A DNA stretch of 46,171 bases, taken from positions 1 through 46,171 of the forward strand of contig JAUIBJ010000001.1 of the NCBI GenBank assembly GCA_030428025.1. The letters run 5' to 3'. The notes beneath the pieces were generated by a model. It was not told the origin of the DNA and did not search any database. It was given only the letters and a program-made list of their open reading frames with translations. This DNA comes from Alphaproteobacteria bacterium (GTDB lineage Bacteria; Pseudomonadota; Alphaproteobacteria; Rhodobacterales; Rhodobacteraceae). This document shows positions 1 through 46,171 of the stretch, piece after piece. How positions within the stretch are numbered: the stretch's first letter is position 1; every line of letters starts with the position of its first letter. The position numbers were made by a program, and so were the translations under genes.

Positions 1-1000
1 GCGGAACTTCCCCGGTCAGAATCTTCAGCAACGTCGTCTTGCCGACCCCGTTCGGGCCGACAAAGGCCACCCGGTCCCCGCGCAGCACCTTAAGATCAAA
101 GGGCTTCAGGATCATCCTGTCGCCGAAGGCCTTGGTTATCCCCTTGGCCTCGATGACCAGCTTCCCAGAGGTCTGGCCGCTCTCCAGCGCCATGTCGGCC
201 GTGCCCTGCCGCCGGATCATCGCCGCCCGTTCGGCGCGCATCGCCTGCAATGCTCTTACCCGCCCCTGATTGCGCTTGCGTCGGGCCGAGATACCCTCGA
301 CCGCCCAGCGGGCCTCGGACTTGATCCGCCGCTCCAGCTTGTGGCGGGCAAGGTCTTCCTCGGCCCAGACCGTCTCGCGCCAGTCCTCAAAGGTCTCGAA
401 GCCCCTTTCGTTGCGCCGCACTTCACCCCGGTCGATCCACAGCGTGGCGCGTGTCAGCGCCCGCAGAAACGCGCGGTCGTGGCTGATGATCACATAGGCT
501 GCGCGGGTCTCGCGCAGTTCCGCCTCCAACCAGCCGATGGCCTGAATGTCGAGATGGTTGGTGGGCTCATCCAGCAGCATCAGTTCCGGTGCCTCGGCCA
601 AAAGCTTGGCCAAGGCCGCGCGCCGTCTCTCCCCGCCCGACGCCGCCGTCACCTTTGTCGCGGGATCGAATTTCAAACCCTCGGCAACGACGGCAACCTT
701 GTAGGCCTCCGTCTCAGGCAATCCCGAAGCAGCGAAATCGCCCAGCGTCTCAAAGGCCGAAAGGTCCGGTTCTTGCTCCATATAACCTACGGTCACACCC
801 GGCGGCACGACACGGGTTCCGGCATCGGCCTCCACCAGCCCCGCCATCACCTTCATCAAGGTCGATTTGCCCGACCCGTTGCGTCCGACCAGCGCCACCC
901 GGTCGCCGGGCTGCACGGTCAGGTCGAGCCCGTCGAAAACGGGGTTCCCACCGAAGGTCAGCGAGATTCCGGACAATTGAAGAAGCGGTGCACGTGCCAT
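1..1000 (-). CDS. ABC-F family ATP-binding protein (Uup-like), 5' part; runs off the window
   Basis: Manual translation from ATG at 1000: MARAPLLQLSGISLTFGGNPVF...VGRNGSGKSTLMK (Walker A), SGGERRRAALAK, LLDEPTNHLD, then a second Walker A (VGPNGVGKTTLLK) near the window edge. Absent from the ORF track because it is truncated. Confidence 0.92.
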   Translation of the reverse strand, partial: MARAPLLQLSGISLTFGGNPVFDGLDLTVQPGDRVALVGRNGSGKSTLMKVMAGLVEADAGTRVVPPGVTVGYMEQEPDLSAFETLGDFAASGLPETEAYKVAVVAEGLKFDPATKVTAASGGERRRAALAKLLAEAPELMLLDEPTNHLDIQAIGWLEAELRETRAAYVIISHDRAFLRALTRATLWIDRGEVRRNERGFETFEDWRETVWAEEDLARHKLERRIKSEARWAVEGISARRKRNQGRVRALQAMRAERAAMIRRQGTADMALESGQTSGKLVIEAKGITKAFGDRMILKPFDLKVLRGDRVAFVGPNGVGKTTLLKILTGEVP

Positions 1001-1151
1001 GCGCGCTCAGCTACCCGGGACGATGTGCGGCGTCAACGGTCGGGCTTCGCCGACTGAAAACATCCCGCTCCCATGCCACAGACCGATGCAGGCGCCCTCT
1101 GGCGCGCGCTCCCAAAGACGGCACATACGGGCAGGAACCGCCTTGCCAGCG

Positions 1152-2726
1152 TCACGTCCCGACGCGCTTTCGATCCATCCGCGTCTCGTAAATCGCGGAC
1201 AGTTCTTTCACCACCTCGGCCACGCGAGTTGACGCATGATCGTCCTTGTACTGAAAATACAGGTCCCGCTTCTCGGACTGCTCAAAGGCCCAGCCGTTCT
1301 GCCGGAAGCTCACAAGTCGCTTCACCAACGTATCGACATCCGGCACAAACTCACCGGGAAGCTCCTTGTCCACATCGATAAAAGCATCGTTTCTTATGCC
1401 AAATTCATCCTGGTCAAACTGGAAGAGCAGAACATTTCTGTCCACCAACAAGGCATCGAAAGACACCGACGAATAGTCCGTGACAAGACATGAGGAAACC
1501 ACAAGGTTGTCCTGAAACTCAGACAGCGGCGCCACGCGGTCCACGAATGGCGACAGGCTGTCTTCGTGCCGGGAAAGCATCGGATGCAGCACCAGCGCAG
1601 ACCGAAATCCCGCTTTGCGCACCGACTCCATTGCGTCCTTCCACTTCCCGAAAAACTCGGACGCCTCAAAACCCGCGCTCGGGATCTTGTCGAACCCGCG
1701 CCGCCAGGTCGGGAAAAAAAGGACCTCTCCGGTGGCGTTCCCCCCGTTTTCCATCTGCCGCACCAGGGCGTCATGTCTGGGGAACCCCGTCAGTTTAACC
1801 TCTTCGGGCGTATAGTCGAAATTGTCGACAAATATACTCTTTTCAAGCCGCGAACACACCAGAACCGCGTCGTATCCAGACCTTTTCTTCCTGTAGTTCT
1901 GCATGACGCTCTTCTTCATGGCAGTAATGCCATGCTGCATGAAAACCGTCGGCACCGCAGTATACTTATCACTGCACAGGTGAAACAGAATGTACGGATA
2001 GACATAACTTCTGTGGTGAGTGAACGCACAAACTGAGGAGTCCAGACATGCCTTGAGATGCTCCATCGAGCCAAACTCAAGCACGGAATCGGGCTGCAAT
2101 GGATATGCGTCCATATTCTCCTTTTCGATAATGTACCGCGAGTCCAATCCGAAATCCTGCGCCTGAATGGACTCGTGCAGTGCTCGGCCGTTGTCCCGTG
2201 CCCCATTGGTGTATTCACCAATAACCACCAGCGGACGCCCGCCGCGCGGCCTCTTTGCATATTCACGTAAGTCCTCAAGATTGCTCCGGGTCAACCTGAA
2301 GAACTCGATCCTCCACACCTGCGCAACAGGTTCCACGAATGCGCACAGTACAAACTCGCGCTTATCGTCAAAGATCAAACTGCTTCTCGACCGGTATGTC
2401 CTGATACCAATACCACCGGTCGTTCCGCGAAGCTCGAATCCATATATCGAGGACGGCAATTCATCGAACGGAACGGCAACCTTCACGCAAAACCTGTACC
2501 GCTGACTCCATTTAGAAAAAAACCTGAAAATATTGGCAAATCCGGAGGAAACCCGCTCGACGTCGATCACCGATCTGTAGGCAATTCCCTCTTCTCTGAA
2601 CTTTCTGAAGATAATCTCGACTTTTGATTGCGTAACGTCCTCGCCGTCAGTCCAGATATCCCCGCGAATGACGACCTGACCATCGCTTGAAAATGCGATA
2701 TCCGTGATTACTGCTTTTCTTCCCAT
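1152..2726 (-). CDS. CDP-glycerol glycerophosphotransferase family protein (TagF/TagB-like)
   Basis: Motifs FMQHG, LTGFPRHD, FFPTWR, LHP and LVTDYSSVSFD are typical of the family. Start placed at MGRKAV (2726), just downstream of the sulfotransferase stop. Confidence 0.88.
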   Translation of the reverse strand: MGRKAVITDIAFSSDGQVVIRGDIWTDGEDVTQSKVEIIFRKFREEGIAYRSVIDVERVSSGFANIFRFFSKWSQRYRFCVKVAVPFDELPSSIYGFELRGTTGGIGIRTYRSRSSLIFDDKREFVLCAFVEPVAQVWRIEFFRLTRSNLEDLREYAKRPRGGRPLVVIGEYTNGARDNGRALHESIQAQDFGLDSRYIIEKENMDAYPLQPDSVLEFGSMEHLKACLDSSVCAFTHHRSYVYPYILFHLCSDKYTAVPTVFMQHGITAMKKSVMQNYRKKRSGYDAVLVCSRLEKSIFVDNFDYTPEEVKLTGFPRHDALVRQMENGGNATGEVLFFPTWRRGFDKIPSAGFEASEFFGKWKDAMESVRKAGFRSALVLHPMLSRHEDSLSPFVDRVAPLSEFQDNLVVSSCLVTDYSSVSFDALLVDRNVLLFQFDQDEFGIRNDAFIDVDKELPGEFVPDVDTLVKRLVSFRQNGWAFEQSEKRDLYFQYKDDHASTRVAEVVKELSAIYETRMDRKRVGT

Positions 2727-2736
2727 TAATTTATTC

Positions 2737-3411
2737 TCACTTCCCCGAACGGAATATGCGACCCAGACCCCAGTCAGATTTGTCCTGAACGCGGAAATGA
2801 TCTTCGAACGTTGAGGTCGAATACCCGAAAGTATCAAAATCCTCCTTGTAGAAATCCAGGATCTTCTGCAAGGTCCGCGATGATATATTCAGAATTTGAC
2901 GTTCGCTCTTCCTGCTATGCGGAACAGCGGATATTTCAGGAAGGTCCAGAACCTGACAGAGCTTTTCAAGTGGCTTCTGCAACCCATTCTCCAGCCTGAA
3001 CACCTCCGCCTCTTTCGTTATAAACTGGTGCTGAGGTCTTATATGGTTGTCTCTCGTAAACGGAAATTCCAAATACCGCTCCAGCGCACGAATAATCCAC
3101 TCATCGGGCGCGGCCGGCTCCTTTTCAAGTCCCGCCTTCATTTTATATTCCGACGCAAGTCGTGAAAACGGATTCCGGACCAAAGCGAATTGCCAGTCAA
3201 AGAAATTCTCACCGAAATACCGTCTGATGATGTCAGAATGGATATGCTGCGGCGTGCATTTCGAGAACTTCAGGGCGGCGTTCTTCTCCTTTGACATCAA
3301 CATCGCCACCTTCACGCCGCTTGCTTTCATGGCGTTTTCGATGCTTGAGCCACCCGTTTTCGGGATGTGGGCGAAGTAGACGAGTCTATGGTTGTTCCTG
3401 AATATCGGCAC
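2737..3411 (-). CDS. Sulfotransferase family 2 protein
   Basis: PAPS-binding motifs HIPKTGGSSI and VRNPFSRLASEY, plus HIRPQ and YKEDFDTFGY. GTG start with AAGGA upstream. Confidence 0.88.
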   Translation of the reverse strand: MPIFRNNHRLVYFAHIPKTGGSSIENAMKASGVKVAMLMSKEKNAALKFSKCTPQHIHSDIIRRYFGENFFDWQFALVRNPFSRLASEYKMKAGLEKEPAAPDEWIIRALERYLEFPFTRDNHIRPQHQFITKEAEVFRLENGLQKPLEKLCQVLDLPEISAVPHSRKSERQILNISSRTLQKILDFYKEDFDTFGYSTSTFEDHFRVQDKSDWGLGRIFRSGK

Positions 3412-3876
3412 GTCTGTCCGTTCCTTATGATCTACGCCGCTCTTGGCACGCTAGTTCGACTGTTCATGGCCTGCCCGGAAAGCGACTTTCGGCGTTGATC
3501 CCAGTCCCGGCCAACTTACCACGCGCCCTCGTCTGGTACATATCCTGTTGTTCGCAGCTTCACCGAGATGACGACGCGCGTTGCGTAAGGTTTCAATATC
3601 GTTTGAGATTTTCACTGTGTGTGCTGCACAGGTAAGGGCTTGGGTAACGGGGATAGCTCACAATGCAGGTTGCGTCCAGTGCACGAAGCACGGCCGGTTG
3701 CTACGTCGCGACCTACCCTGGGGTCGTGAACGCGGCAGTTGCAACACCGTTGCCTGCACTCCGTTTCCGGCCTGATCGCTCATCGACGTCTGCGGGGCGC
3801 GAAAATGATGAACCGAACGCCGAATGCCGGGCCCGTCACCCGAGCGGACGGGCATTCTGGGCCTTGTCCCGAACAG

Positions 3877-3922
3877 TGGTGCCCCCAGACGGACTTGAAC
3901 CGCCGACCCTCTGATTACAAAT
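3877..3922. repeat. Left att core: 46-bp duplicate of the tRNA-Thr 3' half
   Basis: TGGTGCCCCCAGACGGACTTGAACCGCCGACCCTCTGATTACAAAT is identical to 45589-45634 and diverges right after the anticodon loop. Confidence 0.97.
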
Positions 3923-4058
3923 TTACGCAGTTTCTATATTTTTCAATCACTTATCAGATTTTATCTGACGTTTCCAAGCGTTTGACATCAATGGCTTACC
4001 CCGACCAGCCCGGCCCATGTGCCACGGCCAGGCCCAACCTGTCGACATGGAGAAAACG

Positions 4059-4790
4059 ATGAGCGAAGCAGGCCGCCGGCTGGTCCGGGACAGGTATCCA
4101 CAGGATTTCGTGCAGGAACCGGATCGCGAATGGGTCACGCGCAGCACGACCGATGACCAGGTCGTGCTGAGCCTGCGCGATGAGACCGGCTATGTCGCCC
4201 ACTCGGATGCCATGCCCTGGGGGCATGGGGATGGGCTGATCCACCTCGGCGGCAGGAATTTTGCCCTTGGCCGACAGCGCAGCGTGAAGCCGTTCAGTGT
4301 CGACATAAAGGGCGATCACCTGGAAATCACGGGCAGCAAGGCCTATCGGGTTTCCGGGTCTGGCGAAAACATTCTTCTGGGCAATGGCTTCGGCCGCATC
4401 GTCGTGATGACCAAGTACCCGGACCGGATCGACAAGCGGGTGCGGATCGCCGACCAGGCGGCCTTCTTCGCTTCGACCAAGTATTCCAGTATCGGCACAG
4501 AAATGTTCACGGACGGGTTCTGGATCTCGGAAGGCGCCGTGCAGGGTGTCGGTTTCATTGACCCCAACACGGTCGTCGTGATCTCGGGCGGGGCGAACGT
4601 GGCCCCGCGTGTCAGCACCTATGATGCGGAGACCGGCGCCGAGACGAAGCATCCCCGCATCGACACAAGCCACATCGACGGCTCGCACATCGAGGCGCAG
4701 GGTTTCGACCAGGGGATGACGATGATCGTCTACACCTATTCGAACGGCAATGTGCGGTTCCGAAAGGTGCCGGTTCTGGTGGCGGGGTAG
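4059..4790 (+). CDS. Hypothetical beta-rich protein (moron, opposite to the late operon)
   Basis: GGAG at 4049-4052 before ATG 4059. 243-aa ORF with protein-like composition. Confidence 0.7.
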   Translation: MSEAGRRLVRDRYPQDFVQEPDREWVTRSTTDDQVVLSLRDETGYVAHSDAMPWGHGDGLIHLGGRNFALGRQRSVKPFSVDIKGDHLEITGSKAYRVSGSGENILLGNGFGRIVVMTKYPDRIDKRVRIADQAAFFASTKYSSIGTEMFTDGFWISEGAVQGVGFIDPNTVVVISGGANVAPRVSTYDAETGAETKHPRIDTSHIDGSHIEAQGFDQGMTMIVYTYSNGNVRFRKVPVLVAG

Positions 4791-4850
4791 CGGTCAGGGC
4801 TCCGGGGTGGCAGCGCTGCAGAACGCGCCCGGAGTGACCAGGGCGGCCGG

Positions 4851-5159
4851 TCAGGATGGACCTTCGGCCGCGTCAGCATCTTCCGTGGTGGTCTCTGTCC
4901 CGGCGCAGCCGTCGCCGACGGCGACAGAGGCCGGGCCGGTTGCTCCGGTAGACAGGGTCAGGGCAGCACTGCCCCCGCCGATGGTCGTTTCGCCGTCGGT
5001 CGCGGGCAGCGAGAGGTTCCAACATCGGCCATCGGGCACGATCAGGCTTTCGACCAGAACGTCACCGTCGGCGTTCTTGACGGTGTAGCCCACGCTGTTC
5101 GCGCAGGCCGCAAGGGCCATGCCGATCGCGAGGAAAACGGGGATCAGGTATTTCTTCAT
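4851..5159 (-). CDS. Lipoprotein (possible outer-membrane spanin or lysis accessory)
   Basis: MKKYLIPVFLAIGMALAAC is a signal peptide II with lipobox LAAC. Last gene of the lysis region; AAGGA SD. Confidence 0.7.
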   Translation of the reverse strand: MKKYLIPVFLAIGMALAACANSVGYTVKNADGDVLVESLIVPDGRCWNLSLPATDGETTIGGGSAALTLSTGATGPASVAVGDGCAGTETTTEDADAAEGPS

Positions 5160-5160
5160 G

Positions 5161-5367
5161 TCAGGTTCCTTTCTGCCTGAATGCATTGATCAGTTTCTGA
5201 AGTGCGTCGCGCCCGGTCGATGCGCCGATTGCGACGAAGACCTGCTGAAGCCAGTCGTCCGACGGCGTGAAACCGGGGATGTCGAAGCCAAGCAGATTTT
5301 CCGCGAACGTGCAGAGAATGAAGAGCACCACGGTGATGTGTGTCTTCTTTCCGTCGAATAGGTTCAT
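5161..5367 (-). CDS. Small membrane protein (holin-like)
   Basis: 68 aa, two hydrophobic stretches, basic C-terminus, GAGGAG SD, next to the endolysin. Confidence 0.6.
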   Translation of the reverse strand: MNLFDGKKTHITVVLFILCTFAENLLGFDIPGFTPSDDWLQQVFVAIGASTGRDALQKLINAFRQKGT

Positions 5368-5507
5368 GTCTGTCTCCTCTTCAGGGATGCCTGCAGCTGC
5401 GCGCAGGAGCGCCGCCTGTGGCGGTTTCGGGGTTTTCGTGGGGGATGGGTCGGAAATTTCCAGAGGCCGTCAGAGAGGCCTCTGCGGGGCTGTGCGGTGC
5501 CATCGCC

Positions 5508-5969
5508 TCACCTCACGATTTCATAGTGCGGCCCGTCGATCGACGCGCGCTTGCCGGCGGCCCGGCGGCGGGCGACGTAATCGGCAACGGCCTCTTCCAG
5601 CCCGGCCGGCGTGCCGGCCAGGTCGCCCAGGTTGCGATCCCAGACGCCACCCCAGCGGAGTGTGACGCCGAGCTCGGCCGAGGCCTGGTGCATCGCGGCC
5701 GCGATCCGGTAGATCGGCGGCCATTCCCAGCGCGGCTTGCCATTGATCCAGGGGACCAGGTCAACGGCGCGCCCCTCGAGGTGCTTTGACCGCATGGTCC
5801 AGCTGACGCCCTCGGCGACATAGCGCTTCTGCTCGGCGACGGTGCGGATCCCGTCATGCACGGTGAAGTCCACTGACGTGATCTCGATCGCCCGCTCCAC
5901 GGTGCGGACCAGGTCGGGATCGACGCCGGTCAGCTCGGCTCGGGATCGCTTGCCCAGGGAATAGGTCAT
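5508..5969 (-). CDS. Endolysin, M15 family L-Ala-D-Glu peptidase
   Basis: GIRTVAEQ, SKHLEGRAVD (SxHxxGxAxD), WGGVW and DGPHYE zinc-peptidase motifs. Start MTYSLG at 5969. Confidence 0.92.
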   Translation of the reverse strand: MTYSLGKRSRAELTGVDPDLVRTVERAIEITSVDFTVHDGIRTVAEQKRYVAEGVSWTMRSKHLEGRAVDLVPWINGKPRWEWPPIYRIAAAMHQASAELGVTLRWGGVWDRNLGDLAGTPAGLEEAVADYVARRRAAGKRASIDGPHYEIVR

Positions 5970-6091
5970 GTGAGCCCCCATGTGAAAATGAAGATCATGA
6001 TGGCCATGACCATGCCGATGCGGACCGCGCGCCAGAAATCGGCACAGGGGCTGACCGGGTCGCGTCGCAACTGCTTGATGCTATTTCGCAT
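5966..6091 (-). CDS. 41-aa single-TM protein between holin and endolysin (not in the ORF track)
   Basis: MRNSIKQLRRDPVSPCADFWRAVRIGMVMAIMIFIFTWGLT. GGGGAG SD, ATGA overlap with the endolysin start, fills the gap exactly. Confidence 0.65.
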   Translation of the reverse strand: MRNSIKQLRRDPVSPCADFWRAVRIGMVMAIMIFIFTWGLT

Positions 6092-6419
6092 CGGCTCCCC
6101 CCGTCTTGGCGCGGGACATGAACCACTCGACCAGGCCGACCGCGACGATGCCGATCACGAATGCCGATGACGTCAGCAAGCCGAGTGTCGGCCCGCCGAT
6201 ATGGGTCAGCTCTGGGACGAAGCGGCGCAGGATATGCGGGCTGACCGTGCCGAGCGCGAAGGCCACCGCCGATCCCACGAGGATGACGCGCAGCGTTTCG
6301 CGCCACGTCTTGCGGGTGACGACGGCATTGACCAGACCACCGAGCCCACCGAAGAACGCGATGACCTGGCCGAGCGGCGAGAAGACTTCCCGCCAGATAT
6401 TCGGATCGCCGTCATTCAT
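6081..6419 (-). CDS. Putative holin (3 TM segments)
   Basis: 112 aa with three hydrophobic helices, located upstream of the endolysin. Confidence 0.7.
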   Translation of the reverse strand: MNDGDPNIWREVFSPLGQVIAFFGGLGGLVNAVVTRKTWRETLRVILVGSAVAFALGTVSPHILRRFVPELTHIGGPTLGLLTSSAFVIGIVAVGLVEWFMSRAKTGGADAK

Positions 6420-8821
6420 GCGTTGTTCCCGTCGCCGTCGAAGATCCCGCTATAGCCGCCCCAGAAATTCAGGCCGCGATCGAAGTCGCGCTTGTAGATC
6501 ACTCCGAGCGGCCAGGCATGTTTGGTCAGCACCACCTCGGGATCGCCGTTGAAAAGCATGTCCCAAAGCTCGTAGCAGCCGACGCGATCGCCCGGCACCG
6601 CATAGTCGGGATGCAGCTCAGATGTGATCGGCGGCCGGATGTCCCAGAGATCGGTGTAGTTGGTGGGGATGTTCGTGAAGTCCGGCAGGAGAAGATTGTA
6701 GTTGGCGCCGTTGCCCCGGACGTTGCCGCCCAGCACGACGAGCTTGCCGCCGGTGCCGGGGTTGGTGTTGTAGCCGGCGAAGTGCGCGTTGCAGTAGTTG
6801 CCGACCGAGACAGCGATACCCGTGATCGCGGGGTATGCCTTCTTTGGCGGTGTGGCGTTCAGGTGCTGGACCAGCGTATTGAAATGCGCCTCGGAATTGC
6901 CGCCGGTAAAGCCGGTGATCGCCCGGTCGTGGCCATTCATGAACAGGCTCTGCTCGTGCCTGTGCGGGCCGATGCTGACCGTCCCGTTGGTGCCGCGCGA
7001 CCAGATCGCGCCCAAGCCACTTTCATCGGGGTTGATGTTGACAAAGCCGGTCCAGGCGCCGCGCATGACGACATCGTACCTGCTGACGAACCGCGTCGCC
7101 ATCGAGCCCTGGTTGAACTGAATAAAGTCGTTGTGATTACCCGGCGACATCGCCCGGTCGCGGGCCGGGAAGTTGCAGCCGAAATCGGGGTCAATCATGT
7201 TGCCGCCGTTGGCGATGGTGATGTCATCGCCGCCGACGTAGTTGCCCATCATGCGCTTGATGCGCGGGCGGTCGATCGTGCCGCCGAGCTTGCAAAGCCC
7301 ATCCTTCATGTAGAGGTGAACGTTGCCCTCGACGATCAGGCCCTGGGTGTTGTCGGCGGTGAAGAGATAGTTCGTGACGCCCGACGCGGTGGACCCGACC
7401 GCGACGTTGAACGGCCAGCCCCGGCCGACGCATTTGTAGAACCCGCTGTCGATGGAATTGTCGGCGGTCCAGAGGCCGCTGAAATAGTCCTGCATGTCGG
7501 GGGCGCGCAGATCCATGCGCCACAGGACGATGTTGCGGGAACCGTTGAGCGATCCGGTGCCGATATGTTTCACCGTGACTTCGGGATCGCCGCCGCCGGC
7601 CAGGAAGCCGCCGACCGGGCGGATATAGACGCGCTCGGGCAGGTCGATCCCGCTCAGGTTCATGTGGCCCGTCGTCGTCGTGTCGACCCCGATGCAGCGG
7701 ATCCCGCCCGGATGACTGGCCGCCCAGGCGACAAGCTGGTTGCGCACGTCGGCGGGTGAGGAGACCACGACATCGGGCGGCGGCGGCTGAAGCCCGGCAT
7801 TGGTGGGGTTGCTCGGCGTGGCCGGGACGGTGCGCCAGGACCATGTATCATCGGTCTGCGCCGCAACCGGGTTGCCGGCCTGGTCCTCGAAGGCACCGCC
7901 ATCCCAGCGGATCGAGAGGTTTTGCAGATCGCCCTGCGCCACGACAGGCGTGAGCGTGATCTGCGAGCCCGCGTAAACCGCGTTGACCGCGTCGATGATT
8001 TCGTGGGTGGTCAGCGTGTCCGTGTCGCGGAGATAGAAGTTGCCCGATCCGGCGACGACATTCTCATTCGCGTTGATCGTGATCGGCGCATCCTTGGGAA
8101 CGTCGATGCCGGTCGGGATGATGGAGGACACAACGGGCGGGGTGGTGTCGGCCGCCGGGGTCTTGCCGGTGACCTTCAGTTCGATCGGCAGACCGCCCGC
8201 CTTGGTGATCATCCTGGACACAATCGTGCCGGCCGGGTTGGAAACCCGGAAGCCCTTGATCACGAACGGCACCGTGGTCACGCCGTCAGCCGGCATCTGA
8301 GCACCGTCGCTGTCGTCATAGTTGTTCTCGACAAAGCCCCAGAAACCGATCGTCACCGTGTAGGGGCCGACGACAAGCTGCACGTTTTCCTCTGTGGCGC
8401 CGTCGAACGGGATCACCTCATCGGAGAAGGGACCACCATCGACGATCACGTCGTACATGCGGGGCGCCTTGGCAGTCCCGCCGGGCCAGGGATGCGGGAT
8501 CAGCCGGTTCTGGACGGCATCAATGGGACCATCAGCCATGAGGATGAACTCCAGATCAGTGGGGTCAAAGGCGAAGCGGTCGCCGCCCGTGGGCTCCTCG
8601 CCGGGCGGCTGCTCTTCTGGGGGATCGTCGGCCGGGGGATCTTCCTCGGCCGGGGGATCGCCAGCGGCGGTGTCGTCATAGACCTCGCGCAGCGTGTAGG
8701 TGATCTCGGTGTCGGTCGATGCCTTGAGCCCGGTGCGGACATAGGCTTTGCCGTCCTTGAAAAAGACACTGCGCTCGCCCTCGGCGATCGCCTGGTTGTT
8801 GTGCTTGTAGCGATAGGCCAT
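6416..8821 (-). CDS. Putative tailspike/depolymerase: Ig-like domain plus parallel beta-helix
   Basis: DTTPPVVSS...ITINANENV...FEDQAGN is a Big/SbsA-type Ig signature. The C-half is Asn/Gly-rich with GGDDI and NHNDFIQ, typical of pectin-lyase-like beta-helices. Located in the tail region. Confidence 0.65.
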   Translation of the reverse strand: MAYRYKHNNQAIAEGERSVFFKDGKAYVRTGLKASTDTEITYTLREVYDDTAAGDPPAEEDPPADDPPEEQPPGEEPTGGDRFAFDPTDLEFILMADGPIDAVQNRLIPHPWPGGTAKAPRMYDVIVDGGPFSDEVIPFDGATEENVQLVVGPYTVTIGFWGFVENNYDDSDGAQMPADGVTTVPFVIKGFRVSNPAGTIVSRMITKAGGLPIELKVTGKTPAADTTPPVVSSIIPTGIDVPKDAPITINANENVVAGSGNFYLRDTDTLTTHEIIDAVNAVYAGSQITLTPVVAQGDLQNLSIRWDGGAFEDQAGNPVAAQTDDTWSWRTVPATPSNPTNAGLQPPPPDVVVSSPADVRNQLVAWAASHPGGIRCIGVDTTTTGHMNLSGIDLPERVYIRPVGGFLAGGGDPEVTVKHIGTGSLNGSRNIVLWRMDLRAPDMQDYFSGLWTADNSIDSGFYKCVGRGWPFNVAVGSTASGVTNYLFTADNTQGLIVEGNVHLYMKDGLCKLGGTIDRPRIKRMMGNYVGGDDITIANGGNMIDPDFGCNFPARDRAMSPGNHNDFIQFNQGSMATRFVSRYDVVMRGAWTGFVNINPDESGLGAIWSRGTNGTVSIGPHRHEQSLFMNGHDRAITGFTGGNSEAHFNTLVQHLNATPPKKAYPAITGIAVSVGNYCNAHFAGYNTNPGTGGKLVVLGGNVRGNGANYNLLLPDFTNIPTNYTDLWDIRPPITSELHPDYAVPGDRVGCYELWDMLFNGDPEVVLTKHAWPLGVIYKRDFDRGLNFWGGYSGIFDGDGNNA

Positions 8822-8829
8822 GCGTCACC

Positions 8830-10485
8830 TCATGCGTTGGCGTAGTTGCCGTTCACGACGCTCATCGAGGCGGAGCCGAGGTTGAACCCGTCGTTCCAGC
8901 CCTCTGCCGTATCGCCAGCCCTTGCATCCGCAAGCATGCCGGAACCGAGAAGCAGGAACGGGGCGCCGAGACCGGAGATGTCCTTCGGCTTGCCGGATCC
9001 GTCGATGAACGAGGTGTGCGGGATGATCGCGCCCGCCTGGAAAAAGAGATCGGCGATCCGCCCATCCCATGTGTCCTGGGCGCCGACATCCTTCCAGGTC
9101 ACATCTGCCGCCTGCGACATGAGGATGGTGCCGGAACCCACGGTCGGGGAGGAAACATCATCGAAAGTCGGGGTGACCCCGTTGATGCGGAAATCGAAGA
9201 TGCCGGCACCGGAGAGGGAGACAGCCAGGTAGAGGTGATAGATGGAACCGGCGGCCATACCGCCCGTCAGAGCCATGTCGATCCATGCGGGTGTGCCGGC
9301 GCTGTCGTGAACGATCCAGCGCGGTTCGATCTGGCCGCCGTTGCTGAACGTCATCAACCGCACGCCTTGCCCGGATCCATTCATCAGGGAGATAATCGTG
9401 CCGGTGTTCGAAGTGTTGAAGGGGCGCACCCAGCAGGACAAAGTAAAGCTGGCCGCATTGCCCGGCGCCGCCGTGGTCGACAGACGGGCATTCCCGTTGG
9501 TATCGACGAAGTTCAGCCCGATCTCGGCAGAGGCGGCGGTGGCGGCCGAGGCATTGCCGGTGCCATTGGTGCCGGTGACGACACAGCGCAGGTATTTGGC
9601 GACATCGCCCGGGGCGACTGTGTAGTCGGCGGCGACGGCCCCGGAGACACTCGCCCAGCCGGTCGTGCCATCGTCGGACCGCTGCCACTGATAGGTGAAG
9701 GCAATCGTCGGGTCGCCGGTCCAGGTGCCGTCGGTGGTGGACAGAACGTCGCCGACCACGGCGCGGCCGGAGAGAACAGGGGCAACGGTATTCGACGGGG
9801 CGACGCCGCCACCGCCGCCGCCCGGCGGCACCTCCCATTCGAGATCGGTCGGCGTGATCGTGTAATCCGTGATCCCGGAGAGGCCCGAAAGGTACGTGAA
9901 ATCGTCGGCGCCCGTGGCCGAAAGCACGACCTCTGCCTGCCCGACGGCGTCGCCGGCCTGAAGCACATAGGTCGAAAGCACCGGGACGCCATCGACAAAA
10001 TACGTGATCGCCTCCGAGACCGGGTTGCCGTTGAAGTCGGGATAGGTGCCCGCGATCCATGCATCCCCGATGACGTCCCCGACCAGCATGAGCGCCGTGT
10101 CCAGCTCGCCGCCGGTGGTGATGACGATGCTCGCCGCATCGGTGATCTGGATCGTCCGCGTGAACGGCCAGGTGCCGTTGTCGTCGGTGTATTGCAGCGT
10201 GACCGTGGCGGTCGGGTTGGTCTCGTGATCGAGCGCGGCCGTGTTCGATCCGACTTCCAGCGTCACGCCGTCGACATTCATCTGGAAGAGGTTCGCGACC
10301 TGTTGCGCGGCGATGCTGACCGCGCCGGGGTTCGACGCATTCACCGGCGTCAGCGTGGCGATGTCGGTGCCCTGGGCGGAATTCTCCACGATGCTGGCGG
10401 CGGACATGGCAAGGCCGGGGCCCAAAGGCGACCCGCCGCCCAGAAGGCGGAAATGCGGTCCAAGCCCTCCGCCGATCAGCTTCAT
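8830..10485 (-). CDS. Putative tail/receptor-binding protein with cadherin-like, Ig-like and LamG/ConA-like domains
   Basis: SIVENSAQGTDIATL...LDHET (cadherin-like); APSNTVAPVLSG..VGDVLSTTDGTW..FTYQWQR (Ig-like); FTLSCWVRP..WDGRIADL (LamG-like). Start MKLIGG overlaps the upstream stop (ATGA). Confidence 0.65.
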   Translation of the reverse strand: MKLIGGGLGPHFRLLGGGSPLGPGLAMSAASIVENSAQGTDIATLTPVNASNPGAVSIAAQQVANLFQMNVDGVTLEVGSNTAALDHETNPTATVTLQYTDDNGTWPFTRTIQITDAASIVITTGGELDTALMLVGDVIGDAWIAGTYPDFNGNPVSEAITYFVDGVPVLSTYVLQAGDAVGQAEVVLSATGADDFTYLSGLSGITDYTITPTDLEWEVPPGGGGGGVAPSNTVAPVLSGRAVVGDVLSTTDGTWTGDPTIAFTYQWQRSDDGTTGWASVSGAVAADYTVAPGDVAKYLRCVVTGTNGTGNASAATAASAEIGLNFVDTNGNARLSTTAAPGNAASFTLSCWVRPFNTSNTGTIISLMNGSGQGVRLMTFSNGGQIEPRWIVHDSAGTPAWIDMALTGGMAAGSIYHLYLAVSLSGAGIFDFRINGVTPTFDDVSSPTVGSGTILMSQAADVTWKDVGAQDTWDGRIADLFFQAGAIIPHTSFIDGSGKPKDISGLGAPFLLLGSGMLADARAGDTAEGWNDGFNLGSASMSVVNGNYANA

Positions 10486-10718
10486 TCGGTTGCCTCCCGC
10501 GCGATCGAGGAGGCAGAGCCACCGGCCAGCCGGTATTTCACCGTGTTGCCACTGACGATCCTGAGCGCATCGCCGGCCATCAGCTCGATCCCCTCGTCGT
10601 CGTCGGGGGCCGCCTGCACGCTGATCGCGACCTTGCCCGTGCGGCATTGCCAGATCTCGGTCGCGGCCAGAAGCGTGCCCGCCGACCAGCTCGTCGTGAT
10701 ATTGGTGATGAGTGCCAT
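10482..10718 (-). CDS. Small hypothetical protein in the tail module
   Basis: AAGGAG SD, coupled to the downstream gene. Confidence 0.7.
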   Translation of the reverse strand: MALITNITTSWSAGTLLAATEIWQCRTGKVAISVQAAPDDDEGIELMAGDALRIVSGNTVKYRLAGGSASSIAREATE

Positions 10719-10754
10719 GTCAGTGTCTCCTTTCAGGGTCGAGGGCGGCGGCCA

Positions 10755-11933
10755 TCAGCGAAGTTCCCACCAGTCCTTGACGTTCAGATCATTGTTCACG
10801 CGATATTTCGCACCGGCCGGAATGACCGGGTTGATCGTCGTCGGCGGCCCCGACGCCTGGTTGCTGGTGGCGATGTCTTTCCAGGTCGCGCCGTTGTCGT
10901 GGGACACTTCGAAACGGCGATCATTGCTGGTCGAACTGCGCCACCTCAGCGAGATCTGGATCGGCCGCCCGGTGTCGTTCGTATAGGTCACGCCCTCGGT
11001 CCGGCTGCCGTTCACGTTCTGCCAGGTCTGGCCGACGCCCAGAGGCGGCGCGGCCCATTCCGGCAGGGCCCCGGCACCGTTCATCGCCAGCACCTGCCCC
11101 GCCGTACCCTTGGCGAGGCGGACCAGCGTATTCGCGCCGGTCGCATAGAGGAGATCGCCGGCGGCCAGGGCCACATTGCCGAGGCTGGTAAGGTTGGGCT
11201 TGATGGGCTGACCGCCGATCGTCGCCAGCGCGATCACGGGATCGTCCACGTCCGACAGGTTGTTTCCGCCCAGCATGTCGCCGGTGCCGGCGCCGGGCGC
11301 GCCCTGCGGAATGAACAGTTCCCAGCGGCCCGCGCCGAGATCCGTCGCGAAGACCCCCGATGTGTGGGGGATCAGACAGATGTAGCTGTTTCCGCTGTCC
11401 CGCACGACATCGGACGGGGCGTAGTCCGTCGCCGTCACCCACATGCCCTTCCATTCCAGAATGCTGTTTTCCGCGGCCTGAGCCGCCGATGCTGAAAGGG
11501 CCGCGGCAGCGGCAGCGGCAACGGCGGTGGCGGCAGACGGTTCCGCCTGGGAAAGAAGCGGCAACAACGCGCCAAGGTCGCGGCCCAGCTCCTGGATGCG
11601 CCGCGTCAACAGGTCGAGCTGCGCCTCGAGCCCCTTTTCCCGTGTCGTCTTTGCCGCGAAGCCCTGCTGCTCGACGGTCACGCGCCGGATGACCAGGTCA
11701 TAGGTGTCGTACATCGCCGCGATCGGCGCGCTCAGCGTCAGGTCGCCACCACCGGCCGTTGTCTCGGCCGGGTTCACGGTGAAGTCCGCCGCCGGATCGA
11801 GCGGGGTCTCATTGCCGTCAGGATCCACCACGGCCGCCGTGATCGACCCGGCGCCGTAGGCATTGGCAATCTGGTAGGGGCCGATGCCCTGAACGGTGTA
11901 ACCCGGCTGCTGCACATAGACTTCGGTGGTCAT
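10755..11933 (-). CDS. Tail fiber protein (T7 gp17-like N-terminal anchor)
   Basis: N-terminus ...LVIRRVT..QQ..LEAQLDLLTRRIQE resembles podovirus fiber adaptors. Also a WVTATDYAPSDVV sugar-binding-like motif and a C-terminal LGVGQTWQNV..R...VTYTNDTGRPI fiber tip. Confidence 0.8.
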   Translation of the reverse strand: MTTEVYVQQPGYTVQGIGPYQIANAYGAGSITAAVVDPDGNETPLDPAADFTVNPAETTAGGGDLTLSAPIAAMYDTYDLVIRRVTVEQQGFAAKTTREKGLEAQLDLLTRRIQELGRDLGALLPLLSQAEPSAATAVAAAAAAALSASAAQAAENSILEWKGMWVTATDYAPSDVVRDSGNSYICLIPHTSGVFATDLGAGRWELFIPQGAPGAGTGDMLGGNNLSDVDDPVIALATIGGQPIKPNLTSLGNVALAAGDLLYATGANTLVRLAKGTAGQVLAMNGAGALPEWAAPPLGVGQTWQNVNGSRTEGVTYTNDTGRPIQISLRWRSSTSNDRRFEVSHDNGATWKDIATSNQASGPPTTINPVIPAGAKYRVNNDLNVKDWWELR

Positions 11934-14428
11934 CGGGTCAGATCTCCGGCTGCGTTGGAAAGGTCGGGGGCACGGGACGGGGCGATCGCGCCGCGATCCC
12001 ACCATGTACGTGTGCCGAAATCGCGCTCACGGCGCTTTTGCTGGCGGCGCCAGGTGGCCTCGGCTTCGGGATCGAGGAAGGCTTGCAGCTGGTCGGCGAC
12101 CATCCGGTCAAAGGCAAGACGCCCCCAGACCATCGACGAAGCGACGGGCGTGTTGTAGCGCAGGAAGTTCGCCGCATCGCGGCCGAGAAGCGTATCCTTG
12201 CCCTCGATGATCCGCTGGGTGTTCGACGCGATCGGGCCGAGGATGTCCGATCCGAGACCGACGACTGGGCCCGCCAGCGTCTCGGCGATGCCACCACCCG
12301 CCCGGCTCTGCTCGGCCGCGAAGAAATCACCGAAGATGCCAAGCCCGCCGCCCTGGAAGAGCGATGCCATCCAGAACTTGCCCTCGTCCATGGGTCGGGG
12401 ATCGTTGCCCTTGGCCAGTTCCTTCAGCTGGATCGCCAGGGCCCCGGTCAGAAGGAGAAGGCCCGACATCGAGGCGGCGTATTGCGCCTTGGCCATCGGT
12501 GTCGGCTGCGCCTGAAAACGCCGGTACTGGCCCAGCATCAGCGACATCGCGAAGCTCTTGTAGCTCGTCGAGCTGCGCAGAAGCTCGCCCGCGAAAGTGC
12601 CCGGGGCGGCGCTGCCCTGCAGGCGGGCACGACCCTCGAGGCTGGCCGAGGGGATCGCCAGTTCCAGTTGCTCGCGCACCGCCATCTGCAGGCGCATTGC
12701 CAAGCCCTCGGCCTCGGCGCGCGGCATCCGGGTCTGGGTTTCCAGCCAGTACATGGGGGCGATGAAATCGGCGCCGTTGCCGGCGACAAAGCGGGTGGCA
12801 GGATCACGCAACGCATCCCAGTCGGCCGCCGAGATCCCGCGCTCCTCGAAGAGCCGGCGCGTCGGCGGATCGAGATCGGCAAACGCGCGATCGGCCTGGT
12901 CGGCCAGGTGCCCGGCGAATTCCATCTGGAACGAGATCCGCCGCATGTCCGTGATGAAGCTCAGACCAGAAGCGCGCAGCGTGAAACCGGAAAGCCGCTG
13001 AGTGATGCCCGTTCCGATCAGCTGGCCGAAATAGCGCGAGGCGCCGCCACCTGCGTCGGCCAAGGTCGAGGCAACGTAGCCCATGCGCGCGGCGGTCTGA
13101 CGTGTCGCCTGGCTGGAAATCAGTTTCATCGTCGTCGCCATGACATTCTGCGGGCGCAGACCCATGATCCGGGCCGCGACGCCGATCGTCGCCATGTCGG
13201 AGACCGAGGAGAGGACCGCCGAGCCCAGCTGGGTTGCGGTCAGGTAGCCGCGCACGCCGGAAAAGAACCGCGCCCAGGCGATGTTCTCCGGCACGTTGGC
13301 GGCACCCGATTGGTGGGCGAACATGGTGCGCGCCAGGGCCGCCTGCTTCGTCACCTGCTCCTCGAGCTTCGCGCTCTTCAGCTCGGCCGCGCGCTTCTGC
13401 GCGGTCTGCACCGCGAATTCCAGCCCGCCCTTCGGGTTCGGCCCCAGAACGCGCATCATCGCGACATCATGGGCAAGGCCATGCAGCCCGTTCATCATCG
13501 CGGTGAAGGGGTCGCTGGCCCCGAATTTCTGGTTGTAGGCGCGCCAGGCCTTGCCCGACTTGAAATGCAGCACCCGATGATCGGCCCGCTGGTTGTAGAG
13601 CGCCTTGCCGCCCGGCGTCATCGCAGGCTTGCGGTCATCCCAGCCGCGTGTCGTGATGCCGTCATAGACGTCCTTCAGGAAACGGTCGGTCGCGGTCCTG
13701 GGCGGAATGACGTCGGGGGCATTGGCAAAGGGCTTGCCTGTGGTGACGTCGTCGATCCGGTCCCAGGCAAGGTGCTGCTCGATCTCCTCGGCCCAGGCGT
13801 CATACCCTTTGGCACGCAGCTCCTCGATCGAGTGGCTGTGGGCGATGCCGTAATCCTTCAGCTCGCCGATATCGCCGCCATGGGCGTTGAACATCTGCCG
13901 CATGCGGCGCTGCTGATACCGCACCGTATCGGCCAGCCGCTTGGCACTGGCGTTGCCGGTGTCGTCGCCGTGCAGCTCGTCGATCAGGTCGAAGAGAAGC
14001 GCACGATCGCGGCTGTTGCCGACGACGTTCAGGCCGGTGCGTTCCAGCACTTCGGCAAGACCCGCGTTGATGCTGTCGGTCAGGGCCTCGGTCAGCGAAC
14101 GGATGCTTTCGCCTGTGAAGCCCGACCCTTCGGAGAATTCCAGAAGGTTGCGCAACGCCAGCGCCGGATCCGGCGCGGTCAGGATCTGGGCCTTCAGCCG
14201 GCGCATCGCCTGCAGCTGGTTGACGACGGCGTGAAAACGCGAGCGGGCGGCCTTCCGCGTTGCCTCTTTCAGGTCGGCCGCCGCGCTCGCTTCAGCTGCA
14301 GGGCGCGGCATGATCTGCTCATACCGCGTGACCAGCTGATCATAGAGGCCCTGGGCAGCTTGCGCCCGGACCGGGTTCAGTTCCTTAGCGTCTACCGCGC
14401 GCTGGATGCAATCGGCGATCGAGGTCAT
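11930..14428 (-). CDS. Internal virion (ejection) protein, T7 gp16-like position
   Basis: 832 aa, helical, GGGLGIFGDF motif. Lies directly upstream of the tail fiber with ATGA overlaps on both sides. Confidence 0.7.
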   Translation of the reverse strand: MTSIADCIQRAVDAKELNPVRAQAAQGLYDQLVTRYEQIMPRPAAEASAAADLKEATRKAARSRFHAVVNQLQAMRRLKAQILTAPDPALALRNLLEFSEGSGFTGESIRSLTEALTDSINAGLAEVLERTGLNVVGNSRDRALLFDLIDELHGDDTGNASAKRLADTVRYQQRRMRQMFNAHGGDIGELKDYGIAHSHSIEELRAKGYDAWAEEIEQHLAWDRIDDVTTGKPFANAPDVIPPRTATDRFLKDVYDGITTRGWDDRKPAMTPGGKALYNQRADHRVLHFKSGKAWRAYNQKFGASDPFTAMMNGLHGLAHDVAMMRVLGPNPKGGLEFAVQTAQKRAAELKSAKLEEQVTKQAALARTMFAHQSGAANVPENIAWARFFSGVRGYLTATQLGSAVLSSVSDMATIGVAARIMGLRPQNVMATTMKLISSQATRQTAARMGYVASTLADAGGGASRYFGQLIGTGITQRLSGFTLRASGLSFITDMRRISFQMEFAGHLADQADRAFADLDPPTRRLFEERGISAADWDALRDPATRFVAGNGADFIAPMYWLETQTRMPRAEAEGLAMRLQMAVREQLELAIPSASLEGRARLQGSAAPGTFAGELLRSSTSYKSFAMSLMLGQYRRFQAQPTPMAKAQYAASMSGLLLLTGALAIQLKELAKGNDPRPMDEGKFWMASLFQGGGLGIFGDFFAAEQSRAGGGIAETLAGPVVGLGSDILGPIASNTQRIIEGKDTLLGRDAANFLRYNTPVASSMVWGRLAFDRMVADQLQAFLDPEAEATWRRQQKRRERDFGTRTWWDRGAIAPSRAPDLSNAAGDLTR

Positions 14429-17400
14429 GCTGCGGCCCTCCCGGCGGTGCAAAGGTTCAGGACTTCGGCCAGTTCCTCGTCGGCCTCGATGTCGTCCAGG
14501 AGCTCGGCCGCCGTGTATTCGGGGCCGTTTTCATCGAGGCGGAACGTCAGATCGCCGAGATCCGCGCGTATGGCGTTGACTTCGTCAGAAATGGCCCCCA
14601 TGTTAGGGGTGTCCTGAAGAGGATTTTTCCCCATGAAACTCGAAACGTTCTGCAGCTGGGATGGTCGGCCCGCGGTGCTGTTCCGCGAAGAGGGCGAGTT
14701 GTTTGCCCTGGCCAAGCTCGAACCGGGGGCGCCCTGGTCTGAAGTGGACGCTGGCGATGTCTGGTTCACGTCTCGCGCCGTCTCGACGCGCGAGGCTTTC
14801 GAAGCCGAATTCGAGCGGAACTTCGGATCGCTCGACGTGCCATCTGCCCTGAGCTTGGCAGCATCGAAGTCGGTTCCGGCCGCCGCCGAGTAAAGCCGTT
14901 CCTGGTCACGCAGCAAGTTCGCCTTGCGCGGATCGCCGCCAGGCAGCTTGCGCCACTCTTCATAAAGCGCGGTACCGGGCTGTTTCGCGCGATACATCGC
15001 ATCCGTCCAGATCTGCACTTCGCTCAGCATGCCGTCGTCATGCCGCACGATGATCTTGCGATCGGCATAGCCGGTCGGCTGGCGTACCCATCCCTCATCG
15101 ACAATGTCAAAACGTGCGGCCAGCGCGTCAGCTACCGCCTCTGCCTGGTCGATCGAGATGATGACAAAGCCCCCGCGTGAGACGTCGGTCAACCGGCGCG
15201 GCGCGTCATATTGCTTGCGCGCCAGTTTCCTTTCCGTGGTCGCGCGATCCTTCAGGCCGGGATCCTTGAACTCGACGCCCAGCCCGGCCGCGATCTCGTC
15301 GCCGGCGCGGGTAAGCCGTTCCTGCGCTGGCGCGGCAAGGCGGTAAAGCGTGTCGATATCATCGAAGGGCTGCGCCTCTGCCAGGGTGCGGACATAGTCA
15401 CCTGGCGCCACGTTGCTGAGATCCGGCGCGGTTTGGCCGGCCCCGCGCAGATCCTCGATCGCGGCCTGGTCGGCCTCAATCGCTTCCGGGCTGTCGGCCC
15501 CCCTGGCAAAAGCGTCCTCGGCCAAGTTGCCAGGATCAGCGATCGGCGTCGGCGCGGCCGTCGGCCGGCCCAGCTCGTCGGGCAGATCCGCAAAGGCCTC
15601 GCCGTCGAGGGCGCGCAGCACTTCCGCCGGGCCAGGGGCTTCGCCGAACAGTCCGGCTTCTGTCGTGCCCACCTTGCGCGCCTCATCCGCGTAGCGGGTC
15701 AGGAAGGCCGCGATCTCGTCCTTGGGTGCCGCCCGGCTGCCCCGCCAGAACTTGCGGACCAGCGCCGCCGTCAGGGGGCTGATCGCGCCGTCCAGAAGGT
15801 CGACATCGGCGATCAGCTCCTCGAGCATGCCGGCAACGCTCTTGCCCTCGGCCTGGGCCGCTTCGCGCGCGGCCGCGATCAGCCGCATGGCATCGAGGAC
15901 GAAGGGGGAAATATCCATGTCGGCGCGCACAGTGCCGGCGGCGATGTCCGCCTTCAGGCCCGCCCAGGCGGGCGCGGCATCGGCCAGCGCGTCCATCAGC
16001 CCGCGCAGCTCACCGGCATCGGCCTCGGCGAAACGGGCGACGATGTCGGGCGCGTCCCAGGCGCGGGCGAAGAGTGCCGCCTGCAGGCGACGGATCCCCT
16101 CGGCGTTCAGGGCGCCCGTGGCGTCCACCATGGCGGCCCTCTCTGCCTGTGGCAGGCCACCGAGTGCCGCCTGGGCGAAGGCGCGGTTCTCGGGGCCGCC
16201 CAGCCGCGCCCCTGGCGTATAAAGGCCGAGGGTCGCCTCGCTCATTGCGGCACCATCGGCGGCGGCCCGTTCGGTGGGTGACATGCGGGCAACGGTCGCG
16301 TTGTTCGCCTCTCGCACGAAACGCTGGCGCCCCGCCTGGTCCAGCTCGGACGTGCGGCGCGCGACCAGGACCGGCTCTTTCACGCCCTCGGGGATCTCGT
16401 AGCCGGCCGCCTCGATCTCGGCGCGGTAGGCTTCCGCGCGATCGGGATGGCGTTCGAAGGCGCGCTGGATCGCCATCACGCGGCCGTTGCCGCTTTCGAT
16501 GACGTTGTCGGGCCCCACGACGGGCGCGCCGCGATCGGCCTCGGGCGCTGGCATCAGCCGGGCAGGATCGAGCTTCGCGGCGATCTCGGCGATCTGCTCG
16601 TCGGACGCGGCGCGCGATCGGTCGCGCGGCTGCAGCTCACCCGTTGCGCGCTTCAGAAGCGAAGCGTCCACAACCTCATAGGTGACGTCGATGCGGGTGT
16701 CCCCTGCGGTGACTTGCCCGGACCGGGTATAGCCGCGTGAGGTGGAAAAGCGCGGCGCATCGGCCGAGGGTGGCGGGGTCTTGCCGGTCCATCGCGGGAT
16801 CCGGCCGCCCTGGTACTGCGCCATGACGTCCTTCGCATGGCCGACGCGGCGCCCCAGGTGCGGGATCCCGGGGCGTTCGAAATGCTGGCTGATCAGCGCG
16901 GCCGCCTCTTCAGCGGTGCGGGCTGTCCGGATCTTCGCCCAGGCGCCGGCCTCGCTGGTCCGCAACTCGTGAAGCAGGAACGCGATCTGGGTGTCGAGAT
17001 CCGTAGCGGGCTTGCCGCGCTTGGCCGCAAAGTCCTGAAGGGCGCGCCGGCGCGGGCCGTTCCACTGCCAGACGCCAAGCGCATTACCACCATCGCCGAC
17101 GGCCCCGGGCAACAGACCGGGGCCGCTTTCGACCATGCCGTTCCCGACGAAAGCGGCGGCAATATGCGGCTCGATCTCGGCCTCGAGGAGCCGGCCGAAG
17201 ATATAGCCGACCCGGTTCGTTTGTGGGCTGGCATTGCCGGTCAGGCCGAAGTTGAAGTCGGCCAGGCGCGGCAGAGTGCCAGGCGCGGCGACGGGCTGGT
17301 CGGACGCATCGGGGGGCAGGTTCTCTTCCAGGCGGCGCCGGGTTTCCTCGACCGCCGCTTCCTGTCGCATGGGTGACACGCCGTCGGGGGTCGCCTCGGC

Positions 17401-18150
17401 AGCCGCGCGACCGCGCGCGGTGCGGTATTCGCGGAACCGCGTGATCCCGATCGCACCCCCCTTGATCAGGCCTGCGAATGCGCCCGATAGGGCGGTGGCT
17501 GTCAGGACATCGGCGATCGGGTTCGGTTCTGCCACGTTCAGCTCGCCGGCGACTTGCCGGCGCTGGTCGATCATGGTGATTTCGGTGGCGCCGCCGAGCG
17601 CGCCTTCGATCGCTACCGTTCCCAGAAGCCCGGCGCGGGCCGGCGCGCCCAGAAGAAGCGAGGCGAGTGATTTTTCCTCGGTCAGACTGGCCCAGCTGCG
17701 GCCAAGGAATTCCGCGCCCCAACTGCCCTCCGGGGCAGCGGACAGGATCGCGACCTGCTCATCGTACTCTGCCTGTCGCCGGGCATTTACGATCGCGTCG
17801 AATTCCTCCGGGGTGGTCGGAAAGGCGAATTCGCCGTCGCCCTCTGGGGCCTTCGTGATCTCCGGGTTGCGCGCCTTGGCCTGCTGCAGAACCGTGAAGA
17901 GCTCGCTGCGGCGGTGCGACGGCATTTCGTAGGCATCATAGGGCCGCATCATGCGGTCCTTCAGGTCCGGCGGCAGGACGCCGATCAGTTGATCGGCCAG
18001 CTCATCTTCGAAGTTCTTCTTCCGGTTCCAGCTGTCGTCCTCGATCCGCTGCATGACGCTGGCAGCGCCGAACCGCTCCCCGAAGCTCGGCGCGGGTGGC
18101 GCCTCGGTGGCGATATCCTCGCGGGTGTTCTCGGCCAGGAAAAAGGTCAT
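14425..18150 (-). CDS. Polyvalent internal virion protein: phage tail lysozyme, ddrB-like ParB and RelA/SpoT-like synthetase domains
   Basis: Lysozyme about 16820-17220 (VGNGMVESG..LGVWQW..FERPG). ddrB-ParB about 16250-16700 (LQPRDRSR..GAPVV..IESGNGR). Synthetase about 14890-15370 (LKDRATTERK, LTDVSRG, GYADRK, EVQIWT). Confidence 0.8.
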   Translation of the reverse strand: MTFFLAENTREDIATEAPPAPSFGERFGAASVMQRIEDDSWNRKKNFEDELADQLIGVLPPDLKDRMMRPYDAYEMPSHRRSELFTVLQQAKARNPEITKAPEGDGEFAFPTTPEEFDAIVNARRQAEYDEQVAILSAAPEGSWGAEFLGRSWASLTEEKSLASLLLGAPARAGLLGTVAIEGALGGATEITMIDQRRQVAGELNVAEPNPIADVLTATALSGAFAGLIKGGAIGITRFREYRTARGRAAAEATPDGVSPMRQEAAVEETRRRLEENLPPDASDQPVAAPGTLPRLADFNFGLTGNASPQTNRVGYIFGRLLEAEIEPHIAAAFVGNGMVESGPGLLPGAVGDGGNALGVWQWNGPRRRALQDFAAKRGKPATDLDTQIAFLLHELRTSEAGAWAKIRTARTAEEAAALISQHFERPGIPHLGRRVGHAKDVMAQYQGGRIPRWTGKTPPPSADAPRFSTSRGYTRSGQVTAGDTRIDVTYEVVDASLLKRATGELQPRDRSRAASDEQIAEIAAKLDPARLMPAPEADRGAPVVGPDNVIESGNGRVMAIQRAFERHPDRAEAYRAEIEAAGYEIPEGVKEPVLVARRTSELDQAGRQRFVREANNATVARMSPTERAAADGAAMSEATLGLYTPGARLGGPENRAFAQAALGGLPQAERAAMVDATGALNAEGIRRLQAALFARAWDAPDIVARFAEADAGELRGLMDALADAAPAWAGLKADIAAGTVRADMDISPFVLDAMRLIAAAREAAQAEGKSVAGMLEELIADVDLLDGAISPLTAALVRKFWRGSRAAPKDEIAAFLTRYADEARKVGTTEAGLFGEAPGPAEVLRALDGEAFADLPDELGRPTAAPTPIADPGNLAEDAFARGADSPEAIEADQAAIEDLRGAGQTAPDLSNVAPGDYVRTLAEAQPFDDIDTLYRLAAPAQERLTRAGDEIAAGLGVEFKDPGLKDRATTERKLARKQYDAPRRLTDVSRGGFVIISIDQAEAVADALAARFDIVDEGWVRQPTGYADRKIIVRHDDGMLSEVQIWTDAMYRAKQPGTALYEEWRKLPGGDPRKANLLRDQERLYSAAAGTDFDAAKLRADGTSSDPKFRSNSASKASRVETARDVNQTSPASTSDQGAPGSSLARANNSPSSRNSTAGRPSQLQNVSSFMGKNPLQDTPNMGAISDEVNAIRADLGDLTFRLDENGPEYTAAELLDDIEADEELAEVLNLCTAGRAAA
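14576..14623 (+). promoter_or_regulatory. Sigma70-like promoter and Shine-Dalgarno for the nested antisense ORF
   Basis: TTGACT (14576-14581), 17-bp spacer, CATGTT (14599-14604). GAGGA at 14619-14623 lies 9 nt before ATG 14633. Confidence 0.55.
14633..14893 (+). CDS. Nested antisense 86-aa protein, candidate antitoxin/immunity protein
   Basis: Own promoter-like and SD signals. Acidic, aromatic, globular-looking sequence, while the host frame over the same bases is a Ser-rich linker. Confidence 0.7.
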   Translation: MKLETFCSWDGRPAVLFREEGELFALAKLEPGAPWSEVDAGDVWFTSRAVSTREAFEAEFERNFGSLDVPSALSLAASKSVPAAAE

Positions 18151-20285
18151 GGCGCGAACTCCGACGGATTGACGATCGGGGCGCCCAAAACCTTGCGCGA
18201 CCGTTCGGCCGCATCGGTCAGGCGGGTCAGAGACAGGCGGAACTCGTCGCCGGTAACGGCATCGAGGGCGCGCACAAGCGTGTTGCCCTCCCGGCGGGCC
18301 AGCACATAGCTGTCATCGCCCACGGCGATGAATTGCAGATCCTGAAGATCCTCGGCCGTCAGATACTGACCGTTGATCACGGGCAGGTTGCCGCTCTCGG
18401 ACGCGGCCGCGATGGCGCCCGTGGCAGCGGTGTATCGCGGCTTTTCCTTGCCCCCCAGGACCGGCACGTCGCCGAGGGCATCGCCGAGGCTGTCCAGCGC
18501 GCGCTCGACGCGGGACTGCGACAGGCCCATCGGCATGAAGGTGGTATGGCCGTTGATGTCCTGGATCCCGCCGGTGGCATCCGACGATCCGAACGATCCG
18601 GTGCCGCCCATGGCCTCATGCGTTGCCTGGGCGTAGGCCTCGGCGTCGATCTCGCCGTCAGGGTCGAGCCCGTTGCGCGCGGCATAGAGCGCGTCGGCGG
18701 TCGCGAATAGCGTTTCCTTCGCCCGCACGCCAGTCTTGGGCAATTCGTCGAAGAGCCCGCCCACCGTCGAAAAGAACGGGGCCGCCCGGTCGCTCAGCGG
18801 CGGCATTACCACTGTCTTGCGGGCGATCTCCTCCTGGCCGCGCAGGATCTCGGTTGCGAGCGCGTCGTTGCCGCCGGCGCCGAGGAACCCCGCGACATGA
18901 ACAAAAGGCAGATCGGGCGCGAGGCCGGCCACCGCACCCGGCCCAAGCGTCGTGGCGAGGACGCGCGCGATGCGGGCCCGGTCGGCCGGGGCCGTGTTGC
19001 CCTTCGGGTCGATCATCGCCTTCAGGGCCGCCTGTTCGTCCAGCGACAGGTAGACCGGCCGCTCGGTATAGCCGCGCTTCGTAAGCCAGTTGCCGAACAC
19101 GGCGCGGGCGCCCAGACCCTCGACCATCGCGTCTGGTGACGACAGGTCCAGCGGGGGCACGGGCAGCTCAACCTTTGCCGAATAGGCGATCGGATCGCGG
19201 GCCAGTTCCGTCTTGGCCTCGGCCAGGCGGGCATCGACGGTGTCCTTGGCCTCGGTCTGCCATTTGCGCATGACCGTCTCGCCCGCCATCCGGTCGCTCA
19301 GCGCCTCGAGCTCGTCGGGCGTCATCTGGTCGATGAAAATCTTCTCATCGCGAAGCGCCACGGCGCCGCGCAGCTCGGCGACCAGCTCGGGATGTTCTTC
19401 CTGGGCGACGGGATCATCGACCAGGGCTTCGAGTGGCGAGACACGCCCTTTCCCGACGATGGCGATCGCCTCGTTCAGATTGCCCTTGATCTGCGCACTA
19501 ACCTGTCCCGCCTCGGCCTCGGCGGCCTTCTGCGCCTTTTCCTCGCGCGCGGCGATGGCGGTCTCGGCCTTTGCCGTCCAGCTCGCCACCTGTTGCGCAT
19601 CGAGGCCCGACCAGACCCCGGCCTCGAGCCCGTCGAGAACCGCATCGGGGTCCTCGGCGATCAGGTAAGTCAGGTTCGCGGTCTCGGATGCGGCGCGGAA
19701 GTCGCGCTTTTTCGCAGCACCCACCTCGGGGCTGAACACACCGCGATTGACCATGTCGTCAACCTGCGCGTCGTAATCGAGGTAAAGCTCGTCGCGCGTG
19801 TTCGGATCGGTCAGCGCGGCCTGCTGGCCGGCAACCTGCTCGTAATCGAGGAACGTGCCGACACGCTGGCTCTGCCGCAAGGCAAGCGCGGTCTGGCCGA
19901 TCGCGAAACCGTGCCGGTTCGCCAGGTCATCGAAACCGAGCCCCCAGGCTTCGGCGTTCTTCGGATCGACGATCGCGCGGCCGTTCTCGCGCTTGCCGGT
20001 CAGATAGCGGTCCTTCAGGCCGGCCACGCCCTGATCCCAGAACTGGCCCAGCTCGTCGGGGTCGCCGATCTCCTCGGCCTGCAGGCGCAGGTCGTTCAGA
20101 TCCTTCGTCATGTCGACCTGCAGCCGGCGCATTTCCCGATCGAGCCGGTCGGTTTCCAGACGGTCGCCGATCTGCGCCACCTGGTCCCCGAAGGCCTGGA
20201 TCACATTGCCGGTCTGCGGCTCCTCGAAAACCGGCCGCGCGGCGCGGCCCGCATCGGTTCCAGCCCTGGGGACGGTCAGCGTCAT
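18147..20285 (-). CDS. Internal virion (ejection) protein
   Basis: 712 aa, helical, between the small internal protein and the polyvalent protein; ATGA coupling. Confidence 0.65.
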   Translation of the reverse strand: MTLTVPRAGTDAGRAARPVFEEPQTGNVIQAFGDQVAQIGDRLETDRLDREMRRLQVDMTKDLNDLRLQAEEIGDPDELGQFWDQGVAGLKDRYLTGKRENGRAIVDPKNAEAWGLGFDDLANRHGFAIGQTALALRQSQRVGTFLDYEQVAGQQAALTDPNTRDELYLDYDAQVDDMVNRGVFSPEVGAAKKRDFRAASETANLTYLIAEDPDAVLDGLEAGVWSGLDAQQVASWTAKAETAIAAREEKAQKAAEAEAGQVSAQIKGNLNEAIAIVGKGRVSPLEALVDDPVAQEEHPELVAELRGAVALRDEKIFIDQMTPDELEALSDRMAGETVMRKWQTEAKDTVDARLAEAKTELARDPIAYSAKVELPVPPLDLSSPDAMVEGLGARAVFGNWLTKRGYTERPVYLSLDEQAALKAMIDPKGNTAPADRARIARVLATTLGPGAVAGLAPDLPFVHVAGFLGAGGNDALATEILRGQEEIARKTVVMPPLSDRAAPFFSTVGGLFDELPKTGVRAKETLFATADALYAARNGLDPDGEIDAEAYAQATHEAMGGTGSFGSSDATGGIQDINGHTTFMPMGLSQSRVERALDSLGDALGDVPVLGGKEKPRYTAATGAIAAASESGNLPVINGQYLTAEDLQDLQFIAVGDDSYVLARREGNTLVRALDAVTGDEFRLSLTRLTDAAERSRKVLGAPIVNPSEFAP

Positions 20286-20833
20286 GCGGCCAGCTCCGGC
20301 CAGAGATCCGGGGCCTCGTTCAGAAGCGTCGACGCGGCCGAGAAGGTGCCCTTCAGAAGCGACGTTCTGGCGCGCGTCAGCGCGATCTTCTGGGTGCCAC
20401 TCAGCTCGCGCTGGGTCGCGTCACCCTTGGAGCGGACCGACTGGCTGGCAAAGCTCAGCTCCTGCGCGGCCGACTGGCCGAGCGCGATCACCGTCGGGCT
20501 GTCGAGGCTGACGCCGCGCTTGGCCAGCTCGGCGAATTGCCGCCGCATGGCCGTGCGGAACTGTGCCCTGGTGCGCGCATCCTCGGTCGCGGTCAGGCGG
20601 GCTTCCGTCGCCTTCTGCTCCTCGATCTGGCGGGCATATTCCCGGTTCGCCTTCGCGCTGGCGTTCGCCTGGTAGAGGGCACCGCCGACGGAGACCAGCG
20701 TGCCGAGGGTCGAAAGCGTGCTGCCGATCGTCGCGGCCCCGGCCGTCGCCCCGGCGGCGGTCGCCCCGGCGGCGGCCGTGCCGCCGATGCCAAGGGCCGA
20801 TCCGATCGCTGCACCAATGCCAAAATCGCACAT
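20282..20833 (-). CDS. Small internal virion protein (T7 gp14-like)
   Basis: MCD start, Gly/Ala-rich hydrophobic N-terminus followed by a coiled-coil, GVSLDS motif. Follows tail tubular B. Confidence 0.7.
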   Translation of the reverse strand: MCDFGIGAAIGSALGIGGTAAAGATAAGATAGAATIGSTLSTLGTLVSVGGALYQANASAKANREYARQIEEQKATEARLTATEDARTRAQFRTAMRRQFAELAKRGVSLDSPTVIALGQSAAQELSFASQSVRSKGDATQRELSGTQKIALTRARTSLLKGTFSAASTLLNEAPDLWPELAA

Positions 20834-23064
20834 TAGAGGCCGGCCTCCGTGATTGCGGGCACAAGGCCGGTGATGGTCATGGGCGCGCCGGAAACCGGCG
20901 TGAATTCCAGCGCCACCTCGTCGGCATGGCCGGATCCGAACTGCGGCTTTGCAATCCCGGAATAGGCCACGGTCAGATCCTCGGCGACGGCGCGCGGGAT
21001 CAGGTCATAGGGGCGGCCGACGCTTTCGCGTGCCGGGAAATCCTTCTCGACCACGGCGACCTTGCCCGCTGCGGTACGATGCACGCCGATGCCGGTCGGC
21101 ATGCTCAGCCGCTTCACCCGGCCCATCGGATTGCCGTCGGGCGCGGCGGCCTGGACATCCAGCGTGCGGGCCCGGTGGGTGGCGTCGAAAAGCCCGATCA
21201 CGGCATGACCTACATCGTTCGGCAGGACCACGTCGCCATTGCCCGCAACGACCAGCCCGTCGAAGTCGCCCGTATCGGTCCAGGCTTCGACAGTTTCGCC
21301 CGCCAGGTGCGGCACGCTGAACGTGTCGGTCGGGGTTGCGGGCGCGAAGACCGACGACGCGAAGAAGTGAACGGCGGTGGAAATCGGCTCATTGCCGGTC
21401 AGCAGGCCATAGGTCACGGCCTGCTCTTCCACCATGCGGACGGTCTGCCCGCCGATCGTGCGGGCCACGACCATGGTCAGCACGTCGTAACTGCCCGCCG
21501 CATCGGCCGTGACGGCGGTCGTTTCGACGAAACCGCCAGCCAGCGAATACGGCGCCCAGCCCAGGACCTCTTCGCTCGGGTCATGGATCATTGCCGCCAG
21601 CTCGCCATTGCCGCACCGCGCCCAGGCGATCCGCTGGGGCGCGGCCGCCCAGGCCAGCTCCTCAAACCCATCCGCGCCCAGGTGGTCGGATGGCAGGGAC
21701 AACTCGCGCGGGCGGTTGGCGTCGAGCTCGAAATTGTACTTGATCTCGATCACGCGGCGGCCGTCGCGGCTGACGAAGATCGGCCAGCCGTCGGGCGCGA
21801 TGGGCCGCACGTCGGCCCGCGACCCGATTGCACTGTCGAACTGGAACACCGTCGTGGTCGGGCCGATCGCGGCATTGCCGTCGGCGGATTTCGTCGAATA
21901 CTCTTCGCCGAGCGCACCGATATGCAGGCCGGACCGGCCGCGCAGAAGCCAGATGATCCGGTTGACGCTGGACCCGCCGTCGATGGCATAGGCAAAGGCG
22001 CTGTCGGCCTCGAGGCCCGGCTCGAAGTTTTCAAACGCGCCGATGGTCGAAAACCAGACGGTGCGGGGATCTGCGGGCGAGGCCGCCGCGACCAGGCGCT
22101 GATCGTAGATCTCGATCGCGCTCGGATAGCCATGCACGTCGGACCAGGCCCCCTCTTCGAAGCGATAGGTCGGATCATCGACGACGCCTTGCGGCAGCCG
22201 CTTGATCACGGTCGCGGTCGCCGTGGTCGCGTTCGTGACGGCCGTGATCTTCAGGATGCCGGTGCCATCATCACGGTAGCGCCACTTGATGTTCGGCGTT
22301 TTCTGCACCCGCTCGACGCCACGGTCGTGGGTCGGCGGGTTGACGCCGGTATCGCTGCCCTGTGTCAGCTCGTAGGTCTTGCCGTCATAGCGCATCTTGT
22401 CGCCGACAGAGACGGCGGTGTTCCCGGTCCAGAGCGGCACGTCGGAATTGTCCTCGGGGCTCAACCGCATCAGGCTGCCGACATGGGACGCGGTGAAGAA
22501 CGCCGAGCTCGCGGTCAGCGTGATCGTGCCGGTCGGGCTGCTGGCCTGCATGGTCAGGGCGGTATCGAGGTTCTGCACCCGGAACGGGCCCCGGTCGAAA
22601 CTCGCATCAGCGATGGTCCAGTTGTCGAGCGCGAAGCGGCTCAGCTTCTGAACCGGCTGCAGCCCGTCGGCAAAGTAGATCACGTCGGCCGACTGGACCC
22701 AGTGCAGCTTCGCGATCGAGGCATCGTCATAGGGCGTGTCGAGCTCGTATGGCGTGCCCGGGCTGCCGCTGTCCTCGACCAGCGCACCATAGCGCCAGAC
22801 GCGCATCTTGCCGTCGGTGAATTCCAGCACGACGCTGTCATTGGCCGCGAACTGGAAGTCAATCAGGCGCGCCGGCAGGTTGTTCCGGGTGGTGCCGCGA
22901 TAGATGGTCCCGGGCGCCCGGGTGAAGCCGCCCTGGCGCAGGGGCAGGAAGCCACGGCAGGCGGCAAGGCCGGTCTGGAACCGCTGGTAATCCGGCCGGC
23001 GCCAGAGAAGGGGCGAGATCTCGCCCGAAGAGAATGCGAACTGGGCCGGGCTCGTGCGCGTCAC
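20833..23064 (-). CDS. Tail tubular protein B / nozzle (T7 gp12-like)
   Basis: FSSGEISP..R N-terminus, GGFTRAPG, GYPSAIEIYDQRL; size and position fit. Confidence 0.85.
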   Translation of the reverse strand: MTRTSPAQFAFSSGEISPLLWRRPDYQRFQTGLAACRGFLPLRQGGFTRAPGTIYRGTTRNNLPARLIDFQFAANDSVVLEFTDGKMRVWRYGALVEDSGSPGTPYELDTPYDDASIAKLHWVQSADVIYFADGLQPVQKLSRFALDNWTIADASFDRGPFRVQNLDTALTMQASSPTGTITLTASSAFFTASHVGSLMRLSPEDNSDVPLWTGNTAVSVGDKMRYDGKTYELTQGSDTGVNPPTHDRGVERVQKTPNIKWRYRDDGTGILKITAVTNATTATATVIKRLPQGVVDDPTYRFEEGAWSDVHGYPSAIEIYDQRLVAAASPADPRTVWFSTIGAFENFEPGLEADSAFAYAIDGGSSVNRIIWLLRGRSGLHIGALGEEYSTKSADGNAAIGPTTTVFQFDSAIGSRADVRPIAPDGWPIFVSRDGRRVIEIKYNFELDANRPRELSLPSDHLGADGFEELAWAAAPQRIAWARCGNGELAAMIHDPSEEVLGWAPYSLAGGFVETTAVTADAAGSYDVLTMVVARTIGGQTVRMVEEQAVTYGLLTGNEPISTAVHFFASSVFAPATPTDTFSVPHLAGETVEAWTDTGDFDGLVVAGNGDVVLPNDVGHAVIGLFDATHRARTLDVQAAAPDGNPMGRVKRLSMPTGIGVHRTAAGKVAVVEKDFPARESVGRPYDLIPRAVAEDLTVAYSGIAKPQFGSGHADEVALEFTPVSGAPMTITGLVPAITEAGL

Positions 23065-23660
23065 CGGATCACCTCCGTCGCCCAGTCGCCCTCGTCCGGC
23101 AGCCCGTCATAGCGTGCAGGGCTCGCCTGGTTGCGGTCCCGCGCCATGGCCTGTTTCAGGTACTGGCTGGCATTGGCCTGCAGGTCGGCAATCTTGGTCC
23201 GGGTCGATATCCAGCGCGGCGCGAGAAGCGCGGCCAGCTGATAGGCAACGGCCGTCTTGAAGGTCGCGGGCAACTGGCTTTCGTCGGTGATCTGGCCGGT
23301 GTAGCGGATCCGCAAGGGACCGGCCGAGGCCGCGCGCAACAGATCGCGATCACGGCGCCAGGACTTGCCGGGCCGATCGACCTCCTGCACGGTGACGCAT
23401 TCCGCCGGCAGGCGGTAGCTGTAGGGCATGTCCGCATCGGCCGCGATCGTGTCGGGCAGGCTGGTCGCCTCTGGCAGCGATGCCAGGACCGAGGCAAAGG
23501 ACCAGTCGCAGGCCTCGAGGCAGATCGCCATCGCCTCGGGATATTGCGCGGCGGCGGCCTCGGCCTCTTCGCTGTCGTCAGCGAAAGAACTGATCGGGGA
23601 TTTCTCCATCAGCCGGAAGGCCTGGGCGACGATGGTCGATGTGGCGATCGGGTCGGGCAT
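23061..23660 (-). CDS. Tail tubular protein A / adaptor (T7 gp11-like)
   Basis: WSFA, YSYRLPAEC and F..AVAYQLA motifs; 199 aa; lies upstream of the nozzle gene. Confidence 0.8.
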   Translation of the reverse strand: MPDPIATSTIVAQAFRLMEKSPISSFADDSEEAEAAAAQYPEAMAICLEACDWSFASVLASLPEATSLPDTIAADADMPYSYRLPAECVTVQEVDRPGKSWRRDRDLLRAASAGPLRIRYTGQITDESQLPATFKTAVAYQLAALLAPRWISTRTKIADLQANASQYLKQAMARDRNQASPARYDGLPDEGDWATEVIR

Positions 23661-23692
23661 CGGATTGCATCACGTCCGGCTGGGTGCGGTAT

Positions 23693-23720
23693 GGCCGGGG
23701 CGGTTGCACCCGCCCCGGCC
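23693..23720 (-). terminator. GC-rich hairpin after the capsid-associated gene (no U-tract)
   Basis: GGCCGGGGCGG-ttgcac-CCGCCCCGGCC, an 11-bp perfect stem. Confidence 0.4.
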
Positions 23721-23737
23721 CGGGTCGATCGGTCCGG

Positions 23738-24205
23738 TCAGGACCAGGCGGTCAGGTAGACGAACTGGAAGTGCAGCGTTCCGGCACCGGCCGCCGCCGC
23801 TGCGTCGCCATGGGCATAGATCTCGATCATGCCGCGCGGATCTTCGGCAAGGCCGAGCACTTCCCAGAGCTGCTTGCCGTCGTTCGCCGATGCGAAGGCG
23901 ACGAGCGTTGCCGGATTGGTCGCGGCTTTGGCGGCATCCAGAAGAGCGGTCGGGTCGGCTTTGGTGCCGATCTCGACCTGGGCAAAACCCCAGCCGTTGC
24001 CGTTGATCTTCGTCAGCTCGGTCAGGACGCAGTTCGACGGCAGTTTTGCCAGAAGGTAGGTGCTGCCCTGGCTGTCGGTGGCGGCACAGGCAACAGAGCC
24101 CTTCGTCCAGATCGGGCGGCCCTTGTCGACCTGCGGGTCGGGGCTAACCTTGGCCGGATCGAGGTAGTCGGGGATGACAGTGGATTTGAGATGCACAACG
24201 GCCAT
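23738..24205 (-). CDS. Capsid cement/decoration-like protein (Bbp16-like position)
   Basis: 155 aa, beta-rich, GAGGAGG SD, immediately after the capsid gene. Confidence 0.6.
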   Translation of the reverse strand: MAVVHLKSTVIPDYLDPAKVSPDPQVDKGRPIWTKGSVACAATDSQGSTYLLAKLPSNCVLTELTKINGNGWGFAQVEIGTKADPTALLDAAKAATNPATLVAFASANDGKQLWEVLGLAEDPRGMIEIYAHGDAAAAAGAGTLHFQFVYLTAWS

Positions 24206-24224
24206 TTCAGGGCCTCCTCATTCG

Positions 24225-24260
24225 GGAAAGGGAAAGGCGGCGGCCGGGTCGCCCCGGCCG
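24225..24260 (-). terminator. Hairpin after the major capsid gene
   Basis: Minus strand CGGCCGGG-GCGA-CCCGGCCG (GNRA loop) followed by GCCTTTCCCTTT. Confidence 0.5.
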
Positions 24261-24265
24261 TCAGA

Positions 24266-25198
24266 TCAGGTTTCCTTGCACTCGATCACGCGCACGCCGT
24301 CGTCCTCGACCCGGACGGCATCGGCGTAGACGTCGAAGTACATATAGGGCAGTTTCTTGGCGCTGGTGTCGTTCCAGATGTCGCCCTTGATGTCCTGCCA
24401 CATGCCGACAAGGATGTTCTTCTTCGACCAGAACGGGCAGAGCCGGTTGCCATTGGCATCGAGCGGCAGGCGGTTCGTCATCAGCCAGGTGATACCCATG
24501 AGGCGGGTGGCCTTGCCCTCGCGCAGCTGCTCGAGCGAGAAGAGGTTGAGTGCCGTCTTGGTCTGCTCTGCGATGCCGAGGAGATCGTCTTCCTGGTCGG
24601 GCGTGATCAGGCCGAAGAGCGGATCATCGTCCTCGAGGCCGAAATCCTTCTTCTTCAGCGCCTTTTTCATCGCGCGGATCTTGTCGAGCGTCAGGCCAGC
24701 ATTGGCGTGGGGCACGTAGTTGCCCGCCGGCAGCGCCTTCGTGGTCTTGGTCTTGTTGCCCTCGGTCGCAATGCCGAGAATGCCTGAGCCAGCAACCGCA
24801 AAGCCGCCCGCATCGTCTTCCTCGATGCCGATGATGATATCGGCCACGGCGCGCTCCATCGCGACCATGTTGTTGCGGAAAAGGTGGCTGGTCGGGTCCA
24901 TCGCCAGGTCGAACATATCGGCCTTGTCGATGTATTCGCCGATATCGGTCGCCTCGGGCCGGATGAGCCAGCGCCCGGACCGGCCGGTCGGGATATCCGG
25001 GTTGCGGCGTTCACGGTCCGGCACGCCCCGGCGGGCCTTCTTCTTGCCGAGAAGATCGGCTGCGCGCACCGCCTGGCCGGATGCCGGCATGATGGTGACG
25101 GCGTTGCGGATCGGGTTCTGGATCTGCTGAGCGACCATCTGGACGTTGCCACGGAACGTCTCTACGTGATGCGGCTCAACGGTAAGTTCGAACGACAT
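24266..25198 (-). CDS. Major capsid protein
   Basis: 310 aa, GGAGGG SD, follows the scaffold. ITPDQEDDLL, LMGITW..NRLP and AVRVED..V motifs resemble BPP-1-like capsid proteins. Confidence 0.85.
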   Translation of the reverse strand: MSFELTVEPHHVETFRGNVQMVAQQIQNPIRNAVTIMPASGQAVRAADLLGKKKARRGVPDRERRNPDIPTGRSGRWLIRPEATDIGEYIDKADMFDLAMDPTSHLFRNNMVAMERAVADIIIGIEEDDAGGFAVAGSGILGIATEGNKTKTTKALPAGNYVPHANAGLTLDKIRAMKKALKKKDFGLEDDDPLFGLITPDQEDDLLGIAEQTKTALNLFSLEQLREGKATRLMGITWLMTNRLPLDANGNRLCPFWSKKNILVGMWQDIKGDIWNDTSAKKLPYMYFDVYADAVRVEDDGVRVIECKET

Positions 25199-25384
25199 GG
25201 GTCGCCCCTCCATTGAAAACTGACGAAATTGGTGAGTTCTCGGAAGGGGTGCCCGGATGCCCGGACCGTTCCTGGCGGTAACGCCCGCTTGGGCGGCAGC
25301 TCATGTTCCTGCAGTCAACCGGACCGGCGAAGCCGGGTGCCCGATGGCCTATAGGGAAGGCACAGAAGTCGCATTTTGTAAAGG

Positions 25385-25432
25385 GGAAAAACGACATCTG
25401 CCCCGGAAACCGATTCCCGGGGCAGATGTTGT
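25385..25432 (-). terminator. Rho-independent terminator upstream of the capsid leader
   Basis: 16-bp inverted repeat (25391-25406 / 25417-25432, one mismatch) followed by a T-run on the minus strand. Confidence 0.65.
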
Positions 25433-25433
25433 G

Positions 25434-25670
25434 TCAATCGGAAATGGCCTCAATGAGAAAACCCTCCATGTCCGACCTGACAGTCAATGGCATGCCTAGC
25501 AAAGGCCCGTCCCATTCGCGATCGTCCAACCCCGCGCCGGAATTGTACATGGATCTCATGACCGCTTTTAGGGTAGCCTCGCCGATCGCGATCTTCAGAT
25601 GTTCATGCCCGCGCATCATCATCTGTGCGCGGGCATCGGCGATCATGCCGACCAGGTCGCGGCGGCTCAT
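25434..25670 (-). CDS. Hypothetical protein
   Basis: 78 aa, overlaps the scaffold stop (GTGA). Confidence 0.55.
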   Translation of the reverse strand: MSRRDLVGMIADARAQMMMRGHEHLKIAIGEATLKAVMRSMYNSGAGLDDREWDGPLLGMPLTVRSDMEGFLIEAISD

Positions 25671-26677
25671 TCACGCGCCCCGGATGCAATCCGGTCAAGC
25701 CGGTCCATGATCGGCTTCAGGCGGGCGATCTCGCGCTGATCGCCCGCTCTGGTGGCCTTGTCGTAAGCGCCGCCAGGCGCGCGCATCGCGGCCGCCTCGG
25801 CCCGCGCCTCGGCCGGGGTCTGTCCCCGGGTGACGCCTCCCCCGACCAGCTTGTCCTCGGCGACCAGGTCGCCGAGCTTGGCGAAGAATTTCAGCGCGGC
25901 GGCATCGCCCCCAGCCTTCTCGGTCAGGACCTGCGTGACGGCCGCGATGCCGGCCTGATCCAGTCCCGCCGCTTCGCCCACAACCTGCGCGGCCTGTTTC
26001 GCCTGGGCGATCATCGCCTGCTTCTGGGCGCCCCATTCCTTGTCGAGCGCGGCCATCATGGTCGCGTTCGCCTGGTCGATCGTCGCTTGCGCCGCTTGCT
26101 CCTGCTCGGCCGCCATCGCGATCTGCAGATCGACGACGCCTTTCAGCTGATCCTTGTTCAGCCCCAGATCGAAGGCCGCCTGCTTCGCCTTGGCCTCGAA
26201 ATCGGCGCTCCACTCGACCCCGGCGGGCAGCTCTTTCGGCCGCTCGATGACGATATCCTCGACCTTCTCCGGCAGGCCGAAGATGTCCTTCTGGCCGCGC
26301 ATCCAGTCGGTCAGCTTCTGATCCTTGGCCGGTCGATCGAGAATGTTCTCGACGCCCCGGCCGAGCCGCATTTCCGCGTTGCGATGGCCCTTGACCAGCT
26401 TGTCGATTACGGTGTCGATGTTTTCGTCCTGCAGCCCGCGCGAGGCCAGCCAGGTCTGTTCATCGGTGCTGAACCGGCCGTCCTTTTCCCACCACTTGCC
26501 TGCACCCTTCGGCGGTTCTGCGGGCGGATCACCAGCGGGCGGCGTCGCCGGCGGTGTCGCCGGTGGCGTGGCAGGGGGCGGGTCACCAGCCGGCGGGGTC
26601 GCCGGCGGGTCGCCTGCCGGATCGTCCGCCGGGGCGAATGCCACGCGCGCGGGGCGCCAAAGGTTCGTGAATGTCAT
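25667..26677 (-). CDS. Capsid assembly scaffolding protein
   Basis: Pro-rich N-terminus (PPAGD/PPAT repeats), LDKEWG, FFAKLG..AED; lies between portal and capsid. Confidence 0.85.
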   Translation of the reverse strand: MTFTNLWRPARVAFAPADDPAGDPPATPPAGDPPPATPPATPPATPPAGDPPAEPPKGAGKWWEKDGRFSTDEQTWLASRGLQDENIDTVIDKLVKGHRNAEMRLGRGVENILDRPAKDQKLTDWMRGQKDIFGLPEKVEDIVIERPKELPAGVEWSADFEAKAKQAAFDLGLNKDQLKGVVDLQIAMAAEQEQAAQATIDQANATMMAALDKEWGAQKQAMIAQAKQAAQVVGEAAGLDQAGIAAVTQVLTEKAGGDAAALKFFAKLGDLVAEDKLVGGGVTRGQTPAEARAEAAAMRAPGGAYDKATRAGDQREIARLKPIMDRLDRIASGARE

Positions 26678-26979
26678 TGCTCGTCCTCCATGAGTTGTCT
26701 CAGTTCAAAGTTCGTCACGCCCATCAGGGCGAGAATCTCGCGGGCCATGTCCTGCCGGCCATGCTCGATCGCCAGGCGGATCGGATCGACGGGCGCGCCC
26801 AGGGGAACGCCCGACGAGTAGTCATCTGGGGTCAGCGTCAGAAGCCGCGACATGCGCAACAGGTCCGGGACCAGCTCAGGCTCGGCCGCCGCCGCCTTCG
26901 ACCAGCGATGCGCCACTTCCCCCGCATCCGACTTGCGGGGAAAGAGCGTGCGCAGGATGCCGATGCGGTCGAAGATCAC
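26674..26979 (-). CDS. Bbp19-like phage protein
   Basis: 101 aa between portal and scaffold, with the AIEHGRQDMAREI motif. Confidence 0.65.
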   Translation of the reverse strand: MIFDRIGILRTLFPRKSDAGEVAHRWSKAAAAEPELVPDLLRMSRLLTLTPDDYSSGVPLGAPVDPIRLAIEHGRQDMAREILALMGVTNFELRQLMEDEQ

Positions 26980-28661
26980 TGACCACCCCCTTCGCCCTGC
27001 AGCATGGCGGCCGCGCCGGCCGCGTCCTTCAGGGCGGCGGCGGCAGGCTGGGCCAGCTGGGCCATCGTCGCGGCCTGCTGCTGCTCGGCGCGGGCCTTGG
27101 CGATTTCGTCGGCCTCGGCGCGCGATCGCAGGATGCGCGCGGGCAGCGACGGGCTGGCCTCGTGCAGGGCCTCGACGGTCGCGTCGGGATCCAGCCGGTC
27201 CATGTAGCGCGGGTTCGCCGCCGCCAGCGGGCCGAGATTATTGATGAACTGCACGATCGCGGTGCCCTCGCGCGCTTTCATCGCCAGGGCGGCCGCCGAG
27301 GTGTAGCGGGTCTGCAGAGGCAAGCCCTCGGCTTCTTTCGGCGGCGGGGGGATCTGGCCTCGGCGCCATAGTTCACGGAACCGGCGCTCAACCTTGGCAG
27401 CCGCGTATTCCTCCATGATCCGATCGCTGTGCGGCGCCCATTCGCGCAGGCGCGCCTCTTCCATGATCATGGTTTCTTCGACCGTGACGCCGGTGCGGCC
27501 GGAAAGCCCCATGATCGAGTAGTGGAAGGCGTTCTTGATCTCCTCGACCTTGGCGGCCTTTTCCTGGTGGGTCAGGCCGATGCCGGCATTGCGCTGCAGG
27601 ATGTCCACCATCCGGTCGCCCCGCATGTTCATGCCGCCATAGACGACATGTCCGGGTCGGACATGGCCGTTCAGCGGCCAGGTTTCGCGATCGGGCGCCA
27701 GAAGGGTGGGATCGGCGGCGTATTGCGCCCCCCGGATCGTGGCCCCTTCCATCAGGTTCACCGCCTTGGCCGAAGCGAGCGCGATGAAGCCGGGCCCGGT
27801 GCCGACCGTATGGCCGCTGTCCACGTCCCAGCGGGGCACATAGGCGGGCATTTCGTGGTAACCCTTGGTGCGGATCAGCCACTCTTCCATTTCGCAGACA
27901 TAGACGCTGATAAACGGCTTGCCCTTCAGGCCGATCCGGCCCGGCCGCCAGTCCCAGTTGGGCTTGATGTGCTGATAGAAGGTCACGTTCGTCGTGTCGC
28001 CCTTGACGGCCAGCTCCTCGAGCTTGGGCGGCAGGCTGCCCGTGTCCTTGAAGAGCTGCACCGCCGCGCGGGGCTTCAGCGGGAACTTGCGCACCCATTC
28101 ATTGACACGTCCCCAGGCGTCGATATCCCAGACCACCTCGGCCAGGCTGATCGAAAGGTCGCGGAACTTGCGGGCGCGCTCGTCGTACTCGTCGTATCCG
28201 GCAGCATTGCCGAAGGCCGAGATATCCGAATAAGCCTGGAACGTGGCGGGGTAGAAGCTCGAAAGCTCCGGCCTGAAGCTGTTGAAGGTGCGGGTGGTGG
28301 CGATGTCGTTCCACTCGGCCATGGGCTTCCAGGCATTGAAATCCGCGTCCGGTGTTTCCAGCGAAAACCACCGGCTCGCCGGGTTTGTCAGGTTCGCGTA
28401 GATCCCCGAGGCAAAGCTGCTCGCCGCCATGATGGGCTCAGACGAAAGCGGCTTTTCGAAGGTGCGGATCTCGGGGTTCGACAGGTTGAACCCGCCCCGC
28501 TGGGGGCGGATGAAGCGGGCAATGAACTCCCAGGCCTCGGCGTGTTCGGTCCGGTCCGTTTTCAGGTCCGTCCAGCGCTCCATCGCCTCTTTCGCGGCCG
28601 GGTGGCCCTTGCGGTCGGCGCCCGCATCGCCATCCGCGCCGATATCGGTCATCGCGTTCAT
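26976..28661 (-). CDS. Portal protein (head-to-tail connector, T7 gp8-like)
   Basis: WFSL, SSFY...AFGNA, PRW......G.GP and IKNAF motifs; 561 aa. Confidence 0.92.
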   Translation of the reverse strand: MNAMTDIGADGDAGADRKGHPAAKEAMERWTDLKTDRTEHAEAWEFIARFIRPQRGGFNLSNPEIRTFEKPLSSEPIMAASSFASGIYANLTNPASRWFSLETPDADFNAWKPMAEWNDIATTRTFNSFRPELSSFYPATFQAYSDISAFGNAAGYDEYDERARKFRDLSISLAEVVWDIDAWGRVNEWVRKFPLKPRAAVQLFKDTGSLPPKLEELAVKGDTTNVTFYQHIKPNWDWRPGRIGLKGKPFISVYVCEMEEWLIRTKGYHEMPAYVPRWDVDSGHTVGTGPGFIALASAKAVNLMEGATIRGAQYAADPTLLAPDRETWPLNGHVRPGHVVYGGMNMRGDRMVDILQRNAGIGLTHQEKAAKVEEIKNAFHYSIMGLSGRTGVTVEETMIMEEARLREWAPHSDRIMEEYAAAKVERRFRELWRRGQIPPPPKEAEGLPLQTRYTSAAALAMKAREGTAIVQFINNLGPLAAANPRYMDRLDPDATVEALHEASPSLPARILRSRAEADEIAKARAEQQQAATMAQLAQPAAAALKDAAGAAAMLQGEGGGQ

Positions 28662-28861
28662 GATGCCACCCCGCCAAGGGTCGGCGTCGACGGGATCCCG
28701 GTCGGGCTCGTCAGGATATTCGCGGCCGCGCCGGACCGACGGCGGCGCAGGCGGGCCTCCGCATCGGCGGCGGCGATCGCCTCGGTATTGTCATAGGCCG
28801 CGATCTGCTGCACGGCCGGGGACTTTGGCGTCTCGATCTTCGGGCCCTTGAACAGGCACAT
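28658..28861 (-). CDS. Small virion assembly protein upstream of portal
   Basis: MC start, RRRRSGAAANILTSPTG..TLG pattern typical of pre-portal genes; AAGGAGG SD. Confidence 0.7.
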   Translation of the reverse strand: MCLFKGPKIETPKSPAVQQIAAYDNTEAIAAADAEARLRRRRSGAAANILTSPTGIPSTPTLGGVAS

Positions 28862-28864
28862 GGG

Positions 28865-29404
28865 TCAGTCCTCCTTGGGGTCGCGAGGCAACGCGGGATC
28901 GGTCAGGCGCGGGTCTACCCACGCAAATTGGCGGAAGGTCTCGGCGCCGATGGCACCGAAACCCGGCATGTCGCATTCATGGGTAAACCCCGTGAGCGTC
29001 AGGAAGGCAGAAGCGCGCGGGTGCCGGGCCCAGGCGCGGGCCTCGATGCGGCTGATCCCCAGATCGTCCGCGAAGTCCGGCATCGCCTCGCGGATCAGGC
29101 GGGCGAGCTGTACCAGCGGGCGGCGATAGCGGATATGATCGCGGGCCAGCATGGCAGCCCCCGCCACACCGCGCTGCCCCGTCTGGCTGAGGGCGAGGAC
29201 GGCGAAGGGCTCGCCCCCCGCCTCCTCGGTATAGACCACCCAGCTTGCCGCCCAGAGGCCGCGCATGGCCCGCCAGTCGCCGAAAAGCGACAGGTGGGTC
29301 ACGGCCTCGCCCCGCGTCGCCTCGGCCTCCATCACGTCATGGGGATCGAGACGCTGGAAAACCAGCATGGCCGCCTGGTCGGAATATGGGCGGGGGGAGA
29401 TCAT
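28865..29404 (-). CDS. GNAT-fold protein (T7 gp13-like)
   Basis: RIEAR...HPRASAFLTLTGFTHE..MPGFG C-terminal GNAT pattern. Start MISPRP is ATGA-coupled. Confidence 0.7.
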   Translation of the reverse strand: MISPRPYSDQAAMLVFQRLDPHDVMEAEATRGEAVTHLSLFGDWRAMRGLWAASWVVYTEEAGGEPFAVLALSQTGQRGVAGAAMLARDHIRYRRPLVQLARLIREAMPDFADDLGISRIEARAWARHPRASAFLTLTGFTHECDMPGFGAIGAETFRQFAWVDPRLTDPALPRDPKED

Positions 29405-29847
29405 GCGCCGCTGCCCCCTTCCGGCCCGCACAGGTCCAGCACATAGCGCATGCCCATCGCGGCCACCTGCAGCGCTTCCTTGCGCGCCTGCAGGCCCCGG
29501 CCGGCATTCGACTTGACGCCCTCCCAAAGCTCGTCGAGCTCTTCCAGGATGACCGCGTAGCCATGATGCGGGGTCGCCATGGCGTCATGCTGGCCGATCG
29601 CCGCGACCAGTTCGTTTGCGGCCTCCATCGCCACTCGCATGGCCGGGTGCCCGCCCATCGCGTCCTCGGCCGCCAGAAGGGCATGGGCATTCGCCTCGGC
29701 CAGCCTCTGCACGACTGCGGCGAATTCGGGAAACCAGCCCCCGGCCGCCATTTCGATCCCGCGCTCGAGGGTCGCCAGCTCGGCCTCGCTCAGGACGGCG
29801 GCGATGGGCGGCACCGTGGTCGCCCCCGTCTTTGCCTGCGCGCCCAT
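29401..29847 (-). CDS. Protein with a MazG-like all-alpha NTP-pyrophosphatase-like C-terminal domain
   Basis: HGYAVILEELDELWE...RKEALQVAAM pattern. Confidence 0.55.
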   Translation of the reverse strand: MGAQAKTGATTVPPIAAVLSEAELATLERGIEMAAGGWFPEFAAVVQRLAEANAHALLAAEDAMGGHPAMRVAMEAANELVAAIGQHDAMATPHHGYAVILEELDELWEGVKSNAGRGLQARKEALQVAAMGMRYVLDLCGPEGGSGA

Positions 29848-30140
29848 CAGACGGCCTCCCCGGTCCGCACGGCACGCCGGGCGGCATTGCCCCAGTTCGT
29901 CAGCGCCATATGCACCCCGGCCATGCTCGACGTCTCGATCCCGGCCAGCTTCACGACGGTGCCGCGCGTGCCCTTATCGGCGATCTTTGCGCCGTTCTCG
30001 GTTTCCAGCTCATGGACCAGGTCGGTCAGGCGGGTGCCCTTCAGCTCCTCGATCCGGTTCGCCAGCCGGGTCAGCGTTTCCGCGACCAGCTTCGGCTTCG
30101 CGCGCGGCTTCGCGGCGGCTTTTGTCGGTGTCTTTGCCAT
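29847..30140 (-). CDS. Hypothetical protein
   Basis: 97 aa, GGAGG SD, TGATG coupling on both sides. Confidence 0.7.
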   Translation of the reverse strand: MAKTPTKAAAKPRAKPKLVAETLTRLANRIEELKGTRLTDLVHELETENGAKIADKGTRGTVVKLAGIETSSMAGVHMALTNWGNAARRAVRTGEAV

Positions 30141-31912
30141 CAGTGCAGTCCTCCGTAGGGGTTTGAAATGTCGTATCCGGTCTGCAGGCCGCCCTGCCCT
30201 CCCCCGTGAAGGGGCGGCCCGCCGTTGTGGCCCATCTGATCGGGCCGGTTCTCGGGGAAGCTGTCGGGCGAAAGGCCGCTGCCGCGCACCTCGCTCAGCA
30301 TCAGGTACTGCAGCGCGTCCATGACGTTCGCCTCGGTCTTGTCCTTGTCGGGGACCTTGCGCTTGTCGCCGTTCGCGTTGACCTCTTCGGTCCAGACATA
30401 GCGGGCCTCGAACCCCGCGATCAGGAACTTGGCACTCGGGTCGATCAGAAGGCCGGGCAGACCGCCTCGCATGGGCGCCTCGAGGCCCGCGCGCACGGCT
30501 TCCAGGCGCGGCTGGATGCGGTTCGCGCCGATCCGCTGGGGCTTGATGCGGAAACCCGCCGTCTGCCCGACCAGGCGGTTCCAGGTCTCGTTCTCCTCTT
30601 CGGCCAGCGAGCTGCCCTGCTCGCCCGCCATGTCGCCCCAGCCGCCCTCGATGCGCCAGCCGGGCCAGTTTTCCTCGAGGAAGGCAGCCAGGCGCTGACC
30701 GAAGACCCGCGCCAGAAGCCGCTCGGTCGGAAAATGCAGCTCGCCCAGGATGCGCCAGTGGATATGCCGGTTCCAGCCGGTGCCCTCGATCAGCTTCTGG
30801 CCGATGACGGCCGCGCCCAGAAGGCCCTGGTCGAGGCCGAGGCAGAGCGGCAGGCCCGGCAGCGGCGCCAGCGGCCCCTCGGCGACGTGGATCCGGCGGT
30901 TGAACTCGCGCTGGAAGACCGGCGCGCCGACCCGCATGTGAACGATCTTGTTGTAGACCATGCGGTCGATTTGATCGCCCCGGCCGAGAAGCGTCAGGGT
31001 TGCGATCTGGGTCGGGTAGTAGCCGGGGCCGAGATTGTGCAGGTTCTCGCAGCCCTTTTCGCCGAAGCCCGGCTGGCGGTAATAGCTGATCGTGATCGGC
31101 TTCGTGCCCGCCGGCAGGGTCGCGTTCAGCTGCTTCAGCACCGCCTCGCGCTTCGCCGCGTCATGGAACAGGTCGCAGACCCAGCTGTCCGGCTCGGGCG
31201 CGTTGAAGTCGCCGACGATCTGGCCGTAGTCGCGCAGCTCGACCGGGTAGCCCTCGAAGTGGATCTTCGCCGGGAAGCGGTTGATCCGGGTGATCGCATT
31301 CATCACGACGTCGATCGGGTTGGTGTCCATTTCGTGCAGCCAGATGTCGGTCGCCTGGTAGCCGCGCATCGCGCCCTGGATGTCGTCGCCGAAGGCCATG
31401 AACTCGGCCGTGAACTCGATCCGGCCCAGCCCGTCATCGAAATGCATGGTGAAGGTCGCCGGACCGCCCTTGCCGCCGGACCAGTCGCCCATCGCCGCCG
31501 GGTAGACGGTCAGGAAATCGGGGATCGTGGTGGACCAGAGCTGCCGGTAGGTGGCGCGGATGACCAGGAGCTTGTATCTCCGCACCCCGTCGATCACGCT
31601 CCTGGGCATCGCCATGGCCCGGCGCAGCCGCGATTTCAGGACCGTCGTCGTCTTGCCGCTGCCCACGGGGCCCTGGATGCCCGGCAGCGTGCCGTCATCC
31701 CAGTAAAGCGCCTCGGCGATCGGGCCGGGGAAGTCGGGCACGTCGAGATCGAGCTTGTCAGCGCCGAATTCCGCCGATAGGGTCGCGATTGCCTCTTTCG
31801 CGTCCAGCTCCATCAGCTCGTCCACGCGATCATCCGTCAGCCGCCGGTTTTCGGCGTCTGTCAGGGGCGCGCCCCCCGACCCCCTACCCGTGGTTCCAAG
31901 GTTCGCGCTCAA
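30140..31912 (-). CDS. terL: Terminase large subunit
   Basis: Walker A GPVGSGKTT, Walker B IWLHE, DFNAP, nuclease LGLDQG and C-terminal VMDALQY. Start uncertain: TTG at 31912 overlapping the upstream stop, frame open to 32014. Confidence 0.92.
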   Translation of the reverse strand: MSANLGTTGRGSGGAPLTDAENRRLTDDRVDELMELDAKEAIATLSAEFGADKLDLDVPDFPGPIAEALYWDDGTLPGIQGPVGSGKTTTVLKSRLRRAMAMPRSVIDGVRRYKLLVIRATYRQLWSTTIPDFLTVYPAAMGDWSGGKGGPATFTMHFDDGLGRIEFTAEFMAFGDDIQGAMRGYQATDIWLHEMDTNPIDVVMNAITRINRFPAKIHFEGYPVELRDYGQIVGDFNAPEPDSWVCDLFHDAAKREAVLKQLNATLPAGTKPITISYYRQPGFGEKGCENLHNLGPGYYPTQIATLTLLGRGDQIDRMVYNKIVHMRVGAPVFQREFNRRIHVAEGPLAPLPGLPLCLGLDQGLLGAAVIGQKLIEGTGWNRHIHWRILGELHFPTERLLARVFGQRLAAFLEENWPGWRIEGGWGDMAGEQGSSLAEEENETWNRLVGQTAGFRIKPQRIGANRIQPRLEAVRAGLEAPMRGGLPGLLIDPSAKFLIAGFEARYVWTEEVNANGDKRKVPDKDKTEANVMDALQYLMLSEVRGSGLSPDSFPENRPDQMGHNGGPPLHGGGQGGLQTGYDISNPYGGLH

Positions 31913-32160
31913 TTTTCGGACCTCCGCTGCCCGGAAAGTGAGAATGGCCTCTCTGAGGGGGGGAGGCCTTCTTCGGCGCGACCACCCCCCCGGGGGGTGA
32001 TGCGGGCGGCCCAAAGCTCGGCGTCGGTTGCTCTGACCGCTTCGGCGAAGGTCAGCCGGACGGGGCGGCGCGGCTGATTTTCAATCAGAGGGTTCGGCCC
32101 ATTTTCGCCCTGCGATTTCAACGGGTTAGCGTGTCCGTCCGAATTCGGATGCCGGGTCAT
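31909..32160 (-). CDS. Hypothetical ORF spanning the putative packaging region
   Basis: ATGA-coupled to the upstream gene, but composition is poor and it overlaps IHF-like sites. Confidence 0.35.
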   Translation of the reverse strand: MTRHPNSDGHANPLKSQGENGPNPLIENQPRRPVRLTFAEAVRATDAELWAARITPRGGGRAEEGLPPSERPFSLSGQRRSEN

Positions 32161-32798
32161 TCGTCATCACCTTCGCTAAGTGACTGATTTTGCTCAATCT
32201 CGCCGGGCAGCGGCGGCGGCGTGATCCGGCGGGCTTTCGGGGTCACGTCGCGCGCCTGGTCGGACCGGCTCGGCGCGGCCGAGGGCGCGCCCTGGACGAC
32301 GATCTGCGTCACCTGCTGGGTGGTCACCTGCTCGGGCGTGACCTTGGGCGCGCCGTAGGGCATCAGCGCATCAGCCGCGCGCAGCATGATCGAGTAGAGC
32401 TGCATGAAGGCCTGCAGCTTCTGGTCGGCGGTCGGCTTCCACGGTCCCGGGATCTCCACATGCCCTTGGCCCGCGACGAACTTCATGTTGCGGGCACCGT
32501 CGCCAGCCCAGGCGAGGATCCGCTCGGCCTGCACCATGGCGGTCAGGATCGCATCCTCGCGGCTCGCGAGCCCGGCCATCTCGGCCAGGACGTCCTCGGG
32601 CAGGCGGTAGCCCTTCGACGCCAGCCACTCGCGCATCTGGTTCAGCGCCTTGCCCGGTCCGCGCTTCGGCTTGCCCTCATCAGCCACGACCGGCGCGTCG
32701 GGCAGGAGCGTCAGCTGCTCGGCCAGCTCGCGGCTCTGCTCGATCGACCGCGCGGCGTCGCGGGCCAGCTCCTCGAAGGCGTTGTCAGGGCCGGACAT
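32157..32798 (-). CDS. Putative terminase small subunit
   Basis: 213 aa upstream of terL; KRGPGK and AADALMPYGAPK motifs. Confidence 0.6.
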   Translation of the reverse strand: MSGPDNAFEELARDAARSIEQSRELAEQLTLLPDAPVVADEGKPKRGPGKALNQMREWLASKGYRLPEDVLAEMAGLASREDAILTAMVQAERILAWAGDGARNMKFVAGQGHVEIPGPWKPTADQKLQAFMQLYSIMLRAADALMPYGAPKVTPEQVTTQQVTQIVVQGAPSAAPSRSDQARDVTPKARRITPPPLPGEIEQNQSLSEGDDE

Positions 32799-32856
32799 CA
32801 GGCAAATCCCCCCCTTTTTGAACAATTCCAAGAGGTTAGGGGAAGAACGCGGCCGA

Positions 32857-33129
32857 GCCATACCGCCATACCGCTTGCAATTTCGGGCGGTATGGCCATC
32901 GGTATGGCTTTTTTCTGAACGATTTCAGACAGATAGAGATATCCATACCGCCATACCGCAGAGAGAGAGAGTTCTACATGCGTGGGCGTACACGCGCGCG
33001 CATGCGTATATACGCGCGCGCGGAAAGCGGTATGGCGGTATGGCCGCGCGCAAGTCGTTGAAATGTCTGGTAAATCTGCCATACCGCTGGCCATACCGGT
33101 GGGCTTGCCGAGTGGTATGGCGGTATGGC
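32857..33129. repeat. Putative replication origin: 12 (G)CCATACC iterons in six alternating pairs
   Basis: Forward copies at 32857, 32865, 32942 (TCCATACC), 32950, 33078, 33090. Reverse copies (GGTATGGC) at 32889, 32901, 33029, 33037, 33114, 33122. Non-coding gap directly downstream of the helicase gene. Confidence 0.85.
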
Positions 33130-33248
33130 CCGAACCCGTCGCTGCAGCGATCTGGACCGCGTCAATAATGGCATCCCTTTGGGTGCGGGGCAAGCCGGAA
33201 GTGACGCGGGGTTTCGGTGTGAGATATGTCACGCAAGCGCCTGTCATG

Positions 33249-35306
33249 TCAGAGGAATTCCTCCCAGTCGTCGGGACGCTTGGGTGCGGGCTCTGCCTCG
33301 CCCCGATCCATGGGGAAGCTCAGGAGCCCGGAGATCGAGCGGAAGGGGATGTAGACGCCGCGCGTGGTCTGGCCCGCGAGCGTCGCCTGTGTCACCTCGG
33401 CGCCCGGCACGCGGCGCGCAGCCTGCGACCAGACGCCGTTCGACCACTGTGTGTGCTCGAAGAGCTTCTTCAGGCCCGGTATGGGCTTGTTGGGGATGAA
33501 GAGCGCGGCCTGGTCGCCCTCGCCGCGCACTCTGAGGCCGATCTTGGCCAGCTTCTCGTTGGCGCGTTTCGCGGCGCCTGCGCGCTCCTCCGGGCCGGGC
33601 TCCATGCCGGCATCGGCGGCGCCCAGGACCAGCTCGCGCGGGGCGGCGGGCAGCTGACCGGCGACGGCCAGCCAGTGATAGATGTTCCACTGCTCGCCGC
33701 GCCGGTAGACGTCGTATTGCTGGCCGATCAGGTGGGTCAGCATATCTTCGGAGTTCGATCCGATGTCGTCGACCTGCGCCTTGGCGCCGAACGCGATCTT
33801 GCGGGCCCATTGCTCGAGGTAGGCCTCGCCCGGCAGCTCGGCCGTCATCAGCATGTCGGCCATGGCGATCGTCGTGGCCCAGTTGTCGCCGTCGCGGCCA
33901 TCGAGGCCGAATTTCGCCAGCGCCGCGCGCCACAGGGTCAGCCGTTCGCCCCATGTTGGCCAGCGGTCGATCAGCATGCGCTTCAGCGTCGCCCCGCGCG
34001 CCTTCTGGGTGCGGGGGTCGATCACAGGCTTCGTGCTGCCCTTCTCGGGCGGGTTCAGGTTGAACGTGATCAGGCGCGAGCGGTCCTGGGCGCCCATCGC
34101 GCCCGGAATGAGGATCGAGGAGAACATGAAGGTCGAATAGACGTTGCCCGACGCGCCCTTCTGGTCGGCCGTGCCGCGCAGCCACTGGCCGCCGGAACTG
34201 GCGACGCGCGCCAGGACGATGATATCGCGTTCCTTGTTCGATCCCTCGTCGCCGGGCTCGAGCTCATCGAGGGCGACGGGCAGCGAGGAATGGCCCAGGC
34301 GCGCCGTGATGCCCGATTTGGTCGGATCCGAGGACTGGATCAGACCCTTGTCGCCGTGCAGCCAGCGGATCAGGTCCTGCAGCGTCGATTTGCCGCTCGC
34401 CTTGTCGCCCGTGAACCAGAAGGCCGGGCGCCAGGCCAGCGCACCGCCCATCATCTGCACGCCCAGCATGCCCAAGGCCAGCATCGGGTCGATGTCGGGC
34501 CGGGCCCAGTTCCAGGTCGAGAAGAGCGCCAGCGTGTCCTCGGCCGCCGTCGCCTTGACCGGGGTCAGGCTGGGCTCGGGGATCGGCGGATAGGCCGGGT
34601 AGATCTTGCCGTCGATCTCGCCCGGTTCGCGGCGGGCGTCCTTCAGGATCAGCTCGCGGCCGGTATGGTAGATCAGGTTGCCCTCGTCATCCGACCAGGC
34701 GCCCACGCCGCGCACGGCGCCGTCGGGGTTGAACAGCCCCTTCTCAAAGGCCGCCTGGACCATCGCGAAATTGCATGGCTGGCTGTCGAAATTGTCGGGA
34801 TAGACCGCGCCATCCTTGTTCCGCTTCGGAAACCTGGTGCGCAAAAGGTCGATGCGGCCGAAGAGGCCGAGGATATAGCTCGGCTTCATTTCGGCCTTGG
34901 TGATCCGCATCTGCCCGTGGCGATCGAGGAAAAAGAAGAAGTCGCCGTTGACGCCGAGCGCCTTGACCGGGCAGCCATCCCAGATCTCGCCCAGTGGCCG
35001 GCCGGCCTTGCGCCCTGGGGGCGTCGGGCCCTGGCCGGGATCCCGATCGGCCGAGGCGGGCCCGGGATCGCCGCCAGGGCCGCCCTGGGCGCCGCTTTCG
35101 GGCTTCGCCGAGGGTTCGGCCACGACAGGGGCGTCCTTCAGCTCCTCGGCCAGCGTTTTCGCCTTGCCGGGCCGCTTGGGGGCCTTCTTCGATGGTGCGG
35201 GCTTCTTGTCCTCGGGGCGCAGCACGTTCGGATGCCCGTCCACCGCCTTGGGTGCGGGGGCCGGGCTCGACAGCCAGTCGTCGTTGTTGGGGGCGTCAGC
35301 TGTCAT
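33249..35306 (-). CDS. Replicative helicase / origin-binding P-loop ATPase
   Basis: Walker A GDKASGKST, Walker B VALDELE and arginine finger QDRSR; lies next to the primase and the iteron array. Confidence 0.8.
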   Translation of the reverse strand: MTADAPNNDDWLSSPAPAPKAVDGHPNVLRPEDKKPAPSKKAPKRPGKAKTLAEELKDAPVVAEPSAKPESGAQGGPGGDPGPASADRDPGQGPTPPGRKAGRPLGEIWDGCPVKALGVNGDFFFFLDRHGQMRITKAEMKPSYILGLFGRIDLLRTRFPKRNKDGAVYPDNFDSQPCNFAMVQAAFEKGLFNPDGAVRGVGAWSDDEGNLIYHTGRELILKDARREPGEIDGKIYPAYPPIPEPSLTPVKATAAEDTLALFSTWNWARPDIDPMLALGMLGVQMMGGALAWRPAFWFTGDKASGKSTLQDLIRWLHGDKGLIQSSDPTKSGITARLGHSSLPVALDELEPGDEGSNKERDIIVLARVASSGGQWLRGTADQKGASGNVYSTFMFSSILIPGAMGAQDRSRLITFNLNPPEKGSTKPVIDPRTQKARGATLKRMLIDRWPTWGERLTLWRAALAKFGLDGRDGDNWATTIAMADMLMTAELPGEAYLEQWARKIAFGAKAQVDDIGSNSEDMLTHLIGQQYDVYRRGEQWNIYHWLAVAGQLPAAPRELVLGAADAGMEPGPEERAGAAKRANEKLAKIGLRVRGEGDQAALFIPNKPIPGLKKLFEHTQWSNGVWSQAARRVPGAEVTQATLAGQTTRGVYIPFRSISGLLSFPMDRGEAEPAPKRPDDWEEFL

Positions 35307-35476
35307 GCGCGAGCCTCGGCGATGAGCGCGCGGACCTGGTCGGCCAGAGACCGTTCGCTATCGAAGGCCATCAGGTACAGGCGTTCATATTCCTCGGCGC
35401 TCAGATGGACCTGAATTGTCCGGCCGCTGCGGCCCGAAGGCGGAGAGGCGCGGAGAAGGCGGCGCTTGTCGATCAT
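35303..35476 (-). CDS. Ribbon-helix-helix-like protein, 57 aa
   Basis: TIQVHLSAEEYERL..MA...RSLADQVRALI; ATGA-coupled on both sides. Confidence 0.6.
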   Translation of the reverse strand: MIDKRRLLRASPPSGRSGRTIQVHLSAEEYERLYLMAFDSERSLADQVRALIAEARA

Positions 35477-35781
35477 GGGCGCGCCTCCCGATGCAGGTTC
35501 ACGCGCGCTTCCCATGCCCGACCATCGTCCTCGAACGAGATTGCCATGGCCGCGCAGCACTGAGGACAAAAGCGCGTCGTGACGCAGCGGCCGTTCCATA
35601 CCTCGACGCGCGCACGATGACGCTCGCCCTGCTCGATCGAGCCGCCACAAATGTTGCAGACATTGGCGTGTCGCTTTCCTGCGGTCACGATCTTGTCGGA
35701 CAGCAGGACCTCGCCATCGCCAAAGTCGCCTGCGAACGGGTCCGCATCGAGGCAATCCTGCTCGTTCCAGACGACGCCCAT
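35473..35781 (-). CDS. Zinc-finger hypothetical protein
   Basis: CNIC and CPQC pairs. Confidence 0.7.
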   Translation of the reverse strand: MGVVWNEQDCLDADPFAGDFGDGEVLLSDKIVTAGKRHANVCNICGGSIEQGERHRARVEVWNGRCVTTRFCPQCCAAMAISFEDDGRAWEARVNLHREARP

Positions 35782-36071
35782 CAGACCGGCTCCGCGATCT
35801 TAGGTTCCGGGGCGGGCAAGGTCTCGACCAGCTCGACCAGCTTCTGCAGCGCGCGCGGGCGGCGGATGCGGTAGCGGATGACGCAGGGGCCATGCTTGGG
35901 GTGCCTCTGGATCCAGCAATAGTGGCCAAGTTCATGCGGCGTCACGACGCCATCGCGCCGCATGATGTTTCCCCAGGCAACGTGGTGCCCTTCGACTTCG
36001 ACATGCTGGCCGAGCTGCACCGGACATCCCCGCCCATCATGCTCGATCCACGGCCCCCATTCGTCGCTCAT
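35781..36071 (-). CDS. Hypothetical phage protein
   Basis: WIEHDGRGCPV...IRYRI pattern; coupled to neighbours. Confidence 0.7.
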   Translation of the reverse strand: MSDEWGPWIEHDGRGCPVQLGQHVEVEGHHVAWGNIMRRDGVVTPHELGHYCWIQRHPKHGPCVIRYRIRRPRALQKLVELVETLPAPEPKIAEPV

Positions 36072-37000
36072 TGATCCGCCTCCGGGTTGTCGCCTTCCCA
36101 GCCCAGCGGGGCCTGGAAGCCGGCCGCGTTGCGGTGTCCGCCGCCGCCGTAGCTTGCCGCGATCTCCGCGACGTCCAGACCGTCGCCGCGCGACCGCAGC
36201 GAAAAGACCCGAGCATCCGCCCGATCGAAATAGCAGGCGGCAAAGGGTGCGCCCTCGGCCATCGCGCCGGCGGCGTCACTGGCCATCGTGTATGGCAGGT
36301 TCGCGACCGGCACGCGATGACCGCCGATGACCATTTCCCGGCGTGTGACCTTCAGAAGCTCGGCGATGTCCTTGTGGTGCTTGCGCTCGATCGCCGCGCC
36401 CTCGACCACCATGGTGCGGAAACCATCCCGACCCTCCATCTGGGTGGCAATGGCATCCCAGAAATCGAAGCGGTATTCCTTGCTGAAAACCGCCGCGGCG
36501 ATCTCGCGCGACCAGGTCAATTCGAACCGCCAGAGGTCCCGATCGGCGACGTAGTCGACCAGCTTCGGTCGAGGCTGCCCCGGATGTAAGAAATCCCACG
36601 CGAGCTGTGCCCCGGATCGGTCCATGTCAAACAGGACGTATTGCGAGGCGTGGGGAATACCCTCGCAGATGTCCTGCGCGACGTTCATCTGGTGGCGCTT
36701 CCATCCGAACGGCGGGTGCCAGGCGCTCATGTCGATGCCGAAACCGTGAAGGTCAGCCTGCGCCGTCTTGTGGTGATCGAGGATCAGGATCGAGCGGGCG
36801 GGCCCCGACATGGCCTCAAGGACCGGGCGCTTATAGCTGAAATCCACCATGATCACGTCGGCGCCGGTTACGTCGGGCGGATCCTCGCCATAGATGCCCG
36901 GCACGAATTCGACCTTGTCGCCGAGCGCCTTCCAGACCGCCCAGGCGGCGGTGAAGCCGTCCGCGCAGTTGCCGTGATAGATGCAAATTGTCCTGGTCAT
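36068..37000 (-). CDS. DHH/DHHA1 family phosphoesterase
   Basis: YHGNCADG, VDFS, LDHH, DRDLW, FSLRS and GGGGHRNAAGF motifs. Confidence 0.92.
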   Translation of the reverse strand: MTRTICIYHGNCADGFTAAWAVWKALGDKVEFVPGIYGEDPPDVTGADVIMVDFSYKRPVLEAMSGPARSILILDHHKTAQADLHGFGIDMSAWHPPFGWKRHQMNVAQDICEGIPHASQYVLFDMDRSGAQLAWDFLHPGQPRPKLVDYVADRDLWRFELTWSREIAAAVFSKEYRFDFWDAIATQMEGRDGFRTMVVEGAAIERKHHKDIAELLKVTRREMVIGGHRVPVANLPYTMASDAAGAMAEGAPFAACYFDRADARVFSLRSRGDGLDVAEIAASYGGGGHRNAAGFQAPLGWEGDNPEADQ

Positions 37001-38142
37001 GCTGCCCCTCGTTCGTTTTCGTTGCCATTGCGCGCCCTCAGCGCGTCGTTCAGGTCCTTGCCGCCCTGGCTGTTCTGCCAGACCCGCACGCGGCGGCCGG
37101 CGGTGGCGTGGGCGGCGATCGCGGCCTGCAGGGCGTTCTGCGCCTGCTCGCCCGGATCGCGGTCGGCGATCAGCGTGACGTCGGAAACCGTCTCAGGCAG
37201 CCAGAGGCCGGCCATGTTCGACAGCGAGATCGCGGCAAGGATCACCGCCTCGGGCAGGACCACGGCCGCGCTCAGCGCGTCCTCGATGCCCTCGGCGACA
37301 TAGACATGGGCGCCGGGCTTCAGCTCGCTCAGCCGCTGCTTGCCGCCGCGCGGACCCATCCCGGACCAGAGGCGGATCGCGGCGCCCTTGTAGTTGCCCA
37401 GGACCTTCTTCTGCTCAGGCACGCGCGCCTTGCGCCAGGCGCCGTCGTAAAGGTCCAGATAGGTGCGGTGGCATGCCACGATCTTGCCGGCACGGTCGCA
37501 GGCGATGGCCAGCATGGCCGGGAAACGCCCCTCGATGACTTCGCCCGTCTCGGGGTCGATGTGCTTGTAGAAACAGTTCGGGTGGAAGTGCAGCGCGTGC
37601 GGTGTGCGCGGCAGATCCGTCAGCCGGATCCCGCGCGTGTCGCGCAGGTAGGCCTCGGCCGGGGTTCCGGGGATCTCGCGCCCCTCGAGCCAGAGCCGCG
37701 CGGCCATGGCGCGGCGCTTCTCGGCCTTCTCGCGGTCCTTCGCGGCCGCATCGGCGCGCAGGCGCTTCGCCCGCTCGGCCGCCTCGCGGTGGCGGCGGGT
37801 ATCTTCCGGGGAGAGGTAATCGAGGCCGAGGAACTGGCGCGCCTCGGCCAGCGCATCCTTCAGGCTGCAGCCCAGATTGAGCGCGATCAGGTCGAGGATA
37901 TCGCCCCTGCCCTCGCGGCCGGACATGGCGAAGTCGCACCACCGGCTGGCCTTGGCGCCGGTCATGTAGACGACGAAAGAGCCGACGGAATTGTCGGCCC
38001 GGCCGGGGTTCAGCGTGAAATACTGCCCGTGAAGGGTATAGGAACCGGGCGCCGGCGGCGCATAGTGATGCACCACCTGGTCGATGCGCGCCAGAAGCAT
38101 GTCCTTGATCTGGTCGATCGAATATGTCTGGCGCCCGGTCAT
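36997..38142 (-). CDS. DNA primase (Toprim domain)
   Basis: GDILDL, AEAYLR.TRGI, HRTYL, VAEGIEDALS and IADRD motifs. Confidence 0.88.
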   Translation of the reverse strand: MTGRQTYSIDQIKDMLLARIDQVVHHYAPPAPGSYTLHGQYFTLNPGRADNSVGSFVVYMTGAKASRWCDFAMSGREGRGDILDLIALNLGCSLKDALAEARQFLGLDYLSPEDTRRHREAAERAKRLRADAAAKDREKAEKRRAMAARLWLEGREIPGTPAEAYLRDTRGIRLTDLPRTPHALHFHPNCFYKHIDPETGEVIEGRFPAMLAIACDRAGKIVACHRTYLDLYDGAWRKARVPEQKKVLGNYKGAAIRLWSGMGPRGGKQRLSELKPGAHVYVAEGIEDALSAAVVLPEAVILAAISLSNMAGLWLPETVSDVTLIADRDPGEQAQNALQAAIAAHATAGRRVRVWQNSQGGKDLNDALRARNGNENERGAA

Positions 38143-38146
38143 GGGA

Positions 38147-38485
38147 TCAGGCGATCCCTCCGATGATCAGGCCGCGATCGCGGCGCTCGTTGAAACTCAT
38201 TCTCCGCAGCTCGGCGGCGATGGCCTGGCGTTCCTGCTTGGCCGCCTTGCGTTCCATCTGCCGGCGGATCTGGCGGGTCATGGTGACCTTGCCGTAGTGA
38301 TCGCCCAGCCGCTCGACCTGTGCCCGGCGATGCGCCAGGAGCCGGGCCTCGGCGCGCAGGACGCCGGCACCCTTGACCTTGGCCCTCGGGGTCGATCCGA
38401 AATATCCGGCCTCGATCCCCAGAAGGGCATTGAAGGACGCCGCGAGACGTTTGTAGAAGGGCTGTTCACGCCCGTAGTTCGACAT
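38147..38485 (-). CDS. Hypothetical basic protein
   Basis: 112 aa, GGAG SD. Confidence 0.65.
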   Translation of the reverse strand: MSNYGREQPFYKRLAASFNALLGIEAGYFGSTPRAKVKGAGVLRAEARLLAHRRAQVERLGDHYGKVTMTRQIRRQMERKAAKQERQAIAAELRRMSFNERRDRGLIIGGIA

Positions 38486-38503
38486 GGGTTTTCTCCGTTT
38501 TGG

Positions 38504-39637
38504 TTACTCGGCGGCCTTGATGAGGGCCGCTTCCGCGCGCAGTTCCAGCACGGCGACCAGCGCCTTGGTGTTGCCGTCGGCGGCGGATTTCAAAGCGTTC
38601 CAGCGGTCCTTTATGACCCGCGCATCGAGGCCGAAATCGGCGGCGATCTCGGCCAGCGGCCGGCTGTTGCCGAAGTCCTGCGCCAGATCATGGTCCATCA
38701 GGGCCGTCCACGGCCGCTTGTAGCCGAGCGCGTTAAGCGCCCCGTTGATGCTGGCCTCGACCGTCACGGCCTTTTTCGGGGCGGGCTTCGGGGCGGCGGG
38801 TGGGTGGACAACTGGTGCCTTCTGTATCCCGATTTGGTCCGCCGCCCCGGCCGGGGCATTCTCCGCGAATTGGGCCGCTGCAGTCACCCCGCTTTCCGCC
38901 CCGCCCTCCGGTGCCGGTTTCCCGGCTGTCTCACTGTCCATCATGGCGTTCAGCTTCTTGCTGAACCTGAATTTCACCGACTGCAGCGGGCGGCCGAGCG
39001 CTTCGGCGATGTCCTTGCGCATCATGCCTCGCTGCCGCAGCTCGATCGCGCGGGCATCCTCTTCGTCAGTCCAGGACGCACCCGCCTTGGGTGCGGATGG
39101 GCCGGGGCCCGCATCCCCCGGCCCGGACGCGACGTCGAGTGTGGTCCGCTCTGCGTCCTTCGGGGCCTTATCCTCTTCCGGGCGGTCAGCCACCGCGTTT
39201 AAGTCCCGGGCTGCCTTTGGCTCGGGTTTCCCGTCAGAGGCCTGCGGGCCCGCTGGTATCTCATTCCCGCCGCCCGCGCTTTCGACGGCATCCGCGTCAT
39301 CGGGGGGGAGCGTCCCCTCTTCGGTGCCGGAAGGCGGGGCGGCGGGGTCCGTCGCCGGCGCGGCCCCCTGGGGCGCCGGGTCGGGATCAGTAGCGGCAAG
39401 GTCGTAGCCGTAGACCTTGGGGGCGTACGATCTTTTCAACCGCTCGAACATTTCAAACGTGCCAGGCCGCTGTCGCGGCGCCAGCTCATTGATGACCCGA
39501 TCGCGATCGGGCAGCATCCCATGAGCCTCGGCCCATTCCAGGACAACCCGGGAAGCCTTTGGCATCTTGAATTCGCCGACGACTTCTTCCAGCCGCTCCT
39601 GCAGATCGAAAAGCACCTTCAGATCTATCGCCGTCAT
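38504..39637 (-). CDS. Protein with a Myb/GcrA-like HTH and low-complexity linkers
   Basis: SWTDEEDARAIELRQRGMMRKDIAEALGRPLQSVKFR, and a second WT..MD..L repeat at the C-terminus. Start MTAIDL is ATGA-coupled. Confidence 0.65.
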   Translation of the reverse strand: MTAIDLKVLFDLQERLEEVVGEFKMPKASRVVLEWAEAHGMLPDRDRVINELAPRQRPGTFEMFERLKRSYAPKVYGYDLAATDPDPAPQGAAPATDPAAPPSGTEEGTLPPDDADAVESAGGGNEIPAGPQASDGKPEPKAARDLNAVADRPEEDKAPKDAERTTLDVASGPGDAGPGPSAPKAGASWTDEEDARAIELRQRGMMRKDIAEALGRPLQSVKFRFSKKLNAMMDSETAGKPAPEGGAESGVTAAAQFAENAPAGAADQIGIQKAPVVHPPAAPKPAPKKAVTVEASINGALNALGYKRPWTALMDHDLAQDFGNSRPLAEIAADFGLDARVIKDRWNALKSAADGNTKALVAVLELRAEAALIKAAE

Positions 39638-39963
39638 GCCGCAGCCCCCTCTTCTTCGGTGTCCTTGCGCAGCGCCTCGAGCGCGGCGGCGGCCTTCAGC
39701 TTGTGATAGGCCTGCACCTCGCGCGCGATGGCGGTGCGGATGAAACTTTCCGCCGGGCCGCCGTCGTCGGCGACCAGCCGGGCACATTCCTCGGCCAGCC
39801 GGTCGAGCGCCGGGATGCCGCGATTGACGCGGGGCAGGATCTCGGCCAGCTCGCGCCGCCAGAAGGCGCGGTCGAAGTCGATCACGCCGTCAAGCGCGAT
39901 CGCGGCGGCGGTGTGGATCAGCGCCTGGTCGGCGATGGTCAGGCGGCGCGCGGGATCAGCCAT
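39634..39963 (-). CDS. Hypothetical protein
   Basis: 109 aa, GGAGGG SD. Confidence 0.65.
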   Translation of the reverse strand: MADPARRLTIADQALIHTAAAIALDGVIDFDRAFWRRELAEILPRVNRGIPALDRLAEECARLVADDGGPAESFIRTAIAREVQAYHKLKAAAALEALRKDTEEEGAAA

Positions 39964-40240
39964 CGGTGTCCCTCCGCGCCGGCGCGTCCTGGATCAGCCC
40001 CAGTTCCCGATGCACCGCCTCTTTCAGGATCCGGCCCTGCATGGCCAGCGCATCGGGATCGGTGTGGCAGACCTGGTACTGGGTCGCGAAGCCGGTGCAG
40101 GCGCGGTAGAGGGGCGAGCCATGGTCAAGAAGCTCTTCGGCGCGGGTGCGCATGTCGTTGACCGCCAGCTGATCGAGGTCATTGACGATCGCCGCCATGG
40201 CGACGGCCAGCGCGGTGTGAAGGGCGACCTGGTCACTCAT
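39956..40240 (-). CDS. Hypothetical protein
   Basis: Start MSDQVAL after GGGGG; helical protein-like composition. Confidence 0.6.
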   Translation of the reverse strand: MSDQVALHTALAVAMAAIVNDLDQLAVNDMRTRAEELLDHGSPLYRACTGFATQYQVCHTDPDALAMQGRILKEAVHRELGLIQDAPARRDTDG

Positions 40241-40489
40241 GCACGCCCCCATGAAAAGGATGACGGCCGGGTGCCACCTGGGGGAATGTCTGCTCGCTCC
40301 CGGCCGCCTGCCCGACGGCAGTGCTGCCACGCTGCCGCCGGGGTTCGGTGAAGAAAAGATGCGCCGCGCGCGACCGGCGGATATGGGGATAAACAGGACA
40401 GGCGGCGCGCGGCGCAAGGTGTGGCCGGCCGATCAGAACCGGCCACCGAGGCAGGGCCCGCTCAACGAGGTGAAGGCGGGTCCGGCGTT

Positions 40490-40819
40490 TCATTCAGCGG
40501 CCTCCATCGGGGAGGCGGCGGCTTGGGTGCGGGCATGGGCGGCGGCCATGGCGGCCGCGCGGGTTTCCTCGGCCGAGATCTCGGCCTCGGTCGCACCCCG
40601 GATCAGCCATTCGGGCAGAAGGACGATGCCAGACTTGCGGGCATGGTCCAGAAGCTGGCGCTGCTGCCATGTGGACGAGAAATCGCCCGCCGCACGGGTC
40701 TTCGTCGCCCGCTGCCAGACATAGCCGGCGGTGCGCTTCAGGCCCAGGATGCGCTCGATCTCGGATTGCGATCCGAACTGGCGCTCCGCTACCTCAAATG
40801 GTGTCAGGTGGTCACTCAT
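40490..40819 (-). CDS. Cro-like HTH regulator
   Basis: FGSQSEIERILGLKRTAGYVW HTH; divergent from the repressor. Confidence 0.75.
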   Translation of the reverse strand: MSDHLTPFEVAERQFGSQSEIERILGLKRTAGYVWQRATKTRAAGDFSSTWQQRQLLDHARKSGIVLLPEWLIRGATEAEISAEETRAAAMAAAHARTQAAASPMEAAE

Positions 40820-40912
40820 AACGCTACATCTAGATGTGCGCTGCGTGATTTGGCAACTGAAAATTTCAGACTAACTGACGTTTTTTTCAGATTGTGAGTG
40901 ACTACTTGTCAC
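40801..40912. promoter_or_regulatory. Immunity switch region with GTGAC-N5-GTCAC operators
   Basis: GTGTCAGGTGGTCAC at 40801-40815, GTGACTACTTGTCAC at 40898-40912, and the CTGAAAATTTCAG palindrome at 40857-40869. Confidence 0.7.
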
Positions 40913-40914
40913 GG

Positions 40915-41526
40915 ATGGATGACAAGTGGTTCAGAAAGCGGCAAAAAATCGCGGGCGTGACCGCTGAGGACATCGCCCAGATCATGGGCAGGTCGCGGTC
41001 TAATGTGTCGCACATCCTGAACGGCCACCAGAGGATGAGCCTCGAATGGGCGAAGGCGTTCGCTCAGGCCCTCGACGCGCCTCTGGATGAGGTCCTTCAG
41101 CACGCCGGCGTAATGGATGAACAACAGGCGCAGACCCTTCGCCCCGGCTTTTCCGAAAGCGATGTGGCGCCCTGGAAGGGCAAGGATGCCGAAGATCGCG
41201 CCGTTCACACGGTGGCGCAGGCGCATGGCGAACGGCCCGGCGTCGATGTCTGGCAGGTGAAAAGCCCGGCTCTGTCGCTTATGGGCTACATGCCGGGCGA
41301 CATGATGCTGGTCGATACCCATGCGGCAGAGCGTGTGCGGCAGGGCGATATCGTCGTGGCGCAGGTCTATGACAACACCAAGGGCACGGCCTTTACCCTG
41401 CTCAGGCGCTATGAACCGCCGGTCCTGGTCGCGGCCTCGCCCGATCCTGACGACCGGCGGGTGCATGTGGTGGACGGGGTCAACGTGGTGATCCGGGGGC
41501 GGGTCACGGCAAGTTGGAGAAACTGA
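40915..41526 (+). CDS. CI-like repressor (XRE HTH plus S24-like C-terminal domain)
   Basis: VTAEDIAQIMGRSRSNVSHILNG HTH; GYMPGDMMLVD..GDIVVAQ..IRGRV S24-like fold. Confidence 0.88.
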   Translation: MDDKWFRKRQKIAGVTAEDIAQIMGRSRSNVSHILNGHQRMSLEWAKAFAQALDAPLDEVLQHAGVMDEQQAQTLRPGFSESDVAPWKGKDAEDRAVHTVAQAHGERPGVDVWQVKSPALSLMGYMPGDMMLVDTHAAERVRQGDIVVAQVYDNTKGTAFTLLRRYEPPVLVAASPDPDDRRVHVVDGVNVVIRGRVTASWRN

Positions 41527-41527
41527 C

Positions 41528-41686
41528 ATGCAGGAATTCGTTTTGAGCGACGCAGGTCGGCTGACAGCCAAGCTGGCAGGCATTGCTATAGTGGTGCTGA
41601 TCGCATTTGGCGTTGTGTGGTTCATGCGATGGCTGAAGAGAGCCACCGGCAACGATTGGCTTAACCAGTCTGACAGGCGCGACTGA
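41528..41686 (+). CDS. 52-aa single-TM protein downstream of the repressor (not in the ORF track)
   Basis: MQEFVLSDAGRLTAKLAGIAIVVLIAFGVVWFMRWLKRATGNDWLNQSDRRD; GGAG SD at 41516. Confidence 0.65.
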   Translation: MQEFVLSDAGRLTAKLAGIAIVVLIAFGVVWFMRWLKRATGNDWLNQSDRRD

Positions 41687-41716
41687 CACTATTTTCAGTT
41701 TTTCTAACATTTTCAG

Positions 41717-41746
41717 TTGACAGTGACAGGTGGTCACTCCTAACTC
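41717..41746 (+). promoter_or_regulatory. Rightward early promoter with an operator in the spacer
   Basis: TTGACA (41717-41722), GTGACAGGTGGTCAC (41723-41737), TAACTC (41741-41746). Confidence 0.7.
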
Positions 41747-41779
41747 TTCTCGCAGAGACCTGCGAACGAGGAGTTGCCC

Positions 41780-42064
41780 ATGTCTTCCAGGACTGACCTG
41801 CCGCCGGCCATGACCGGCGAAATCTTCCCCGAACCGGCCGGCTTCGGCCCGCCGCTGGCGCGCCCGATGACCGAGGATGAACGCCGCGGCTTCAACTGGG
41901 CGCTCGAGGCGCTGCAGCTCTGGGGCGGGCTCATGCTGGCCAAGGCGCCCGAGGTTCCCCACGACAGCGCGCCCGTGCCGCTTTCCGAAACCGTCCGCCA
42001 CGGCTGGCGCAACACGGTCAACGCCGCCAAGGCGCTGCAGATGACCCTCGGCCGCGCCATCTGA
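41780..42064 (+). CDS. Hypothetical protein, first gene of the rightward operon
   Basis: GAGGAG SD before ATG 41780. Confidence 0.7.
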   Translation: MSSRTDLPPAMTGEIFPEPAGFGPPLARPMTEDERRGFNWALEALQLWGGLMLAKAPEVPHDSAPVPLSETVRHGWRNTVNAAKALQMTLGRAI

Positions 42065-42171
42065 ACACTGGGCGGGGGCCGTCCAGGGGTTTGTTGCTCG
42101 CTCCCCCTCCCCGCCACCACTCAACGCCCGGCCGGCAGGCGGCACGGCCGGGAAACATCAAGAGGCAGAGC

Positions 42172-42396
42172 ATGTTTTCCGAAATATCCCCGAGCACGAT
42201 TTTCTGGATCGGCGCCGTGCCCGTCGCAGCCATCATGGCCGCCGCGTGGTACTTCTGGCCCGCCTTCCTCGACTGGCTGGATGCCGAGGATCCCGACATC
42301 GAGGACGAGCTCGACGCGATCCAGAACGACTTCGGCATGTCGATGGACCGCTTCGGCTATGTCCAGGACGCGCGCAATTCGGGAGACGGGCAATGA
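42172..42396 (+). CDS. Small membrane protein with an acidic C-terminus
   Basis: One TM segment (IFWIGAVPVAAIMAAAWYFW); GAGG SD. Confidence 0.6.
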   Translation: MFSEISPSTIFWIGAVPVAAIMAAAWYFWPAFLDWLDAEDPDIEDELDAIQNDFGMSMDRFGYVQDARNSGDGQ

Positions 42397-42665
42397 CCGG
42401 CATGTCCTTCATCGACACGGGCGCGGTTGCGGACCTGCTCTGCACCACGCCCGAACAGTTCCTGCGCCGGCGCGCCGAGCTCGAGGATGATCACGGCTTT
42501 CCCCTGCCGATGCCGCACTGGAAGCGCCCGCTGAAATGGCGCCGCGACATGGTCGAGGGCTGGATCGCCGCCCAGGGCCGCCCGAAGGATGAGACCCCGG
42601 CCGTGCCGCAGATCCCCGCCGGCACCAACGTGGTGCGGCTCATGGACTATGCGAGGCAGGCATGA
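42393..42665 (+). CDS. AlpA/excisionase-like winged-HTH protein
   Basis: AVADLL...GFPLP...LKWRRDMVEGWI pattern; upstream of the integrase. Confidence 0.7.
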   Translation: MTGMSFIDTGAVADLLCTTPEQFLRRRAELEDDHGFPLPMPHWKRPLKWRRDMVEGWIAAQGRPKDETPAVPQIPAGTNVVRLMDYARQA

Positions 42666-42907
42666 GCGATCCCGCCAAGAACCGGTTCGAAGCCCGCGCG
42701 ATCGAGGAAGCGGCCGAGCGCTTCCGGGTCGCCTGCAATAGGCTGTCCCGCGATCTTTTGCCGGTGGTCACGCAAGGGCTGCTGTCGGGCCCGAATTGCC
42801 CGCGCCACCCAAGCGGAGACATCGACGTCATCCGGCTCGCCAACACCGCCTGTTCGATCACCTGGGCGATTACCGACAAATTCACGGATGACGGGGCAGC
42901 AGAATGA
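42662..42907 (+). CDS. Hypothetical protein
   Basis: ATGA-coupled, 81 aa. Confidence 0.55.
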   Translation: MSDPAKNRFEARAIEEAAERFRVACNRLSRDLLPVVTQGLLSGPNCPRHPSGDIDVIRLANTACSITWAITDKFTDDGAAE

Positions 42908-42977
42908 TGGGCCCGCATCCCGCCTGCCCGGTCCGCCCGGCACCGAAACCCCGGCCCCTGCCGGGCGATGGGGGTGA

Positions 42978-43256
42978 GTGATGCGGGTGACGGAACTGTT
43001 TGCAGAGATTGTCGCATGGGCCGTCAGGAACGGCGCCGAGCGCGTCGATCAACTCGATCGTCCCTGGGAAGGCGAAACCGATCAGTGGCGGGTCCGCATC
43101 AACGCCACCGGCGCCGAGGTTGAGAACATTCCCCATATGGCCGCCGCGTTGGAGCACAAGACCTATCTTCGATTTGGCATCGTCGGCATCAACGGCGGCG
43201 CCGTGATGGGGATCGGAGAGGATGATCTGATCGACCACTTCCGGGCCGCCCCCTAA
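42978..43256 (+). CDS. Hypothetical protein
   Basis: 92 aa, protein-like composition. Confidence 0.6.
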   Translation: MMRVTELFAEIVAWAVRNGAERVDQLDRPWEGETDQWRVRINATGAEVENIPHMAAALEHKTYLRFGIVGINGGAVMGIGEDDLIDHFRAAP

Positions 43257-43277
43257 GCCTATCCACGAGGAGCTACA

Positions 43278-44447
43278 ATGCCAAAGCGCCCTGCCCGCCT
43301 TATCCCCGATCCGCCGCGCGGCCTGCGCGAACGGCCGCGCGCGGATGGCTCGGTGCGGATATGGTGGGAACCCCCTGCCGAGGCGCGGGCGAAGGGCATG
43401 ACGCCGGTCGAGCTGGATGAGACGCGCCTGACCTGGTCGCGGCGCGAGGCCGAGAAGCTGAACCGCGAGGCGGGCAAGACGCCGCGCCGGCGCGCCGTGG
43501 GGCTGACGGTCGGCCATGTGATCGACGACTATGTCGCGACCAGCCTGAAGTTCCGCAAGAAGAGCCCCACCACCAAGATCAAGTACCGCCAGTTCTTCGC
43601 GAACATCCGCGAGAAATGGGGGGACGAGCTGATCGCCGACTTCACCAAGCCGGTGATCAATTCCTGGTACGAAACCCTTTACGACAGGCGCGGCAAGTGG
43701 ATGGCGATCGCGCTGATCCGGCATTTCTCGATCCTGTTTTCCCATGCCGAGCTGCGCGGCTGGCGCCCGGAAGGGTCGAACCCCTGCGCCAGGCTGGGGA
43801 TGGAGATCCCCAAGGGACGCCGGCGCACCGCCAGCTGGGACGATTTCGACGCGCTCGTGGCGGCGGCCGACAGGCTCGGCCTCGCCTCGGTCGGGCATGC
43901 GATCTTCATCGCGACCCTGACCGGCCAGCGACAGGCCGACATCGTCGAGGCCGATCGCGCGCTCTTCCGCGAGATCTCGATCGACACGGGCGAGGCCGAA
44001 CCGCTCGCGCTCTGGACCTGGCAGCTGACCCGGTCGAAGCGCGGCAACACGTCGGTTCTGCCGCTCAGCCCGGACCTGGTCGCGCGGATCCGCCCGCGCC
44101 TCGAGGACGACGGGACGGGCGCGCTCCTGGTCGACGAACGCACCGGCACCGCTTTCACGCCCGACCGCTTCCGCGCGCGGTTCGAAGAGGTCCGCGCGGC
44201 CGCGATCGCGGCGGGCAATCCGGGCCTCAAGGGCCTGCAGTTCCGCGACCTGCGGCGCACCTTCGGGCGGCTCGCGCGCGCGGGCGGGGCCGAGAAGGGC
44301 GATGTGGCCGACGTGCTCGGCAACACGGCGGACGAAGATCAGTACCTGGGCGACGTCTACATGGCGCCCGAAATCATGGGCCTCCTGCGCGCCATCGGCG
44401 CCGTGCGGCGGCCGGAGAAGAAGAGCGAGGAAAGGAAACAGGCATGA
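43278..44447 (+). CDS. int: Tyrosine recombinase / phage integrase
   Basis: TGQRQAD (R), SKRG (K), FRDLRRT, LGN and DVY (Y) motifs; GAGGAG SD. Confidence 0.92.
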   Translation: MPKRPARLIPDPPRGLRERPRADGSVRIWWEPPAEARAKGMTPVELDETRLTWSRREAEKLNREAGKTPRRRAVGLTVGHVIDDYVATSLKFRKKSPTTKIKYRQFFANIREKWGDELIADFTKPVINSWYETLYDRRGKWMAIALIRHFSILFSHAELRGWRPEGSNPCARLGMEIPKGRRRTASWDDFDALVAAADRLGLASVGHAIFIATLTGQRQADIVEADRALFREISIDTGEAEPLALWTWQLTRSKRGNTSVLPLSPDLVARIRPRLEDDGTGALLVDERTGTAFTPDRFRARFEEVRAAAIAAGNPGLKGLQFRDLRRTFGRLARAGGAEKGDVADVLGNTADEDQYLGDVYMAPEIMGLLRAIGAVRRPEKKSEERKQA

Positions 44448-44692
44448 GGACGGCGGACAACAAACGCATTGAAGCGGCGCACGACAATTTCTCTCGGGCA
44501 TGTCGCGAAGAAACAGAGGCCGGGCGCGCGCATGTCGGCACGGCGGCCACCTTCGTTGCCGTCGAAGATGGCGTTCTGGTTCAGACTTTCGGATGCCATT
44601 GCGACGGATGCCTCGCTGCAATCGAAACGGCGTTCACCCACTGGGTCTCTGAACAAAAAACGAGAGGAGCCGCCAAGCATGCGGTCCACTGA
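44444..44692 (+). CDS. Hypothetical protein (CHCDGC motif)
   Basis: Start MRTADNK, ATGA-coupled to int. Confidence 0.6.
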   Translation: MRTADNKRIEAAHDNFSRACREETEAGRAHVGTAATFVAVEDGVLVQTFGCHCDGCLAAIETAFTHWVSEQKTRGAAKHAVH

Positions 44693-44873
44693 CATGCCCG
44701 ACGAAACCCCGATGACGCCCGCCAAGGCGCGAGATCTCTGGGCGAACCTGCGCCGCCTGGTTCAGGCCAGCCCGGACGAAGAGCTCTATGACGCCTTCAG
44801 CCGGTGCGAACCCCTGTTCGACATGCTCATGCTGCACGAATGCGATCGCAAGATGGGGGCCGCCCATGTTTGA
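44679..44873 (+). CDS. Hypothetical protein
   Basis: GAGGAG SD; alternative start at 44694. Confidence 0.55.
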   Translation: MRSTDMPDETPMTPAKARDLWANLRRLVQASPDEELYDAFSRCEPLFDMLMLHECDRKMGAAHV

Positions 44874-45123
44874 CGATGGCTGGAAAGGCGAACACCTGAT
44901 CCGCGCACAACGCCAGGCTCTGCCGGCCGTCACCCCGCCGCGCCGCGTTGTCCCGGCCGACCGGGTCATGGCGGTACGCAACGCGGCCCTTGCCGGCATG
45001 AGCCGGGTCGAGGCGGCCGAGGTCCTGAACCTGCCCTATAACTCGGTGGTCTGGATCTGCCAGAAGCACGACATCAATTTCCCCGACGCCCGCCGCACGC
45101 GCCGGATCGAGGGGGGCGTGTGA
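44866..45123 (+). CDS. Small HTH protein
   Basis: GMSRVEAAEVLNLPYNSVVWICQKHDINF. Confidence 0.65.
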   Translation: MFDDGWKGEHLIRAQRQALPAVTPPRRVVPADRVMAVRNAALAGMSRVEAAEVLNLPYNSVVWICQKHDINFPDARRTRRIEGGV

Positions 45124-45353
45124 TGTGTACGTATCCGTCTCGGCCCAACGTCTTGGCGTTGCACCTTGCAGCCAATGCCCGGGAACGGGCGGCCCGGCGC
45201 AAGACCGAAGCGCTTCGCCGCGATGAGCGCAACCCGATCCTGCAGTACGTCAGGATCGAACGAAACGAACACGCAATCCTCCGCGACGGCCGCGTCCTGC
45301 GCGTCGTCGAACGGGAAAGCGTGATCCCCAAGATCGGAAAGGCGGGACTGTAA
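45120..45353 (+). CDS. Hypothetical protein
   Basis: Coupled to the upstream stop, GAGGGGG SD. Confidence 0.55.
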   Translation: MMCTYPSRPNVLALHLAANARERAARRKTEALRRDERNPILQYVRIERNEHAILRDGRVLRVVERESVIPKIGKAGL

Positions 45354-45502
45354 TGGTTTTGCAGACAATCGGTTATGCCCTGGTCATCCCGGCGATCATC
45401 GTGGCGGCGGTCCTGGCTGCCAGCGGGATCCAGATCGCCTATGTGAAGCTCTCGCACCGCTGCACCTGGCGCGAAGCGTTTCATATCTGGTGGCGGGAAT
45501 GA
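45353..45502 (+). CDS. 49-aa membrane protein (not in the ORF track)
   Basis: TAATG coupling; MVLQTIGYALVIPAIIVAAVLAASGIQIAYVKLSHRCTWREAFHIWWRE. Confidence 0.55.
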   Translation: MVLQTIGYALVIPAIIVAAVLAASGIQIAYVKLSHRCTWREAFHIWWRE

Positions 45503-45588
45503 GGGGTCCGTCCGAACCGGACAGCCTCGGACGCTCGGACGGACCAGCCGGGCAAGTTGGGTCAAGGTATTGTTTCAAAATGGAAAAC

Positions 45589-45634
45589 TGGTGCCCCCAG
45601 ACGGACTTGAACCGCCGACCCTCTGATTACAAAT
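45589..45634. repeat. Right att core (within the intact tRNA)
   Basis: Identical to 3877-3922. Confidence 0.97.
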
Positions 45635-45664
45635 CAGATGCTCTACCAGCTGAGCTATAGGGGC
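45589..45664 (-). tRNA. tRNA-Thr (anticodon TGT), 76 nt with encoded CCA
   Basis: GCCCCTATAGCTCAGCTGGTAGAGCATCTGATTTGTAATCAGAGGGTCGGCGGTTCAAGTCCGTCTGGGGGCACCA folds as a cloverleaf. Confidence 0.97.
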
Positions 45665-45707
45665 ACTTCATCGCACATAGACCGGGTGGCCTTTCGGTGC
45701 AAGTATG

Positions 45708-46171
45708 TCAGCGTTGGCGAGCACGAAGATTGGCGCGGGCGAGGAAGGCCACGGCTACAAGACCTACCAGCATCACCAGAAGCGCGGGCGGCGCGGCCTC
45801 GCCGATATTCTCAAGGCTCGCCTTCTCATGTGCCCTCGTGGCCAAAGTGTCGTAGTTGAAGGGACGCAGCAGCAGCGTAGCCGGCAGTTCCTTGACGCAA
45901 TCGACAAAGACCAGCAGGAGCGCGGTTCCGACAGAGCCCTTCATCAGCGGCAGATAGACCTCCGCAAGCGTGCCCCCCGCCGTCCGGCCCAGCGACCGTG
46001 CTGCCATGGGAAGCGAGGGCGAGATGCGCCCGAACGCCGCATCGGTCGCCCCCTGGGCGATTGCGAAGAAGCGCACGAAATAGGCAAACACGATGGCCGC
46101 GGCGGAACCGGTCAGGATCAGGCCGGGGTCATAACCGGTCAGCCACAGGATCGCATCGGCGACCCGGTGGT
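45708..46171 (-). CDS. Iron(III) ABC transporter permease (FbpB-like), 3' part
   Basis: EAA-like motif MAARSLG, LLVFVDCVKELPATLLLRPFNYDTLA. Frame continues beyond the window. Confidence 0.9.
   Translation of the reverse strand, partial: HRVADAILWLTGYDPGLILTGSAAAIVFAYFVRFFAIAQGATDAAFGRISPSLPMAARSLGRTAGGTLAEVYLPLMKGSVGTALLLVFVDCVKELPATLLLRPFNYDTLATRAHEKASLENIGEAAPPALLVMLVGLVAVAFLARANLRARQR

Follow-up and report, generated by a model that had tools for sequence, protein, structure and literature searches.

The locus considered here raises the question of whether a small open reading frame (ORF) of 86 codons that lies entirely within, and antisense to, the gene for a large predicted phage virion protein is a gene in its own right, and, if so, what its product might do for the alarmone synthetase-like domain encoded by the same host gene. 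The window, by which we mean the whole stretch of 46,171 nucleotides that was analysed, comes from an alphaproteobacterium of the family Rhodobacteraceae (assembly GCA_030428025.1, contig JAUIBJ010000001.1) and represents one whole contig of an 82% complete assembly. The features discussed below are collected in Table 1.

Table 1. Features of the nested locus and its phage context, in window coordinates.
Feature	Position	Strand	Basis or remark
Host gene, 1241-aa predicted internal virion (ejection) protein, polyvalent type	14425..18150	-	domains and gene position
Phage tail lysozyme domain, residues 315-445	16816..17208	-	PF18013, E 3e-26
ddrB-like ParB domain, residues 484-599	16354..16701	-	PF18763, E 9e-37
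Small alarmone synthetase-fold domain, host residues ~923-1095	14866..15384	-	profile, model, fold search
Nested antisense gene, 86 aa	14633..14893	+	predicted immunity protein; folded part ~residues 1-70
-35-like box TTGACT of antisense gene	14576..14581	+	host frame reads Val-Asn here
-10-like box CATGTT	14599..14604	+	17 nt behind -35 box; weak in this locus
Shine-Dalgarno-like GAGGA	14619..14623	+	9 nt before ATG
CI-like repressor	40894..41526	+	phrog_4, E 1e-10; same strand as nested gene
Integrase	43278..44447	+	phrog_1, E 8e-25

The minus strand of the window displays a podovirus gene order, namely terminase, head-tail adaptor, major head, tail tubular proteins, and internal virion protein, and a CI-like repressor and an integrase are encoded on the strand of the ORF (context annotation covered part of the window's ORFs, with 48 scanned for the repressor and integrase and 16 proteins for virion genes). 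The phage is a temperate podovirus, in agreement with the lysogenic setting assumed by the preliminary description of this DNA, which had been made from the sequence alone. The host gene lies between the tail tubular and internal virion genes and a phrog_684 virion structural gene, its immediate neighbors being a 712-aa ORF on one side and the phrog_684 gene on the other; from this position among the virion genes, we infer that its product is a virion ejection protein that would deliver the synthetase domain to the cytoplasm. It further combines several unrelated enzymatic domains (lysozyme, ddrB-ParB, and synthetase) in one late virion-gene protein, which is a feature of the phage polyvalent proteins. 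Close relatives were recovered from a Paracoccaceae assembly and from a Roseobacter, and a cultured strain, Roseobacter insulae (P0022), has a homologous carrier.

The region at host residues ~923-1095 had been described as RelA/SpoT-like, a designation that stands only in part: the Pfam RelA_SpoT model has no match to these residues, whereas both profile and fold comparisons mark the domain as Tas1-like. Tas1 is the best profile match (E 9e-13) and also the best Foldseek match (E 4e-9, TM 0.67) of a structural model with a pLDDT of 94.8, the other top structural matches being SaEAS, SAS1, and RelP. The catalytic Asp/Arg of the SYNTH fold (syn2: D989, R992) and its Glu/Gln (syn4: E1044, Q1046) are retained and align with those of Tas1, and these four residues, together with K967 and D1030, are invariant in all 55 of the 55 non-redundant synthetases compared. 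R992 and E1044 align with R330 and E382, which are named as active-site residues of Apk1 in the text of PMC12691689, and the position of Apk1 N370 is taken by K1032. The motifs are otherwise distinctive: the Apk enzymes are described as bearing RYT in syn2, GxN in syn3, and YH in syn4, with SxH in place of GxN in (p)ppGpp synthetases (PMC12226406), and all three Apk signatures are absent from the present domain, which has RGG, DRK (as part of a GYxDRK syn3), and IW at those places. Moreover, no PAAR domain as in Apk1 or MuF domain as in Apk2 was detected in the host protein, where Pfam finds only the lysozyme and ddrB-ParB domains. By profile and modelled fold, the synthetase is closest to Tas1/Apk1; it keeps the catalytic residues and is probably active. 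The domain has no match among the INPHARED phages, and in class-wide genome samples its profile is found in 6 of 401 genomes and that of the small partner protein in one of the 401, namely the genome from which the window derives.

The ORF, its coordinates, the TTGACT and CATGTT boxes with their 17-nt spacer, and the GAGGA 9 nt before its ATG are all found where the preliminary description had placed them; from the boxes, transcription would be predicted to start ~6-8 nt behind position 14604. The stop codon, which that description put at the end of the synthetase domain, is a TAA (14891-14893) that overlaps host codons ~1086-1087, in the last long helix of the modelled domain. A generic promoter scan of positions 13500-16000 returned no sites, and no clear terminator is present behind the stop, the only hairpin followed by a T run (15195-15207) being weak and at chance level and other hairpins lacking T runs. 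Given the host residues, the chance of a stop-free antisense frame of this length is 0.36 in this window. Hence, within the window alone, the features of the ORF are not remarkable, and the proof is comparative.

For this comparison, 176 loci were gathered with the synthetase or its carrier as query, and once with the ORF; 125 of these possess a synthetase, representing 91 distinct sequences. The ORF, its Shine-Dalgarno sequence (SD), and its promoter-like box are conserved. The TTGACT-17-CATGTT arrangement recurs identically in three loci (L001, L083, L085), and the -10 box reads TATATC, TATATT, or TACATT in many relatives. On our own consensus score, which favors a 17-nt spacer, a promoter score of at least 10 is reached upstream of the start in 34 of 44 non-redundant loci versus 47 of 854 same-strand control windows; TTGAC occurs at -75 to -25 of the start in 22 of the 44 versus 75 of 1760 control windows, and in 22 of them the end of the -10 box falls exactly 19 nt ahead of the start codon. 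An SD of at least five bases is found in 33 of the 44 loci versus five of 891 control ATGs, the former count being favored by the picking of starts by their best SD. A locus where the small gene follows the synthetase in tandem (L138) has a low promoter score, as expected of an operon gene.

The ORF family tracks the synthetase closely. After four iterations, its profile matches 88 of the 176 loci at E<1e-3, none of which lacks a synthetase, and a homologue at this threshold stands beside 58 of the 91 distinct synthetases, nested in 51 cases, convergent with an overlap of 0-46 nt in five, and in same-strand tandem in two. The remaining 33 synthetases include 21 with a diverged ORF that is likewise nested, in identical phase and position, complete with SD and promoter-like box, one with a diverged convergent ORF, one in a locus cut by a contig end, and two that belong to a distant clade of bacteria and are accompanied by a small gene in the same orientation; nine of the diverged nested ORFs, when aligned, match the main family at E 4e-5. 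The last eight (seven of the L071 clade, and L133), which occur in other hosts, are without a partner by profile, and an ORF scan of three of them (L071, L074, L133) found no partner ORF; the domain, therefore, does not always need a partner. Among the 54 loci of the carrier family, the ORF is present in all eight with the synthetase and in none of the 46 without it; of these 46, the host gene is complete in 31 and truncated at the locus boundary in 15. The check suggested by the preliminary description, whether the ORF, SD, and promoter are confined to synthetase-bearing relatives, comes out in favor. These loci are related, so that the counts overstate independence, and physical proximity alone is enough for a nested gene to accompany its cassette. 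In the synthetase-less relatives, a search for nested antisense ORFs with SD and promoter yielded scattered weak candidates only. The link persists when the carrier changes, as in a MuF-fused protein (L143) and in carriers of more than 1600 codons (L082, L121, L134).

Substitution patterns were compared in both frames, and over the nested stretch they favor the antisense one: the mean BLOSUM62 score of changes is -0.51 to -0.64 in the antisense frame versus -0.84 in the host frame, a relation that is reversed in the synthetase region (-1.07 antisense versus -0.24 host). Antisense stops, which the preliminary description had named along with a missing SD as signs against its proposal, number zero in 2568 codons of the nested stretch from 33 non-redundant nested loci versus 25 expected under synonymous resampling, and 145 versus 142 expected in the control synthetase region; since stops served to set the ORF boundaries and the loci share ancestry, the comparison is supporting evidence rather than a P value. 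The Ser/Asn-rich linker reported for the host frame is seen as a Ser content of 19% over the bases of the ORF versus 4% in the synthetase, and the host-frame footprint of the ORF's best-conserved motif is found, by a strict pattern, in 30 of 34 carrier homologues. As anticipated for a gene that standard annotation misses, five of six nested copies are absent from the protein collection, the sixth coming from a 951-base contig, and all three of the non-nested copies are present. Taken at the level of sequence comparison, the ORF is a conserved antisense gene, the SD and promoter-like box of which are also conserved.

The product of this gene belongs to a family that is considerably wider than the nested cases. 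Whereas a single-sequence search with the ORF returned six candidates, none of them significant, a full-library profile search recovered 677 representatives at E<=0.001, many of them 60-100 aa long and many annotated as stand-alone genes or fused domains; in some the domain is joined to membrane segments or occurs in as many as five copies. No family in Pfam, PHROGs, or NCBIfam accounts for the small protein, and profile searches against PDB sequences gave chance matches only. Its structural model (pLDDT 78, with residues 1-70 confident) displays four strands followed by a helix, a short strand, and a helix. Foldseek found no match for it at E<=0.001 among PDB and viral models, and the ESM Atlas offered three unnamed clusters at 0.75-0.76 as weak leads. 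In a wide structural search with VIA, no chain among 48,161 reached Z 5 (best Z 4.5), and Tis1 (6ox6_B) ranked 22nd with a Z of 3.0, which is in the noise range, at an rmsd of 3.4 over 59 of 76 residues. The family profile likewise reaches a Tis1 orthologue at E 0.054 and IapK-like genes at E 0.023 and 0.11, values that are not significant and come with HMM scores within background; these comparisons pick up the same short C-terminal pattern, D-x3-G/S-x2-I/V-S/T-x-E. Intermediates were sought by way of the co-oriented gene of locus L164, the synthetase of which had no match in a viral scan: the diverged nested set reaches the L164 gene at E 0.003 and a Tis1 orthologue at E 0.29, and the main family reaches the L164 set at E 0.12, values too weak to establish a link. 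The likeness to Tis1 is, hence, weak and suggestive only, and on profile evidence the small protein constitutes an unnamed, new family.

The synthetase and its partner occupy a slot that is internal to the carrier and precedes its conserved C-terminal end. In relatives, this slot holds a zeta toxin (L030, L031, L037), a PBECR1 nuclease domain (L024, L034), or nothing. In a FastTree phylogeny of the ParB-containing region, comprising the window and 29 of the 54 carrier loci (those remaining once truncated entries, close duplicates, and carriers that were distant or very large had been set aside), the seven synthetase-bearing rows among the 30 require six changes. In an unrooted tree of the synthetases themselves, all convergent loci, among them the MuF-fused carrier, cluster in a single supported group. 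On this comparative evidence, the synthetase and the nested gene are acquired or dropped jointly and behave as a single cassette within the carrier's variable slot. Two features of polymorphic toxin systems are present, viz., a conserved carrier with an exchangeable domain (synthetase, zeta toxin, PBECR1, or nothing) and a small gene linked to the predicted toxin domain only. As a separate observation, an antisense match to the -35/17/-10 arrangement also stands right behind the PBECR1 domain in L024/L040 and in L034, there without a clear SD and ORF.

Three known systems provide the frame for interpreting this organization. The MuF-Apk2/IapK (BcTis1)/Aph1 system resembles it in the combination of a temperate phage, a predicted virion carrier, a synthetase domain of the Tas1-like branch, and a small neighboring gene of ~65-90 codons, with a member of the present clade (L143) being itself fused to MuF. 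It differs in that the carrier here is an ejection-type protein with lysozyme and ddrB-ParB domains and an internal rather than terminal synthetase, in the syn3 motif (DRK, not GxN), in the absence of an adjoining Aph1 hydrolase, and in a partner family that is not significantly similar to the IapK-like genes tested. The small gene here is, moreover, nested antisense with its own promoter-like box rather than co-oriented in an operon; the co-oriented downstream immunity gene that typifies Apk1 and Apk2 is absent from this locus, and among the 58 strong cases 51 are nested antisense and two co-oriented. The type VI secretion effector/immunity pair Tas1/Apk1-Tis1 (PDB 6OX6) supplies the best profile and fold match, with the active-site D, R, E, and Q aligning, and an immunity protein of similar size, to which the small protein has a whole-length fold match within the noise range and, without significant sequence similarity, a short C-terminal pattern in common; here, however, there is no PAAR domain, the context is a phage, K1032 replaces N370, and the layout is antisense and nested. 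The polyvalent proteins, as described in Iyer et al., 2017 (PMC5512222), share the late virion multidomain organization with lysozyme, DdrB-ParB, and RelA/SpoT-type domains, as well as the PBECR1 and zeta domains that the slot also accepts. RelA/SpoT domains in such proteins were already known from that work, the available text of which contains neither 'antisense' nor 'opposite strand' (PMC5512222). The present system would work like MuF-Apk2/IapK and Tas1/Tis1 and differs from them in carrier, syn motifs, and gene layout; its architecture is unusual.

Phages are known to carry overlapping or antisense accessory genes, and colicin-type systems antisense immunity genes, in which a protective or accessory gene occupies the other strand or frame with its own promoter; the familiar examples are adjacent and convergent or lie on the same strand. 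The present case differs in that the coding sequence bearing the predicted toxin contains, with its own frame preserved, the whole of the gene along with SD and promoter-like box. In full-text searches of open-access papers, we found none that describes a phage toxin gene with an antisense immunity gene nested inside it; the supplements of PMC5512222 and PMC12691689 may list some of the synthetases.

We consider it likely that the nested gene encodes an immunity protein that binds and blocks the adjacent Tas1-like synthetase and is made independently of the late operon. That it would act as a binding inhibitor is proposed by analogy, because Tis1 and IapK do so for the nearest enzymes: Tas1 and the MuF-Apk2 toxins are each reported to be directly followed by a small gene, the product of which occludes the active site (PMC10083569; PMC12226406). 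The nested layout itself may be explained by the position of the predicted toxin domain, which lies in the interior of a structural protein whose end is conserved and which is expressed from a late operon: an immunity gene placed separately downstream could not then move along with the cassette, and would therefore be encoded on the other strand, within a Ser-rich linker that tolerates it, and under a promoter of its own of the host sigma70 type. Such a promoter on the strand of the repressor would provide immunity both in the lysogen, where the late operon is off, and in the cell that builds virions. On entry into a new cell, the carrier would be unaccompanied by the inhibitor, and the injected synthetase would pyrophosphorylate a nucleotide or RNA acceptor, most likely producing (p)ppApp. 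A naive cell would thereby be slowed until the promoter on the incoming DNA supplies the inhibitor, and lysogens would be protected from the start. Comparable roles were proposed for MuF toxins by Jamet et al. (PMC5576092).

Several other readings of the locus deserve weighing against this one. That the ORF merely mirrors the host frame, with which its third positions coincide in this phase, as a shadow and is no gene at all, would be in line with the sizeable chance (0.36) of so long an open stretch here, with the empty initial homologue search, and with the weakness of the ESM Atlas matches; it is nonetheless exceedingly unlikely, because the same family also occurs in convergent, tandem, fused, repeated, and stand-alone copies, which no antisense shadow can explain, and given the conserved SD and promoter-like box and the substitutions favoring the antisense frame. 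On the strength of the non-overlapping homologues and the substitution pattern, we rejected it. Protection could instead act mainly at the level of RNA, with an antisense transcript over the synthetase region silencing a leaky late operon in the lysogen and the protein being secondary or a joint contributor. Such a transcript would run directly into the synthetase coding sequence in the absence of a clear terminator, and the two distinct PBECR1 relatives noted above have the antisense promoter match in front of no clear SD or ORF. Against this, the conservation of the amino acid sequence and SD speaks for selection on the protein, and neither the same-strand tandem copies (L138, L144) nor the fused and repeated ones can be antisense RNA, making this account improbable.

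The remaining two readings accept the protein and reassign its role. The pair might be an intracellular toxin-antitoxin or anti-superinfection module of the prophage, in which the small protein keeps the synthetase in check and its release during infection by another phage aborts that infection; the CapRel-type toxSAS modules described in PMC12691689, which are activated by phage proteins, offer a precedent, and the partner gene with its own promoter-like box on the repressor strand would suit such a design. The synthetase, however, is part of a late structural protein on the lytic strand and would not be made in the lysogen, and polyvalent proteins of this kind have been proposed to be packaged and injected (PMC5512222), on which account we regard such a module as very unlikely. 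Alternatively, the small protein could be a chaperone, activator, or substrate adaptor and the enzyme, rather than a toxin, a mild signalling device in the lysis-lysogeny decision. Syn motifs unlike both the Apk and the RSH consensus, the eight distinct synthetases without a partner, and the want of significant homology to known immunity proteins would be compatible with this. Nevertheless, a promoter independent of the late operon suits protection better than it does a helper needed only alongside the enzyme, and the size, position, and diversity of the small genes are those of the immunity genes of the nearest enzymes; we hence give a non-inhibitory partner little chance of being right.

Beyond the favored reading of an immunity protein, we tentatively entertain a broader and decidedly more doubtful proposal, namely that phage ejection proteins contain an in-frame toxin cassette that is complete in itself, a new synthetase subfamily (with GYxDRK and possibly a novel acceptor) being encoded on one strand and a new immunity family on the other, with the embedded promoter acting as a timer: the host would be briefly shut down until the incoming genome makes the antidote, and lysogens would be immune. 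On this proposal, antisense control embedded in the genes of virion-borne toxins might be widespread and have escaped annotation, as the similar promoter matches behind PBECR1 domains would suggest. In prokaryotes, few conserved protein genes are known that lie antisense and fully nested in another gene and have a promoter of their own, and their reality is disputed; the case made here draws on dozens of diverged phages, on non-overlapping homologues, and on a clear partner. An immunity role of the nested gene would, if true, account for the ability of a toxin domain placed centrally in an essential structural protein to move together with its antidote. By the same token, 'orphan' toxin domains of other polyvalent proteins may have hidden immunity genes that are missed by gene callers, and the role of virion-borne alarmone synthetases at infection would become directly testable by a two-gene assay.

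The slot, the variable internal stretch of the carrier (the predicted phage ejection protein), holds a Tas1-like small alarmone synthetase-fold domain (the synthetase) in the window, and the domains replacing it in relatives are toxin-like, namely a zeta toxin (L030, L031, L037), PBECR1 (L024, L040, L034) or, as judged by eye, an ADP-ribosyltransferase-like domain (L021 and the protein P0034). In the last 120 residues of the P0034 carrier, with its different slot domain, part of the nested gene (the antisense ORF for the predicted immunity partner) can still be traced as a footprint in the host frame; this is possibly a remnant of the replacement of a cassette comprising synthetase and nested gene. 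Immediately behind PBECR1, the carriers L024, L040 and L034 show an antisense -35/17/-10 match pointing back over it, and among the 24 synthetase-less carriers scanned only these three and L021 reach a promoter score of at least 10. No clear SD and ORF were found with the three PBECR1-adjacent matches, which might reflect antisense RNA control.

Synthetases also occur in other settings (see table). The gene order in Bordetella phage PHB04, whose genes in this region are annotated as "hypothetical", is that of Apk2-IapK-Aph1. Two bacterial genomes belonging to the same class carry the stand-alone chromosomal pairs, whose small gene gives a weak whole-length match (E 0.003) to the diverged nested set, i.e., nested partner ORFs of the same place and phase that fall outside the strong hits of the main family profile. 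In L071-L080 and L133, the synthetase forms the C-terminus of ~470-aa proteins, and no partner was detected at these loci by profile or, for L071, L074 and L133, by ORF scan; these may be either systems with a different immunity or a non-toxic synthetase branch.

Coordinates of features in the window and in collected loci
Feature	Locus	Position	Strand	Remarks
Sulfotransferase-like gene	window	2737-3411	-	close to left end
DHH phosphoesterase	window	36068-37000	-	among replication genes
109-aa ORF	L021	7168-7497	-	convergent, at carrier gene end; signal-peptide-like start; SD present
-35/17/-10 match	L024, L040	~7006	antisense	behind PBECR1
-35/17/-10 match	L034	~7603	antisense	behind PBECR1
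Portal, synthetase-bearing protein, 69-aa gene, hydrolase	L177	2077-4342		Bordetella phage PHB04
Stand-alone synthetase, 63-64 aa gene	L164	1477-2324		chromosomal; co-oriented
Stand-alone synthetase, 63-64 aa gene	L165	1480-2308		chromosomal; co-oriented
Two partner gene copies	L138	4192-4728		same strand, behind the synthetase
Two partner gene copies	L144	4193-4734		same strand, behind the synthetase

The partner domain is further found within longer proteins, either as 2-5 tandem copies or joined to hydrophobic segments (P0036, P0037, P0039, P0040, P0049, P0057, P0067, P0073, P0096, P0133). These ten proteins returned no Pfam matches, and they could possibly function as orphan immunity arrays or decoys.

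Follow-up and report, generated by a model that had tools for sequence, protein, structure and literature searches.

An antisense gene nested in a polyvalent, probably ejected prophage protein as the predicted immunity partner of its small alarmone synthetase domain

RelA/SpoT domains were predicted in phage polyvalent proteins in 2017, together with DdrB-ParB and lysozyme domains and in a late-gene context, and it was proposed that such proteins deliver an alarmone synthetase into the host (Iyer et al., 2017; PMC5512222). The RelA/SpoT acquisitions described there concern prophages of Spirochaetes and epsilon-proteobacteria, no cognate immunity is mentioned for these domains in the text available to us, and the word 'antisense' does not appear in the main text. 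MuF-Apk2 toxins of temperate phages, which are (p)ppApp synthetases with downstream immunity of the IapK/Tis1-like and Aph1 types, have since been characterised (PMC10083569; PMC12226406). IapK/Tis1 proteins are reported to occlude the acceptor site of the synthetase, and occluding immunity proteins adjoin both phage and T6SS (p)ppApp synthetases (PMC12226406; PMC10083569). What temperate phages gain from packing toxins that make alarmones into their virions has been put as an open question (PMC10083569). A further group, the exported alarmone synthetases SaEAS, VpEAS and AaEAS, belongs to the same Apk1-like superclade. For export, its members are listed with Sec, WXG/LXG, XopAD, MuF, DUF4157 and Rhs/PAAR domains, a list that does not name podovirus ejection proteins (PMC12691689).

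We analyzed a stretch of 46,171 nucleotides from an alphaproteobacterium (hereafter the window), which is a whole contig and holds a complete prophage of ~41.7 kb. Its ends are marked by two copies of a 52-nt repeat (3871-3922 and 45583-45634), the right one lying in a tRNA-Thr gene. The late genes follow the order terminase, portal, capsid, tube A, tube B, small internal virion protein, a 712-aa gene, a 1241-aa protein that we call the carrier, and an 840-aa virion protein. The main features are the following:

3871-3922, no strand assigned: left 52-nt attachment repeat, a copy of the 3' part of tRNA-Thr
11930-14428, minus strand: gene next to the carrier, virion structural protein (phrog_684) of 840 aa, homologous to phiV10 p20
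14425-18150, minus strand: carrier, 1241 aa, polyvalent and likely ejection protein, in the epsilon15-gp16 gene slot
18147-23660, minus strand: tail tube A, tube B, small internal virion protein (phrog_418) and unassigned 712-aa gene, upstream of the carrier
40894-41526, plus strand: CI-like repressor (HTH + S24)
43278-44447, plus strand: integrase (phrog_1, E 8e-25)
45583-45664, minus strand: right attachment repeat within tRNA-Thr(TGT)

An earlier note on this DNA, made from the letters alone, had placed the gene among podovirus internal (ejection) proteins, and the neighbourhood bears this out: tube A and B, an internal virion protein and a virion structural protein surround the carrier in the gene order of phiV10/epsilon15. 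Since the 840-aa gene is homologous to phiV10 p20, the carrier occupies the slot of phiV10 p19, which is annotated as similar to epsilon15 gp16. Epsilon15 is named among the phages that eject internal proteins (PMC8954989). From this synteny and from its lysozyme domain, the carrier is probably ejected from the virion. It fits the description of a phage polyvalent protein, with lysozyme, DdrB-ParB and RelA/SpoT domains in one chain encoded among late virion genes, and its close named homologues come from Paracoccaceae, Roseobacter and Salipiger, which makes a Rhodobacterales host likely. Among the contigs of 4 runs, one of 19 kb contains the stretch at issue here in full and differs from it by 3 substitutions, with no indel. 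No isolated phage with the synthetase domain was found among 50,697 GenBank phage records. Within the carrier we could distinguish:

16816-17208, minus strand: Phage tail lysozyme domain (Phage_lysozyme2), residues 315-445 (Pfam PF18013, E 3e-26)
16354-16701, minus strand: DdrB-like ParB domain (ddrB-ParB), residues 484-599 (Pfam PF18763, E 9e-37)
14872-15372, minus strand: small alarmone synthetase domain, Tas1/Apk-like, residues ~927-1093
14428-14568, minus strand: conserved C-terminal tail with an acidic helix and a near-terminal Cys, present in orthologues whether or not they have the synthetase

Concerning the synthetase, four ordered motifs had been proposed to mark a RelA/SpoT-like small alarmone synthetase, and all four lie in one minus-strand frame of 14425-18150: LKDRATTERK (residues 966-975, nt 15255-15226), LTDVSRG (987-993), GYADRK (1027-1032) and EVQIWTDAM (1044-1052), with the catalytic K/K, D..R, GY and ExQ intact. 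The Pfam RelA_SpoT model alone matches weakly (E 0.04), and PHROGs and NCBIfam give no match for the domain. However, a 39-row profile searched against the PDB retrieves Tas1 (6ox6_A, E 2.4e-16) and SaEAS (8vx3, E 1.2e-7) and no other RSH protein at E<=1, RelP and RelQ included, while a single-sequence search gives SaEAS at E 2.6e-4 and Tas1 at E 0.015. The AlphaFold2 model of the domain (pLDDT 94.8) matches RSH synthetase domains in Foldseek, where the nucleotidyltransferase fold that the earlier note asked to be checked is found with 6ox6_A in first place (E 4.1e-9). VIA also recovers 6ox6_A (Z 16.2, rmsd 3.0, 162 aligned), tied with RelP (Z 15.6) and B. subtilis SAS2 (Z 15.3), and scores CapRel lower (Z 12.3, rmsd 2.8, 161 aligned). 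By predicted fold and by residues, ~927-1093 is confirmed as a small alarmone synthetase domain, on which profile, model, Foldseek and VIA agree. It was also correctly described as lacking hydrolase and regulatory domains: on the full protein, Pfam reports Phage_lysozyme2 and ddrB-ParB only, and no HD hydrolase, TGS, ACT or regulatory domain at E<=0.01.

The family is large: a search of 1.84 billion representatives gives 436 clusters at E<=1e-10. It is matched in five of 401 genomes of the class, that of the window included. Across it, K967 is kept in 87 of 88 members and K975, D989, R992, E1044 and Q1046 in all 88; these six catalytic positions lie outside the search pattern, whereas the invariance of DEGW and GYxDRK is by construction.

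The caution that the product cannot be assigned from sequence was well placed. The syn3 position of the carrier reads D-x-K and syn4 reads IW (W at this position in 70/88), and these match neither the Apk2 signatures (GxN, YH) nor those of RSH proteins (SxH, IR) as given in PMC12226406. As, in addition, motif swaps failed to switch specificity (PMC12226406) and enzymes that make ppApp, ppGpp or a mixture all occur in the Apk1-like clade, SaEAS itself making both alarmones (PMC12691689), the product is not readable from these motifs. We would give (p)ppApp an even chance, regard (p)ppGpp, or both, as clearly less probable, and consider a tRNA or other acceptor the least likely outcome.

The closest system by sequence profile and by Foldseek is the Apk1/Tas1-Tis1 pair of the Pseudomonas aeruginosa T6SS (PDB 6OX6). 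The carrier shares with Tas1 an R three residues after the catalytic D and a G-H/T-x-(L/Y)-Y-E-(E/D)-W-R helix, but identity is ~20%, there is no PAAR domain, and the context is that of a phage instead of T6SS delivery. SaEAS comes second among the structural matches. With Apk2 it has in common a Tas1-like synthetase fused to a virion protein of a temperate phage, and a small adjacent protein proposed to occlude the acceptor site (PMC10083569; PMC12226406). The differences from Apk2 as published are several. The carrier is a polyvalent protein in a podovirus ejection slot and not a MuF protein, and neither the N-terminal MuF of Apk2 nor the PAAR of Apk1 is among its Pfam domains. Its synthetase is internal and not C-terminal. 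Finally, no Aph1 adjoins it, and its partner gene, unlike the immunity genes of Apk2, is nested on the opposite strand with a promoter-like element of its own.

This partner gene, at the end of the interval 14890-15370 that the earlier note had examined and missed by it, comprises:

14576-14604, plus strand: sigma70-like promoter, TTGACT (14576-14581), 17 nt, CATGTT (14599-14604)
14619-14623, plus strand: Shine-Dalgarno GAGGA of the nested gene
14633-14893, plus strand: nested antisense gene, 86 aa, predicted immunity protein with a folded core at ~1-70

It overlaps carrier residues 1086-1173, directly after the synthetase, with the third codon positions of the two frames aligned. The promoter-like element corresponds to a conserved NMG...EVN motif in the carrier frame, although a strict consensus promoter scan did not call it, and the stop codon of the nested gene comes from the conserved L-Y of the last synthetase helix. 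Over the overlap, the antisense frame has a protein-like composition (33% hydrophobic, 10% aromatic), as opposed to 17% hydrophobic, 1.4% aromatic and 28% Ser+Thr in the carrier frame. This Ser/Thr-rich carrier segment nonetheless keeps odd motifs such as TAGRPSQ, which is the reverse reading of W-D-G-R-P-A-V in the partner.

The antisense ORF is present, with its start at the same place and fully nested, in the window and in 79 of 80 viral loci chosen by whole-protein similarity, L057 being the one without. Its signals are strongly enriched over matched control windows: a Shine-Dalgarno of at least five letters occurs in 30 of 44 representatives against 19 of 2133 controls, TTGAY at 30-70 nt upstream in 30/44 against 74/2133, and a -35/-10 pair in 24/44 against 52/2133, bearing in mind that the promoter patterns were set post hoc and that the 44 representatives are related sequences. 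In L049, L055, L058 and L074 a -10 box lies ~7 nt before the partner ATG and there is no Shine-Dalgarno, which suggests a leaderless mRNA.

The polarity of dN/dS flips in all four divergence bins, the sense frame being the more constrained over the synthetase (for example 0.21 sense against 0.30 antisense) and the antisense frame over the overlap (0.12 antisense against 0.16 sense). On 25 disjoint pairs, the antisense frame is the more conserved over the overlap in 11, the sense frame in 5, with 9 ties (162 against 193 changes of 1514), while the synthetase control gives 21 against 2. The frame-specific signal over the overlap is thus modest, and aligning this region on the antisense protein biases it towards that frame.

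These figures invite the objection that the antisense ORF is no gene but a shadow frame opposite a conserved linker, the synthetase being a passenger or inactive. Openness by itself is weak evidence, as elsewhere the same relative frame is free of stops in 27% of windows of 62 codons, and dN/dS is low in both frames because third positions coincide. Moreover, ddrB of phage P1 contains an annotated opposite-strand ORF, iddB, in the same relative frame (NC_005856; L099:4459-4857), likewise inside a DdrB-ParB virion gene; its product is Ser/Ala-rich and unrelated to the partner family (E 0.068 against the family HMM), and no synthetase adjoins it. Against a shadow frame stand the conserved start, Shine-Dalgarno and promoter, the homologues that lie free of any sense-frame overlap or on the sense strand, the confident predicted fold and complex of the partner (both below) and the invariant catalytic residues of the synthetase, and we consider it highly improbable.

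We then asked how far the partner is linked to the synthetase in loci collected by scans for the synthetase motifs only, a sample that overlaps the 80-locus viral set. These scans gave 187 loci, 180 of them confirmed, from which 98 representatives below 90% identity were retained; 9 were too short, leaving 89 scorable. An iterated HMM found the partner in 74 of the 89, with 0 hits on reversed decoys, and 5 more have a Shine-Dalgarno-led antisense ORF in the same frame and place that is likely the partner. In 57 of the 74 the partner is a nested antisense gene, and in 12 it is antisense with a partial overlap; 2 are convergent and free of overlap, 2 follow in tandem with both genes on one strand, and 1 is an in-frame fusion. 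Consistently, among 176 synthetase proteins 38 end right after the domain and, of the 138 that read on, 120 carry the footprint of the partner and 18 do not, one of the latter (P0115) having the partner in frame. Searching from the partner side, synthetases adjoin all 6 true members among 120 motif matches. A partner match occurs in 2 of 401 genomes of the phylum, one being that of the window and the other lying at a contig end. By these sequence comparisons the antisense gene is real and co-inherited with the synthetase.

The linkage is not absolute. The partner is absent from 10 of the 89, an eight-member clade plus L256 and L272, in which the catalytic residues are intact, and this, together with L057, indicates that it is not obligatory. 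Intact catalytic residues with no visible partner were noted in L229, L268, L270, L281, L318, L336, L350, L372, L256, L272 and L057.

The partner protein itself has no Pfam, NCBIfam or PHROG family. Its predicted model (pLDDT ~88 over residues 1-70) shows a four-stranded beta region and helices, and the best score in the ESM Atlas is 0.76, a lead only. We considered a Tis1-like protein; Tis1 is not among the matches listed by sequence profile, Foldseek or VIA (best Z 4.5), and a likeness beyond these listings may exist. These blanks in family and structure searches need not indicate a new fold.

ESMFold2 predicts a complex between synthetase and partner with an ipSAE of 0.83, against 0.00 for the best of 3 controls; of 157 solved complexes 116 attain the mark used, as do 2 of 215 mismatched pairs, a calibration that applies only roughly with the alignments used here. 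The runs share at least 98% of contacts, with a partner pLDDT of at least 88. In the model, partner residues 38-49 and the beta hairpin meet carrier residues 978-982, 986, 1022-1027, Y1063, W1066, R1067 and 1071-1080, so that the partner is predicted to cover Y1063/R1067 and the loop that precedes the conserved GY motif. This region we take to be the acceptor side of SAS structures, and the bound site is probably the acceptor pocket that IapK/Tis1 proteins are reported to occlude. As the Tas1-Tis1 complex is solved, the predicted docking could partly reproduce that known structure.

These data suggest that a toxin-immunity pair is more likely here than a free-running enzyme of host reprogramming. 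The latter is the line taken by the earlier note; extended to the present data, it would have a mild, non-lethal (p)ppGpp-type enzyme injected, the antisense protein being a dispensable tuner or having another target. Such host reprogramming by alarmone-like products was indeed proposed for these domains by Iyer et al. (PMC5512222), and it would accommodate both the catalytically intact relatives without partner and the VIA tie of Tas1 with the housekeeping RelP and SAS2. It accords less well with the tight linkage in 74-79 of 89 relatives and the joint loss of both genes in five orthologues, with a predicted binding over invariant residues, and with a profile that at E<=1 matches only Tas1 and SaEAS and not RelP/RelQ. 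We regard it as unlikely.

The reading that we favour, and regard as probable, is that the virion injects a toxic synthetase whose antidote is encoded in the phage genome, by a nested gene under separate promoter control. Lysogens and lytically infected cells alike would express the partner from a host-type promoter of its own; it would silence the synthetase before packaging, and would shield lysogens against related virions. Upon ejection, the carrier would enter a naive cell without antidote, consume ATP and make alarmone, and the poisoning would end once the entering genome makes the antidote. An antidote on the opposite strand, combined with an open sense frame, would allow the cassette to fit in the middle of a protein and leave the late operon unbroken. 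What counts against injection is that the two enzymes must work in different compartments, the periplasm for the lysozyme and the cytoplasm for the synthetase, with only a weak hydrophobic stretch (780-798, present in 2 of 7 proteins checked) between them.

The slot of the synthetase in related carriers is variable. Five orthologues (L091, L092, L097, L098 and P0041) lack synthetase and partner jointly; P0042 has a PBECR1 nuclease in the slot; P0040 has another domain and no synthetase but keeps the antisense footprint (residues 1102-1141), possibly an orphan immunity gene, as read from the protein, a search for its DNA having found none; and a same-genus prophage in G024 has an unrelated short insert. 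The synthetase is also found mid-chain in LPD38 and ART-PolyVal giant polyvalent proteins. A slot that may hold nothing, PBECR1 or another domain is as expected of swappable virion cargo.

This bears on another explanation, according to which the pair acts in the producing cell as a lysogen-level defence or stabilising module, through abortive infection, or by setting lytic timing once the late operon is switched on or something displaces the partner, injection being irrelevant. Many toxSAS modules are prophage defences (CapRel, PhRel; PMC12691689), and some layouts recall them: in L241 and P0115 the partner is fused in frame after the synthetase in a CapRel-like single chain, and L236 and L253 have tandem, operon-like pairs. 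The cytoplasmic delivery of the synthetase that injection calls for is, besides, a presumption. However, the synthetase is part of the reading frame of a late virion gene, which lysogens should not express, and the exchangeable slot and the polyvalent nature of the other carriers also argue for virion cargo, so that we consider a defence module improbable.

Outside any overlap, the partner domain is found in convergent, tandem and in-frame fused form; in addition, a separate protein encoded by a convergent gene (L043:7923-10100, L044:7820-9418, L045 and L047:7945-8586, minus strand) carries it in 2-4 tandem copies. In L043 and L044, the two complete cases inspected, this separate protein has a hydrophobic N-terminus, and it could possibly be a membrane-anchored trap for incoming synthetases (superinfection exclusion). 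A FastTree tree of 92 domains, without the truncated domains of L228 and L252, mixes the layouts with weak deep support, and we claim no order between them.

A synthetase in a phage virion protein would, taken alone, add one more member to a group already described. Targeted literature searches, which covered few subscription papers, returned no account of a nested antisense immunity candidate of this sort, of a promoter overprinted on the codons of the carrier, or of such a variety of layouts, and the Apk1 homologue lists of PMC12691689 and the datasets of Iyer et al. may include family members; these elements are what appears to be new. As a natural antisense overlapping gene, the nested gene has unusually good support and a function that can be tested, and its tandem, convergent, partly overlapping, fully nested and fused relatives bear on the origin of overlapping genes. 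The carrier family, whose natural variants have, lack or swap the cargo, provides a compact test case. The locus also suggests that immunity genes of other virion-borne enzymes may hide on the opposite strand, leaving a Ser/Thr-rich 'linker' in the annotated protein.

A broader proposal, which we hold to be doubtful, is that of a widespread cassette insertable in frame, with the poison in the virion and the antidote in the genome. Only cells that let the phage genome survive and be transcribed, or that carry the prophage, would make the antidote; hosts that destroy the DNA would arrest or die, and lysogens would be armed against non-lysogens. Antidote and promoter would be overprinted in an essential structural gene and thereby missed by annotation.

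Some further observations concern relatives and the rest of the prophage. In L085, L086 and L088 a cellular Tas1-like synthetase, which in one case has an HD domain, precedes a small gene in the same direction that matches no known family; homology of the partner to these small genes looked plausible by eye but is not significant, as hhalign gives probabilities of 0.4% and 1.2% and there is no HMM match. A DHH/DHHA1 phosphoesterase (phrog_4771) is encoded in the replication region (36068-37000, minus strand), any link to alarmone turnover being conjectural. Just inside the left attachment site lie an unassigned 257-aa gene (4017-4790, plus strand) and a lipoprotein-like ORF (4851-5186, minus strand), possibly lysogenic cargo. 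Two large tail-region proteins (6416-8821 and 8830-10647, minus strand) have Ig-like and laminin-G/lectin domains and are probably receptor-binding or depolymerase proteins. Finally, a Cys near the carrier C-terminus (window 14428-14460) is present in 40 of 43 representatives, and one near the N-terminus of the next virion protein in 35 of 43, the next gene not being found in 7; the two may form a disulfide or metal link between two ejection proteins.
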